From contig NW_026262626.1 of assembly GCF_021869535.1 (NCBI RefSeq), positions 24,304,001 through 24,368,000 of the forward strand: a stretch of 64,000 bases of DNA, in the 5' to 3' direction. This DNA is from Mytilus californianus. Its lineage: Eukaryota. Below, in pieces: positions 1-64,000 of the stretch (position 1 is the first letter of the stretch; every line of letters starts with the position of its first letter). Both the position numbers and the translations under genes were made by a program. Under the pieces are notes generated by a model. It was not told the origin of the DNA, searched no databases, and worked only from the letters and a program-made list of their open reading frames with translations.

Positions 1-542
1 ATTTCAAATGATGTGTAATCATGATATTTTGATACAAATGTGGCAACCGTGATATACAAATACACATGAAATTGTTAAATCTTATTATCATCCGATTGGT
101 AAAATTAAAATGGCTTTCATATTTCTTATGTAATAGTCAATCCTTGGAAGAAGAGTAGTAAGATACGTCTCAAGAATATTTTGTAAATTTTCAAGTCAAT
201 ATTAGAATAGTTAAAAACACACGGCTTGTTTTATGTACTGCTAGTTATTTTCCCAGAATCCTCCTGTGCTCTTGCTTTACATTTTATAGCTTTGAACGAA
301 AATCCGTTTGTTTCTTTCTGGATGCCTTATGCATATCAAACTATAATAAGAAATTAATGAACATGAAACCAAAGAAAGGCAACCTAAGGAATGATACAAT
401 ATACAGTATGTTATAAAGAAATTTACGTATTTATGCTCGTTCACAACATTACGTACTGACGTATTAAACATATATACGATACCGAATTGAAAATAAAACA
501 CAACTAGTATAGAAAAATAATGATCAGATAATAAATGATTAC

Positions 543-734
543 CAGGAAAAAGTATGATGCTTTCATCTTTTCTCCAATAAAATGTGCTATATTTGCCCAA
601 ATGCGTTGTGAGTAATGATTTCGGAACATGTGTATCAAAGACATATCTTAAGGCATCCGTCGCATGCTTCTGACTCAGTAAATAAATCCGGAGAAAATTT
701 GCTTCTTCTTGAGGCAACAGTTTTGAAATGTTTC
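543..734 (-). CDS. Paralog-2 exon 2: N-terminal half of DZIP3-like HEPN domain; gene continues off the left edge
   Basis: Acceptor ttccag| at 735, donor G|GTAATC at 543/542, phase 1-1, 192 nt. Reads (G)NISKLLPQEEANFLRIYLLSQKHATDALRYVFDTHVPKSLLTTHLGKYSTFYWRKDESIILFP(G), which aligns with the 192-nt exon at 18725-18916. Confidence 0.85.
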
Positions 735-1185
735 CTGGAAAAAATAATTATTGAAATAATATTCCTTTAATAGGTATTATGTAGTAATAGTAATCACCGC
801 TCCTAGCAGATGAGCACCTCTTTTCATTATTTGTTTAGAGAAGGATCATTTTGTTTGATGGTCAGGGTGAAGTTTCTGTGTCTAGTCCAAAACAATATAT
901 GCAATATGAAATATTTAGTTCATGATCCCGAGCTCAGCAATGGCTTATTTATTCATCTTTTCGTGACTAAGTGGAGTTCAAGGATTTAATGTTTTCGATT
1001 CAACTTGTGAATCAATTGTTGAAAATATTACACCTCTGATTAAATAAAAACGTTTTATTTATTTGAGTTGCTATCTTTTGACTCTTAAAAAGGAAGTCCA
1101 ACCATAACGCAATAAAAAAAAAAAAAATAAAACCCAAACTAAACACCATTGTCAACCATGGTATCTGCAAACTAAAAGATCTTAC

Positions 1186-1267
1186 CTCTAAACTTCCATA
1201 TACATATACATACAATACTTATTCCTAGTATTGCAGTGAAAAAGATTTTCCTGTCTGTATACTCCAT
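1186..1267 (-). CDS. Paralog-2 first coding exon: N-terminal signal-anchor/TM helix
   Basis: atcATGG start at 1267. Reads MEYTDRKIFFTAILGISIVCICIWKFR(G) with strong donor G|GTAAGA in phase 1, matching exon 543-734. Homologous to 23320-23392 (TAILGI...WKF). Confidence 0.8.
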
Positions 1268-1923
1268 GATTAATTCATACCTAAGGAGGAAATTATTATC
1301 ATGGTAAATTCAATCATAAATAAACAAGACAAATCGTAATCAAAACTAAAAAATATTAATTTTCTCCATAATGTTGTATACATAGGTATGTATATTGCAA
1401 TTGAAAACTCTTAAAGAGCATGCACATGCAATATCGTCTCCATGATTTGTAAATTCATCAAATGTGTCCTAATCAAGATTTTGATATTTTGACTTTTAGT
1501 GAATCGCATGGCGAATGATGAATACAAAGAAGTGAACGATTAAACCGCCACTGCACCAAAGTTGACACTTTTGAAGTTTCTGTAATTCCCTCAGATTTTT
1601 TCTGTACCCTAATTTGGTGACTTTATTATATTGACGTTTTGGTACACTAATGTTGCCTTTATTTAATGACCCCACGAATAATATATTAAATCTAATTCCC
1701 TTGACCTTGTGCAGTCAGCAGTCATCTCATATAATCCTATCAATCGAATATTCTGATGTTTTAAACATTTTTTTAAAGCAGTTAAAGAGGAACAACGTTA
1801 CACAGTGTTAAAGTAAAAAAAAGGTAATGCAGCTAAATAATTTAAGATTTGAGATATACTCATATTTCTTCATTCACACATTATAGTATATGGAGCTTAT
1901 GATTTAATGTTTTGTTAATTTAA

Positions 1924-2622
1924 AGGGGCATTAGCTACAACATATATATAAAAAAAATAAAATTTGATTTTTTTTGTTTCATCATTAATGAAAAGGAAAT
2001 AGTGAAATAAAAATTCGCTTTTAGCAGCCAGTATGGTTCAATTTTGTCAAAATTAGCTAAAAAACATTGCAGATGAATTATTCACTTCCAAGTGAATACT
2101 AGTAATTCAACCTCATTGAATCCGTATTCGTGTGAACTTCAATTTAACCCCTTAGCTAGAGATTGATAACGCATGAATCGTGCATGCTGAGTTATTTAAA
2201 TGAAAAGAATGTCAACATTGAAAGTAAAACAAAGGTAAATCATTTGATTGACTGATTCCATCCACAAAAATCATTTGTATACAGGTAAAAACGATGATTA
2301 ACATATATTTTTAATCTATAAAAGGAAATTAAACAGACATAGAAAAATCAAATAGCACGAGTCGAGTTTCTATTTATATCCATATTTATGTTTATATTGC
2401 TTAATAGGCCATCGGAGGTATTCGGAGGTCAACTTGATAGTTATTTAGATGGCGTCAAGACTAAAATACACACAAAACAAAGCTACATATTAACGAGCTC
2501 ATGCCCTGTAAATTGATTATTTTAGTCTTTTTATAATTTCGAAAAATGTTTTACATTGTTATAAATCAAATATGAGAATTTGAGTGAAATCGGTGAACAT
2601 GATTTCGACAGCTAGTGCCCCT
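1924..2622. mobile_element. Non-autonomous TIR element with TTAA TSD (Kolobok/piggyBac-like MITE)
   Basis: TTAA|AGGGGCATTAGCT ... AGCTAGTGCCCCT|TTAA: 13-bp TIR with 1 mismatch. A second, inverted, decayed copy lies at ~37455-38118. Confidence 0.8.
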
Positions 2623-3964
2623 TTAAGTCAGATCATTTTCAAACACAACATAAGACGCAAAATTGACTTCAAACCGGGTATTCTGTATTTTGAAGACGTT
2701 ATCAGACTTGTTCGCCTTGCGCTACGTTGTGAGCCTATGTTTGAGTAAACCAGAGAGCAAAAAATTGCTTATATTTTGGAAGACCTGCATTTTGTTATCT
2801 GTAGCAACATATTATAAGTTAAAAAAACTTTGATTGAATGGTTCATAAGACAATGTATGGAAAAGACACACAGTACAATGTTCAAATCTATAAAGGGCCA
2901 TAAACCTTAAACGACACCAGTGAAAAACACCAGTGAAAATCGTCATTAGAAGATTTGACTTTCATTTTGTCATCAGTTAAAACATATCAAAATTTGAGAA
3001 GAACATTATCTGAAAGGTTCATAATTTATGTCATTAAACGACATTTTGTGCCATTTTCAGATCTATCAATTGCCCGAATCCCTTAAAGATTAATACGAAT
3101 TCTCAATATATAATACTTTATTTCGTCATAGTTAACACAATATCATAATTTGAAAAGCACTGGTCAAATGGTTCTTTACAAGCTATTGAACGTACACTGT
3201 TTGCAGTCCCTTCGGAAAACCCGGTTAAAACAAATACTAGTAATTATGGAAGGTGGAACTCATTTAGTAAATTTTATAAGAAAATCAATACAAAGGCAAA
3301 AGATGAATATGCTGAAAGCATTAATTTGCGTCCCTCTTTCTCTATATAAATGATTATGTCTATTATATTTTTTGCTTAGATCTACTCAAACATTAACAGG
3401 AAATCTGTCAATATATAATATCTTTTATAAAATATCTACTACAAACTTACCACCATTCCATTACAAAACTCTTATTTCATGTATTTACATACACAGTTTA
3501 TATTTCTATTCAAAAGTGTATGTTATGAATCTATTATATTAAATCATTGATTGGTAATTTGATACGTTTAGCATTATTCCGTTAAACGTGTGCAGTTAAG
3601 TTTTGAAAAGGTGACAATGGATATATTTTTAGCTGTATATCATATGTTTTGGTATTGATATAGATCAATTTTAAAATGAACACTTTTAAACTATGACATG
3701 TTTTCTTTATATTTGTAAAAATGCAACACTGTGTGACAATGGATAATAGCTCTTACCTATTATCAAAACCATATCTTGATCCTCCTTGCATGAACTACTG
3801 ATAGTTGTTAATATTCATAAAGTCAATTCAGAATTATGAGAAACAAGTCAGCACAACTGAGCTAAAACAAAAAAGATATACAGCAACAAATGACAACATC
3901 TGAATAATAAGCTCCTTTTTTACGCTAGATAATCGTATCTTACGTTTTTGCAATGTTTAAAAAC

Positions 3965-4424
3965 CACATATCGTGCTGGGCTTCGAAAATGTCGTATATG
4001 ACTTTTTTGGCTTAAATTACTTTTTGTCACAAATCATTTTGGCGGAAGGGAATCATTAATATTCCAAAATAGCATACAGTTAGACCAATCAAAACATTTG
4101 AAATAAGACATGTTACAAAATTTCCAATCTCAGTTGTTTGTAAAGTTTGCTTCAAAATGTTGTATGTAAACTTGAAATTTGTTGTATAATGGCTTTTGGA
4201 ATCAAATAATTGTACATTTCTTTATTTTTTCGAACATAAATTAAGTTTTGGGGTAATCCAGAAATGTCAAAGTTTTTATTTCACTGCCATTTACAAAAAT
4301 TGTCAAGTTCACATACGACAATTTGGAAGCATGCATTTCGACAAAATTTTAAAAGCCTGTTTTTGAGAATGTTTTTTTTAAATTAGTAATTTACAACATT
4401 TTGGAAGCCCAGCGACGATATACT
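3965..4424. mobile_element. MITE with ~28-bp imperfect TIRs
   Basis: ATATCGTGCTGGGCTTCGAAAATGTCGT (~3969) is the inverted complement of ACAACATTTTGGAAGCCCAGCGACGATATA (~4393-4421). Confidence 0.65.
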
Positions 4425-5089
4425 GTTTGTATTAACTTTTATCCATCATTTATGGAGGTATTCAACTTACCGTCATGTCTCTGATAATATGATTTTTATT
4501 CAAATTCATCCGTAAATACATAAATCCAAACTCAGTATAGATTCTTATTTAACGTAATGTTGATCATTATTGATTTAACTTGTGTAATCATCACATATAA
4601 CGATTGCATTGAATCTAATTATAATTAGATATTGATTGCGTTTTGTGAACGTGAATCAATTAAAATATTACCATTTCGAAATATGATCTCCGTTTTTCTT
4701 CATATTCATATAACGCATAACTATTTAATCAATCAAATGCATTCATATATATATTTAGGATAAACAGTAAGTGTTTAGGAAACTCCCTAAATTAATAATC
4801 ATTTGTTATGTTGTACAATATGTTCATAACTGTTTTTGGATCTTCTTGTTTATGGCATTGTATACATGTACCTTTATATCACCTTTATCAATCATAGATA
4901 AAGTACACATTTTTATTTAAGATTTAACATTCACAAGCCTAGTACAAGCAGACATGAAAAATTTCGAGGAAACAAATGAAGAATTATGTGACAAAATAAA
5001 CTTCCAATCGATCCATTATTGTAATATGATAAAAAAAATAATTATTTTGATTGAATGCACAAATTTGATAACTGTCTGATTCTAATAGA

Positions 5090-5910
5090 ATTATGACGAC
5101 CCAACCTATCGGTTTTATAAATCAAAATATATGTTATCCTCAAAAGCTAACAAAACCTTTAAACAGACTTATTAAGAAGGGATATAGTTACGATACTGTT
5201 GTCAGGTCATTAAAGATTGCATATTTTGGCTTTAATATTGATTCACTTATAGGGTCTTTGCATCGGAATTAACACATTTATTCTAAAACCAGTTGTTGGC
5301 ATGACACAGGTTATGTTCTTCTCATATATTGTATGACGGTATAATACTAAACCCCTAACAGGAGGGATTGTGCCTGATATTCATATGATGAAGACATAAT
5401 CTTTCAATCAGTTTAATTGAGGTCTGGAGCTGGCATGTCAGTAACTGCTAGTAGTCTGTTGTTATTTATGTATTATTGTCATTTTGTTTATTTTCTTTTG
5501 TTTCCTTTTTTGACATCGGACTCGGACTTCTCTTATACTGAGTTTTACTGTGCGTACTGTTGTGCGTTTGTTTTTCTACATTGGCTAGAGGTATAGGGGG
5601 AGGGTTGAGATCTCAAAAACATGTTTAACCCCGCCGCATTTTTGCGCCTGTCCCAAGTCAGGAGCCTCTGGCCTTTGTTAGTCTTGTATCATTTTTAATT
5701 TTAGTTTCCTGTGTATAATTTGGAGTTTAGTATGACGTCCATTATCACTGAACTAGTATACTTATTCGTTTAGGGGCCAGCTGAAGGACGCATCCGGGTG
5801 CGGTAGTTTCTCGCTGCATTGAAGACCCATTGGTGGCATTTGGCTGTTGTCTGCTCTATGGTCGGATTGTTGTCTCTTTGACATTCCCCATTTCCATTCT
5901 CAATTTTATA
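5090..5910 (+). mobile_element. 5'-truncated retroelement-like repeat (family A) with RT C-terminal remnant
   Basis: Remnant reading ...KPLNRLIKKGYSYDTVVRSLKIAYFGFNIDSLIGSLHRN*, then a conserved 3' region (AACCCCGCCGCATTTTTGCGCCTGTCCCAAGTCAGGAGCC). Shorter copies at ~27380, 30905, 47370 and 59905. Confidence 0.7.
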
Positions 5911-8654
5911 TCATTTCACGGGGAAAGTTGTTAATAACAAGAGGAAAACATATAATTAACTACCAATTGTTAAGAGATCAATTGCAGGTCTTTCCACCCA
6001 AAACGATTTATTTTGATACGAAAATATTGAATCCAGTTTAAAACGTCATTTCCAGTGTCAATTGATATCTTATTGTATGCTGATTCAAAAAAATATATGA
6101 TTTCTATACACTTTTGTTTGAAATAAGGAATAAATTGTTTCTTCTGGTCTTATAAATGTCGCTTCCGGTGATAGTTTACCTGACACAGATTCCAAAAAAA
6201 AATATGGTTCTATATATTTGTACATTAAATAACAAGAAGTCGAAAATTAGCTGCTTCTGGTTTACATAAGGTCATTTCCGGTTGGAGTTGTCAAGATCAT
6301 ATGGCTTGCAACCTAAATAAAAAAATCCCCTGGCTTTATCACGTATACATATAAAGAAAAAGCAAAGGTTAAAATCTAGAACATCAAATATATCTATGAC
6401 CTTGACCTCAATTTCAAGTTCATTAAGCAAGGACCTTAAAGCAAAAGTCCCTTAGTCATTATTATATATTGTTAATGAGTTAAATCACCATACGTTGCGT
6501 ATTTACATGACGATACCGGTATATGGGTATTTAGTCGGATCTTAACCGGAAATTGTGATAATATTAAAAAACCAAAACAGATAAAAATTATAAACAATGT
6601 CAAAATGTTCTGGCTTTAATTCAATCTGTATTTGGGTAAATTGATGCAAGCATACGATCTGTATTGCGTCTTATACCATGAGAGGCAAATAATCTTAAAC
6701 TGATATATTATATTACTGTGTAAACACAATTTGTGAAAGTCAAGTAGTTCGAGCATTTTTCTGAGTAAGTTGTAAAACAGTTTCAAACAAATATTCTTTC
6801 CTGGGGATTAGCATTCATTAGTCATCACTATCCTAACAACTTTTTGTTATATTGATAATTTAGAATCTTCATTGAAGGTGGAACACAAATGCGGTGTTAA
6901 TCAATGCGTTATTGGATCTCTTGAACAGGTTCATAATTATTTTTATATTTTAATATATTATTTAGTTACATACAGAATGCAAGATATTAGAACACTGTCC
7001 ATACCAGCCTTGCATGAGAAATTGCGGTAGTTCTTAACCCCCTCAGCCAAAAGATACTATAACAGTGCATTTGCCTGAAATAGATACATGATACTGTCTT
7101 TTTATAATATGAGGTAAAACAATCAGGTGAATAACACACGTGTTAATAGACACCTGTAGTCATTCTGCTGTCAAGGGTACACTGTTTTAAATTGTGTCCA
7201 CATCATCTAACCTACAACAGCATTGATCCTGCTACTTGTAAAATCATTCATTCTTTATATATGGCGCACATAATTATGTCAGAAATGAAATGAAGCAGAC
7301 AAATTGTCTAAATATAGTTGCATTAATTGATTCATTAAAGACAAATACATGTATGCTAAGACACCCCTAACACAGACACACACAAGCTACACATACGCAC
7401 AAACTGAAAAGCAGAACAACAACCACCACTTTATTCCAGAAACTTCAAACTTATGTCAAATGCTGTAGCGAGATATTTTGATTAGAACCTTCAATTAACG
7501 TTAAAACAGTTTTCCACTAAAAATGAATGTTACTTTATTCAATTATAAGGACCTAGCTACCCATACCTACTATTTTTTTTTTGACATTATGAATTTTGAT
7601 GACAACAGATAAACATTCTACCAAACGTGTAATATTGAATATAAGAGGGAATACAACTCCCATTTAATATCAACGTTCCCTTTCAACCAAAATTTATGTG
7701 TAACGACCTGTCCCACCAAGAAATAAATAAGGATATGTTGTTAATATCTTTTACGGTTTAAAAAAAAAATGGAAAATAAGTCAAAATCACAATTTAGAAT
7801 ATGACATTGACCTTTAAACTTGATCTAATTTTCTTATTTTTGGACAAGGGACATCAAATCAAAAGACCCCACGACTCTATAACGTATGGTTTGTCATTCC
7901 TAAAACGGTTAACGTTTTCTACCATTTTATGATTCGGTGATTCTAATAATTCACATTGACATCACATGTGTGCCATGTAGAATTTCGGGAACATTCTGTA
8001 TTGGTCGAAACAATTCGCAAAATGTATATTTGCATTTTGCAATAAATAATGTTACGTTTACCAAACATTTGAATCGCGACCAAATGTTTGGAAAGTCAAC
8101 TACATAAAACGTGAACATAACAACCGTTTTAGCTAAACGAAACAGCCATTATTAATGGTCAACTATACCTGATGATTTGTCAATGCTGTCTGTGACTAAA
8201 ATTAAATGCGCAAAAAACAACAATCTTTCAACTTCTTGAATCATGGTTACCATGGAGACTGAAAATCTAACAACAGTGATACTGACCTAGCTGTAGGAAT
8301 TAACCTACGTTAAATGTGTTGCGCAAGCAACCATTTCAAGTACGTTTGTGACTAAACACTTGTAAACAATAAGATAACAATAACAGCAATATTCGACCCT
8401 ATTACAGATAGCTGCAGAATCCAGCAACCGATTTATCCAAACAAATACACGTATAAACAACAAAAACCATAATATTGTCTGAATAGCCTGACTTGAGACA
8501 GGCAGACAAGTCATATTTTTTTTGTTTTGTATGTTTAAAATATATTTATGAATTTACATTACATGCATTATGAGATACGAGGCGTGAAAATACTACCTAT
8601 TATTTATACAATTAACTTCATGTTTACAAACAAGTACTAAAATAACGACTATAG

Positions 8655-8790
8655 ATGGAGCAAGATCTGATACCCTAACTGAGCACCTGAAATCACCAAC
8701 GACTTTATTAGGGTTCGTGTTGCTCAATCTAGTTTTTATGTTTTGTTTTGTGTACTGTTAATGTTGATACGGTTTCCATTTTTGCCACAG
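8655..8790 (+). mobile_element. 3' fragment of Penelope-like element (family B)
   Basis: GAGCACCTGAAATCACC...GGGTTCGTGTTGCTCAATC motif shared with 18400-18570, 35690, 41930 and 52700. Confidence 0.55.
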
Positions 8791-9452
8791 ATTGTTTTCG
8801 ACTTATGAAACGCCCATATAACATATATGAACGACTTGCAACTTTGCTAAGATTAGTTCAAATCTTGAAGTAGGTTTGATGTGATACCCAACTTTTATAT
8901 AATAGGTCTATCCGTGATTCGACTTTTGGGATAAATAGCATAAGCAAAAATCATACAATAAATTAATTCTACAGTGAAACTGTATCGTTTAAAAAATGTT
9001 GAATTGTATTTTATAACAAGTTTTTGAAAGCAGATCAACTTTTAAAAAAGTGCATTTTGATTGTGGTAACTTGCAATTGACCGTCAGTTATCTGTTTGAA
9101 AACGAAAACAAAGTCATTACCATATACAAAAACTCAGCAACATTCTTTATTAGATATGAGAACGCGATGTTGTCGTTGGTTGCCTTTTTCACAATTGCCC
9201 TTTTCATTCTGTGTTATTATATTTAATCATGCTGCAGTTGCTAACTGTTTCAAATTTTGTAGTTTTGAGTTGAATGATTGATTGATTCTTAGCTAGAGCC
9301 AAATATTTTATGCATATTCAAGACGAAAACAATTTAACAATAAATCAAATAGGTAGATTTTTAAAAGAAGATCGATCTGCATGAAAATCGGAAATTGTGA
9401 CTCTTTTTGGACAAAAAGATAAAATATCGACGAATAAGACGATGAGATTTCT

Positions 9453-12429
9453 TCACACAGAAAATCTTCTAATCCGTTGTTTAAGGAAAAACATTATGAA
9501 CCAATATTCCTCAACATCCCGTTTGCTTACAGTCTTATTTCCAGCTTTGTCTAATAATGAAACAGCCTTCAGACATTCTCTAAATACCTCGTTAGGGTAA
9601 TTTTCCCATCTATATTTACTTTCCTTCAAAAGAGTTTTGTTTTGTTCAAATAACTTTCTTGTGCATTCTAAAAGTGACACAGAGTTATAATCCCGAACAT
9701 TGGATGATTTGCATAAGTCAAACAATGATTTGACCTTTTCAACACGTTTATTCACGCCTGATTTAGTTATAGCATATTCTAGGAGTAAATGTTTCTTTTT
9801 ATTATCTAGTTTACTTCCTAAACCAAGCTTAACTAAATGTTTTATACCATCTTCATCAGTATCTTTAGAAATAAACGACAGAAGAGGCAAATTGTGATTT
9901 CTATTTATACTGCAACTTGTGTCTTGGAATACTTCAAAATCGAACAAGTCAACCAACAGCTGAAATAATTGAAAGTTTCCGATGAATGGTTTTCGTCTAT
10001 TTTCTAATGATACAATCTGTAGTAATATTTCAGAATAATTTTTCCACAGAGCAATTTGCATAGTTGTTACTCCACCTTCATTTTTCATTTTATAATCGGC
10101 CCCATTTTGGAGAAGAAAGTTAGCAATTTCGACTCTCCCTTTCATTAATGTAATCATGAAGGGTAATCTTTCACCTGATAATTGGTTATTTACTTCAGCA
10201 TTATTGTTCAGCAAAGTCTTCAATACATTCACGTGACCATTTTCTACTGATGCTAAAAGGGGCGATGTGCCATGTTCGTCACATATGTTAACATCTCCAC
10301 CGTTCTTTATCAAATACGAAACAACGTCTGAATGACCTTCTTTAGACGCAACGCACAATGGTGATTCGTTATGGTTATCACACAAATTCACATCTGCCCC
10401 ACTTTCTACAAGGATTTTTACGATTTCTATAAAACCCCCATATGAAGCTTGGAATAAAGGTGTCATATTACTGTATCCAGTAATGTCCACGTCAGCGCCG
10501 TTTTGGACGAGACAGCTAACTATATCAGAATATCCTTGTATTGCTGCGATGTACAAGGAGGGTACACAACCACTTATCATATACATATTTGGTATATTTT
10601 TATTTACGTCTGCACCATTTTGAACTGAATATTTTACGATTTCATAATATCCATTCTCTGATGCAACATTAATATAGGAAATTCGTAATCGAAATCAGCC
10701 AAATTCACATCAGCACCAGCTCTAACTAACAGTTCTACAATCTTAAAATTATTAAACTGACATGCTGCAGTGAGAGGACTAAGCGTTCTATGATGATTAG
10801 CTTCAAGAAAATCGTCATCCATATACATTGATGTAGAGTTTATGCTCTTCTTCTTTACATACTTCAGAATTGTTTCAATTAAACCTGGATCGCCATTGTA
10901 AACTGACAACACAAGTAACCTAGCTTGTTCTTCTGTGCTTGAACCAAAAACCAAATCAGTCGACTCGTTATGATCATGCACATGCCTCACAATTTCTTGT
11001 AAAAGTCGAATGTGCCCGAAATAAACAACCCAACTGATAACTAGAATTCTATGAATGTTGTAACGCAAATTTTTGTCTTCAAATTCGCCTTCTCTTTTAT
11101 CAGTTAAAAGCGCTCTTTTGAAGGTTTCATCATAATAAGTAGACCCAGCTTCTTCTTCATGGTCCTTATCTTTTTCCTGGGTATTAATCAAATGATCGCA
11201 GTCACCAAAGAAAGAAAACTTATGACCTAAAAATGTCTTTTTAAAGTCGTTATACGGTTTCTTCTTCATTAATTGTATGAACACATCTAGAAATGGCTCA
11301 TATTTTAAAGCCTTGTTCATAAAAACATCGAACAATTGATTTGATTCAAGATCTGAATAAATACGTTCAGCTAAGTTTGAAAAATATTTTTCTGTAATCT
11401 TAATGCTCAACTCATCAAATGAAGAGTTCCCGAATACAATTACCTTACTTGATATAAAGTCACTTGGCATATACTCCAATATTTGTTCAGGGAAGACCTG
11501 GCCATAGTGAAAAGCGATTGCTTCGTAAATTGAATCATGTATAAACGAATATTCACTTTCTATCAGCACTACGTATGTTCCTTCAATATGAGATAAGGCA
11601 TCGATTATCTTTCTGTCTGCAGTTCCTCGATCTAATCCGCAAGAGTTGTAAATTCTTTTCTTTACATTTTTGAAAGGCAGGTTTTCCTTTGACAGCTTTC
11701 TATTGTTTACTAGACATAATACCAAAGACACATATTGTGCGGTGTTTGTTTTTTGAAGTTTACTCATTTCTTCAAGTAAATAATCAAAGGGCCTTTCAAA
11801 AAAATCTGAGCCAAACATTTGATATTTTACATTAGCTGCAAACAATTGACACAAAAATGGAAACATTATTTTGGCAGACGTTAGCGATAAGTTGATATAG
11901 AGCTTCTTATCGATACCTGCTTTTAAACAGTGGTTTGTCAAAATTTGTATTTTCTCTAGTTCATTTAAGTCATTGGTCTTGCTTTCCAAGTCAACAATAT
12001 GTTTTAAAACGAATGGTTTTAATCCGATAGCTTCATTATATACCGTCTTTCGACAAGTAAACACAATCTTTGATCTGTTATTAATAGAATTGAGAATAGT
12101 TTTCTTACATGAGACTATATTATTTAATCTGCTCAGATCTAGAGCAAAACTCCCTAAGACATCATCTAATAAAAACACTTGTCGAATATTACCGTTTCCA
12201 TATCGTACAATTTCATCCTCATTATAAACAGGGATAACCTCCCATCCCAACCTTTCGAACAGTAGTGCAATATGTCTTCCAGTCGCTGTTTTACCAGAAC
12301 CAGGACCGCCGATAAAAGTCACCATAATTTGTTTGTTTACCTCTTCATAAGCCTCTTTGTATCCACGTGTTTAATTGCAGAACACAATATCATGCATTTT
12401 CCAATCTTTTAGTATTCTAAGTTGGCCTT
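9453..12429 (-). CDS. Paralog-1 exon 5: nSTAND3-type P-loop NTPase, helical domain, ~8 ankyrin repeats, C-terminal tail
   Basis: Walker A GGPGSGKT, Walker B VFLLDDVLG, sensor-like IVFTCRK. Ankyrin consensus repeats such as TPLFQASYGGFIEIVKILVESGADVN and SPLCVASKEGHSDVVSYLIKNGGDVN. Joins ORFs 10634..12325 and 9453..10586 across a frameshift (FPIL-x-VASENGYYEIVKY). Confidence 0.9.
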
Positions 12430-12574
12430 CTTAAATTAAACAAAACAAAGTCATGCTTGATTTCAAAATTATTCTGTTTAATATTCAAAACATGTATTTT
12501 TTTAAACGGAATAAGACATTATATATGTAACATCCAATGCATTAAACGGATATTTACTGCTTGCAAAAGTATGA

Positions 12575-12790
12575 ATTATTCTTTATACTAAGGACTTTCC
12601 TATCCCAGGCATATATAACCTTAGCCGTATTTGGCACAACTTTTCGGAATTTTGGATCATCAATGCTCTTCCACTTTATACTTTTTTTGGCTTTCTTACT
12701 TTTTTGATATGAGCGTCACTGATGAGTCTTATGAAGACGAAACGCGCGTCTGGCTTTTTAACTTATAAGCCTGGTACCTTTGATAAATAT
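12575..12790 (+). repeat. Dispersed repeat family E (TCACTGATGAGTCTT...GACGAAACGCGCGTCTGGC)
   Basis: Same motif inverted at ~29540-29665, direct at ~45985-46135 and decayed at ~54300-54520. I recall this as an abundant Mytilus repeat. Confidence 0.65.
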
Positions 12791-12859
12791 TAGTACGTCG
12801 AAATGTACTATTGTATTGTTTATTGTTGTATTTTTCTGTCCTGAACGTTCTTGCATTTA

Positions 12860-13140
12860 TTTGTACCGTAGTCCTGTCATGTAATGTTGTCATTATAGTG
12901 TTATATTTAACATTGCCACAAAAGTAGATTCAACCCACCATTTGTACCAAGTCAGGAAAACGGCAGTTGTTATCTTATAGTTCGTTTCTGTGTGTGTTGC
13001 ATAGCCGTTTGTTTTTTGTTGCACTTCAGTGTTTCTGTTGTTTCGTTGTTTTCCTCTTATAGTTGACGCGTTTCCCTCGGATTTAGTTTGTAACTCGGAT
13101 TTGTTTTCTCTCAATCGATTTATGACTTTCGAACAGCAGT
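12860..13140 (+). repeat. Dispersed repeat family D (TGTACCAAGTCAGGAA core)
   Basis: Core TGTACCAAGTCAGGAA also at 24900-25190 (-), 25635-25810 (-), 26740-26880 (+) and ~38950-39100. Confidence 0.6.
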
Positions 13141-13442
13141 ATACAACTGTTGCCTTTATTAATACCTCTCATAGCGTGGTTCATTGATTGTTGAACAGCA
13201 TTTATCTCCATTTAAAACACTGTTTGCGTTAAGAAATTTGTCTTAAGTTCTCATTTTAATACTGACTTCTTAGTTCCAAAATGAAAAGCAATCGTTAATT
13301 GATATAGCAAAGCTGATTCGACCACTCCATATGATACATTTATTTAAGAAATAATTATTACCGGCCCTAAATATGTTGATAGTAATTTTTTACCTACATG
13401 AACCTGTTAAAATATCATTAAGACTTTGAATTCAACACTTAC

Positions 13443-13698
13443 CTCGTATATGATCAGGAATATGCATATTTCTGGTCTCGTCTATATCCGTTCTGTAGTA
13501 AAAAACCGCATCTTTAATGTCTTTTATTTCATCCTGAAAGCCAATCATATCATTTTGTAATTGATACACCTCATCTTTAATTTTACAGATATTCTTCCTC
13601 ATATTTTTCATTTCATTTGTTTGGGATCCAATAAATTGCTTGCATTCTAGTGCTGATATCTCAGGTTTCATTGCTCCTTGACTAACTCTGTTGATAGC
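13443..13698 (-). CDS. Paralog-1 exon 4: end of HEPN domain plus coiled-coil linker
   Basis: Acceptor tctag|GCT (phase 0), donor G|GTAAGT (phase 1). Reads AINRVSQGAMKPEISALECKQF...EMKNMRKNICKIKDEVYQLQNDMIGFQDEIKDIKD...HIPDHIR(E), with a heptad pattern. Confidence 0.85.
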
Positions 13699-13824
13699 CT
13701 AGATATAAAAAGATAAATTTGATATGACAAATTGAACCAGAAATACTTTTTAATGAATGGTAACAGCTTTTACAGATAGTTATGTTCGTGGAAGGCTATA
13801 TCATTATGAATAATTTTTACCGCC

Positions 13825-14041
13825 AGACTTAAGCGCCACTTTTGGGCTATTTCGTTGCGGCCAGTTTTTTTTTTTGGTGGAGGAAGCCGGAGTGCCCAGA
13901 GAAAACCTCCGACCTTCGATTAGAAAACTGATTGGAGTCGAGTGCACCCTCATGAGCGGAGTTCGAACTCAAAACCTCATTGTTGACTGGTTAGTGATTC
14001 CAATAGTAGAACTAGTTAGACCACTTGGCCACCGAGGCCCC
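13825..14041 (-). mobile_element. tRNA-derived SINE with Deu/Nin-like central domain
   Basis: Reverse complement shows A box GGTGGCCAAGTGG, B box GAGTTCGAACTC, then GGTTTTCTCTGGGCACTCCGGCTTCCTCCACC and an A-run. Confidence 0.75.
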
Positions 14042-15079
14042 TCAAAAACTAAAAAAGCATTAGCAAGACACTTATGAAATTTAGCAGAATTGATGTTATC
14101 AATATGTAGATGTATAATTGATAATTTGGATTGAAATCGAAGCACTGTTTTAAAGCACTAATCGTGGTAAAATAAAAACCCAAAAAGAATGTGAATGATA
14201 CTAACCAACTTTTGCACAGCTGTTGTGTATAATATTAAGATATGTATGATATATACGTGCAAATTAATTGTTGATATATTGTCATACAAGTGAGAGGTTT
14301 AGCTACGTATAAAACAGGTTTAAATCAACATTTTCTACATTAGAGTGTGTTTGAGCTTTTGATTTTGGTATTATTATGATTAATATTATAACCCAATGTT
14401 GACTGCAGTACCCCTGTTTTTGACATTTTTATTATGTCTGTTTGTTTTGTTCATACATGTACATCGTCAATATAATATTATTTTATGCTTGATTCCAGGT
14501 GTAAAAATACTAGTGTTTAGTTAGAAATATCATACATGTATATTTTGATAAATAATTCAAATTTGTTAGCTCGGTTTTTAACGAAAAAAAAAAAAAAAAA
14601 ATATTTTAATAATTATTCCATATTGATTAAAAGAATTTTTCCGAATTTTGAAAGAACAATTGAGGTAAAAACACCCTATTTAAAAGGAAATAAATACAGA
14701 AATAAGTCATAGTGAGCTAGAGTTATAGGAAACTGATATTTACTTCCAACATTTTCTCAATTTTTTCTTGTCAAATTTTCAGAAAATGGAAAGCCTATTA
14801 CATGTTGTACTTATTTTATATCAATTTTAGTACAAATATTCTATGACTAACACTTAGATGCGCAGGCGGGGTCCTTCCTATCAATTTTTCTAAAAAAAAT
14901 TTTTTTTTATCTATTTACAGGATTAAGTCAGGCCCCTAAAATTGACCCAGTCTTTCATTTTAAAGAAAAAATATTTATAATAATTCGTTCACCATACTTA
15001 TCAAGTTATTAAATGCTATGAGTTTAAACGAAATTATGTTAAGAGTAAATAAAAGTAAATTCTTAATATGCTAGTAAAC

Positions 15080-15318
15080 CTGAGAAAGGTCTTTCCATTG
15101 ATCTTGAAATTTTTGATCATTGATCTTCAATTCTGTATTATGTGCTATTGAATTTCTGTAGTAACGGATTCTTTCTATGTCGTCTGAAATCAGTTGATCA
15201 CCAGATAATGGTTTTTGTCCCCATCCTCTTGTTGGTGGAGGTATTTTATGGTTAAATGTATTCCTGATTAGTTTGTACAGCAAACTAAAGTCAAAGTCAA
15301 TACTATTAGCAGATCCAC
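15080..15318 (-). CDS. Paralog-1 exon 3: DZIP3-like HEPN core
   Basis: Acceptor tttcag|GT (phase 1), donor CAG|GTTTAC (phase 0). Reads GSANSIDFDFSLLYKLIRN...PPTRGWG...ISDDIERIRYYRNSIAH...QWKDLSQ, containing the HEPN R-N-x3-H motif. Confidence 0.9.
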
Positions 15319-16227
15319 CTGAAACTATAATATAACAGTTAAATCTAAAGCAAATAGGAACGGAATTTCAAACATTATGTAAATCTAGAAATTAAGTATC
15401 ACAGGAATCACTTGAACAATATATCAACTGATCGAACGAATGGATACTTTCTCTTCTGACTAAGTGAAGCCTCTTCCAATACCGGGAGCGGTAAACAAGA
15501 ATCAATAGAATGTTAATAAACTGAATAGCTAAATTTAGCAGGATTTTGAATCAATTTACACTCTATCTGACTCTTAGTGTTCTGTATTCAAGTTTTTCAT
15601 GTGATTAAATAAAAAATAAAAAAGGAGATGTGGTACTATTGCCAATGAGACAACTTCTCTCCAGGAATTTAACTGATGTAGAAGATTAGCAACTTTATGT
15701 CATTTTTCGGCTTTCACCAATAAGCACAACCCATACCATATACCACATATCAAACTATAAAAGCTTCCCAAGTATATTTGCCCATGTGACTTTCAACGAC
15801 TTTGTTCGTCTTATTTTAACAGTATTTAAGAAAAAACCACTATGTAGAAAAAAACATATTGTTTTGTATAGAAAGCTTGTAAACGAGCTTGGTTATTGTA
15901 TTTGATCGAACTATAATTTAAAGAACCTTAGACCTTTTGTAAATATTGTATTGAAAAATATGAGTACGTTAGTAAATGAAAATGTTAAACACAGTAAAAA
16001 TATATTTTGAAAAGAAAGGTAAACACTTCATTCTACAATTAGTCGTTACCTCTTTGTAAAAAAATATTGACAAATTGGAAACAAAGTGAGACATTTTCAA
16101 ATTGAACTTTCTGGCATTAAACCGTTTCCCCCTCTTATTTACAGTAAATCTAATACAAATCATAGCATCACAGAAAGGAAAGAAGCCAAGATAGGTAAAA
16201 AATCGTACTCAAAAGGTTAAGACTGAT

Positions 16228-16541
16228 TTATGATTGACAACATATTTGTTACGTTTGGAGGACGTTTTTTTCATCAAACTATCGGCATTCCCATTGGAAC
16301 CAATTGTGCCCCTCTTCTTGCCGACTTGTTCCTTTGTTATAATGAGGCTGACTTCATACAGGAACTTCTAAGGAAGTAAAAAAAGAAGTTAGCATTATAC
16401 TTTAACTTTTCTTTCCACTATATAGATGATGTTCTCTCACTAAATAATTCAAAATTTGGTGACTGAGTTGAAGGCGTCTATCCCATCGAAGTAGAGATAA
16501 AGGATACAACAGAAACACTTTAGTCTGCCTCATATCTTGAC
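16228..16541 (+). mobile_element. Penelope-like reverse transcriptase relic, part 1
   Basis: Degenerate reading IDNIFVTFGG...GIPIGTNCAPLLADLFL...YIDDVLSLNNSKFG...YPIEVEIKDTTE...SASYLDL, with stops and frameshifts. Confidence 0.85.
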
Positions 16542-16789
16542 TTAATTTGACCTGTTGATACTATTTGTAATGCTTTTTTGTTGTTTAATGTTAACATGTA
16601 TCTGGTCTATATACCAGCTTTGATTGTTTGGAATTACTATAAATTTTCACTACTTCGTACTATAAACATTAAAACTATTTCCTTTCTCCTTTTATACTGT
16701 ATATAATTTAGTGTAGATAAGTTTTCATTAGTGGGCAGACCTTTATTATTTATTCATCGGGATTTTACCCATTTTCCTATGTAAGGCAA

Positions 16790-17035
16790 GTTGGCAGGAG
16801 TAAATTTAGCGTGATTTAACCCTTTTTCATAAGTGTGTCGAGTTGGTAAACCCGAGGATTTGTATAGTAATCTATACAAATCCTTGGTTAACCAGTGTGT
16901 GGCATTTTTTTTTAAAGTGGGGCGAGTTGGTAAACAAGAGTGAGGGCGATTTTTAAAAAAGTGGGGCGAGTTTGTGAAAAAGTGGGGCGATTTGGTGTTG
17001 GGAGATTTGCCAGTGGGGCGAGTTGTCTTGCTTCC
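16790..17035. repeat. Short element with repeated TGGGGCGAGTT motifs, inside the insertion splitting the RT
   Basis: About six imperfect copies of (T)GGGGCGAGTT(G); accounts for ORFs 16754..17074 and 16940..17254. Confidence 0.5.
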
Positions 17036-17429
17036 ATATACATCACACTTCCGGCTCCTGTACATAAAGAACACGAAGTTTTATCGAGCATCTATTTTAT
17101 AGTTTTATTGTTGATATTCACCCTACATTTACGAAGTCTTAGAATAGTTTTATTGATATACAAGAGATTTCTTGGTATTCCTAAACGGAAGATTATACAG
17201 ACAGAAGAAGAAGTATACTTAACAACAAAATTATTTTCATTTACCGGTGTATAATATGACGTATTTTTTTCAAAGTTGATGCTTTTCTGAAATTGTTTAA
17301 CATTTCATAGCGGTATAATGTTTTTACTTTAATTATTCATCCCTTATTTTTATTAACTTTGTATTTACATTGTATCATAGATCTAATTTATTCGTTTATT
17401 GTGTGTTAATTTGTGTTACTACGTTTTTT

Positions 17430-17845
17430 GCTTGAGTTAAGCCATTCCAATTGATATTTTATAGTGTGTCTTTCTATGTTGTGATGTTGCACTATTGTTT
17501 CAGACAAGGGAGAAGGTTTAGTAGCATTAAAACGTTTAATCCCCCTGCAATTGTTTGCACCTGTCCTAAGTCAGGAATCTGATGTTCAGTAGTTGTCGTT
17601 TGTTTATGTGGTTCATAAGTGTTTCTCGTTTCTCGTTTTTTATATAGATTAGACCGTTGGTTTTCCCGTTTGAATGGTTTTACACTAGTATTTTTTTAGG
17701 ACCCTTTATAGCTTGCTGTTTGGTGTGAGCCAAGGCTCCGTGTTGAAGACCGTACCTTGACCTATAATGGTTTACTTTTATAAATTTTGACTTGGATGGA
17801 GAGTTGTCTCATTGGCACTCATACCACATCTTTCTATATCTATTT
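17430..17845 (+). repeat. Dispersed repeat family C (GCACCTGTCCTAAGTCAGGAATCTGATG core)
   Basis: Near-identical copies at 35249-35625 (+), 56565-56920 (+) and ~50275-50535 (-). All share the 3' end GTTGTCTCATTGGCACTCATACCACATC. Confidence 0.75.
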
Positions 17846-18575
17846 ACATCTAGAAATTGACAATGAGGGTTGACCGTTATTGAATATCCGTTTCACAGAT
17901 GAAATCGGATATGTTCCTTATGTCGTAACTACAATCCCGTTCCCTTTTCACGAATGTGACCTACCGAATTAGACTATTTACGACAAAAGAGATGATTTCA
18001 GCTTCCCAATTGTGAACTTTCCATTGCTATGTAGCAACATAACAGCAGTGACTGAATACAGAGTATATATCTCCCAATTGATACGGTATTCCCGGGCTTG
18101 TATTTCCTATCATGATTTCCTTGATAGAGGGTTGCTGCTCACAAGGAAGCTATCAAACCTAGAGTTCCAAATGGTGAAGTTAAAATCATCCCATCGTAAA
18201 TGTTATGGATGCCATCACGAGTTGGTTGACCGTTATGGAATATCTGTTTCACAGATGATATCGGATTTGTTCCTCATGTCGTAACTACAATCCCGTTTCT
18301 TTTTCACGAATGTGACCTACCGAACTAGACTATTTACCGGGTTTATAATAACATGAGCAACACGACGGGTGTCACATGTGAAACAGGATTTGCCACCCCT
18401 TCTAGGGCACCTGAAATCACCCCCAGTTTTTGATGTTGCTTCGTCTTTAGTTTTCTATGATGTGTCTTGTGTACTATTATTTGTCTGTTTGTCTTTTTCT
18501 TTTTTAGCCATGACATTGTAAGTTTATTTTCGATCTATGAGTTTGACTGTCCCTCTGGTATCTTTCGCTCCTCTT
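17846..18575 (+). mobile_element. Penelope-like RT relic, part 2, plus family-B 3' end
   Basis: Resumes HLEIDNEG...YDKRDDFSFPIVNFPLLCSNI...YISQLIRYSRAC...DRYGISVSQMISDLFLMS* (ORF 18012..18284), then GCACCTGAAATCACCCC 3' region. Confidence 0.85.
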
Positions 18576-18724
18576 TTATAAATAGAATACCACTTGACAT
18601 GAACTAACATATTTACGTTCATTCCCGTTTGAACGTAAAACAATCGTGTTTAGGAAAAATACAGACATGAGTAATAACACAACTAAAACACTATAGCATA
18701 CAACTTAAATGTTGTGACACCTAC

Positions 18725-18916
18725 CTGGAAAAAGTATATTTTTTTCATTTTTATTTAATTCTAAACTCCGAAATGTGCCTACATGCGTTGTGAGTGTTGA
18801 GTTCGGAACATGTTTAACAAAAATCAACCTCACAGCATCAGCTGCATGCTTCTGGCACAGTAGGTAGATTTTAAGAAAATTGACTTCTTCTGAGGTCAAC
18901 GACTCTGAGACATTTC
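18725..18916 (-). CDS. Paralog-1 exon 2: N-terminal half of HEPN domain
   Basis: Acceptor ttttag|GA, donor G|GTAGGT, phase 1-1. Reads (G)NVSESLTSEEVNFLKIYLLCQKHAADAVRLIFVKHVPNSTLTTHVGTFRSLELNKNEKNILFP(G). Confidence 0.88.
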
Positions 18917-19366
18917 CTAAAATAAAAAAAAATATTATGATCACTGATTCCTTTCGTCTATACGTTCATTCGTCCGATATCATTTTGTGCCCGTAAGTAT
19001 GTTCTCAACTTACTCTTTGCAGTGGATTTTTGGGTAACTTTTAAACATGTAAAAGAAGATCGTGCATATGATGACTGCAGCAATCTGATCCACTTGTACT
19101 GTGGATTCATTATTATTCGTTGGATACCAATTTCCCTGGTTTTTCGTGGGTACAGGTGATCCACGAATTCAAATGTTAAACGGATTACTCTTTTTCTATG
19201 AATCTATAGTAATTGCAGCTACCGACAAACCTAAAAGGTTTGATGCATCTCTACCTTAAATGATATGAGAGCTAATGACAGGAATGAATCCAAATAGCGT
19301 CTTTTCTTATAATATCATTTAAGGCATTCCAATTATTGCTGAATAAATGTTATGTGTTTTTATTTA

Positions 19367-22300
19367 CAGTACAACCTGTGACTTCCTCTTAGTTATGTCG
19401 ACCCTCTTGTATGGTCACCAGCGAATAGTGGCCATTTATTGGGGTATTCAATCTTGAGATGTTGGTCATTTATTGGGGTCACCTGTTGAAATCTATCGGG
19501 GTTGAAGTTTTTAGCTTGTATGTTTCATTAAGATTTACCTGTACAGGTAACTCAGGTTTCTTCTCAAATTGACATATCACCTTTTCTTTAAAATGTAGAA
19601 TAGAATGTTGTTTTAGTCTTTGTTAATTCATATCATTTGTTGATTTTTCTGTCTTTATATATACATATTTTCCTTTTTTTTATAATGTTTTTTTTTTATT
19701 TTTTATTTGTTTTTTTTTTTTTTGCTTCTTATTCTTTTAATTTCTTCTTGGAAATAATTTTTAGTAGAAATGACAAAAACTCAAAGATAAGTAAAGTTAT
19801 TGACTAGCATTTGAAAACATAACAGAGAATCCTTGAAATTATTTTTACAGTAAAAAAAAAGTTATTGTACATGATGTACATTGTATTCAATTGTTTGTTT
19901 GTATTATTAAATGAATTATTATTAATTATAACTTATAATCATGCAAATGATATGTTTAAAGGAACCATGAAGCAAGTAATTTAATAAGCCTGTTTCTTAA
20001 CTAATTAAAATTATCAATGTCATGAATATCAATCCTTTTACAATAAACTTTGTTAACAAAGTTGTACAATCTATTTTAATGATTATTATTCAGGAAAACT
20101 AAAAATATCATTATATGGCATGTATGGTATATGAATAAACTAGTTTTGTTTATCTTCTATATTTTTCCAAATCTCCAAACTGGAGTTGTGCATGAAGAAT
20201 CACTAGAGACTTAAATTTTTCAAATGGCTACCTAGTTATCATCAAATTTTGATATATGCTAATCATAATGAAAAATGTTCTTATCTCTATATTGATCTGA
20301 ACATGGAAGTAATATTTAAAAGGAATAACAACGACTAATTAGCATGTATTAATGGCATGCAGAGCTCTGTACTAAAGTCATATGATTTTATCCAATTATA
20401 GTCTCAGCGGCAAGACCCCTTTGGTTACTATCTGTGATACCGCGGTTGTAAAATGACATCTGGAATTTCTTATCAGTCACGTGATTTTATCGAGTACGGT
20501 AATTATAAAGCACCTGTGTGAAATCCTAGTTTATTAATTAACAAGGTGGTGCTGTATCATATTAAACTTCTACCTTCCAAAAAAAATCGAATGATGTAAA
20601 AAACTTGAAAAACGGACGAGAATTGTGTACACTACAGCAGTTAAACATAGAAAATTGTATTTATTTTTGCATATTTTTGCTTTTTGCCGTTCGTATTAAA
20701 CTCATCCAAAAGTATTTTCCGATTAAAAGCGGATCCCGAGTAAAACAGGTAATACCGACGAAGCGATCAGGTTTCACATGATGTTTAACAAAATAATGAA
20801 GACAAATGAAGACATAGATTGTTTTACTGTTGAAATGTGCAAAGTTTATCGAGATTTAAAAAAAGGATATTTACTTTCAAGTATTTTAAATTTATGTATA
20901 TGTAATAAATGTCATTGATTACATTATTGAGACTGGAAACTAAAATCGGGATAATAAGTTCGTAAATATCTATTTTAAAAAAGTGTTTTAATACAGTTAA
21001 TATAACACGCTACGGCCAAAAAAAAAAAAAAAAATACAAAATGAGCTTGACCCTATCTGCCTAACCGCATATTCATTTATACAAATTAGTTTAAAGAATA
21101 AAAACGTTTGTGAATATTTTAATTGACTGGTTTACACGCATGACTTGGATTATTCATATTTAATAAAAGGGGGTCCAAACATATTTTTTGTACAATCATA
21201 TTCTTAATTATTTAAGAAATGGGGTCTTAACTGTCTGTAAATATTAATATTGAAAACGAGTCACCCATGTTCTCCAGTTTCTAAGACCAAAATAAACAGA
21301 AATAGGAAAATTATACTAAAATCAACATTGAACGAATTACTCTAGTCGGCAGCGTACATCAGCGGAATGTAACGAGTGGACTATTCGGGTTACTTCGCAC
21401 GTATATACGACAACAACTTGTCTGTTGGTAATTTTCCGTGAACACGAAAACGACCAAAAAGTGTCAGTGATTTGATCGATCACATGCGGTGAATCAACTA
21501 CCATTTCATATCGTAAACTGATTAACGAGTAAACGAAAGATAGGCGGTAACGCAGATGAAACCTTTGAACTGGCGTTGTTGTTATTCCTCTCAATATTAC
21601 TTCCATGATCTGAATAAAGTAAATCTTATGAAAAGAAATTATTTAAAGAAAAAATTGTCTTGCTTTTTGAAACAATTGTAAACTTATCAAATATGTTATC
21701 TTCAGTTTGGCTAATTTTGTCAGTTAACAGGCAAAACTTGTCTCCAGAAAAAATAAAGTACACTTCTATATAGATTGTGACATTTTTATGGTCTATTAAT
21801 TAAATCACTGTTTGTTCTGTGCATTATATTGTCGAAACTGCAGGACTGGCATATGCATGATACATATTCTTGGTATACATTTGCAAAGAATATTTCACTC
21901 AACTCAGGCCTTTTAGATAAAGTTAATAATTGCAGGGACTTGAATGAATTAGATTCATTAAAGCCCTTGATAAAAAAAAATGAATTTTTAAAAAAAAAAA
22001 GAATATTTTTTAAAATAAAATAAAAACTTATGATGAAAACAGTAAACTCAAATGCTTCACTCAGTAAAGAATTAGTGGTCATGATTTAGAAATTGAAAAT
22101 GGTGGATAAAAATTACTATAAACATGATAAAGGATAGAATTGTTTGTAAAATTAATATAACAACTTAGAGATAATCTATTTGAAAATTGTTTACCTTCTC
22201 ATAATGATGTCTCCGACCAGTTTATGAATAAAATCTTGAATCTTATGAATAAAATCTTAACCACGAACAAAAAGTAAAAGAAATGCTAAACCTCTATAAC

Positions 22301-23165
22301 ATAGAACATGTTTAAAATATTGGCTCCTTTATAAAAGATAAGTCATTAGAACTTAGGGCAAAACCTAATATTTTTTTTCCATGTGTTTTGATTTCTTACA
22401 AAATTGTTATTTCTTTGCTTTATAATGATTGTTTTTGGGTTTTTTTTTTGTCAGAAACTTGATTAAATTGTAATATGTTTATATGACAACAAAAATATTA
22501 TCAAATTTTTCTGTAATGAATATTTTGAATATACATGTATTTATTCAATAGAGAAATAATGAATCGCCTAAATTTAACTTAGAATAAGTCATAAAGATCA
22601 TCTTAAACATTTGTTAAACCATGTTAAATGCAGTAAGTACTATATACAATTTTGATTTTAGAAAATTAATTTGAGAAACACCTTTTCAATGGAAAAAAGG
22701 CAGGCATTGTAAAAGTTTGCATTATATTAGATGATGATATTCATTTATACATTTATTATTCATTTGCCAAAAAATACATGTAAAAAATAACTTAAATTGA
22801 TAGAATTATTTAAAAGGTATAACATCAAAACAAACAGTCATGAGAACATTTTTACAAAAAAAAGTTAGGAAGCTATATGTTCAACTAGTTTTATTATTTC
22901 ATTTTATTTTTAGAATTTTCTTGTCATAATCACAGTTATTAAATTTGACAAACACATATATTTTACCTGAGACACTTTACCTGTAAGTTATATAATTTTA
23001 ACACTTCAATGCAGTCAGGATTTCCCTTTATCCTTGACTAGTTTTTTATTAATACCTTGTGTATTAATTAAGCAACGGGAGGTATAATGATGGACATTTA
23101 GGGCCATCATGGTGACCATAATATTTATGGCCACCACTAATAATATAATGTCACAGTTAGAACTG
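19367..23165. mobile_element. ~3.8-kb non-autonomous DNA transposon with TA TSD (Tc1/mariner/pogo-like termini) in intron 1
   Basis: TA|CAGTACAACCTGTGAC ... GTCACAGTTAGAACTG|TA (13/16 match) plus subterminal ATGGTCACCA (19411) / TGGTGACCAT (23110). No transposase ORF seen. Confidence 0.6.
20302..21607. mobile_element. Nested 1.3-kb TIR element with 7-bp TSD (P-element-like termini)
   Basis: ATCTGAA|CATGGAAGTAATATTTAAAAGGAATAACAAC ... GTTGTTATTCCTCTCAATATTACTTCCATG|ATCTGAA. Confidence 0.75.
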
Positions 23166-23319
23166 TATGTAAGACATTTAATTAAATAGACATTACGTTG
23201 CTACGTTAACAGATTATTTATTTTCAGTTAGTAGTTACATCTTAAAAAAAACTGTTGCCGTAGCAACGGAAAAAACGTAATGGCTTCATTTGTAAGAATA
23301 TGTGCATTGTTTCACCTAC

Positions 23320-23392
23320 CTGTAAACTTCCATTTATAATTGTAGACAAACAGTATTCCCAATATTGCAGTAACAACTATTTCAAAAATCAT
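23320..23392 (-). CDS. Paralog-1 first coding exon: N-terminal signal-anchor/TM helix
   Basis: Reads MIFEIVVTAILGILFVYNYKWKFT(G); donor G|GTAGGT phase 1 fits exon 18916. Homologous to 1186-1267; acceptor cttttag| at 23428. Confidence 0.75.
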
Positions 23393-24899
23393 CGTTCTAT
23401 GTATATACGCCTAGATCATGTTCATGCCTAAAAGTAAATAATGTTCCTTGAAATAGTTATCCTTAATAATTGAAGGAATTCACCATTGCAGAAGAATCTA
23501 AAGAACTGTTTCCTCTTATTTCAGTGTTCGTACAAAAAAATAAAAAGTCACGTTATTGGTTTAATTTCCTTTGTTAAGGTCGTTTGGTGCACATTGCTAT
23601 GTTTTGGTGTACTTTTTAGACAATAATACCCACTATGCATTAGATTCTGAAACAACGAGCGAAAAGTGCGAGCAAAACTCATAAATTTAAAGCATTCTCC
23701 TTGAAATTCTATTGACATATACAAATAAAGAGACGTGGTATGATTGCCGTAGAGAAAAATAACAAACTCATGACAGTGTTCTGAATATCAAAGTTTGACT
23801 TAAATTGAGTCAATGGTTTAAGGCTTTAAACTGAAGTAGATGTCTTGTATAGATATGGCTAAAATCATATATTGGAACCTTTATAATCCTTCATAAAATA
23901 AAAGGCGCTATTTGGTTATGTATGGAAAAAAGAAATACAGTTAGACATTAAGTCGCTTGACATCGTTTGCTCTCATAGAAAATATAAGATTGTTTAAAAA
24001 AATGATAAATAGATATCATAAATACTAGTATACTAGAATGCGTTACAGAATAAAGGATATACATTGTATCAATAAGAATTTTCTAATGTGTTATACATGT
24101 TACAGCACTCCTATGTTTATTTAGGAAAAGTTTTGAAAACATTGTGTTTGGAGACGTAACGGATACATTGATTAAGAACTACTAGAAGACGTTGCGGAAA
24201 TACAATGCCTATTCCTTGTCTTGTGTAGGATAAAAACCATTAAAATTATACGGACCAAGAATTTAAATCGGAGGTAAGGAATGTCATCTGAAGATGTCAT
24301 AAAAATACTGCTGTGGTCAGATCTTTGGATTAATGAGAATTGCCTTAAAAGACGCTCACTCTTTTGCCAGGAAATAAAAAAAGCCGATATTTATTTCTTA
24401 GGAAACATCAATACGTTCAAATTAAAAAGCAAGAGGCAAATTTGTATATTGAATACGAGACAAATAATTTAATGAAGTGTCCATGAAATCCAGTAAGATG
24501 CTGATATGATATGCCAGTCCCCTGGTTCAGATTTTAGAATTTTTCTGAAAATTAGCCAAAGCAAAAGATTCCACTGGAAGAACCACGAGTTGCAATGAGT
24601 CTATGAAAATTTAAATTCAATTCAGACACTTGTTTCAAAGTAACGTATGATGGACAAAATGATTTTTTTATTCGCCGTTGATAGAACACTTTAGTTTGTA
24701 ATTCCTTTTAGGTTTTTTGTCCCGATTGTGAAAATTGATAAAAAAAAATCAACATAGAATCATGGAGGACCTATATAAGCGATGCTTATTTTGCATTTTG
24801 CATATTGTCCATGCGTTCCAATCAGAAAATACACTTTTTCATACATTGGTAATAATTTGGTGAATATAATTTTTCTTTTATGTTCGATTGGTAATGTCT

Positions 24900-25810
24900 G
24901 TGTACCTTATAAAAAAAGTTAAATCACAAAAATACTGAACTCCGAGGAAAATTCAAAACGGAAAGTCCCTAATCAAATGGCAAAATCAAAAGATAAAACA
25001 CATCAAACGAATGGACAACAACTGTCATATTCCTGACTTGGTACAGTCATTTTCTTATGTAGAAAATGGTTGATTGAACCTGGTTTTAAAGCGCTAAACC
25101 TCTCACTTGTATGACAGTCGCATCAAATTTCATTATATTGACAACGATGTGTGAACAAAACAAACACAATAGGTAAAAATGTCACAAATTGGGATACAAC
25201 AGCAACACGAATCCCACTAAAACACTGGGGGTGATCTCAGGTGCTCCGGAAGGGTAAGCAGATCTTGCTCTACATGTTGCACCCGTCGTGTTGCTCATGT
25301 TAATACAAAGCCGGTAAATAATCTAATTCGGTAGGTCACATTCGTGAAAAGGGAACGGAATTGTATTTACGACATAAGGAACATATCTGATATCATCTGT
25401 GAAACGGATATTCCATAATGGTCAACCAATTCGTGATGGCGTCCGTAAAATTTACGAAGTGATGATTTCAAAGGTCACAAATGGGAAGCTGAAATAATCT
25501 CTTTTGTCGTAAAGTTTTATTTTTAACCTACCCTCATTGTCAATTTTCAGATGTAAGTAAAGATATAATTAGTTATCAAAGATACCAGGATATAAGGCAG
25601 ACTTAACTGTATCTGTTGTATCCTTTATCTCTTCAAAACGGAAGTCCTTAATCGAATGAAAAAATCAAAAGCTCAAACACATCAAACGAATGGATAACAA
25701 TTGTCATATTCCTGACTTGGTACAGACATTTTCTTATGTAGAAAATGGTGGATTGAACCTGGTTTTATAGCGCTAAACCTCTTACTTGTATGACAGTCGC
25801 ATCAATTTGA
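24900..25810 (-). mobile_element. Composite: family D / Penelope-like family B fragment / second family D segment
   Basis: ~170-bp direct repeat (24960-25130 and 25640-25805) flanks family-B and RT sequence at 25195-25633. Confidence 0.6.
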
Positions 25811-27239
25811 TGGTGTTTCCCCTTTCACTTGTACTGTGTTGTGGTCAAATGACAGATGTCATGGTTTTGGTCATTGCATACGGAAATACTGTCGGTCAAT
25901 AAAACGTTAAGGCAATACTTGAAACGCATTATATTTTTTTTAAACATCACTTCACGGACAAAACAATTATGAACGTTGAGTAACTGGTTGGTGTATTTAA
26001 TCTCAATCATAGAAAAAAAACAACATTATGACGAAGTGTAGTTATGTTTAATTAAGTATGAATTCGATCACACCCCTGATTTGAACTTGAAATCCGTATG
26101 TAAAAACTCAGCACAGACACCAGGCTCATTATGTTCTGCGTGATATGTCTAATCAAGATTCAGGAGCTTGTTTTTTTTCTCGGAAAATACCAAAAGGATG
26201 ATCAAATTTATTATTCGAAGACAAATTGACAACGCAATTCGAAGAAACGAGAAAAAAAAATCAAAAGGAAAATAATAATTTTACAAAAACCAACATAGAA
26301 AACTAAAGACTGAACAAACGAACCACACTAAAATCAGATGCTCCAGATAGGTTAAAATATTTCTCAATGAATTGGCAAATTGCCCGCATAAATAGTCTCT
26401 TTATTCATTGTTAAACAAAAGAACTGTTTGACATGCATTTTACAAATCTCAATTTGTTTATTCAACTTATTCTATGGCGTTATTAATTTTTAGAATACAT
26501 CTTAAAGTAATTTCTCCGTCAAAACGTTTGATATTAAAAACCGCTCTTCTAATTTCTATTCAAATGGTTTATAAACTTTTTTATATCTTTTCAAACTTAT
26601 TCATTGATTTGTATATAAAACTTTCCATTGAACTTCATCATATAAAACGGTAAATATAACTAATTATGAATATTGATTTCTAGTGACGCAATTCAATTCA
26701 TGCATTTGCAATGTTAAAAACATCCTTTTACAAAGGTTTATTTGTGTTTTTCGTATGTGTTCTACATAAGAAAATCCCTGTACCAAGTCAGGAATGTGAC
26801 AGATATTTACCATTCGTATAGTATGTTTGAGCTTTTGATTTAGAAATGTCGTAAAAGACTTTTCGTTGCGGTTTTCCTTAGAGTTTCGGTATTTATGTAA
26901 GTTTACGTTAAACATGTATACATTTATTTTGGTATGTTTTGTAATCGCGGAATGAAATGATGATTCTTGTCGCACAAGTACGGTACCTCGGATTGTTGAC
27001 TTTTGAAATCAACTTATTGCACAGTACGGTCTTGATATCTATGTAAAATTTCCGGTTTATTAGATAAGTACGTGTTTTCAAACTAATATTGCCACGAACG
27101 AATGGTTTGAAACATTGGTAAACTAATGTCACCTTAATTTTGTATTCTTCCATATGTTTTTCTCGAGTGTGATTAGTTGGAACTAAGTGCGCTGTTTGCA
27201 ATGCTTTATGTTTATAAATTATTATTCTTTCTTATAACA

Positions 27240-28200
27240 AATTTTAAGAAAGCTGGAATCAATATTATAAGAAAGTTGGAATGAATATTATAAAAAAATT
27301 GGTATCAATATTATAAGAAAGTTGGAATGAATATTATAAAAAAATTGGTATCAATATTATAAGAAAGTTGGTATCAGTAGTAGTCCTTTGTTAATTTAGG
27401 TATCATTGTCATTTTGCTTTGTTTCTTTTGTAACCTATTCTGACATTGGACTCGGACTTCTTTTAAACTGATTTATACTCTGTGTATACCGTGTGTTTCT
27501 TTATTCTACATTGGTTAGAGGTATAGGTGGAGGTTTGAGACCTCACAAAACATGTTTAACCCCGCCGCATTTTTGCGCCTGTCCCACGTCAGGAACCTCT
27601 GGCCTTTGTTAGTCTTGTTTGTTTTTTAATTTTAGTTCATTTATGTTGTGGAGTTAAGTATGACGTCCATTTTCACTGAACTAGTACACGTTTTTATTTA
27701 GGGTCCAGCTGAGGCCCAACTCCGGGCGCGGGATTTTCGCGCTGCATTGAAGACCCATTGGTGGCTTTCTGCTGTTTTCTGCTCTTTGGTCGGGTTGTTG
27801 TCTCTTTGACATAATCCCCATTTCCATTCTCAATTTTATTATCAATATTTTATTAAAGTTAGTATCAATATTATAACAAAGTTGGTATTAATATCATAAA
27901 AAAATTGGTATGAATATTATATTAAAGTTAGTATTAATATTATAAAAAAGTTGGTATCGTTATTATATAAAAGTTGGTATCATTATTTAATGAAAGTTGG
28001 TATTAATATTATACGAAAGTTGGTACCATTATTTAATGAAAGTTGGTATCAATATTACATGAAAGTTGGAATCAATAGTATAAGAACGTTAGGACCAACA
28101 TTAAATTAAAGTTTGTACCAATATTATAAAAAAGTTGGTACCACAATTATATGAAAGTTGGTTTCAATATTTTAAGAAAGTTGGTATCAATATTACTTAT
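27240..28200. repeat. ~21-22-bp minisatellite (AAAGTTGGTATCAATATTAT..) interrupted by a family-A copy at ~27380-27838
   Basis: Tandem units visible on both sides of the insertion. Confidence 0.8.
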
Positions 28201-30129
28201 GTTCCAGTAAATTGTGCTGTGAGTTAAAAAAATGAATTATTTCTTACCACCATTATTCTGTAAATATTCTATATATTCATATCCAAACGGTTTATTACAA
28301 GTAACCTGATATGCTTAACATAATCAATATAATTTGTACAGTCTCCATACCGATATAAATACAAGTTACTTTATATTGAGTTTTGTTGTTGACTTAAACC
28401 TATTCAACCATTACATGAGATACTTATAAATATATTATAATCAGTATTTCTTTACGTTCTTTGTATATTTATTCTATTCATAAATATGTAGTCTTATTAA
28501 ATGAACGTAAAAGTATGGACCATTACATGCAACAAATAATAATAAAATGCGGTCTTTTCTGCTTTCTGCTTTGATGTTAATGATCGATCACCACTTTTAC
28601 AACTGACACTATCTAATATCATGACCATTTAGGATATTTATTTGAAACTATCTTATTATTAACCCTGGTTGATTTGTCTGCCAGAGTTGTTTTTATTATT
28701 GACATATAACCAACACATCATCTAATTACAGGATGGAGAAAAAAGTCGAAACTGAAGCGTCACTAAATGTTCCTTCAAACAGAAGGTTTAATGAGGAGTT
28801 TGTTTTATATTTTTTCTATTTTCAATGGACGGTATATATAGATATCCTTTAAAATCAAATCTGCCGCCAAAAAAAAAAACCCCAATTAAACAGACAAAAC
28901 CAAAAACAAAGACCTAAAGCCGAAAATTAATCAAAAATATCAAAATAATAAATAGTAATAATCAGCTCGTTTATCCACTATGATCCCTTGAATCCGACCT
29001 AGTCTTCTTAAAACTTTGTTTGCTTTTTATAACAAAATATCAACAAATTCAAAACACACCAAGAGGATTACAGTTTACAGAACACGGGTTCAAATTATTA
29101 AATTAACAATAGACCTATTTATATCGGTTACGAAAATTCAAATCCTTCGTTATGAACGCTTTTGTATTGCCAAGTTTAACTAGATACTTATTTATAATCA
29201 TTGATAAACTCGAGGGTTTTTTAAATTAACGGAAGGTTTTTTTTTCTTCAAGTTTACTGGTTCTTTGAAGGGTTTAGTTTCTTGATTGTTTCATCCAGGT
29301 TAAGGGTTTTTATGCTTTCCACGATGCAATACATACGATATTCAATTGTACTTTTTAAAATGCTTATAACATAGTTATAGTTATAATACATGGTAAAAAT
29401 CAAACTACAAAAAGCCAAGAGGGCATATGTAAGACAGAGGGCCGTATACCTTAAGGCGGATATAGATCATTGAAAGGCATACATGTATTCATGTATAGGT
29501 TATTTAATTATATCGGGAGTGCAATAGTTGGGATAAAGAAAGACTCATCATAGATAGCACGATTAAAATTTTGTATAGCAGACGCGTGTGTCGTCTACGG
29601 AAGACTCATCAGTGATTCTCCAATTAAAAAATTAAAAAAGGCGAAATAGAGTACGAAGTTGAACAGCAAGTGTAAGTTGAAGAACGTAAATATGTTTCAT
29701 TGTAGCATCTATATGATATAGTAAATAGGGGAAATTAGGAATTACACGTAATTACCAAAATTTAGGAATTACATGTAATTCCTGATGCACATAGTTATAA
29801 CAAGTAATTCCAAAATCTGCCCAGTAATTACCAGAAATAACTATTTTTTAAATGAACTTTTACACCTATTTACTAAAAAGTAAAATACCAAAAATGCCTA
29901 ACTCCAAGGAAAATTCAAAAGCTTAAACACATCAAACAAACTGTTAAAACAATGTTGTAAAATATTAAACTGATCATCCTAAAATAAACCTTTGTAACAC
30001 GTTATAAATTTCATGCGACCGAAGCGCTTTTCTGGATTTACCTTCACCAGGAACCCTCAACTGTCTTAGAAACATTTGTTGAAAATGGCAAATAAAAAAA
30101 TTTTGAATTGTACAATGAAAACGGGATAG

Positions 30130-30740
30130 AGTCTTAATGCCAAAGAGAAGCTGGAAAATATAATCAGCCGATGGAACATTTTGGTTGAAAATGAAACAAC
30201 AAAACAGACAATTACAGAGGATTACAAGCAGACCTCTCATTGGTTGAGATATTGATACCACAAGCTCAAAGTACTCCGAAGAAGATCACGCTCCATATGA
30301 GGTGCATAGCTTTCAATTTGAATGCAACAAATGTTCTGCGTATTTTCAGAAGATTCAACAGTACAGGTCTGTTACGACATTTGTATCCGTACAGAATGTA
30401 TTCAACGGGAACATTATGCAAGTGGCCCAAAGCAACCAAATTTTGCAATCTGTCGGAGATAAAATTACTATTCCCGTTCCTAGTGTCGATAGAGGATAAA
30501 ACTGCGGATTCAAGAAATCTTTTGTGTCTAGTTATGGAACATGATCAAACAAATGACCAATTCAAACTCTGCTCAAAAGATGGAATTTCAAATAGATCTT
30601 TCTGTAGGAATTTATTTACTTTCTCAGCAATCATTCCGGGCTTTGCAAGATGTAAATACCCAGATCATGTTAGTGAAGCAGCGTGCCAGGCAGCCCAAAG
30701 TTAGTGGAAGAAGGGCAGGGATTCGTGAATAAAGAGCATG
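30130..30740 (+). mobile_element. Decayed KRBA2/SCAND3-like (Ginger-type) integrase C-terminal fragment
   Basis: Two frames join as ...CNKC...QSVGDKITIPVPSVDRG / ..DSRNLLCLVMEH....FKLCSKDGISNRSFCRNLF. This matches my recollection of the VGD.V.VP.P.VDRG..DPRN.LGV....G.L...F.RNQF motif of that family. Confidence 0.6.
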
Positions 30741-30904
30741 TAGTCTGGAAGGATCGTCAATTCTTTAATCCTAAAGTAATCTCAATCTAATTTAATTGTG
30801 TTTTCCTTCAGTTTCATTAAAAATGTGAAAAAAATCGTCAATTTTGATTTAATAGTGGCAATATTCGTATAAAAGCCAATGCAGCAATCAATTCTCCTAG
30901 TTCC

Positions 30905-31310
30905 TGCATCGGACTCGGACTTCTTTTAAACTGAGTTTTACTGTGCGTATTGCTTTGCATTTCTTTATTCTACATTGGCTAAAGATATAGGGAGAGGGTT
31001 GAGATCTCACAAAACATGTTTAACCCCCCTGCATTTTTGCGCCTGTCCGAAGTCAGGAGCCTCTGGCCTTTGTTAGTCTTGTATGTTTTTAAATTTTAGT
31101 TCATTTTTATGTTTTGGAGTTAAGGGTGACGTTCATTTTCACTGAACTAGTACACAATTTTATTTAGGGGCCAGCTGAGGCCCAACTCCGGTTGCGGGAT
31201 TTTCTCGCTGCGTTGAAGACCCAATGATGGCCTTCGGCTGTTGTGTGCTCTTTGGTCGAGTTGTTGTCTCTTTGACATATTCCCCATTTCCATTCTCAAT
31301 TTTATTAAAT
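30905..31310 (+). repeat. Family A copy (5'-truncated)
   Basis: CATCGGACTCGGACTTC...TTTTTGCGCCTGTCCGAAGTCAGGAGCC...CCATTTCCATTCTCAATTTTA as at 5515-5910. Confidence 0.75.
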
Positions 31311-31802
31311 CGATGCATACAAATCTTCAAACACCACACTGTTATCCCCTAAGAAGTCAGTGCTTTAGCTTCGGTCATGCTCTATTCTGTAAACGCTGTC
31401 TTCGAAACAAAATCTAATTGCAGCCGTTTACGTCAAAATGAGACACAATTGTTGAAGAAAGTGAACTTGTTTATAAGTTTTTGACGTATATTCTACATTT
31501 CCTTTTATTAACAGTTTTTTTTTTTATATTTGAAAAAAAAAATTATAATTTTTACCATGTAATTTATTTGTTATTATTCACCTGTCCGTATATCAAGTTC
31601 TACCTACATTTTGGAACCTGAGTATCTTTGAAAAAGTATTAAATCAGAAAATATTGATGCGACAATATTACCTTGCTCAATATCACCTAAATCAATATCA
31701 TTAAATTTATTTCACTTTGATTCGTATTAAACCATTACAAAAATGTTAAAATATAAATTGCTTCATTAATTTTTAGTGTTTATTGTCATTTTCAGCATTC
31801 TT

Positions 31803-31970
31803 GACTATATTGTCGTTACCAGTTTTCGTTTGTGGAGGTATCCGGAGAATATGGATCAATCGGTCAGAAACCTGACATTCTTGGTCGGGGTTTAAACTCA
31901 CAACATTGGTGTTGACAGCCTATGTATCACTGTGAATAAATCACTAAGACCACCACGTCGGAGAGATCCT
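31803..31970 (-). mobile_element. Degenerate tRNA-derived SINE
   Basis: Reverse complement has GGTGGTCTTAGTG (A-box-like), GAGTTTAAACCC (B-box-like) and TCTCCGGATACCTCCAC, resembling the SINE at 13825-14041. Confidence 0.45.
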
Positions 31971-33007
31971 GGTCTAAAGCAAAACCCCAAATTGACAAAC
32001 AATAGAACACTATCAAATCGTTTTAAATGAAAGCTTTAGAAACTAGGTCTCAACTGAAGTATGTAGGGGTTGATTAATTGGGGTTGAAATCAAAAGCATC
32101 GGAAGGGTAAACAGTTTTTTTTTTGCATGCGGCGGAATGTGAAATGTGATATCAAATCAGACAATGCGTCGTATCTGAAGTCATGAAAATGAAAAAAAGT
32201 AGACATTGTATACAATCCTCAAATGCACCCTTCACCGGTTTTTATTGCTTTTTTTTCTCTCACCCATATGAATCATACACGATTTGCACCATTAAAAGTA
32301 TACACAATGAAATCCGTTTCAGTGAATTGCAAATTTCAATACATCTTGTATTAAGCAATTTCGTACCAGAAGAACGAGATTACGTCTCATTCGTTTCTTG
32401 AAACTATTTCATCATTAGTACACATAAATATTTATATTTCGAAGAAAAAACTAACCATTTCTTTATAAACTCATGCAGGCTGAATTTACATATACTTTCA
32501 TCTAGGAGGGGAAGGTTGGTAAAATACTGAATTTAATTACCTTTCCAAAGACAGCTCGTTGCCTTATTTGTTCTTTTTCTTAAAACAAATTTTTGTCTGT
32601 CTTGTTATAAGTATTTTTTTTTAACGAAATTCAACTTTTATACTGATTTTTACATGTACTCTGTGTAGTCTAAATGTCCTCGTAAATGTCATGTGACAAA
32701 TCAGAACCTTTTTAAAATTATTCCATTGCTGTAGTTCTCTGGTAGCTAAAATTTTATCATAATTATATGTTTTGCATATGGTCCTTGTTGCAAACCTTCT
32801 TTTCACTATAATAGAACTTTTTAAATTTAATATATTATTTAAGCGCAGTATCTTCATCTATCCGTTTTGAAATTTCTAAAATGTTAACAAACACGTAACG
32901 AAAGTATACCGATACAGATTTATATTAGCAATGCGGTAACGGTGTGTCAAGTGAAGTTTCTGTAGTTATCCTTTGCAGGACTTGTTTGTCAAAAAAAAAT
33001 TTGAAAG

Positions 33008-33720
33008 TTAAAAAAAATAATAGACGAAAGTTACCAGAGGGACATTCAAACTTATAAGTAGAAAATAAACTGATAACGCCATGGCTAAAAAAGAAAAATA
33101 CCAACCGACAAACAAAAGTACAAAAAACACAACATCGGAAACTAAATCCTGAGCAACACCAACCCCAACAAAAACTGGGGTTGATCTCAGGTGATCCAGA
33201 AGGGTAAGCAGATCCTGTTCAATATATGGCACCCGTAGTGTTGCTTATGTTAGCACACACCTGGTAACAAGTCTAATTCGTAAGGTCATACTCGTGAATA
33301 ACGAAGACGGGATTGTAGTTAATACACTATAATTCATATCCGTTATCATCTATGAAACGGATATACAATAATAATGGGCAACCAAATCGTGATGGCGTCC
33401 GTAAAATTTACGAAGGGATGATTGCAACGTCATCATTTGGAACTCTTAGTTTATTAGCTTTCTTGTGAGCAGTAATTCTCTGTCAAGGAAATTATGATAG
33501 AAAATACAAGCCCTTGAATTTCGTATCAATTGAGAGATATAAACTCCGTATGCATAGAAAAGAAAAAGTTCAAAATTGGGAAGCAGAAATAATCTCTTTT
33601 ATTGTAAAGTTTTGTGTTCAACCGATCCTCATCACCAATTTCTAGATGTAAGTCAAGATTTAAGGCAGACTTAACTGTTTCTGTTTCATCCTTTATTTCA
33701 TGTTTGATGGGATAGATGCG
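33008..33720 (-). mobile_element. Penelope-like element fragment (RT end plus family-B 3' region)
   Basis: Reverse complement matches 16480-16541 and 17846-18575 (YPIKHEIK..SASYLDLHLEI...YDKRD); internally deleted. Confidence 0.75.
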
Positions 33721-34966
33721 TTCAACATAGTCAATTAATTTTGAATAATTTAGTGAACATCATCTATATAGCGTAAAGTAAAGTAAAAGAATACTGCTTA
33801 TTTCTTTTCTTTCTTCCTTAGAAGTCCCTGTATGAAGTCAGCCTTATAAGAACAAACGAACAAATATTACTAAAGTACATCTGTATGGGAAGATTAATAT
33901 CACAGAAGTAACCTCAAATAGCCTATATGAACAACAATTTGATCTAGATCTTTTGTGGAGGGTTGTCTCATAGGCAATCTTACCAAACATTTTTTATATT
34001 CATACATGAAGTTGAATTCTTTTTTATAATAAATCTTATCTTTGATGTTTAGTTTTATTCAATTAAAACATGTACATCTGGTTAACGCCAGCTTCACGTG
34101 TAAAGACGTTAAAGGTAAGAAAAATTACTAATTACCGAATATTTGTCAAAATGTAAAGTTGTTCTTAGATTGATTTGAATTATTGTTTTTGCTTGCCCCT
34201 CTCTTGTAAGGCAAATTATTGGAGTATTTACTATATTTATAATATCATGAACCTGACGTGCTTCTTTTCCTTTGAAAATAACAGCATGATAACATGCTGG
34301 ATATATCTATATTTAGCAAAAACCCTCAGAGGTGAACATATAAATGGCTGTTACAATTTACATCCTATGTAAATCCACATGTATCGTAACCTTTATGCAA
34401 ACACGTGTTTTGAAATTTAAAAATCAATAACAGAACAATAGTATTTTAACTTATGTTTAGATTTACTGTTTCATGACTTCACAAATTCAATAGATGGTCT
34501 TCTAAATATCAATGAATAAGTATTCACATTAAGATTGGACAAGAAGTATAAAAATTGTAAACGTAAGTATTTAAAACTCCGCTAGTAGAATGGTGGTCAT
34601 GATAACGTGTACCTTTTACACAAAAGTACATTATACCTATTTATAAGTTGACGATAATAAAGATGTATATGTAATATGATTTGGCCCTTTTTAGAAAGAA
34701 ACGACAATAAAGGAACCTTATCCAGATACGAAAATAAAAACAATACATTGTTTATTGCTTTATCTGACTCACTCGCGACTACGATACACATATGAAAAGA
34801 TGCATAGGAATTCGAATTATATGTGCTGGTTTGTTTTAAATACTCCTCATGTGGTTTTGTGTCGGCATTGTTGATCCTAAAATGTATAGCATTTTTTCAA
34901 TATATAAGTAAACGTCTTAGATACACCCATGATGGTGTTATATCGATTAGGTATCATTAGTTACAT

Positions 34967-35092
34967 AGTGTGCTAGTGACCTAATACAATATAAATGGGG
35001 TCAGTAAATTCCATATGGGATGAGAGCGAAGCTTAAATCCCCATATGGAATTTACTGACCCCATATATATCGTATTAGGTTACTAGCACACT
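34967..35092. repeat. Near-perfect ~126-bp palindrome (hairpin MITE)
   Basis: AGTGTGCTAGTGACCTAATAC..ATGGGGTCAGTAAATTCCATATGGGA-loop-TCCCCATATGGAATTTACTGACCCCAT..GTATTAGGTTACTAGCACACT. Confidence 0.8.
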
Positions 35093-35149
35093 GTATAATG
35101 AATTTATATTACCGACTATCTTAACATGTGGCATTTAGACTAATTGCCT

Positions 35150-35760
35150 ATAAAAGAGGGACGAAAGATACCAAAGGGACAGTCAAACTCATAGATCGAA
35201 AACAAACGCCATGGCCAAAAATAAAAAGACAAACAGACAAATAATAGTTTGTCTTTCTATGTTGTGATGTTACACTATTGTTTCAGAAAAAGGGTAAAGG
35301 TTTGGTACCATTAATACGTTTAAACCCGCTGCATTTGTTTGCACCTGTCCTAAGTCAGGAATCTGATGTTCAGTAGTTGTCGTTTGTTGATGTGGTTCAT
35401 AAGTGTTTCTCGTTTCTCGTTTTTTATATAGATTAGACCGTTGGTTTTCCTGTTTGAATGGTTTTACACTAGTAATTTTTGGGGGCCCTTTATAGCTTAC
35501 TGTTCGGTGTGAGCCAAGGCTCCGTGTTGAAGACCGTACTGTGACCTATAATGGTTTACCTTTATAACTTTTGACCTGGATGGAGAGTTGTCTCATTGGC
35601 ACTCATACCACATCTTCTTATATCTAAATAATAGTACAGATGACACAACATAGAAAACTAAAGACTAAGCAACACGACTACTACCAAAACTGGGGGTGAT
35701 CTCAGGTGCTCCGGAAGGGTAAGCAGATCCTGCTTCACATGTGGCACCCGTCGTGTTATA
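35150..35760. mobile_element. Family B 3' end (-) interrupted by family C (+, 35249-35625)
   Basis: Family-B sequence resumes after the insert; AAATAATAGT is duplicated at 35239-35248 and 35626-35635. Confidence 0.75.
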
Positions 35761-36689
35761 AAAGTTATAAAAGTGATCAAGACTTCAATACCGTTTGTAT
35801 TAGGAACCTATTTCCATTGGTCTAAACAAAAACAAATACCAACAAAAACAGCTTGTTAACTTTAAATTTGTTTTATGAATTTATTTCAATCGTTCATTAT
35901 CAATTTCATCGTCTGTTGAAACCTTTCAGATTTTCCCTCAACACCATGTTGTTTGGATAAAGGGACATAACACCACTACTAACCATGTATTGAAATAAGC
36001 CCCGCCTACTAACCTAATATGGAATATACACGGTATCCACGAGGTTGCTTTTAACCAATCATATTCCTAGAAATGTTTAAGAGGTAAGATAAATCTAATA
36101 TAAACTAATATATTATGTTAAATGCATCATTATTATCTTACTTCATATCCTCCTATAGGAGATTGGCATAAGAAAAAAAGTATATGGTATGTACAATTAC
36201 AAAGATTTGAAGTCACATAATTAGAATTGTCACTTAATATTTTGGATGGTAAAGTATTTAAAGTCTACAATATTTTAGAAAAAAGATCCCTCGTTAAGGA
36301 CTTCCAAACGATGCTCTGGTGTTTAAAAAAATTGTCACATAGATCTTCCTGATTGACAAGCAAAAGTTATAAAAAAACTCTCGTCCGATTTTAAAGACAC
36401 GAAATCATCACTAGTCAATTCTGTTAATCAGTTATATAGAAAAAGTCTCTGTGTTTGAAGTTCTGTGCACAGACGTATTTGGTGGTTCGGTGTGTTTTGA
36501 ACAAAGTGGCCACACAATTTGCCATTTCTGCTATTCGGGGGAGTAGTCCAGAGTTTAGCTACATGTTTCTCAGTTCAAAGTCTGCCAGTATTTTTTGCAT
36601 ATTTCAACAGGAAATCATAATGATTGTTCTCAAACAATCTTAGATTTTGACAAAATTGTTGTTCCTTCGCATTTGCTCTCTCTTTTGAA

Positions 36690-37410
36690 GTTTCTCATTT
36701 AGGTTAATATCACTATTGGCAATGTTTTCCCATTAAAACTTGGCCGGAATTCCTTGATAATCATAGGTCTGTTCTATGTTCCTTTGGAATTTTAACCAAA
36801 GATGCAGAACTGGATCTTTCATTACTGTATTGGATACATAAACTTCAAAAGTGTCCCTATAAACAACAGTATATTGCTGGGTTAACCAAGTGCTCCATGA
36901 AACCTCTTTTTAAATTATCCACATCAATTTTATCACCAATCAAAGCCAGTCTTCAATGTTACTGTGAAACTACATATTCTAGCTAAAGAGGTGGCGTGAA
37001 TCAGATGTGGATTAAATTTCCAAAGATCTTTTAGAGTATATACAATCTAAGACTCTTCCCTTTTGCAATAGTATTAAAAAATGACTCTTCAATACCTTAC
37101 ATAAGTATTCCTCATTCCAGACTGAAAGACAAATTGAAAGAGTTTGTCCTCCTTTGCTTCATAACAAAAATAACAAACGTTTCTTGTCTTAGGGAGTGAA
37201 GAAAGAAAGAAAGTCAGCAGTATCCTTATATTTTACTTTCCGCTATAAATATGATATTCTGTCACTCAATAATTTAGAATTTGATAACTATGTTGAACAC
37301 ATCTATCCCATCAAAAATGATTTTTCTTTTTTAGCAATGGCATTGTCAGTTTTTTTTTATGACTTATGAGTTTGAGCGTCCATCTACTATCTTTCTTCTC
37401 TCTTTTATGA
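36690..37410 (+). mobile_element. Internally deleted Penelope-like RT copy
   Basis: Degenerate LYWIHKLQKCPYKQQYIAG..KCSMKPL..LSTSILSPIK..LQCYCETTYS..GGVNQMWI, then FRY.YDILSLNN..YPI and the family-B 3' end. Confidence 0.75.
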
Positions 37411-37454
37411 TAATTTAGGAGGCTTCTTCAGCAAGTTGGTCTTAGTTTATTGCT

Positions 37455-38118
37455 AAAGGGACACTAGTTGTCAAATTCATGTTCACCGAATTGACTCAAA
37501 TTCTCATATTTGACTTATAACATACTCAAACGAATATCCAAATAAAAAAAAATATAACATAAACAATTTACGATGCATCAACTCAAAATTATGTATCAGC
37601 ATTTTGTGTGTAGTCTAGACGCCATCTAATTAACCATCCAGGTGATCTTCCATTGACTACCGATGGTTATATGACCCGTTGTAAATATCAACATAGATAT
37701 AAATAGATAGCGAAATCGTGCAAATGAGTATTTCTAGTTCTGTTTGATTTCATATTATTGGTTAAAACAATATGATAGAAATCGTTTTTACCGGTTTAAG
37801 AATGAGTTATTGTAGATCAAGTCAGTCAATCAAATGGTTTATTCTTGTATCACTTTCAATAATGACATTCATTTTCCTGTAACTAGCTGAACACGCTATG
37901 TTCATAGGCAACCCATCTCTTGCTTAGAGGTTTAATTGAAGTTCACATGTTACGAATTTAATGAGGTCGAATTATTCACTTCCAAGTGAATGATTCATAA
38001 GCGATTTTTCTTTGCTTATTTTTTTAAAACTGAACCAAAACAACTGCTAAAAACGAATTTTTATGTCACTTTTTCACTCTCATTAATGATCGATATCTCT
38101 TTGCTAGTGTTCCTTTAG
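37455..38118. mobile_element. Decayed inverted copy of the TTAA MITE at 1924-2622
   Basis: TTCATGTTCACCGAATTGACTCAAATTCTCATATTTG is the reverse complement of 2560-2600; termini AAGGGACACTAG...CTAGTGTTCCTT. Confidence 0.7.
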
Positions 38119-39437
38119 GTATACAACCAAATTGCATTTAATGCCATTTTATTGTAAAATATTAAATATCTAAGTTTCATCGTGGTATAATATAGCTATT
38201 TTTACAGACAATAATTTTCTAAATTGGTCTGAATATTCAAATAGTAACACATGTTTTGTCGATCCGATATTTGCTCAATCACAAGTGGATTGCAATATTT
38301 GATCACCTTGAGAAAAGTAATACACCTGTTATGCATTTTCATGAACATGTTAATACCTTGTTCCAAAAGAAACATGACTCGTGCAATGACCACGAACGTA
38401 AGTATATATATGTAATATGCATATGGTTGACTTTATACAAATTGAAAGTAACAAAATAATTAGTGAGTTCAAAGTAAATAGTCATTTAATCAACTGTAAT
38501 GCCAGTCTTATGAGAAAAACAATTGCAAACTTGTTTATCGCTTATTAAGTATATTTAAAAAGTATTTTCTTATAGTATAGATAAAGGGAAATCCCTTACT
38601 CTAAAAATAGCTTAAGGATTCAATGAAAAATGCCAAAACGAAACATTTTTGTTTAAAGGTCAAACACGGAGAAATTATACTTTAATAGTATTCAGATAAT
38701 ACTATTTTAGAATATTAAACATAAAGACTTTGAAATTCAAATAAAACAAAATTGTCACTTATGCATAATTTAGTCAAACTTTGATTTCTTTCCTAACAAG
38801 AACGAACATTATAACCATTCATATGTGTGTGTAGTTCAGTGTTAACATATAATTATGATAAAAGTTGAACACAAATATGTCAGAAAATTTAGATGATGTT
38901 GTAGATAAAAATGTCATTCAAGACTAAAATGCATTGCTTACTATAAACCAAGTTTTACCCACCGTTTTCGTCGGAAAATGCCTATACGAAGTCAGGAATA
39001 TGACAGTTGATATTTACTTGTTCCGTTGATCGACAGTGTTTAATTTTGTCATTTTTATGAACTTCCCATTTTAGCCTTTGCCTTTGGGCTTTGCATTTTT
39101 GTTGTAATGTTTTACTTGTATAATGATATGTGTTAACAAAATATATGTTAAGATTTTCAATTTGCCGATTACATGCAGTAATTTCTTTATGTCATTAAAG
39201 TTAAATAGCTATACGACAAATAACAGTGTTATCTACAGAATGTGTATTTTTAAATCGATAATTCTTGTTAAAATCTGATCAACTTTTGAAACGAATAGTG
39301 TATGTTTACCAAATCAGTGGGTCATTTTCCGAAATGCTGCAGGAGACCTTAGTGTCGATGTTGGAATAACGGGTTCCAATTGAAAAGGTAAATAGATTAT
39401 AATAATGAGAAAAGTGAATATAACACCAAAACATTAC

Positions 39438-39439
<2 letters not shown>

Positions 39440-39497
<58 letters not shown>
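39440..39497. repeat. (AG)n microsatellite
   Basis: Uninterrupted AG run of ~58 bp. Confidence 0.98.
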
Positions 39498-39498
<1 letters not shown>

Positions 39499-39849
39499 AC
39501 TTTCTGTCTCAGTTGAGAATTCAATATGGAATAAATGACTACTGCTTGTAATATTTTTTTGGCTAAATCTACAATTGCCCTTTTTCTAAAATCCATATTT
39601 TAACTATGTCCCAAATGGAACTGATAGAACAGCAAAAGATAGATAAAAATGTAAATCGAAAACTGTCGTCACGAACAACAATATGTATTTTTTCAGAGAT
39701 AAAAAACACATAAATTAAATTGGTACAAATATACTAAAAATCTTCAATTTTGCCTCAAAGGGGGTATGTAATTACAGCAATGTAGCTGATTAATGTCTTT
39801 GTAGAACAAAAGATCAAAAATAAAAAAAGTACGTTGCATAGTTTAAAGT

Positions 39850-40295
39850 TGTCTCATTTACAAATAAACCACGTCTCCTTATTTTTCTCACTGACAATCA
39901 TATCACACATCATCATTTGTCTCATAAACAATCATACAACATCTCCTTATTTGTTTCATAAATAATCATACAGCATCTCCTCATTTGTCTCATAAACAAT
40001 CAAACCACATCTCCTCATTTGTCTCATAAACAATCATACAACATCTCCTTATTTGTCTCATAAACAATCATACAGTATCTCCTCATTTGTCTCATAAACA
40101 ATCACACAGCATCTCCTTATTTTTCTCATTGACAGCCATACCATGTATACCACACATCCTTATTTTCTCATAACAATCATACCACATCTACTTATTTGTC
40201 TCATTGACAATCATACAGCACATTCTTGTTTTCTCATGACAATCATACCACATCTACCTATTTGTCTCATTGACAATCATACCACATTGCCATTT
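39850..40295. repeat. 34-bp minisatellite (TTTGTCTCATAAACAATCATACCACATCTCCTCA)
   Basis: About 13 tandem units; TTTGTCTCATA recurs at 39984, 40018 and 40052. Confidence 0.9.
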
Positions 40296-41769
40296 TATAT
40301 TTTCAACCATTTTCGTTGAAATATCAATCAGCATATACTATCATGTTTAAGAATGGTATAAACAGATTGAACTGTGATTTTTTTTCTCACTAATGATACT
40401 TCAGCTATTAGGATTCGGGAAACAGAAATATAAAGAGCAGTGGAAAATTACACGCTTCAAAAATTTAAGCATTAAAACATCTAAAAATGCTAATTTGAAC
40501 TTTCACATGTTTCATGATACTCTGATGAGTAATTTCTGCGGAAAATGTGACCGATTGTCATTATATGTAAGCCTGTATAAATAAACGTTTAACAGAAAGT
40601 TGATGAGAGACCAATGTGAATGTTCACATGAACTCTGATAACAAATACCAGGCCGCTATATATATATCAGTAGTTATTGATGAAAATGACCAATATGCCA
40701 TAATGTGCAAGAACATTTACGTAATCAGTTGAAGTGCAGGGAATCTGGTACCATGTTACACAGTCAAATATTCTCACATATAGCTTGGTAATAAAATTTC
40801 ACATAGCTCTGATTTTTTTATCCTAAATGTGACAAAAATGTCTTTAACAGAAGAGAAGATATAGACGTGCGAATAGACGCATGAACGGAGAGACGGGGAG
40901 TAAAACAATGTATCTTCTGCTTCGGAATGAGGAGAGTATAACCAGCAAACAAATAACTAGAATACACCCGTTTTCAGCTTTCGTAAATTCATGATGTCCT
41001 TTTGCTTCAGAATGTTCATCGTTTATGCTTGTTTTATTTTGATATTTTCTAGAATAATGTTCAAACCTAAATGGATTCTGAACTAGTCCAAATTTTTGTA
41101 TTAGGGGCCAACTGAAGTTCACATCTATTTTATTGCCTGTATACTGCTTTCAAACTATCTAGCTACCTATCAAGAACTATTAAATTATATGATTTCAAAA
41201 TCACCAAAGGAACACTTTTGACAAAATCCTTTTTGTAATCGTAATTTTTGCTACAGACATTTTGTATTAGACTTGGCTAAAAATAGAATTGAAAAGTATT
41301 TCTTATCAAATGTTTACCTGTTCAAATGAATTAAGACATGCATAGATATTGTAATGAATGAGATTTAAAAATATTGATTTCTTCTCCTTGCAAACGACCT
41401 GCAAATCTTTATCATTCATTTATATATCTTTAACAAAATGACATCATATAGGAGAAGGTTTGCAAGTATATCAAATACATGATATGTAAAGTGTATTTGC
41501 AGTTCAAAGAGGTACGTTCAAGTTTCTACATCAGAAATCTAATATATATTCTTTGCATCCTGTTAACATAACTTGGTCTAGTTGGCAAGAATAAAGATAT
41601 ACAAGAAGGCCTGTGCAGGCAATGAATATTATTATTACATAATTAGAAATAATCTTCTGAAATTTGTATTATAGAAAGATGATCAAGATACAAAAGGCAT
41701 AGATGTACAAACAAAATAACCATAGACATTAGTTTCAACAGTTATTTAACTATGAGTATTATTTTAAAA

Positions 41770-41975
41770 GAGGGGCGAAAGATACCAGAGGGACAGTCAA
41801 ACTCATAAATCGATAATAAACTGAAAATGCCATTAAAAAATAGAAAAAACAAACAAACAATAGTACACATAATACAACATAGAAAAAAAAAAAGACTTAC
41901 CAACACGAACCCCACCATAAACTGGGGTTGATCTCAGGTGCTCCAGAAAGGTAAGCAGATCCTGCTTAACATGTA
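41770..41975 (-). repeat. Family B 3' fragment
   Basis: AAAAGAGGGGCGAAAGATACCAGAGGGACAGTCAAACTC...GATCTCAGGTGCTCC as at 35150-35740. Confidence 0.7.
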
Positions 41976-42588
41976 TGATAAATAACAGAAATAATGGAAT
42001 AGAGAGATATTATTAAGGTTTCAAAGAAAACCTAGGAGAGAAAGAGGAAAGACGGGAACGACTTCATTTTATTAATGCTGCTTTTAAGTTATTTTATATT
42101 CAACAACATAGCTAGATTTATATATTTTTTTTAAAATTTGCATGCATGGTATTTTTGTATTTTTTTTACAATACCTCTATTATTTGCACTTTTAGCAGTT
42201 TAAATTGGACATTCAATTATAGAAAGATCTTTCACATTCGCCTGCGCGGGGATCGTGCGATGTGTTACTGCTCAACAACCTGTGTAATCCTCAATGTTAG
42301 ACAAAGGAGTTTAAATCTCAATATATTCCAATCATTAACACTTCGACGTATTTATTGAATCTGGTCAAGACAATACGAAATTTTGATAGCGAGCACACCT
42401 GGTCTGGTAATATGTATAGACAAACAATTGTATTTCTTAATAATTACCAGACCAACACGAGTGATAATATAAATATATTCCGTTAAAAGGTAATGACATT
42501 ACCCAAATGAATTGAATGTTCAGCTAGTTGTATAATATTCTCTTTATTTCTAATCTTTTTAGAAAATGAAAAGAAGAATTCTTCAGTA

Positions 42589-42624
42589 ATGAATGTCATA
42601 TTTATCTTCCTTGTTTTCGTTCAG
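42589..42624 (+). CDS. Membrane-receptor gene exon 1: signal peptide
   Basis: MNVIFIFLVFVQ|GTATGA, phase 0, continuing as VLSLNG in the next exon; acceptor tttttag| at 42562. Confidence 0.75.
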
Positions 42625-43179
42625 GTATGAATACTTAAGATTTGATCCTTAAATTTGAGTTTGTGTTTTCCAATTCTAAATCTCAATATTTCGAAATATT
42701 TGGACCTTACAGAATTGTTTGGTACTTAAAGATATTATGTTTCTTTTTCGATTTGTACATTGCATTCGCTTATTCTATGAGTTTTCAGCTTTCTCAATTC
42801 AAAATGAGGTCTAGGTCAAAATTTCACAGATGCCAAATGCAGGTTTATGCTAGAAGAAAAAATGACCTCATAGCTCGTGTAGTTACAATTTAGTACTTAA
42901 AATTTGTGTAATTATAAGATGTTTAACAACAAAAAAGGGATCTGCTCTCATAAACGATATATAAATAATTTCATAGTACCATGGGGAAGATTTATCAGGT
43001 ACAGATTTCAAACATATGCATGTTTCTAAACATCAGAAAAATTACATTTTTTAGATATTCCTAATTTGAATGGGCAATTGCTTACATGTAAAATTATTTT
43101 AACATTACGCTGTGTTCTTACAAATACTATATATACTACACACTGGTGCAGTAAAATTGGTACCGTTAATGTTATAACT

Positions 43180-43450
43180 ATTACTTGGATCGATATATCG
43201 AGTATCGCTGAAGAGAACTATATGTCATATGTCGCAATGCACATCTGGTGCAGTAAAATGGTATCGTTGATGTTAATACTACCAATTGATCCATAAGTTT
43301 GTTGATGTTAATACTACTTAAAGATCGATACGTTTGATGATGCTTATAATACCAAAAGATCGATACGTTTGTTGATGTTAATACTACCAAAAGATCGATA
43401 CGTTTGTTGATGTTAATAGTACCAAATGATCGACACCTTTGTTGATGTAT
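43180..43450. repeat. 35-bp minisatellite (GATCGATACGTTTGTTGATGTTAATACTACCAAAA)
   Basis: GATCG recurs at 43323, 43358, 43393 and 43428. Confidence 0.85.
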
Positions 43451-43685
43451 TGTTTGTCCCCAAAGGGAATAAACAGTCCTTTGGTACAGCCATGAATATA
43501 CGAAATTGGGTTGTGTTTTTAATTTTTATGTTATAAAGTTATCTGAATCAATTCAAATTATAGAATAAATCTCCCTCACACTTCTTGTTCCGTCTCTCGA
43601 TTTTGCTCTACATTATATCGGCATTAGGTTTCATCATTATAATCTAGATTAAACTATTAATATATTTTAATTTATTTTTTTATAG

Positions 43686-43857
43686 GTATTGTCCTTGAAT
43701 GGAGCATTCGAATTCTCTTGTCCAACGAAGGCACACTGGTGGTTCCGGGCCAAATCGATGTGCAAGTCTCCAAGTTCCTATATATGCTTATATGACGTGA
43801 CTTTTCGAGTAAATGTATACAAAGATAAATGTTATAGACCTAGAATTCTAGCTCCTG
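43686..43857 (+). CDS. Membrane-receptor exon 2: Cys-rich ectodomain, part 1
   Basis: tatag|VLSLNGAFEFSCPTKAHWWFRAKSMCKSPSSYICLYDVTFRVNVYKDKCYRPRILAP(G)|GTATGT; phase 0-1; 4 Cys. Confidence 0.85.
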
Positions 43858-44224
43858 GTATGTCATTTAAAACTTATCTATATTTGAACATTGTTAAACT
43901 TTCAGTAGAAACCTTTATATTCAGTGTTTTTCATCTACAACGGACTCGTTTCTTTCACCCCTCTTTTGAAACACTCTATAAAGAATAGTTAACAAATACA
44001 ATCTTCTGTTTTCAGATAACAGCATTCTTATCAAAGATTAAAGAAAATAGTTTTTGGTTCAAAATATAGCAGTCATTCGTTACTATTACGCGTATTCATT
44101 ATCTCTGGGATAAGTTAAATTTAATATACCCGATTTTTATAATGACAGATAAATTCAAATGATATTTTCCAATTTTCAATCATAGAGTCATGTATACTGA
44201 TCACTAATTAAGTATTATTTGTAG

Positions 44225-44530
44225 GATATAAATACGTTTATCAGCCAAACTTGAATAGGGCATCATGCAATGTTACTCGATATCAGCCTTTTATTTTTGA
44301 TACGATTGGGAGCAGCGATTGCACGTTTCTGAAATCTGTTTGCAACAGTGAAGGCCAATCGACGTATGACAACGGCACCACAAAATCCGACAGAACATGC
44401 AAGTGTAATACCGATAGAGGATATACATATGTGAAGGAGCCTAAAAACCATAACTACTGTAATCCCTCAAATGAAGATTGCTCTTGTCATATGGGCACTA
44501 ATCCAAAGAAAAACACAATTGGCTCGATAG
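44225..44530 (+). CDS. Membrane-receptor exon 3: TNFR-like Cys-rich ectodomain
   Basis: tgtag|(G)YKYVYQPNLNRASCNVTRYQPF...SDC..KSVCNSEGQ..DNGT..SDRTCKC...YCNPSNEDCSC...GSI|GTAAAA; phase 1-1; 8 Cys; N-glycosylation sequons NVT and NGT. Confidence 0.88.
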
Positions 44531-45490
44531 GTAAAATAAAACGTTTGTTTTCGAAATTTATTAATTTCAAAAGTGTAAAATACTGCAAAGCAATAGAAAT
44601 CTCAATTATGGAAGGTAAACAGGATATTTTGGATTGTTTCCATATGTGGCAATGATGGGGCTTCTTTCTTAGATTTTAACTTATTTTCAAAATATTACCA
44701 TGTGCATATTTCATTTTAAAAATTTTTTTAATCGATACATTGCAATATTTAAAAAAAGGTATATTACACGTTCACTTCATAGAAAAACGTCAAAGATATC
44801 ATTGGCCAAGACTTGCTTCCTTTCATTTTTACAAAAGCCTTTCCGTGACTTGTGTGGAGCTATGAATTTCATTTGAGAAAAGAATGAGAAAATATGCATT
44901 TTGGCATAGTTTTTTTCATGTTGACCATGTGTTTAATTCTGTTTATTCAACGAGATGATATTGCTATTTTCATGAAATCTTAAATATAATCAATCGTGCA
45001 AAGATAACTCATTAATAAACATAATTTGGTAAATAAAGTGTTCGATAGTTTATCGGTGTCTTTTTGATAATCAATTCTGAATAATTCACAGCGTATGATT
45101 ATGTTGATTGTATTTATCCAATTGAACTTTAAGTAACGAGTTCTTATCTAAAAACAATTACGACTGCCTCATACCATGAAATAAAAAAATACATCTTATG
45201 AAGGGGTTTTGTTGATATTTCAATTTTACCATCAAAGAGATAAATACACTCTTCCCGTTTTGAAGTTTCAACAATTATTAAGCAAAATCGATAATAAAAA
45301 TCATATGGAGCTTTTAATATCTTTTAAGTGATTCGACATTCTAGATCTGGCATTTTTGTCAGTATTGCCCTAATAGAGGGTTTCTGTTTACAAGCTAGCT
45401 ACCAAAAGGTAGATCTGAAATTACCCTTAAGATAATTTCTGCGATTTTGTAAAGATGACTTTGTTGACGTAACGAAATTCTTTTTCGCAG

Positions 45491-45545
45491 ATTTTAAATA
45501 CTATGAAGAAATAAACATAACACCAAGCCAGTCACGTGGAAATAC
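45491..45545 (+). CDS. Membrane-receptor exon 4 (stalk)
   Basis: ttcgcag|(D)FKYYEEINITPSQSRGN(T)|GTAAGT; phase 1-2, fits both neighbours. Confidence 0.7.
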
Positions 45546-47068
45546 GTAAGTTCAATTTTATTCAATCCTTAAATCATATCAATTTTCAGGTGTCGTCTAT
45601 TTATGCTTATTCAATATTCGATATGTCTACTTCAGTTCACAAGTTAGACTACATGGCATTTCAAAAACATAGAAATACATACATGTCGTCATTATGCTCA
45701 AATGAACAAGTCCTTCTGTATCATTGGTATTCATATTTTATAAGTAAACCTATCTATAATAGTTATAGGGTGGTCGGAATTAAGGATTACTGGTTATAAA
45801 CAGTCAAAAATAGTTAAAATATTAGCGTTCTTCTTGATTATCTTTCCTTCCACTTTGAATAACCACCATATGGAAAATGTAATACGAAGTATTGAATAAA
45901 ATAACTTCCATCATGTATAGACATTGTCTTTTAAGAACACTATATCAACATATGATCTACAAGGTTGCCATAACATGACCGGCAATTTGAGTCCTCGATG
46001 CTCTTCAACTTTGTACTTTATTTGGCTTTTAAATTTTTTTTTTGATTCGAACGTCACGTCACGACACTGATGAGTCATTTGAAGACGAAATGTATGTCTG
46101 GCGTGCAAAATTTCAATCTTGGTATCTATGATGAGTTTATTTCACTACAAAATACTGAAACAAAACAAACGATAAACACCCTCGAAGTATATCGAGTAAA
46201 ATAGTGTCTACAAATTGCAAGTAATTCGGTAGGTATGCATAGCAATTTAGACAAACAAACTAGCCGAAAGAGAAAAATGAAGAAGTATGTTTACTTTTTG
46301 TTCTAATATTGTAATTTACATATTTGACATACTGGGGAAAGTCGAACGCTTACAAATACATGAAATTAGATAACCTCTGCTAGATTCGTCACGTGTTTAT
46401 CCCAAACCAGAAGCCTGTTATACAGTTGTTGTCATTGGTTCGTGTCTGTCAAATTTTTTTCTCGTTAAATGTAATGTTATAAATCTATATAAAAGAAGAA
46501 TGTGGTATGATTGTCTTTGGGACAACTCTCAACAATAGACCAAATGATACAGAAATTTAAAACTATAGGCCACCGTAGGCCTTCTACAAAGAGCAACAAC
46601 GAACGTTTGTATGCCATGTCGGGGTACTCTGTGACTGCCTTTACGTATAAGGTAGGCATTGATTATGCTCATTGTAAAAGGCCGTATGGAGAACAAAAGT
46701 TGTTTATATATATGTCATTTTAAATTAATTAGATATTACATGTGGCAACTATACCACATCACCTCTTATAAGTGCCATCTTAAAGTAATACATCATAACT
46801 GTGAAAATGTATAAGTAGCTGAAGCCTATATATGTAAACATATAATAATAATATCAGTCCGCAATTCACGAGAGTGAAAAAATACCCAGTGCGCTTGAGT
46901 TTAAGAATTTGAGAGTTTGAGACACCAAAGTCCGAAATAGATAATCTGCCGCCCTCTATTAATCGAAGTTTGAGTGGACGTAAATAAAAAATATATAGAA
47001 CTTAAAGTCAAGTTTCTTATTTTTTTTCAACAAATTTAGCAAGTAACCTTATTAATATGTCTTTTTAG

Positions 47069-47139
47069 GTTTAATATGTCCAAAGAAATAAAGATTTTTG
47101 ACTTCGACAATTACAAATACAATATAGCTTGTCCTACAC
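47069..47139 (+). CDS. Membrane-receptor exon 5 (stalk)
   Basis: tttttag|G FNMSKEIKIFDFDNYKYNIACPT C|GTAAGT; phase 2-1; the only open frame is the phase-compatible one. Confidence 0.7.
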
Positions 47140-47369
47140 GTAAGTTTAAACTTGATAAGGCAAACAAGCATATATAGTGGTGCAAAAAATATAAGCAGTA
47201 TTAAAGCAGGATAAATACTGATAAGATCTTATATGGGTGTAAAGTGTACTTTGAGAATACAAATCACTTTTGGTTAGTCTACAAACATGACAAACATATA
47301 AACAAAGTCATATACGACTTTTTCCATTAATTTTCGATTTCTCAAATTTTCAAAAAACTTACATGTGTA

Positions 47370-48070
47370 TAACAATTTCGATACTGTCAGGCCATTACAG
47401 ATGGCATTTTGTGGAATTAACATTAATGCGCCCATAGGGTCTACGCATTGGAAATAAACACATTTTTTCTACAACAAATTGTGGACATGATACGGGTTAT
47501 GTTCTTTTCGTAAATTTTGTAATGGTACGATATTAAACCCATAGCGGGAGGGATTGTGCTTGATTTTCAAACGATGAATACATAACCTTTCATTAAGGTT
47601 AATTGAGGTCTGGAGCTGGCATGTCAGTAACTGCTAATTGTCCTTTATTAACTTATGTTGATCATTATCAATTTGCCTAGGTTTTTCTTTTACCTATTTT
47701 AACATCGGACTCTAACTTCTTTTAAACTGAGTTTTACTGTGCGTATTGCTGTTTATTTGTTTATTCTACATTGGCTAGAAGTATATGCGGAGGGTTGAGA
47801 TTTCATAAAACATGTTTAATCTCGCCACATGTTGGCGACTTTCAGTAACATCTGGCCTTTGTTAGTCTTGTGTGTTTTCTTTTAATTTTGGTTTATTTAT
47901 ATGTTTCGTGTGTTCATTTTCCCTGAACTAGTACACATTTTTTTCGGGAGTCAGCTGACGCCCGCCTGCGGTTGTAGAATGTTCTTTCTGTGTTGGTGGC
48001 CTAGGGCTGTTTTCTGCTCTTTGGTTGGGTTGTTGTCATATTGATACATTCCCCGATTTCATTCTCAATT
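47370..48070 (+). repeat. Family A copy, diverged
   Basis: Colinear with 5190-5910 (GAGGTCTGGAGCTGGCATGTCAGTAACTGCTA etc.). Confidence 0.7.
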
Positions 48071-48794
48071 AGATGCTTTGCTAGATTTTGAAATTCAGTA
48101 ATCATGTTATAAATTTTATCGAAGTCCATTTATTGATAGCATGGAAAGGTTGACATGAATTCAAGAATTATGATAGATTTTTCAAAGAATGTAACAGTTT
48201 CAGCTATTCTGAAATATTTCCTTACATAGCCGTAGATGATTTGGATGGTCGTATGACTTTGCTGAGCCATGCCATAGAATGTTAAACAAACCTGATTTTT
48301 TTAAGTATTTTTCTAGAATCAATCTAATATCATATAATGCAAATTAATGAATTTTTACATCTATTTTCAATCTTACGAAAAATAAACCGAAACACCAATA
48401 TACAACACTACAATAATTGATCACTCTGCTTGAAAATGTTGGTGGTCCTAAACATATTTTTTTTTCAGTTTATATGAAATAACTTATCAACTACTTATAG
48501 TTAGCAGCAATTATGCAAAATGGTTTTGGAAGAACATATCTTGCTTAATATTTCGATCTGCGGAAAATTTTAACGGTAAAAAAGGATATATTTCTATCAT
48601 TTATTAGGAATGTTTTTTGATTTGTTAATTTCTGCCGTTAGTGTTGATTCATTGGTTATTATTGACAATATCGTCTTATACAACTGATTTTGATGCATTC
48701 TGGTAACTTTATATGCGCCAGATGAAGTGTGAAATACTATCTTTAGAACCCCTTCAGGTTGCTAATAAATCGGTAAGATGGCTGTATCATTTGC

Positions 48795-49145
48795 CATATT
48801 TGAATACATGCATATTTGAATATTTGAAAACATACATATTTGAATATTTGAACACATTCTTATTTGAATATTTGAACACATACATATTTGATTGACTAAT
48901 TGAAAACATACATATTTGATTGACTAATTGAAAACATACATATATACATATTTGAATACATACACATATACATATATTTGAATACATACATATATTCATG
49001 TATTTGAATACATGCATATTTGAATATTTGAAAACATACATATTTGAATATTTGAACACATTCTTATTTGAATATTTGAACACATAAATATTTGATTGAA
49101 TAATACATATTTGAATACATACATATCTACATATTTGAATACAAA
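48795..49145. repeat. ATATTTGAATAC-type minisatellite with a higher-order duplication
   Basis: Short units; block ~48797-48890 is repeated at ~49003-49095. Confidence 0.85.
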
Positions 49146-49245
49146 TATGGTGTGCACTAAACTATGTAAAATATATCAATTATAACATTGAATCTTTAAA
49201 AGTAGACCAATGCACTCAATTTCTATGTATTTTGTATTATTGCAG

Positions 49246-49302
49246 AACAATATCGTACCAAAGCAATCGTATGTGTTTTAATATCAGTTGCATTGTCCCT
49301 CG
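49246..49302 (+). CDS. Membrane-receptor exon 6: start of transmembrane helix
   Basis: ttgcag|(Q)QYRTKAIVCVLISVALSL G|GTAAGT; phase 1-1. Confidence 0.75.
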
Positions 49303-52119
49303 GTAAGTTAATTGAAATAAATATATATCAATTATGATTTTGAATCACTTATACGTTTTTTCTTTCACCTAAAAGAAAAGTTTCATCGAATGATCTCAAC
49401 GTAACGTATATTTTCAATTCAACCCTAAAATTTGATTCAGATAAATTTTTAAATACAGTGTAAGTGTAAACCGATCTGTTAGATTGATTGATCTATAACA
49501 AAATATGTGTATTATCGGTGGAAAAAACACCTCACTAAAATAAATATTTTTTTCTTTAACAATGAACTCAAGGTTCCATAAAAACTGTAATATTTCTGTT
49601 CTTGCAGTGTATTGTTTATTGTATGCCTTTATATTGTTATTTTTATTAAAAAAGTACTACATTCTTAACCATTTCAACATCATATGAATTTTTCTCAACA
49701 TATGTATTTTTCTCAACATATGAATAACATTCTTTATGCATTATTCACAGTCGAAACCTAATTACCATGGTCTTTACCAAATATAGAAATATTACGATCA
49801 TCCTTTTGATTCGAATTCAAGAATTGAATGACAATTTAATTGTTGTTTTAATTCTGTAAATTATGATTATATAGCATAAGCTAGTATATAAACAAATAAG
49901 GAACATAAATGTCAATCTTACCCGGTTGTGAATCTTTAGCTCTTCATGTAATGAAATTATTATACATTCTTGGCTTTTAAAAATTCCAGTTTGAGCTTTC
50001 CCGATAGAGGTAAATACAGAAAAGCGCTTCGGATGCATGAAATTTATAACTTGTTGTTTTAATTTTTTTAGCCGTTAAAATCCAATTCTTTCTTTTATTG
50101 TTTAAGCTTTTAACCTTCTGATATAATGTGTTTTGATTTTTAAGCTTCATTTCTTGATGAATGTAATGAATAAAAAACCATGTTTTTTTTTCTGTCTCGT
50201 TTCCTCATTCCAGTAAACTAAATATCTACATTTGTCTATATCAATTATAATATTAAATCTTTTTATCACTTACATATGAATAAGAAGATGTGGCACGAAT
50301 GCCAATGAGACAATTATCCATCCAAGTCACAATATATAAAAAGTAAGCAATTATTGATCAAAGTATGGCCTTCAACACAGAGCCATGACTCACAAAGAAC
50401 AGCCAGCTATAAAGGGCCACAAAAGAACTAATGTGAACAATTCAAACAGGAAAAACCAACAGTCTAACCTATATAAAAACGAGAAACACGTATGAACCAC
50501 ACCAAAAAAAAAAAAACGACAACCACTGAACAACAGGCTCCTAATCTATTTTATGTTTATGATCTTTAACTATGTTTATCACTCATAGTCTAAACTATGA
50601 TTATTATCTAATCATTGATAACATCCTGCTTATAACCTATTCCAATTGCATATCCGCATAACTCTCATGTTCATATAATAAATCATATCGTCTGTCCCTT
50701 TGCCTTTATCATCCTGTTGTGTTGCTCAAAACTTTTCGTATCAAGACTTTCAGAAGTGAGCTCAACGTATCAGCGATGTCGTATCGTTTGAGGAGGCCTT
50801 ATCAACAACGTCACAGTGTGTTGGATAGCACGATAAACAGAGAATCGGTAGATACATGTTTTGAAAAATATCAGCCGCTCGACATAATATGACGCTTTTT
50901 TGTTCGTTCGTTGTGCCCAGTTTAAAAAGTTTCATTTTGTGCTTGTGGCTGATATTTAACGATATCAATGTGTAGAACACCTGATAACATGTATAACATT
51001 TAAATTTTACACACATATATTGTATTACAAAAACACAATAAAGATATGAACCAATATTTTATAAGCAATTTTTTTTATCAATTGCTTTTTAAATTAATTG
51101 AAAAAAAAAATAATAGTTTTTTGGGTTGCTTTTATTTCCATATGTAGCAATCTAATGTTAAATACCACGTTAACATGTTTAATAAAAGATTTTATTTTCC
51201 AGTCGGTGTTGTTGGAACTTATATTCTAGAGAGAAATATACGACAACATTTTCCAATCCATAGTAAGTGCATAATATATTGATACTCTTATTAGTATATT
51301 TCTTTTAATGGTTTAAAGTCATACTTTTCGGGGGTTTTCTGGATCATGAATGACTATACGCTAGTCTTTTGTCATAGTGTTCATCATGTAATATACCTTA
51401 ACATATAACTAGTGCAAAGATATCCAGCAATTCTCTTTATGAAAAGCTATCCTGCAATTCATTATACTGCAAATGCGTTCGAAAAACTACTTGAGCGACA
51501 CTTTTATTTTTTTTTCAAAATCATGTTTTTTGACGTTTTTGGTTCAAAAAAAAATTTCTATAGAAAATCAAAATCGTGTTGAGGATTTCAATAAATTGCA
51601 ATATATTTAATCCCAGACATTATTCATATTTCCGTCTATTCATTCCAGATTTGCGAGTTTCCTACTCATATTAACAACTGAAAAATGTAAAATTTTGGTT
51701 TAAATTAATTTTCACGTGCAATACAGACTAATTAGCTTTAGAACCCTTTTTGCAAATGTTTTACTTTTCTTTTGCCTTACTTTGATAACAAAAAATGCAC
51801 CCATCATCTAATGAAAATAAAGCGAAAGCCACTGATACAAACAGGGCGTATTACAATCATACAACTTTGTTTTACAAAACATTTGTTAAAATATAGATAA
51901 CAGCATTTACTCACTTAACATAGACATATTGTAATTTTAAGAAACTACTTCAAAGAATGCTGAGAGTATGGAAAGTCATTTCACAGTATGATTGGGACAA
52001 TTATTTCTAGTGAAAAATAATGTTAGAAACTACTACATAAGATATAATTTGGATTTCAGGCGTAAACATTACTAAGGTTCGAACAATGGAATCTTTGAAA
52101 ATATAAGATGAGTCTGCTG

Positions 52120-53620
52120 TTTTCGGCCTTTAGAATGCATATCCCAGAAATTCTTTGCTATCACGTTGTAAAACTATCCAATAGCTATTCATTAAAGTAG
52201 TCTATTATCCCTAGCCATTAAGAACTCCCGGGACAACGAGTTAGAAAGTGGGTACACCCAATATGTATTTTATAGAATTTTGGCCTTTTTTAATGTTTCG
52301 GACGCATTTCTACACCTTTAAGAATGCTTACCCTAGAAATTCTTTACAATCCTATTTAAAAACTACTTTCCAACAGCTGTTCATTAAGAAAGAGTCTTTA
52401 TTTACCTAGCCATAAAGAAATTCCGAGACAATGAGTTTGAAAATGGGTACACCCCATGCATCTTTTATAGAATTTTGGCTTTTTCTGTGTTTCGGACGAT
52501 TTTTTTCGGCCTTTAAGAATGTTTACCACAGACATTCTTTGGTATCCCGTTGTAGGACTATGCTAATGGACTTTCATTAAAGCAGATTCTATAATCCCTA
52601 GAAATAAATGACACCGGGGACAATGATGTTGAAAGTGGGTACACTCAATGCGTATTTTATAGAATTACGACGGGTGCCACATGTGGAGCAGGATCTGCTT
52701 ACCCTTCCGGAGCACCTGAGATAACCCCTCTAGTTTTTGGTAGGGTTCGTGTTGCTTAGTCTTTAGTTTTCTATGTTGTGTCATCTGTGCTATTGTTTGT
52801 CTGTTTGTCTTTTTGTTTTTGGCAATGGCGTTGTCAGTTTGTTTTCGATCTATGAGTTTGACTGGTATCTTTCGTCTCTCTTGTATGGCTTTTTCAATGT
52901 TTCGAACGAAATTTTTACCCCTTTAAGAATGCTTAACCCGGAAATTCTTTACTATCCCAATTTAGTAAAATTCAACAGCTATTCATTAAAGCAGAGTCTA
53001 TAATCCTTAGCCATAAAGAACTGCCGAGAAAAGTAGTTGGAGAGTACGTATTTCATGGAATTTTGACTTTTTTTCTATGATCCGGACGAAATTTTTCGGC
53101 CTTTAAGAATTAGTGCCCGAGAAATTTTTTGCTATCCCGTTGCAGTACTATCCAAGAGCTATTGATCAAAGCAGGGTTTATAACAAATAGTCATACAGAA
53201 CTCCCTAGACAATGAGTTGGAAAGCTGATACACCCAACGCGTATTTTATGGAATTTTGGCTTTTTTACTATGTTTTGAACGAAAAATTTTGGCTTTTGGC
53301 TTTTAAAAATGCTTACCACAGAAACTCTTTGCTATCTTGTTGTAGAACTATCCAATAGCTATTCATTTTACGCAAATTCTTAATCCCTAGCCAGAAAGAA
53401 CTCCCGCGACAAGCAGTTTGAATGTTCGTAATTTATGGAATTTAGGCTTTTTTTAATGTTTCGGACGAAATTTTTCGGCCTTTAAGAATACTTACACCTG
53501 AAATTCTATGCTCTCCCATTTTAGTACCATTCAAAAGCTATTCATTAAAGCAGAGTCCCTAGCCATGCATAAAAGAACGGCAAAGTTAACGAGTTGGAAA
53601 TTGGGTACCTCTAATTCGTT
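52120..53620. repeat. ~185-190-bp satellite-like tandem array (7-8 diverged units) with a family-B insertion at ~52666-52880
   Basis: TTTCGGCCTTTAAGAATGCTTACC..GAAATTCTTTGCTATCCC motif near 52121, 52312, 52503, 52913, 53093, 53293 and 53471. Confidence 0.85.
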
Positions 53621-54785
53621 TTTTAAAGAATTTTGTATTTTGAAATTTTACAGACATTTTAAATGTATGAAATTGTCTTCTGTCAGTTTCATTAGAATGG
53701 AGATAACGCGTCGCCAGTAAACTTAATTAGCGACCATCAAATCAGCATTTGGTGCCGTCGGCGCTTAAAATACAATACATTTATCTCATAATTGCATTTC
53801 TTGGTAATAAACGCAAAACGGAATAGAATAATTCAGTTGGCCGCTAAACGCACTGTAACACTCGTTCAAAAGACGTCAAAGTACGATGACAGAATTAATT
53901 ATTGCTAACCTCTAGTTGTTTTTCCTTACTTTTATTCTATGGTTGTTGTTGTAATTACATTTACCTCAGCAGTTCTTAATTTATGAGAAAAATATATCAT
54001 ATGATGATTCAATTGATTTCATACTTTTATCATGTTTTATTGAACTTTCAAAAAAACAGTTGACGGATTTGTGTGAAATTGTTATAACATTTCAACTAAA
54101 TTTGATATTTACTACTTGGTAACTTTTATTTCCATTTCTATTTTTCGACGACAGCTTCCCCATGATGACTAAACTGTAATTCGGTTAAATCATATAAAAG
54201 CAATTAGATAATTCAAAACGGTTCCTTATTCTTTCAAGGCTCTTGACACATGTGGCTTGTATGTTATTTATAAATCATTTGTTTACAAAACTTTGAATTG
54301 TTCGAAATACTAAGGATGTTCTATACTAGAAATAGATAAAACGGAAATATAACCTGTTTTTTGACAAAACCTTTCGAATTGTTGATACCTGAAGGCTATT
54401 ACGTTTATACATGTTTTGGCCTTTCAACCTTTAAGACTTAGCGTCCCGAACGACTCTTTTCATTTGTAGGCAAATGTTCGATTTGCGTTCATCATAATAC
54501 GCCTGATATCTTTGATAAATATTTTTGGCGCTCGATTTTCTACCACCAAATTACATTTAGTTTGGTTGCTTTCATTCTGCAGAGTTATTCGAATTCATAT
54601 TTATGAATACAATGTGTCATATCAATAAAGTTACGGTTAGAATAAAAAAATGTTTATTACTATCTCTTTTCGGTGTTACATTTTTGTACATTGAGATAGT
54701 CCTAGAGTGAAATTGACATGAAATTAATTTTGAAGTACGTTATTTGTATATCATGTATATTGTAATTATCTTGTTTTAATTGTAG

Positions 54786-54851
54786 AAAACCCGAAGACAG
54801 ATATAGACATACAAACACAAGATGACCAGCTAATTCCAAATGATATTCGAG
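54786..54851 (+). CDS. Candidate cytoplasmic linker exon of the membrane receptor
   Basis: ttgtag|xNPKTDIDIQTQDDQLIPNDIR G|GTAC; phase 1-1. Its end resembles HIPDHIR G|GT of exon 13443-13698. Confidence 0.5.
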
Positions 54852-55394
54852 GTACAAATATTTTAAGTTGAAGATGAATTTCAATGAAGACTTTATTTTT
54901 TTTTTAATTTTTCCATTAATATAACTATGAAGCAACACTTTACAATTGTGATATAGTAAATATAATTAGAATTTGGCTAGTAGATTTTTGATATGATAAT
55001 AGTTGTTAGTGTTTACTGTTTCCAACATAATCCATAATTCGTCTTGACGAGTCCAGAGTAATGACTATCTATTTTATCAATTGTTAAAAGATATGGAGAT
55101 GAAGTATGATTGACAATGCAATACAACCAACCTTCAGAGATTAACGAAGGTTGATGTAAGCAAGTCACGTGTCTCGTGCGGCCTTCAACAACTGCCAAAT
55201 CCATGTCGTAAAGTAAATTATTAAAGGCCCCGACATTACTAAAACTATTCTAACGAGAAACCGAAAATGATATAATAATTAATTGAAAAGAAAATTTTCA
55301 AAGAAATTCATGTTTCATATCCTTTTTCCATTTTCGGATACTGAGTGGCAACTCACAGGTAACTACCAACAATCATATAATTGGACATTAGGAG

Positions 55395-56040
55395 GCATAC
55401 AGGTCCGTGTATATGTGCGTCCATTAGTTTTTTCATTTTGAAATATCAAAAACATCGTTTTTGATTTCTCAAAAATCAAAATGAAAATCAAAAGTCTTTC
55501 CGTTTTTCGTTTTTGATTTCACTAATAATGAATTTTGAATGTAATTTTAATTATTCTCGTTTTATAATTTACAATGTTTTCCATTCTTGTTTCACAGTCA
55601 TTGATAGTAAATAATGTCAATGTAAACACATCGGTGTTCTTTCAACATATTGTAAATATAATAGACCGCCTGACTTATGAATTGAACTACGGTGATAAAT
55701 GAATCAAAGCCTTTCAAATTACCTTGTTTATATCTTTACTAAAAAAAATATTATATTTAAATATTAAACGAATTATAAATTTAAATTGTACAATATAATA
55801 TTATAAAAAGATGGTACAAATAGATAGATTGGTTACAACATCACATTAACAAGGGAGGTTACTTCTTTTAAAACTGATAAGAAAACTAGCCCAGTCGTTA
55901 AAGTATACATGCACAGCGGTTATCAGATCTATAGTATTTAAATCGCAGTTAATGTCGACGGATGCAAAAGTCTTTATCAATCTGAACAATAAGGGTGCGT
56001 GATCTTTACTTTTAAGTTTAGAAAGGTTGATCTAAGATGA
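55395..56040. mobile_element. Truncated inverted copy of the TTAA element at 62280-63211
   Basis: Reverse complement of ~62474-63205 over ~650 bp, with few differences. Confidence 0.85.
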
Positions 56041-56564
56041 TAAGACAGGGCCGTAACTAGCCTCTATTACAAGTGAAGCAAAATATATTTTGGACGAGGG
56101 GTCTAGGGCTCAAGGCCCCCAAAAGATCTGGAAAAAATGACGCAAAATCGTGCATTCTGAACGTTTCTTTTGGACCCTTTCTTAATCTAAAACGCAAGTT
56201 TTGTTTTATATATTTTTTCGACAATATATCAAAATATATAGATTCAGTGTAAGACTTTTAGTATTTAGGGACAACACCAAAAGAAATATGTAGGATAAAG
56301 CAAAACATTGTAATCCACATAGTCAGGTGTCAGGCTGTTGTTTTTAGGGTATGAATGGTTCGTTGCCTCGTTGAAGACTCTCCGGCTACTTTCAAGATGA
56401 AGAACTGGAATAAAAGCCCTGTTCATTGATAATTTTCATTTTTTCTATGTATTGTGTGCGATGTTGTCCCATGCACATTTACTCCACATCTCTATTTTCT
56501 ATTTAGGGCCTAAACAAGGCTCAATGCAAGTTTAGCCCTTCAATGTTAAATTCTAAGGTCATAT

Positions 56565-56920
56565 GTAACACTATTGTTTCGGGTAAGGGTGAATTTGGTA
56601 CCTATTAAAACGTTTAAACCCGCTGCATTTGTTTGCACCTGTCCTAAGTCGGGAACCTGATGTTCAGTAGTTGTCGTTTGTTGATGTGGTTCATAAGTGT
56701 TCTCGTTTCTCGTTTAGTATATAGATTAGACCGTTGGTTTTCCCGTTTGAATGGTTTTGCACTGGTCATTTTAGGGCCCTTCGTAGTTTGCTGTTCGGTG
56801 TGAGCCAAGGCTTCCTGTTGAAGACCGTACTTTGACCTTGAATGGTTTTTCTTTTACAAATTGTGACTTGGATGGAGAGTTGTCTCGTTGGCACTCATAC
56901 TACATCTTCTTATATCTATA
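56565..56920 (+). repeat. Family C copy
   Basis: Colinear with 17490-17845. Confidence 0.8.
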
Positions 56921-56933
56921 TATGGTCTTTTTA

Positions 56934-57581
56934 GGTAGCACTCCACAGTTAGGTGTGTAGTTTCGCATTTTGGCCCCTGTGAATTTTTCAAATATGAGAG
57001 CTATTGTGCAATAAAATTCATTTTTGGATAGCTGAAGATTACTATAGCCTTCGTAGTGGGTTTATAGGAACATCTAGTTTGTGTAATGCATGTATTATGG
57101 GTTGTTTTCTGTATGAGTATTTTCATATCCATAATGCCCGGCAATTATTGCAGTTTTTTTTTTTAACTTTTTGTCGCACGAACTTTGTGATTAAATTTTA
57201 CGAAAAAAATGAGGCGAAAGACACCCAATTTTTATTTGATCATTTGTTAGATTAATGGCAACAGTTTCAGAAAAGGTATTACTCATAGACATTTTAATTC
57301 TAGTTTAAACCAAATTTAGGGGAATATGTGACATTTTCATGCCCCTTTTTGCAATATTTTACGATAAATAAATGCAGAATGTTGCCATGAATACACAAAA
57401 AAGGAATTATTTTTCACCATTTTAGCTCTGAAAATCAAATTTATGGAAGATACTGATTACATACATATGCACATGTATGACACAAACAGTTGGCTTAATG
57501 TATTAGAAAGCCAGGAATAGGAGATGATTAAACATTTTGTGGTTCAATTTTAATTTTATTTTCTAACTGTGGAGTGCTACC
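56934..57581. mobile_element. MITE with perfect 19-bp TIRs, TTAA-type flanks (Kolobok-like)
   Basis: TTTA|GGTAGCACTCCACAGTTAG ... CTAACTGTGGAGTGCTACC|TTAA. Confidence 0.8.
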
Positions 57582-58109
57582 TTAAATAAATTGATGTCGG
57601 GAGATTGGGATTTCTAGCTTTAGTTTAACCCATGTCCGCTTTTTATTTGTATTTACAGAAAAGAGAGCCAGTTTTGTATTCTTTAATATACTGTAACAGT
57701 TTAAATTTCCATGAAAAAGGGACAGTTTTTTCTATGTCCGGTAGCATCGTATCATATCTAGACATCGGTAGGCATATAAAATTGCAAAACCACACATGAC
57801 CGTTCATTATTCTTCGTAAATTCATTCCAAGTCTTATTAAGTCTACGCAAAGCAGAAAATGAACTTTTACAACAAGGAATATTACACAACTGAAGCCTTA
57901 GTCATAAAGATCGATTGACTGATTGGTGTTCCTTTAACGTCGCCTCAGAACAAAAAAATATTATCTGATATTCATTCTCAACATCTGCAATCTCTATTGT
58001 TCCCAAGGAAGCAATCATTTGATTCTCTGGGGGTGGGGCAGGGATTTGTATCCTAAGTTAATACTTTTTTTTTTAACCCAGACCATAAAACATGCCTTTA
58101 TCCACGGCC

Positions 58110-58612
58110 ACTCTCAAACACAGCTAGATATCATTGAGATGGGAGCCATCTCTGTGGGCCCCGCTGTGAATAATGTGCATTAAAAAGTTTTTATCTTTAC
58201 CATAGGACATGGGGTTGTCAACTGAAACCAATGTTTTTGATCTTGACCTTTGACCTAGGAAGTTGTACATAAATTATGACACACCCTCTGGTGTTGGTTT
58301 ATATACATGTCAAGTATAAACTTTGAAATCGTAACGGTTTTCAAGATATAGAGCGGACACGATCTTTACCATAGGACATGGGGTTCTCAACTGAAACCCA
58401 GGTGTTTGACCTTGACCTTTGACCTAGGAATTTGTACATACATTATGACACACCCTCTGGTGTTGGTTAGTATACTTGTCAAGTATAAACTTTGAAATCG
58501 TAACGGTTCTCTAGATGTAGAGTGTACACAATTTGTTACGGACGGACGAACAGACAGACGGACGGACGGACTGATCACTATAGGGCGCCGCCATTCGGCG
58601 GGGCCCTAATAA
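58110..58612 (+). mobile_element. Non-autonomous Helentron-like (HINE-type) element with two 169-bp internal repeats
   Basis: Units start at 58193 and 58362 and contain GACCTTGACCTTTGACC; then a (GACG)n microsatellite and terminal hairpin TAGGGCGCCGCC-ATTC-GGCGGGGCCCTA. The left boundary is approximate. Confidence 0.7.
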
Positions 58613-59084
58613 TATTTTCAACATTTGTTAAAAACATTTTTTTTTACACTTTTATATTTTTTGTTGTCTTAAAATATTAATTTGACTTGAATTTATACGA
58701 GTTTACTAAATATACATGTTTATAACAAGCCAAATCAGTTTATATCTTGTTTCTCGCCTGACTATACAAAAGCCCAGTAGAGCTTTGGTCATCATTTGTC
58801 GTCTTTTATAAATAAGGTTGACTTATAAGCTGTCTATACAAAGTAATGGGACAATGGCATGAAGACATCACCAAATCACCATATGCAATACACAAAAAGA
58901 CACCTAGAGCTCACAATAGGTCGTCAACTTCCCATCAACAGGCAGTAAGCTCTGGTTGGCTCGAAACACAAATCCAAGGGTACAACAAAATGTGAAAATA
59001 TCCAATTAAAACTGGGTGACCTGGGAGGACAACATTGGAACTTTCCTAAGAAATACAAATTTCAACCACCTCAACATTTTATAA

Positions 59085-59330
59085 TAAGGAGATGTGGTAT
59101 AATTGCCAATGTGACAACTATCCCCAAAGTTCAAATGAAGTGGATGTAAGCAGTTATATATACAATGTAGGCAACCGTACCGCCTTCAACAATGAAAAAA
59201 AAACCATACAGTATAGTCAGGTATAATAGGCCCTCACATGAAAAATATGAAAAAGTTCAATTGAGAAAAATAACGGCCTAATTTATAACAAAATAAAACA
59301 AAAAACAAATATGACGGACATCAAAAAATG
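59085..59330. repeat. Dispersed repeat family F (GGAGATGTGGTAT.ATTGCCAATG.GACAACT)
   Basis: Same head at ~15625, ~23735 and ~46495. Confidence 0.55.
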
Positions 59331-59904
59331 ATGAAGTTGAAGTCCAATCAACTTGAAACTCAGTACACATGTTTCATATGATATGTTCTTTCTAATTTTG
59401 ATGCCAAGTTAAAGTTCTGACCGCAAATTCACGGTTCACTGGACATAGAAAATGATAGTGCGAGTGGGGCATTCATATACTATGGACACATTCTTGTTCA
59501 AATCCTTTATTAAAGAAGTTAGTAATTTTATTTCTGATAAAAATACTTAATTAGACGAACCAATCTAATTACAAGATATATCTTTGATTTCGTTATACTT
59601 ATATGTATGAGCACATTAATATATGTATAAATTTTAATAAGATTACTGGACAAACGTGTTTAATCTTTGGATTTAATTGTTAACAATTTTTCCGAGCGGA
59701 GCGAGGCGAAAAACATTGACGTCTTTCAAGCCAAATTTTATATGTTCGCTATACACACAAATTTATTTTTTAAACTTGGTAATTAATTAATCTAAAATAC
59801 AGTCCTAGATAATCAAATAATCATGAAATATTTGGTCTAGTAATCAAATAATCACACAAAAAAACCAGCCAAGTAATCACATAATCAAAACCTCCATGAG
59901 GAGG

Positions 59905-60590
59905 CTCATTAAAGATGACATATTTTGGTATTAATATTGATTCACTTATATGGTTTTTGCATCGGTAATAACCACATTAATTCTAAAACCGGTTGTTGGC
60001 ATTATACGAGTCATTTTCTTCTCATATATTTTATGACGGTATGATACTAAACCCCTCACAGGAGGGGTTGTGCTTGATTTTCATGTGATGAAGACATAAT
60101 CTTTCAATCGGTTTAATTGAGGTCTGGAGCTGGCATGTCAGTTACTGCTAGTAATCCTTTGTTAAGTTATAAATCATTGTCATTTTGCTTAGTTTATTTT
60201 GTTACCTATTGTGACATCGGACTCGGACTTCTTTTAAACTGAGTTTTACTGTGGGTATTGCTGTGTGTTTATTTACTCTACATTGGCTAGCTATAGTGGT
60301 ATAGGGGAGGGTTGAGATCTCACAAAACATGTTTAACCCAGCCGCACTTTTGCGCCTGTCCCAAGTCAGGAGCCTCTGGCCTTTGTTAGTCTTGTATGTT
60401 TTTTTTTAATTTTTAGTTTAGTGTGACGTCCATTTTTACTGAACTAGTATACATTTTTATTTAGGGGCCAGCTGAAGCCCGCCTCTGGTTGCAGGATTTT
60501 CCCGTTGTGTTGAAGACCCCTCGGCTGTTTTCTGTTCTTTGGTTGGGTTGTAGTCTCTTTGCCACATTCTTTATTTCCATTCTCAGTCTT
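59905..60590 (+). repeat. Family A copy
   Basis: Colinear with 5205-5910. Confidence 0.8.
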
Positions 60591-62027
60591 AATTTCACCA
60601 ATGAAACTTTACATTATTTTTTGCCTTTGTATTAAATAAATTTGTAATCTTCTTGGAACTCAATTACCGTCTGATTACAATTAGACACGCAAGAATGTGA
60701 AATATGAAAACTTATTTGGCCTTCAATGCCTCAACTTTTTTCAATGTGAGTAACTTCATTGTTCAGTAAGATTTCGATTTTGACAATTATTTTGCAAACT
60801 ACCATAGATTTCCGGTAATTATTCTGCATAAAACCCCATGGGAAAGCACATTGGCATTATTTGCTAAACGTTTATTGGAACCCAATAATCTGGCAAGGTG
60901 TTGCAACCTGTAATGTGAAGACGTGAATGAAAATGCTGAGTTTGTAAGACCAGGCTAAAGCAAGCAGCCACTCGCTAGCAGCCACTTCACTAGCAGCCAG
61001 TTTTCAGATATTTATATAAACCCAAATGTTGCATAAGATTCAAACGTTCTTCAGATGTTTTTATTAATATATAACCACTATATTATCATTTTTCAATATA
61101 TAATTAAGCAGTCAAAGACATTATTTAATAAATTTTAAAATTTCATTTCTTGTTTATTAATTATATAAATGCAATAGAAATCGCTTTCAATATATCACAC
61201 AGCGTGCTGCACGCTTTACATTTTAAATAGTCAAAACCTTTGAGTGTATATAGAATCGTTAATAATTATGAAATTATTTTAAATGTTGGCAAAATTGCAC
61301 TATTGTGTGAAACAGCTTTCCATATTCTCGGCATCCTGTCAAATAGTTCATGAAAAGTAATTATTGTTCTGCATTAGAAGAAAATAAAGTTTCACTCGTG
61401 CTTTAACTTTTTTTTTGCCACACAAAACTGTTTTGACAAAACATTCTACTTCTGAACCAGTGAATTTCGCTTACTTAGGATTGGACGAAAGGTTTCTTTT
61501 TGGACTTAAAGTATGGTGGACAAGGAAATTGTTTATTAGTTTTAAATAAAATAATCCGTGCTATACCTTAACTAGGAATTTTGATCAAGTAGGCGCTAGA
61601 TCTTTAGCTTACGTTTGCACCTAGTGCGGACAAGAGTATTGCCGTAGAATGTTTTTTATTATCTTTTCGGGAAGGGTTGGGTAGGGTATCCGACCTCAAC
61701 TTTGGACCTACTTTAGAAAAAAAAACTAAGCCGAACAACACCATGGATTTTGTCTACTGTAAACCTCATCTACCCAGCTTCGCTTTGCACCTAGTGCGGA
61801 CAAAAGTATTGCCGTAGAAATTTATTTATCAACTTTTCGGTAATGGTGTGGTAGGGTGGGTAGCTGAGGTCTACTTGAGAAAAAATCCAGGGAGTTGTTC
61901 GGTTTAGTCATTTTTTATAATGTAAAGCTCACGTCTTAATTGATAGGCATAGAAATAAAAAGAATACGTATGATAACCAATAACAATCTACCGGAGACAA
62001 AATAACGTTGGTTTAGGCAACTAGTAC

Positions 62028-62272
62028 GATGGTCTGGATGCGGGGTTCTTCATTTCTGTATTCCATGTTATACCATTTTTCTCTATTCTTTACTTAGTGT
62101 TTTAGGCCATTTATCTCTATTCTTTATTTCTTTTTACTTTTTACCAATTATTTTGTTCTATTCAAATTTATACACCTCATTATTCTATTTTTTTATGTCT
62201 TGGTTCATTGTCTCTTTTATTTATATTTTTTGCCCACTATTCTCTATTCCGTAAACCCCCATCCACACCCTC
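62028..62272. mobile_element. Small MITE with ~19-bp imperfect TIRs
   Basis: GATGGTCTGGATGCGGGGTT versus AACCCCCATCCACACCCTC. Confidence 0.5.
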
Positions 62273-62279
62273 CAGTTAA

Positions 62280-63211
62280 GGTCACCATATAGCTTTCACA
62301 AATAAGCAAAACTACTACCGAATAGGCTCCGAATGGCAAAATGATTAAATGCTAATCCCGGTTTGAATTGTGAAATTGCGCAAATTTGTTTTTCAATCAA
62401 TTGATCAAGCAAAACACATTATCGTCCTGAATGTTCGTATAATACTGGCAGAAGGACCTTGGTCATCAATTCTAATTATCTTAGATCATCAACCTTTCTA
62501 AACTTAAAAGTAAAGATCACACACCCTTATTGTTCAGATTGATAAAGACTTTTGCATCCGTCGACATTAACTTCGATTTAAATATTATAGATCTGATAAC
62601 CGCTGTGCATGTATACTTTAACGACTGGGCTAGTCTTCTTATCAGTTTTAAAAGTAGTAACCTCCCTTGTTAATGTGATGTTGTAATCTATCTATCTATC
62701 TGTACCATCTTTATATAATATATTATATTGTACAATTTAAATTTATGATTCGTTTAATATTTAAATAGAGTAATTTTTTTTTAGTAAAGATATAAACAAG
62801 GTAATTTGAAAGGCTTTGATTCATTTATCACCGTAGTTCAATTCATAAGTCAGGCGGTCTATTTGATCTACATTATGTTGAAAGAACACCAGGGTGTTTA
62901 CATTGGCATTATTTACTATCAATGACTGTGAAACAAGAAAGGAAAACATTGAACATTATAAAACGAGAAATAATTAAAATTACATACAAAATTCATTATT
63001 AGTGAAATCAAAAACGAAAAACGGAAACACTTTTGATTTTCGTTTTGGTTTTATAGAAATCAAAAACAAAAAATGAAAACACTTTTGTTTTTCATTTTGG
63101 TTTTTGAGAAATCAAAAACGAAAAATGAAAACACTCTCGTTCTTTGTTTTTTATTTTTGATATTTCAAAATGAAAAACGAATGGACGCAAATATACACGG
63201 ACGCATACACC
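62280..63211. mobile_element. 932-bp element flanked by TTAA
   Basis: TTAA|GGT...ACC|TTAA with only very short terminal repeats; second copy at 55395-56040. Confidence 0.65.
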
Positions 63212-64000
63212 TTAAATGTCATTCTGACTAACATTTAATGCGTCTTTGGTTTTATATACATTTTACCTACATGTAATAAGATATCAAGTGACTTTAACCC
63301 TCATATGTTTAAATGCAGTGAAACAGCCTCTCGCTTTCACCTACATCTTTTTACTCTAACCGTGTCGTGTACACAAAAATGTTTAATTCATCCAGGCCAA
63401 TTTAGTTGACCTTCCGTGGTTCTGTCTGTTTTTTAATCCGAGAAACAGGTGAATACGAAAATACATGTTATGTCATTTGTGTTTTCACTAAGTATAAAAA
63501 TACAAATATGATGAAAGCTCTTCACTGGAGTCCAAAGAACGTAGAGTTAAAACTATAGGTCTCTTTTCGGCCTTAAAAAAGTTTAGTTGTTCAATTTGTA
63601 TTGTTTTATTTTTAACTTACTTAATGTATACTGATAGGAAGCATTCGTCTACCAACTAAAATAGACTTCTGTTCATCGAATTCCTTCTGATTTGTCCGAA
63701 CGGTTAAATTATCGCATAATTGTTTTCCATGTTTCTTTTTATAATAATTATTATTCTTTCCATGAATGTTGTCACTCAATTCGCAAGTAATTATGTCGTG
63801 AAACGTGACAAAAAATTACCTGTCATACATGTATGTAGTTGTATGATTTAAAAACGTTTGACGATTTAATGCACTCAATGCTGAACAATTTCCGAAAATA
63901 TTTTACACTGATCCTTTTTGTGTTATTGCCGTTATTCTAAGTCGACTAAGATTTACTTAATAGCTTTACATTACTTGGAATGTGCAGATTATAAACAAAA

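Follow-up and report, generated by a model that had tools for sequence, protein, structure and literature searches.

Introduction

Among the immune-type gene families of bivalves, the HEPN-STAND-repeat genes belong to the most expanded and most variable, and we know of none of them with a demonstrated function or cellular location. In bivalves and cnidarians, STAND NTPases and repeats occur in one protein with HEPN domains like those of DZIP3/hRUL138 (Anantharaman et al. 2013, PMC3710099; Takeuchi et al. 2022, PMC9646362; Kaur et al. 2021, PMC8195603). None of these three papers mentions an N-terminal membrane helix on a DZIP3-type HEPN protein. Other members of the HEPN superfamily are anchored to a membrane by one transmembrane helix: these are Ire1, via its KEN domain, and C6orf70/ERMARD, which is predicted to lie in the ER membrane (PMC3710099). 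The RNase of Ire1 is switched on by oligomerization (PMC3710099). In Crassostrea, receptor-like TM-DED-TRADD-N proteins carry STAND or HEPN modules at their C-termini (Kaur et al. 2021, PMC8195603).

We analyzed a window of 64,000 nucleotides from Mytilus californianus (contig NW_026262626.1, positions 24,304,001 to 24,368,000), in which a preliminary description had recognized a gene for a membrane-anchored HEPN-STAND-ankyrin receptor. This gene, which we call copy A, is one of three tandem paralogs (A, B, and C). It belongs to a family known to be expanded in bivalves, was inactivated recently, and carries a modestly novel and undescribed anchored variant. At least 150 HEPN exon matches from this family are present in the M. 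californianus genome.

Gene structure and domains of copy A

Copy A has five exons on the minus strand, with GT/AG borders throughout and compatible phases (1, 1, 0, 1; Table 1). The borders, phases, and domains of the five-exon model in the preliminary description all hold, except that exon 5 is not a single open frame: it is broken twice, by a TAA codon and by a frameshift. Exon 1 reads MIFEIVVTAILGILFVYNYKWKFT and encodes a hydrophobic helix with a basic KWKF flank, and exon 2 aligns with the canonical start of HEPN_DZIP3 in the relatives. Exon 3 has an alternative in-frame acceptor 6 nt upstream.

Table 1. Features of copy A, and of the part of paralog B that lies in the window. Positions are those of the window.
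Feature	Positions	Strand	Description
Copy A, exon 1	23392-23320	-	73 nt; begins with ATG; 24 codons + 1 nt (phase 1); donor GTAGGT
Copy A, exon 2	18916-18725	-	192 nt; first helices of the HEPN_DZIP3 domain
Copy A, exon 3	15318-15080	-	239 nt; HEPN_DZIP3 core
RNSIAH motif (HEPN)	15157-15140	-	Copy A, exon 3
Copy A, exon 4	13698-13443	-	256 nt; coiled-coil linker
Copy A, exon 5	12429-9453	-	nSTAND3, helical region, ~8 ankyrin repeats, C-terminal region; TGA at 9455-9453
Premature in-frame TAA	12373-12371	-	Exon 5, before the P-loop, 18 codons in; after codon 272
Walker A GGPGSGKT (nSTAND3)	12310-12287	-	Copy A, exon 5
Walker B FLLDD (nSTAND3)	12175-12161	-	Copy A, exon 5
2-nt insertion 'TA'	10670-10671	-	Between ankyrin repeats; shifts the frame (+2); in 0/4 comparators; no homopolymer
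Paralog B, exon 1	1267-1186	-	Inside the window
Paralog B, exon 2	734-543	-	Inside the window; the rest of B is just outside, at lower coordinates

We compared copy A to Pfam as separate pieces, split at the stop and at the frameshift, and the three families that the preliminary description had named for a profile search (HEPN_DZIP3, nSTAND3, and ankyrin) all match. Exon 3 by itself matches HEPN_DZIP3 (PF18738; 9.5e-19, 68 bits, with a cut-off of 27), and residues 1-300 of paralog B match the same family with 84.7 bits. Across 25 aligned relatives, the arginine of the HEPN Rx4-6H motif is invariant, and the asparagine and histidine are at least 90% conserved. Positions 12370-10637 match nSTAND3 (PF20720; 1.7e-26, 93.2 bits, with a cut-off of 27.2), and positions 10682-9456 match Ank_2 at 2e-36, with about 7-8 repeats. 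The coiled coil of exon 4 gave only weak Pfam matches, and the C-terminal region (~180 amino acids in copy A) matched no family when the last 180-214 residues of copies A and B were compared to Pfam. Together, the exons, motifs, and Pfam matches bear out the order of helix, HEPN, coiled coil, STAND NTPase, and ankyrin repeats that had been claimed for this gene. We found no Pfam match to NACHT, NB-ARC, or LRR in copy A. Because its NTPase is nSTAND3 and its repeats are ankyrin, a protein of this type is NLR-like in layout only and is not an NLR sensu stricto.

We also predicted the structure of the N-terminal part of paralog B (residues 1-290) with AlphaFold2. The HEPN domain (residues 30-195) has a pLDDT above 90 and is followed by long helices (residues 197-289), while residues 1-28 form a detached helix of low confidence (pLDDT below 50). 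The best structural matches of this model, as found with VIA-align, are HEPN proteins, all with Z below 8: Csm6 (Z = 7.8) and AbiF (6.8) are the best, and Roquin, Swt1, Cas13, and sacsin are among the others. A Foldseek search of the PDB with the N-terminal model of B returned nothing at E < 1. A predicted homodimer of the HEPN domain (two copies of residues 30-200 of B) scored 0.06, a value that does not bear on dimerization either way.

Inactivation of copy A

The premature stop of copy A parts the HEPN and coiled-coil section from the NTPase, and paralog B has both in one frame. The codon that corresponds to the TAA is AAA (Lys) in both copies from M. coruscus and GAA (Glu) in the B-type Logan contig L038, in agreement with the glutamate of the B protein; P0003 and P0167 read FCNKT at this place. 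For the 'TA' insertion, the exact placement within TATTAATG is ambiguous. Both of the frame-breaking lesions are specific to copy A relative to the comparators, and both were read from one assembly. The preliminary description did not list either lesion among what it had seen in the sequence, and its advice to express an intact ortholog hints at them.

Since its frame is lost once ahead of the P-loop, to a nonsense codon, and once more between ankyrin repeats, to a frameshift, copy A is a young pseudogene or a null allele in this assembly. Its product is at most a stub of 272 amino acids with the helix, the HEPN domain, and the coiled coil. The full receptor that had been proposed for this locus cannot be made from copy A because of the stop and the frameshift in exon 5. 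In comparisons with the M. coruscus copies, dN/dS for copy A is 0.26-0.44 in every segment, which is near the value for B (0.42). These ratios point to a long period of constraint that was followed by recent inactivation. The genome annotation should flag the locus as a disrupted copy and not as a new receptor.

Paralogs B and C

Paralog B, the middle copy, has an intact open frame of 1,253 amino acids and corresponds to the RefSeq protein XP_052087894.1 (LOC127724932), which is annotated as an uncharacterized protein. It resembles copy A in having five exons, the helix exon, and the same order of domains; the two are ~55-70% identical at the protein level, depending on the exon, but B is intact and A is broken. 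Paralog C is also broken, and the exon structure is common to all three copies. The RefSeq model XP_052087894.1 looks chimeric at its 3' end, because it appears to continue there into the broken copy C.

The 73-nt first exon had been thought easy for annotation to miss. Instead, RefSeq has it in two loci: both XP_052087894.1 and LOC127711240 begin with a hydrophobic helix exon.

Conservation of the helix exon

A helix exon in the same phase is found in A, B, and C and in the copies from M. coruscus, and a second subfamily of M. californianus, located on a different contig, has it too. At the DNA level, we confirmed the phase-1 helix exon in two mussel loci, and LOC127711240 has the same phase at the end of its first exon ('...T|G'). 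An N-terminus of the same type is present in M. californianus LOC127711240, in the 'ANKRD50' model of M. coruscus, and in three models from Saccostrea cucullata. The pattern shared by these first exons of mussel and oyster HEPN-nSTAND3-ANK models is an acidic N-flank, ~17 hydrophobic residues, and a basic "KW" C-flank. Exon 1 of copy A is identical to its M. coruscus ortholog at 68 of 73 nucleotides (93%), whereas the identity of its 200-nt flanks is ~69% and 53%.

To estimate the energy of membrane insertion, we summed values of the Hessa 2005 scale over the best 17-residue window without position weighting. On this measure the helix of copy A is marginal (-0.44 kcal/mol), while B, C, the M. 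coruscus copies, and other mussel and oyster relatives lie between -1.2 and -3.5, and relatives that lack the helix, which served as controls, lie between +10 and +13. No helix in this set is weaker than that of copy A, which has N18 and K20 where most other copies are hydrophobic; its ortholog has isoleucine at both positions. Among 10 anchored sequences, the net charge of the N-flank is 0 to -3, and the charge of the C-flank is +2 or +3 in eight (it is 0 in M. coruscus L037 and in oyster P0242). The basic residues that had been described on the C-side of the helix are thus present, and with the acidic N-flank they fit an N-out/C-in orientation, which places the HEPN domain in the cytosol. 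The segment lacks the basic n-region and the small-residue cleavage motif of signal peptides. Because the same kind of first exon heads relatives in both mussels and oysters, the helix exon probably encodes a real and old type-III signal anchor.

Most HEPN_DZIP3 relatives start with 'MAS..STEETTN...' and have no hydrophobic segment, and the M. coruscus models of related copies (P0261 and P0153) use other first exons. When we searched the genome with the DNA of copy A's exon 1, it matched only itself, and the distant copies are visible at the protein level only. For four more distant paralogs, tblastn and a heuristic scan of 20 kb of upstream DNA gave no convincing helix exon; in one of these four, the RefSeq protein led us to a helix exon 18 kb further upstream. 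With the helix-plus-Ig region of LOC127711240 as query, the ortholog in M. coruscus was the only match. A word-index protein search with residues 1-275 of B returned only models and fragments from M. coruscus and M. edulis, and no spliced transcript-derived protein that starts with the helix exon. The anchored form had been put forward as undescribed. Our literature search found no description of a membrane-anchored HEPN_DZIP3-STAND protein, which is weak evidence as its coverage was incomplete, and the form is present in public gene models.

Expression

The preliminary description proposed mapping RNA-seq junctions, beginning with the joint between the helix exon and the HEPN exon. For positions 18200-23999 of the window, we used four RNA runs, namely one raw RNA-seq run (of which ~6% was read) and three contig sets. 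In these four runs, exons 1 and 2 of copy A had zero depth and the 23320->18916 joint was absent; coverage elsewhere in the region was mostly from repeats. Since the sampling was shallow, we take zero depth as no support for the joint rather than as a refutation. These three contig sets, which are from M. californianus, contain 10-30% of the words of copy A's exon 5.

Alternative explanations

Could copy A still work as a full-length receptor gene in M. californianus, so that the lesions are null alleles or errors of this one assembly? The low dN/dS, which is as low as in the intact B, implies selection until recently; all splice sites are intact, as are the catalytic and NTPase motifs; and same-species contigs contain up to 30% of the exon-5 words. 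Yet there are two independent lesions, and neither the substitution nor the 2-nt insertion, which lies away from any homopolymer, is a typical assembly error. The A-type copy of M. coruscus (L037) is also full of stops and shifts, and exons 1-2 gave no expression signal. We consider a working copy A to be quite unlikely. We think it more improbable still, and would be surprised, if the 272-residue product had a function of its own, be it that of a membrane-bound HEPN protein with a constitutive or regulatory role or that of a decoy binding the full-length paralogs via its coiled coil. Such a product is conceivable in that exons 1-4 are intact, with RNSIAH kept, and bivalves have many stand-alone HEPN_DZIP3 proteins (PMC9646362). 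Also, by the established rule, a stop that falls in the last exon, as this one does, should not trigger nonsense-mediated decay. However, exons 1-2 had zero RNA depth, the helix of copy A is degraded relative to its ortholog, and dN/dS is as low downstream of the stop as in the upstream exons, which implies that the stop is young and not a long-kept design.

A different doubt concerns the anchor itself. The hydrophobic exon might encode a cleaved signal peptide or an organelle-targeting or amphipathic segment, or it might not be used in mature mRNAs. We found no junction reads, some of the M. coruscus models pick different first exons, AlphaFold2 gives the helix segment a pLDDT below 50, and in most copies a conserved N-x-S sequon directly follows the helix. 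On the other hand, the phase-1 border and the 'KW' flank recur in two subfamilies of M. californianus that lie on separate contigs, oyster models begin alike, and RefSeq has the exon in two loci. The exon is also better conserved than its flanks (93% versus ~53-69%). A 17-residue core with an acidic n-region and no small-residue cleavage motif is atypical of signal peptides, and STAND NTPases and ankyrin repeats are established cytosolic modules. Overall, it seems unlikely that the segment is anything but a stable anchor.

Proposed mechanism

Although copy A is inactivated, we think that the form of the family represented by the intact paralog B is most likely a membrane-tethered, NLR-like switch. 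We infer its anchor topology, RNase activity, and activation mechanism as follows. The short acidic N-terminus would be translocated and the helix would span the membrane of the ER or another organelle, with the basic KW flank and all of the domains remaining in the cytosol. A ligand would be sensed by the ankyrin and C-terminal part, and the STAND NTPase would then oligomerize. This would bring the HEPN domains together to form an RNase site that could cut RNA near the membrane.

With a conserved N-terminal anchor, some of the HEPN-STAND-repeat genes would have a defined site of action, and a localization and RNase experiment on XP_052087894.1 would be worthwhile. More speculatively, an ancient clade of HEPN_DZIP3-nSTAND3-ankyrin switches may be common to mussels and oysters, its members being type-III-anchored at the ER or another organelle, having almost no ectodomain, and acting as ligand-activated RNases; we regard this as possible but doubtful. 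If it is true, these proteins would be NLR-like RNases that act on membrane-associated RNA, such as in viral replication compartments or ER-bound mRNAs, and would correspond to Ire1 or RNase L, with a STAND scaffold as their base.

Comparison with known systems

The mussel genes share with the published DZIP3-HEPN fusions an N-terminal HEPN_DZIP3 domain with an Rx4H motif, a central STAND NTPase, and C-terminal repeats. They also share lineage-specific expansion, tandem arrays, frequent pseudogenes, copy-number variation, and a presumed role in innate immunity. The published partners are NACHT, LRR, TPR, WD40, ANK, and Death or CARD, whereas the mussel NTPase is nSTAND3 and not NACHT.

Bacterial Avs/AVAST proteins, the NLRs of animals and plants, and the mussel form all combine an effector, a STAND NTPase, and a repeat sensor. 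Avs/AVAST proteins and NLRs are activated via ligand-driven oligomerization. The mussel gene is outside both groups: it lacks NACHT, NB-ARC, and LRR, and it is eukaryotic with introns, so the resemblance is architectural only.

Ire1 and C6orf70/ERMARD belong to different HEPN families than the mussel proteins do. Ire1 senses by a luminal domain and has a kinase, while the mussel form has a STAND NTPase and ankyrin repeats and, unlike Ire1, is predicted to have almost nothing on the far side of the membrane. The TM-DED-TRADD-N proteins of Crassostrea resemble the mussel form in being bivalve-expanded and membrane-bound (as predicted for the mussel form), with STAND and HEPN modules in the cytosol. 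These oyster proteins are type-I receptors with a cysteine-rich ectodomain and DED/TRADD-N adaptors; in contrast, the mussel form has no ectodomain, and its short N-terminal putative anchor directly precedes the HEPN domain.

Structure and inactivation of copy A

As the preliminary description had it, copy A (the locus under study) has five exons in fitting phases; their borders are GT/AG (see table). We translated the exons separately and searched the pieces against Pfam. Exon 1 encodes a hydrophobic helix (MIFEIVVTAILGILFVYNYKWKFT), and another exon encodes a coiled coil. The Pfam domains are a DZIP3-type HEPN (PF18738, 9.5e-19 from exon 3 alone) with the motif RNSIAH, nSTAND3 (PF20720, 1.7e-26) with GGPGSGKT and FLLDD, and about 7–8 ankyrin repeats (Ank_2, 2e-36). 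The last ~180 residues, after the ankyrin repeats (9456-10000, minus strand), matched no family in the Pfam search; this region is kept among copy A, its tandem paralog B, and the M. coruscus copies, and terminates in "...LKQR.RR.S.". Exon 3 also has an in-frame tandem acceptor 6 nt upstream (15319-15324, minus strand; TAG/TTTCAG/GT), which is found at the same place in copy B. The RefSeq and M. coruscus models choose this upstream acceptor, which adds Val-Ser ("FPVSGG").

Features of copy A and related loci (plain coordinates are window positions; C46 and C154 are M. californianus contigs, and the window spans C46:24,304,001-24,368,000)
Feature	Position	Strand	Comment
Copy A exon 1	23392-23320	-	GT/AG border, fitting phase
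Copy A exon 2	18916-18725	-	GT/AG border, fitting phase
Copy A exon 3	15318-15080	-	GT/AG border, fitting phase
Copy A exon 4	13698-13443	-	GT/AG border, fitting phase
Copy A exon 5	12429-9453	-	GT/AG border, fitting phase
Paralog B exons 1-2	1267-543	-	Remainder just below window, to C46:24,297,778
Copy C (L033-L035)	C46:24,276,680-24,293,424		Third tandem copy, outside window
LOC127711240 helix exon (L051)	C154:26792687-26792788	+	Continues C154:26,811,097 onward

The preliminary description took the whole locus for a receptor gene. Its anatomy was right, but exon 5, whose lesions it left out, is not an open frame. There is an in-frame TAA at 12373-12371, after 18 codons and immediately ahead of the P-loop. 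In the DNA alignment, this codon is AAA in both M. coruscus A-type copies and GAA in a B-type Logan contig, which agrees with the glutamate in the B protein. The same alignment places a 2-nt "TA" insertion at ~10670-10671, which shifts the frame between two ankyrin repeats; it is missing from all four comparators and lies outside any homopolymer. Because these are two independent lesions, both specific to copy A, an assembly artefact seems unlikely. The longest possible product is a 272-aa stub (helix, HEPN, and coiled coil). Across all segments, including downstream of the stop, dN/dS between copy A and the M. coruscus copies is 0.26–0.44, close to the 0.42 of the intact paralog B. This suggests that copy A was inactivated recently, or that the null state is an allele of the assembled individual.

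Tandem paralogs and turnover

Copy A is a recently broken member of a known, hugely expanded family, and it heads a tandem array of three paralogs, all on one strand. Paralog B has the same five exons (the first four of 82, 192, 239, and 256 nt, the last one long), and its frame is uninterrupted through 1253 aa. The RefSeq model of B (XP_052087894.1) has 1386 aa. Its 3' end looks chimeric, because the model bypasses B's stop and is spliced to pieces of STAND and ANK that belong to the broken copy C. Copy C has an intact helix exon (MTFEYYFTAIMGILIVCLCIWNFR), two stops in exon 4, and several shifts and stops in exon 5; it is an older pseudogene.

The M. coruscus counterparts (GCA_011752425.2) are also partly degraded, so turnover of the cluster seems fast in both species. 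Stops and shifts interrupt the A-type copy L037, exon 2 of L040 contains stops, and no exon 3 was detectable in L041, although some of the M. coruscus indels may be assembly errors. Across the M. californianus genome, at least 150 HEPN-exon matches were scored, out of 409 candidates, in line with the expansion already known for this family in bivalves.

Repeats lie on either side of copy A's exon 2 (18394-18587 and 18976-19169). Their depth is very high in RNA-type runs and in the thousands in contig sets, and many reads stop at 19097 and 19133 and continue into unrelated sequence. They probably represent copies of a transposon or MITE whose expression comes from other sites in the genome.

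A conserved helix exon

In each of the three M. californianus copies, and in three M. coruscus copies, the HEPN exon is preceded by an open helix exon that encodes ~17 hydrophobic residues, finishes in W-K/N-F-T/R, and has a phase-1 GT donor. Five of these six exons show a start methionine. Between copy A and its M. coruscus ortholog, 68 of 73 nt of exon 1 are identical, as compared to ~69% and 53% in the 200-nt flanks. XP_052087894.1 opens with precisely this exon, spliced to exon 2, and the M. coruscus model CAC5395393.1 joins a helix-like exon to exon 2. Against the helix exon, some other M. coruscus gene models use different first exons.

Similar helices are found further afield. In LOC127711240, from a second M. 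californianus subfamily, and in its M. coruscus ortholog, the initial helix ends in "...VKWTITG". The LOC127711240 helix exon ends in the same phase as copy A's, at T/G, and is followed by an ~18 kb intron, an exon that is Ig-like by sequence prediction, and then HEPN, nSTAND3, and ANK. A paralog on contig C143 likewise has a related Ig-like exon ahead of its HEPN exon. Three RefSeq models from Saccostrea cucullata have an initial helix with "KWT" or "KRT", then HEPN_DZIP3, nSTAND3, and ANK. Most other relatives have no helix and begin directly with HEPN ("MAS..STEETTN"), which suggests that the helix is an add-on of particular clades, outside the HEPN fold. The AlphaFold2 model of B residues 1-290 agrees with this separation: residues 1-28 are predicted to form a detached helix, with low confidence, while HEPN (30-195) is modelled with pLDDT above 90 and leads into long coiled-coil helices.

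The preliminary description proposed the RNA-seq junction 23320->18916 as a check. In one raw RNA-seq run and three same-species contig sets, we found no reads across this junction and zero depth on exons 1 and 2 of copy A. The contig sets contain 10–30% of the exon-5 words. Because sampling was shallow and the RNA nature of the contig sets is a guess, we count this as no support for the helix exon, but not as refutation.

Predicted membrane topology and a working model

Summed insertion energies range from -0.4 (copy A, the weakest) to -3.5 kcal/mol for the helices, as compared to +10 to +13 kcal/mol for the helix-less relatives; these are rough sums of Hessa-scale values, without position weighting. 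The N-terminal flanks are neutral to acidic; the C-terminal flank carries +2 or +3 in 8 of 10 anchored sequences. By the positive-inside rule, this pattern points to a type-III signal anchor, N-out, with most of the protein in the cytosol, which fits the earlier proposal of an anchor with a cytosolic HEPN. The helix bears little resemblance to a classical cleaved signal peptide. The ER and the mitochondrial outer membrane would both be compatible with the sequence, which does not discriminate between them.

We assign the domain to HEPN because of the Pfam match, the conserved motif (among relatives, R is invariant and N and H are nearly so), and structural matches to the paralog B model that are mostly HEPN proteins (Csm6, Z 7.8; AbiF, 6.8; then Roquin, Swt1, Cas13, HepS, and sacsin; all Z <8). 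Foldseek gave no significant match. Given what is established about HEPN RNases and STAND NTPases, our working model is that the protein would be a STAND switch tethered to the membrane, whose oligomerisation would bring HEPN domains together to form an RNase.

Comparison with known systems

Membrane-held HEPN domains are known: Ire1 is one, and C6orf70 is predicted to be another. Proteins of this kind differ from NLRs sensu stricto in having no NACHT, NB-ARC, or LRR, which rules out that identity; we also rejected Avs. Overall, the observation behind the preliminary description was real but incomplete, and its interpretation is partly supported. The combination of HEPN_DZIP3, STAND, and repeats, expanded in bivalves and cnidarians, has been published (PMC3710099, PMC9646362, PMC8195603), and Kaur et al. 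described oyster type-I receptor-like proteins bearing STAND and HEPN modules (PMC8195603). Our literature search found no paper on an N-terminal anchor placed directly on a HEPN_DZIP3-nSTAND3-ANK protein. Such anchored proteins are already in RefSeq, named "uncharacterized protein". As a variant, the conserved anchor exon is of modest novelty, and the intact paralog B is a better place to study it than copy A.

What the first reader, a model, noticed from the sequence alone, without database searches (positions are those of the whole stretch)
42589..54851. Divergent TNFR-like type-I receptor that may plug into the same STAND module
Seen: six phase-consistent exons give signal peptide, Cys-rich glycosylated ectodomain, stalk and TM start. 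A further clean exon at 54786-54851 ends IPNDIR-G|GT in phase 1, mirroring IPDHIR-G|GT, the exon end immediately before the nSTAND3 exon in paralog 1. Inference: a STAND(-ANK) exon may lie beyond 64000. The locus would then hold two front ends (anchor plus HEPN; TNFR-like ectodomain plus TM) joined by phase-1 exon shuffling to one NTPase module, i.e. a cell-surface receptor with an NLR-like cytoplasmic tail. The link rests on one short motif.
Basis: partly seen in the sequence, partly recalled or inferred. Interest (0 to 1): 0.72.

Follow-up and report, generated by a model that had tools for sequence, protein, structure and literature searches.

The report
Mussel TNFR-like receptor gene with STAND-type linker
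This is a real, weakly expressed California-mussel gene for a cell-surface receptor with a TNF-receptor-like outer part; its messenger RNA carries, after the membrane helix, the short linker exon that in related mussel genes always comes just before an NLR-like ATPase switch, but that switch, if present, lies beyond the window and was not seen.

Summary
The plus-strand gene has at least eight coding exons. They encode a signal peptide, a Cys-rich ectodomain, a stalk, a membrane helix split over two exons, and then the 54786-54851 exon. It then runs 105 nt further onto sequence outside the stretch I could lay. The ectodomain belongs to a large Mytilus family (351 clusters). Its predicted fold matches only TNF-receptor ectodomains, weakly, and no sequence method places it in TNFR. 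Members of this family carry many cytoplasmic modules: Roc-COR, AIG1, HEPN, caspase and nSTAND3-ankyrin. The exon end (IPxxI-R/K/L, phase 1) is the same boundary that precedes the nSTAND3 exon in three other loci. No STAND sequence lies between 54852 and 64000, and 7.8 kb of that span is one transposon insertion. The STAND tail is therefore likely (about 0.6) but unproven. "Paralog 1" is on the opposite strand, so the two genes cannot share one module. RefSeq annotates only a truncated 189-aa product here. The scan noted the same receptor-STAND architecture before, on another piece of this genome. Verdict: a new member of a known kind.

The parts
42589..42624 (+). Exon 1: start codon and first 12 residues of the signal peptide (MNVIFIFLVFVQ); donor CAG|GTATGA, phase 0
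   Evidence: Sequence. Homologues start with the same kind of 12-residue hydrophobic piece ending in Q (P0152, P0009, P0004). Not in the RefSeq model.
43686..43858 (+). Exon 2: end of the signal peptide and first Cys-rich module (4 Cys); ends in phase 1
   Evidence: Sequence. tblastn hits by 62 fetched family proteins, 53-64% identity among the best. RefSeq P0169 starts at the internal Met at 43758.
44225..44529 (+). Exon 3: main Cys-rich module (8 Cys; N-glycosylation sequons NVT and NGT); phase 1 in and out
   Evidence: Sequence. A profile of this exon finds 351 representative clusters at E<=1e-3, 289 at E<=1e-10. 97% to P0169. Run X1 holds 87% of its sampled words.
45490..45545 (+). Exon 4: stalk (sequon NIT); phase 1 in, phase 2 out; donor AC|GTAAGT
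   Evidence: Sequence. 100% to P0169 residues 136-154.
47069..47140 (+). Exon 5: stalk (sequon NMS, motif FDFDNYKYN); phase 2 in, phase 1 out; donor C|GTAAGT
   Evidence: Sequence. tblastn to P0005, P0009, P0152. RefSeq reads through this donor to the TAG at 47175.
49246..49302 (+). Exon 6: QQYRTK plus first half of the membrane helix (AIVCVLISVALSL); phase 1 in and out; donor G|GTAAGT
   Evidence: Sequence. Matches EYRTKAATWVLI of P0152. Laid by the spliced X1 contig, record letters 5-60.
51203..51262 (+). Exon 7 (new, not in the finding): second half of the membrane helix (VGVVGTYIL) and stop-transfer ERNIRQHFPIH; phase 1 in and out
   Evidence: Joints 49302>51203 and 51262>54786, both GT..AG, in X1 contig 1. 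Sequence and frame.
54786..54851 (+).
   Evidence: Sequence. Spliced in X1 contig 1, which runs 105 nt past the donor onto sequence not in 54852-55199. Same boundary in the window's minus-strand gene, L003 and L004.
55403..63202 (.). 7.8-kb transposon-like insertion after exon 8: inverted arms 55403-56045 and 62471-63202, 8-bp target-site duplication GCATACAG / GCATACAC
   Evidence: the repeat finder and blastn; termini read. Only 551 + 798 = 1349 nt of non-inserted sequence remain between exon 8 and the window end.
13444..13461 (-). Comparator only: IPDHIR-G|GT, end of the linker exon of the minus-strand HEPN-STAND-ankyrin gene
   Evidence: An earlier follow-up in this scan calls that copy broken.

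Best explanation
The locus encodes a type-I membrane receptor of a Mytilus-specific family. It has a signal peptide, two Cys-rich modules with a predicted TNF-receptor-like ladder fold, a glycosylated disordered stalk and one membrane helix. The short cytoplasmic linker ends at the exon boundary that, in related mussel genes, leads straight into the nSTAND3 NTPase exon, usually followed by ankyrin repeats. Shown: the exon structure, the family membership of the ectodomain, and the splicing of the membrane and linker exons into one RNA that continues past the linker's donor. Inferred: the next coding exon lies just beyond the window and is an nSTAND3(-ankyrin) exon. If so, the protein is a transmembrane NLR-like receptor. 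The proposed mechanism is by analogy with TNFR clustering and STAND/NLR switches and is untested: ligand binding outside clusters the receptor, and that drives nucleotide-dependent oligomerisation of the STAND domains under the membrane. The ectodomain sits in the Roc-COR/FN3 clade of the family, while the linker looks like that of the neighbouring HEPN-STAND-ankyrin genes. Such a tail would therefore have been grafted on independently by phase-1 exon shuffling.
For: Exons and phases. RefSeq P0169 confirms the E2-E5 junctions. The spliced RNA contig joins E6-E7-E8 with GT..AG joints and extends 105 nt further; the same run holds E3; run X1 has no depth over most of the introns, apart from repeat-derived pieces, so it behaves as RNA. 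Ectodomain family: 351 clusters. Fold: the top 50 Foldseek and top 24 VIA matches are all TNFRSF ectodomains. The ectodomain-TM-nSTAND3(-ANK) architecture exists: P0097 = XP_071124951.1 with 12 ankyrin hits, P0178 = LOC127714293 of M. californianus, and the 2307-nt Logan contig that encodes P0078. Boundary conservation: IPKDIL-G|gt followed by the nSTAND3 exon 1.65 kb later in L003; IPDHIR-G|gt followed by the STAND exon about 1.0 kb later in this window; the same arrangement in L004. The motif IP.[DNH]I[RKL] occurs in 8 of about 230 fetched proteins, and in 7 of them the P-loop follows directly in the printed sequence. Once the 7.8-kb transposon is discounted, only 1.35 kb of native sequence follows exon 8 inside the window, about the usual size of this intron. 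Tree: this ectodomain is sister to a 17-row Roc/FN3/short clade (SH-aLRT 99), and all STAND-fused ectodomains fall in the other half.
Against: No STAND or ankyrin similarity on either strand of 24000-64000. The identity of the 105 nt after exon 8 is unknown. The linker similarity is short: only I-P is invariant across 8 linkers, and identity to the first row is 19-33%. The closest ectodomain relatives carry Roc-COR, FN3 or nothing, not STAND. RefSeq annotates only a 189-aa product, and no gene is called over 47.2-57.2 kb. Expression is low: contig depth 2.6, and no reads on these exons in the raw RNA run X4. The word search with the window's STAND exon found no other 318-1011-aa protein on this scaffold. 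The neighbouring STAND gene is itself broken, so a downstream module could be decayed too.
Confidence: 0.6

Rival explanations
1. Short-tailed receptor. The mRNA continues from the linker exon into a small terminal exon or an untranslated exon, and the STAND module was lost or never present. The product would be a TNFR-like receptor or decoy of about 300 residues with a vestigial linker.
For: No STAND sequence in the 9.1 kb after exon 8. Many family members are short, ending after the membrane helix. Low expression. STAND-family copies in this genome are often broken.
Against: In every locus examined, the conserved phase-1 boundary leads into the nSTAND3 exon. 7.8 kb of the 9.1 kb is a transposon insertion, so absence inside the window says little. 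The contig stays spliced for at least 105 nt more.
Confidence: 0.22
2. The downstream module is of another kind used by this receptor family (Roc-COR, AIG1, HEPN, caspase), as in the closest ectodomain relatives.
For: The nearest ectodomain clade is fused to Roc-COR or FN3. The family swaps cytoplasmic modules freely.
Against: Roc-type relatives pass from the membrane exon straight to the Roc P-loop and have no IPxxIR linker. Among the fetched proteins the linker motif occurs only next to nSTAND3. No Roc-COR similarity in the window.
Confidence: 0.08
3. The RefSeq model is the main product: a 189-residue protein made by reading through the exon-5 donor to the TAG at 47175. With the upstream signal-peptide exon this would be a secreted, decoy-like ectodomain. 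The membrane form would be a minor isoform.
For: P0169 is the only annotated product of the locus.
Against: A spliced contig uses the exon-6 acceptor and the exon 6-8 junctions. All homologues splice exon 5 to a membrane exon. The RefSeq product starts at an internal Met and lacks a signal peptide, which is typical of an incomplete model. I could not lay reads on 47.1-47.3 kb, so this isoform is not excluded.
Confidence: 0.1

Closest known systems
Mytilus ectodomain-TM-nSTAND3(-ankyrin) receptors: XP_071124951.1 / XP_071124949.1 (M. edulis, 1255 / 1274 aa) and LOC127714293 (M. californianus, XP_052076312.1)
   Same: Homologous Cys-rich ectodomain (E 3e-20 and better to the exon-3 profile). Single membrane helix, and a linker exon ending IPxxI(K/L) in phase 1. 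nSTAND3 by Pfam for P0097 and for the L003 gene.
   Different: Their ectodomains lie in the other half of the family tree, about 31-35% identical to this clade. Their linker lacks the (K/T)DID element. For the present gene the STAND part has not been seen.
HEPN(DZIP3-type)-nSTAND3-ankyrin genes of mussels, including the minus-strand copy in this window
   Same: Linker end [RK][KT]DI[DE]...IP.HIR and a phase-1 boundary before the nSTAND3 exon. Exon 8 shares KTDID and IPxDIR with them.
   Different: They have a HEPN head and no ectodomain. In them the linker is the 3' end of a longer coiled-coil exon; here it is a free-standing 66-nt exon.
Crassostrea virginica receptor-like expansion described by Kaur, Iyer, Burroughs and Aravind 2021 (eLife 10:e70394, PMC8195603)
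   Same: A Cys-rich extracellular domain and transmembrane helix, followed by variable immune or apoptotic modules including STAND NTPases, HEPN, AIG GTPases and ankyrins. This is nearly the same partner list as I find for the Mytilus family.
   Different: The oyster proteins have a constant DED + TRADD-N module after the membrane helix. No DED or TRADD-N was found by Pfam in the Mytilus proteins scanned, and the cytoplasmic part seen here (about 33 residues) has no room for one. Homology between the two ectodomains was not tested.
TNF receptor superfamily (CD40, HVEM, Fas, 4-1BB, TNFR1)
   Same: Predicted elongated disulfide-ladder fold. All top structural matches are TNFRSF ectodomains, and it is a type-I membrane protein.
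   Different: No TNFR_c6 Pfam match and no profile match to any PDB sequence. Scores are weak (Foldseek E 2.5e-3 at best, Z 5.7 at best). No death domain or TRAF-binding tail is known.

Membership tests
Mytilus Cys-rich (YQPF...EDCSC) receptor ectodomain family (unnamed; no Pfam model) | Significant sequence similarity of the main Cys-rich module, with conserved Cys, YQPF and EDCSC positions | tested here: met
   The exon-3 profile finds 351 clusters at E<=1e-3. Invariant Cys, P, and D/S-C-S-C columns in a 69-row alignment. 55-61% identity to P0152, P0005 and P0009.
Mytilus Cys-rich receptor ectodomain family | Signal peptide, N-terminal 4-Cys module, stalk and a single membrane helix in the same exon order | tested here: met
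   Exons 1-7 are collinear with P0152, P0005 and P0009.
TNF receptor superfamily | TNFR cysteine-rich domain detectable by sequence (Pfam TNFR_c6 or a profile match to solved TNFRs) | tested here: not met
   No Pfam hit for the exons or for ten homologues. Profile A2 against 177,635 PDB sequences gave 0 hits at E<=10.
TNF receptor superfamily | CRD ladder fold | tested here: inconclusive
   AF2 model of paralogue P0152 (pLDDT 80-92 over residues 20-165). Foldseek top 50 all TNFRSF but E>=2.5e-3. VIA top 24 all TNFRSF but Z<=5.7, below the tool's own caution line of 8. The model is of a 61%-identical paralogue, not of this gene's product.
TNF receptor superfamily | Binding of a TNF-family trimeric ligand | not testable with these tools
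   Needs binding assays.
STAND / NLR-like NTPase receptors (nSTAND3 clade, PF20720) | P-loop STAND NTPase domain in the same polypeptide | tested here: not met
   No nSTAND3 or ankyrin similarity on the plus strand of 42-64 kb, or on either strand of 24-64 kb.
STAND / NLR-like NTPase receptors (nSTAND3 clade) | Conserved pre-nSTAND3 linker exon ending IPxxI(R/K/L) with a phase-1 donor | tested here: met
   The donor is used in RNA.
Oyster Cys-rich-TM-DED-TRADD-N receptor expansion (Kaur et al. 2021) | DED and NCOA6-type TRADD-N module after the membrane helix | tested here: not met
   The cytoplasmic sequence seen is about 33 residues of linker. Pfam finds no DED or TRADD_N in the scanned Mytilus relatives.

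The most novel reading that the evidence does not exclude
This gene is an independent, fairly recent graft. The linker plus nSTAND3-ankyrin cassette of the neighbouring HEPN-STAND-ankyrin cluster would have been copied in inverted orientation behind a receptor of the Roc-COR/FN3 ectodomain clade. That would mean mussels have built transmembrane NLR-like receptors more than once by phase-1 cassette exchange, and that one extracellular sensor family is wired combinatorially to STAND, Roc-COR, AIG1, HEPN and caspase outputs.
Probability: 0.4. Interest if true: 0.6.

Novelty: new member of a known kind. Interest (0 to 1): 0.42.

Why it matters
NLR-type STAND switches are normally cytosolic sensors. 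Fusing one directly to a cell-surface ectodomain would be a one-protein route from outside recognition to an oligomerising death or immunity switch. Such fusions are already predicted in Mytilus RefSeq and described computationally for oysters, so this locus adds no new principle. It adds three things. First, RNA evidence that the receptor's membrane exons are spliced to a STAND-type linker exon that public annotation misses. Second, a case where ectodomain and linker come from different subfamilies, which points to repeated exon shuffling. Third, a tabulation showing that one TNFR-like head is paired with at least five kinds of immune output module in mussels. None of these proteins has been tested at the bench.

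Tried and rejected
1. The 49608-49687 stretch (V-YCLLYAFILLFLLKK... ending at the TGA at 49685) as continuation of the membrane helix. It is phase-compatible with exon 6, but its only usable donor is phase 2 and does not fit exon 8. No run has any depth there, and the spliced contig skips it. It looks like a chance hydrophobic frame in 27% GC DNA.

2. Exon 8 as the remnant of a separate inverted HEPN-STAND gene. There is no HEPN, STAND or ankyrin similarity in 24-64 kb and no DNA similarity of the flanks to the minus-strand gene beyond transposon fragments. The spliced contig ties exon 8 to the receptor.

3. Reaching the sequence right of the window. The locus fetched through P0169 ends at window 57177 and shows no further called gene. 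A word search with the window's STAND exon found no other protein on the 42.6-Mb scaffold within its length range of 318-1011 aa. P0180 proved to be a genomic HEPN-STAND contig from another run. P0097 is not in the contig index. A short ORF near the window end is not a called gene. The scan's notebook has nothing to the right.

4. Pfam on the single exons gave nothing.

5. The word search with exon 3 alone returned only a 126-aa genomic read-through, because of the tool's length filter.

6. The joined (spliced) protein was never sent to any search or folding tool. Exons were searched one by one by reference, and the fold came from a stored paralogue (P0152). That joined step is left out on purpose.
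Full report
WHAT THE WINDOW IS. The window is AT-rich (about 31% GC) and intron-rich. Earlier notes of this scan identify the genome as the California mussel, Mytilus californianus. That fits my own look-up: the RefSeq protein encoded here lies on record JAKFGE010000014.1 of GCA_021869535.1, and the window corresponds to about 24,304,001-24,368,000 of that record.

CHECK OF THE OBSERVATION. Reading the plus strand gives six exons with canonical GT..AG sites and matching phases.
- E1 42589-42624: MNVIFIFLVFVQ.
- E2 43686-43858: rest of the signal peptide and a 4-Cys module.
- E3 44225-44529: an 8-Cys module with the motifs YQPF and EDCSC and two N-glycosylation sequons.
- E4 45490-45545 and E5 47069-47140: a stalk with two more sequons.
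- E6 49246-49302: QQYRTK followed by a hydrophobic run.

Homology supports each exon. Dozens of fetched Mytilus proteins hit E2 and E3 by tblastn, and several hit E5. E1 and E6 are collinear with the signal peptide and pre-membrane segment of P0152, P0009 and P0005. RefSeq protein LOC127724933 (P0169, 189 aa) matches E4 and E5 at 100% and E3 at 97%, with exactly these junctions. However, it starts at an internal Met in E2 and reads through the E5 donor to a TAG at 47175. It is therefore a truncated model with no signal peptide and no membrane anchor.

The pattern IP[DN].IR occurs only twice in all six frames of the window. The other occurrence is IPDHIR at 13461-13444, but on the minus strand. 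The nSTAND3 exon (12370-10637) and the ankyrin frame (10694-9456) of "paralog 1" are also on the minus strand. The two genes are head-to-head and cannot share one physical NTPase exon.

RNA EVIDENCE. One run (X1, sample S1) holds 87% of the sampled words of E3. I laid X1, two sister runs and one raw RNA-seq run on 49200-55199. In X1 a 292-nt contig (depth 2.6, plus strand) lies on 49246-49301, 51202/3-51262 and 54786-54851. Both joints are GT..AG. Four letters precede 49246, and 105 letters follow 54851 that do not lie on 54852-55199. X1 has no depth over most of the introns apart from repeat-derived pieces, so it behaves as RNA.

Read in the frame set by E6, it gives V-GVVGTYIL-ERNIRQHFPIH. 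It therefore completes a 22-residue membrane helix (AIVCVLISVALSLVGVVGTYIL) and adds a basic stop-transfer segment, much like ...LIIVVGIERRWIKIR in P0152. E6, E7 and exon 8 are all phase 1 in and phase 1 out, and the frame stays open through the linker K-NPKTDIDIQTQDDQLIPNDIR-G.

The stretch 49608-49687 with the TGA near 49685 has no depth in any run, and the contig skips it. The raw RNA run X4 (about 6% of it read) has no reads on these exons, so expression is low or tissue-limited.

WHAT THE ECTODOMAIN IS. Pfam finds nothing in the exons or in ten homologues' ectodomains. A profile of E3 against 1.84 billion representatives finds 351 clusters (289 at E<=1e-10). Every one whose source I looked up is a Mytilus protein or an unnamed Logan contig.

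Instead I folded the stored paralogue P0152 (residues 1-223, 61% identical to this gene's product) with a 69-row family alignment. Residues 20-165 have pLDDT 80-92, and the stalk is disordered. By Foldseek against the PDB, the 50 best matches are all TNF-receptor-superfamily ectodomains (CD40, HVEM, Fas, DR5, DcR3, 4-1BB, OX40, TNFR1, RANK), but the best E-value is only 2.5e-3. By the Foldseek-independent VIA search, the best 24 are again all TNFRSF, at Z 3.5-5.7. The family profile finds no PDB sequence at all. "TNFR-like" is therefore fair as a description of the predicted fold. Membership in the TNFR superfamily is not established.

WHAT SUCH ECTODOMAINS ARE JOINED TO. Pfam scans of 30 long family members and phmmer with the window's STAND exon show the following partners:
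- extracellular FN3 or Ig I-set arrays;
- cytoplasmic Roc-COR (P0009, P0023, P0047, P0052);
- AIG1 GTPase (P0073);
- DZIP3-type HEPN (P0050, P0051, P0098, P0101, P0121);
- caspase (P0090);
- nSTAND3 with or without ankyrins (P0097, P0049, P0088/P0178, P0096, P0078, P0091, P0100).

A few further combinations (kinesin, transposases) look like chimeric gene models. P0097 is RefSeq XP_071124951.1 of M. edulis: ectodomain, membrane helix, nSTAND3 and 12 ankyrin hits. P0178 is LOC127714293 of M. californianus. P0078 is encoded on a 2307-nt Logan contig whose length fits a spliced transcript.

The receptor-STAND architecture is therefore real in annotation and not new. Kaur et al. 2021 (PMC8195603) describe an oyster expansion with a Cys-rich extracellular domain, a membrane helix, DED plus TRADD-N, and variable STAND, HEPN, AIG and ankyrin modules.

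DOES THE LINKER EXON PREDICT A STAND EXON? I mapped LOC127714293 onto its locus (L003). Its linker exon ends ATT CCA AAG GAT ATA CTA G|GT (IPKDIL, phase 1). After 1.65 kb, the next exon starts AT TTG CAG... (D-LQIKRKKEW...) and is the nSTAND3 exon. That gene also has a 9.2-kb intron elsewhere.

In the window's minus-strand gene, IPDHIR-G|GT is followed about 1.0 kb later by ...LRILKDWK...GGPGSGKT. L004, a genomic contig from another run, shows the same arrangement. Among about 230 fetched proteins, the motif IP.[DNH]I[RKL] occurs in eight, and in seven of them the P-loop follows directly in the printed sequence.

The similarity itself is short. In an alignment of eight linkers only I-P is invariant. 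Exon 8 shares the extra element KTDID with the HEPN-STAND type, but only if a two-residue shift is allowed.

WHERE THE STAND EXON COULD BE. tblastn with the window's own STAND and ankyrin frames, and with N-terminal STAND segments of eight relatives, finds nothing in 24000-64000 or in 54852-64000. The last 800 nt show nothing by eye either.

However, 55403-63202 is a single insertion. It has inverted arms 55403-56045 and 62471-63202 (93-94% identical) flanked by an 8-bp duplication, GCATACAG / GCATACAC. Without it, only 551 + 798 = 1349 nt of native sequence follow exon 8 inside the window. That is within the 1.0-1.65 kb seen for this intron in the other loci. A STAND exon just beyond 64000 is therefore plausible, but I could not read there.

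ORIGIN. I built a quick maximum-likelihood tree of the 69 ectodomain rows of alignment A2. Rows were chosen as family members that have the N-terminal module and at least 40 residues after the domain. P0157, P0059, P0168, P0173 and P0176 were left out, and P0169 was added. The tree puts this gene as sister to a 17-row clade (SH-aLRT 99) of Roc-, FN3- or short-tailed receptors. All STAND-fused ectodomains fall in the other half. Together with the HEPN-STAND-like linker, this suggests that a STAND tail, if present, was acquired separately from the known receptor-STAND genes, probably from the adjacent cluster. The flanks share no DNA similarity with that cluster beyond transposon fragments, so any such event is not very recent.

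MECHANISM, AND HOW SURE.
- Shown: a type-I topology by sequence logic (signal peptide, four sequons, a 22-residue helix followed by a basic segment); family membership; splicing through the linker.
- Inferred at about 0.6: the next exon is nSTAND3(-ankyrin).
- By analogy only: ligand-driven clustering of a TNFR-like ectodomain would bring the STAND domains together for nucleotide-dependent oligomerisation. The ankyrin repeats would act as a scaffold or autoinhibitory part. No effector domain is known.
- Rivals: a short-tailed receptor (0.22), another output module (0.08), and the RefSeq read-through product as the main isoform (0.10).

VERDICT. This is a new, mis-annotated member of a known kind of mussel receptor gene.

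Noticed in passing
window 55403-63202: A 7.8-kb element with about 640-nt inverted arms (55403-56045 / 62471-63202, 93-94% identical), an 8-bp target duplication (GCATACAG / GCATACAC) and no ORF of 90 aa or more inside. It looks like a decayed or non-autonomous DNA transposon; the 8-bp duplication would fit hAT-type. The right arm carries an expanded 52-nt tandem repeat (62999-63181).
   Followed up: partly
window 52667-52864: A roughly 200-nt repeat piece inside the exon 7-8 intron has depths in the thousands in all four runs and many loose ends on both sides. It is a highly transcribed, multi-copy element that also occurs at 18362-18579 and 8656-8759 of the window.
   Followed up: no
window 49200-49338 and 52838: Run X2 has a contig (depth about 26 at the joint) that runs past the exon-6 donor to 49338 and then jumps to 52838 (TT..AG, not a canonical intron). 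It may be an unspliced or repeat-chimeric contig. Unexplained.
   Followed up: no
proteins P0184-P0211 and others: About forty ENA and JGI metagenome proteins, several named 'ankyrin repeat protein', are 40-44% identical over nearly the whole mussel nSTAND3 exon and carry nSTAND3 plus ankyrin Pfam domains. Whether they come from animal DNA in metagenomes or from microbes was not checked.
   Followed up: no
P0050 (Logan contig of 3297 nt), P0051, P0098, P0101, P0121: The same TNFR-like ectodomain is also fused to a DZIP3-type HEPN domain, in some cases with an Ig domain. About 550 residues at the C-terminus of P0050 have no Pfam match.
   Followed up: partly
P0090, P0073: Family members with a caspase domain (Peptidase_C14) or an AIG1 GTPase behind the ectodomain. 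If the gene models are right, these are one-protein links from a surface receptor to a death protease or a GIMAP-type GTPase.
   Followed up: no
window 43758-47177 (RefSeq LOC127724933): The public gene model for this locus is truncated at both ends. It starts at an internal Met without the signal-peptide exon and ends by intron read-through. Exons at 42589, 49246, 51203 and 54786 are unannotated.
   Followed up: yes
window 12371-12424, minus strand: The minus-strand nSTAND3 exon has an in-frame stop (…DIVFCN*TRGYKEAY…) just after its start.
   Followed up: partly
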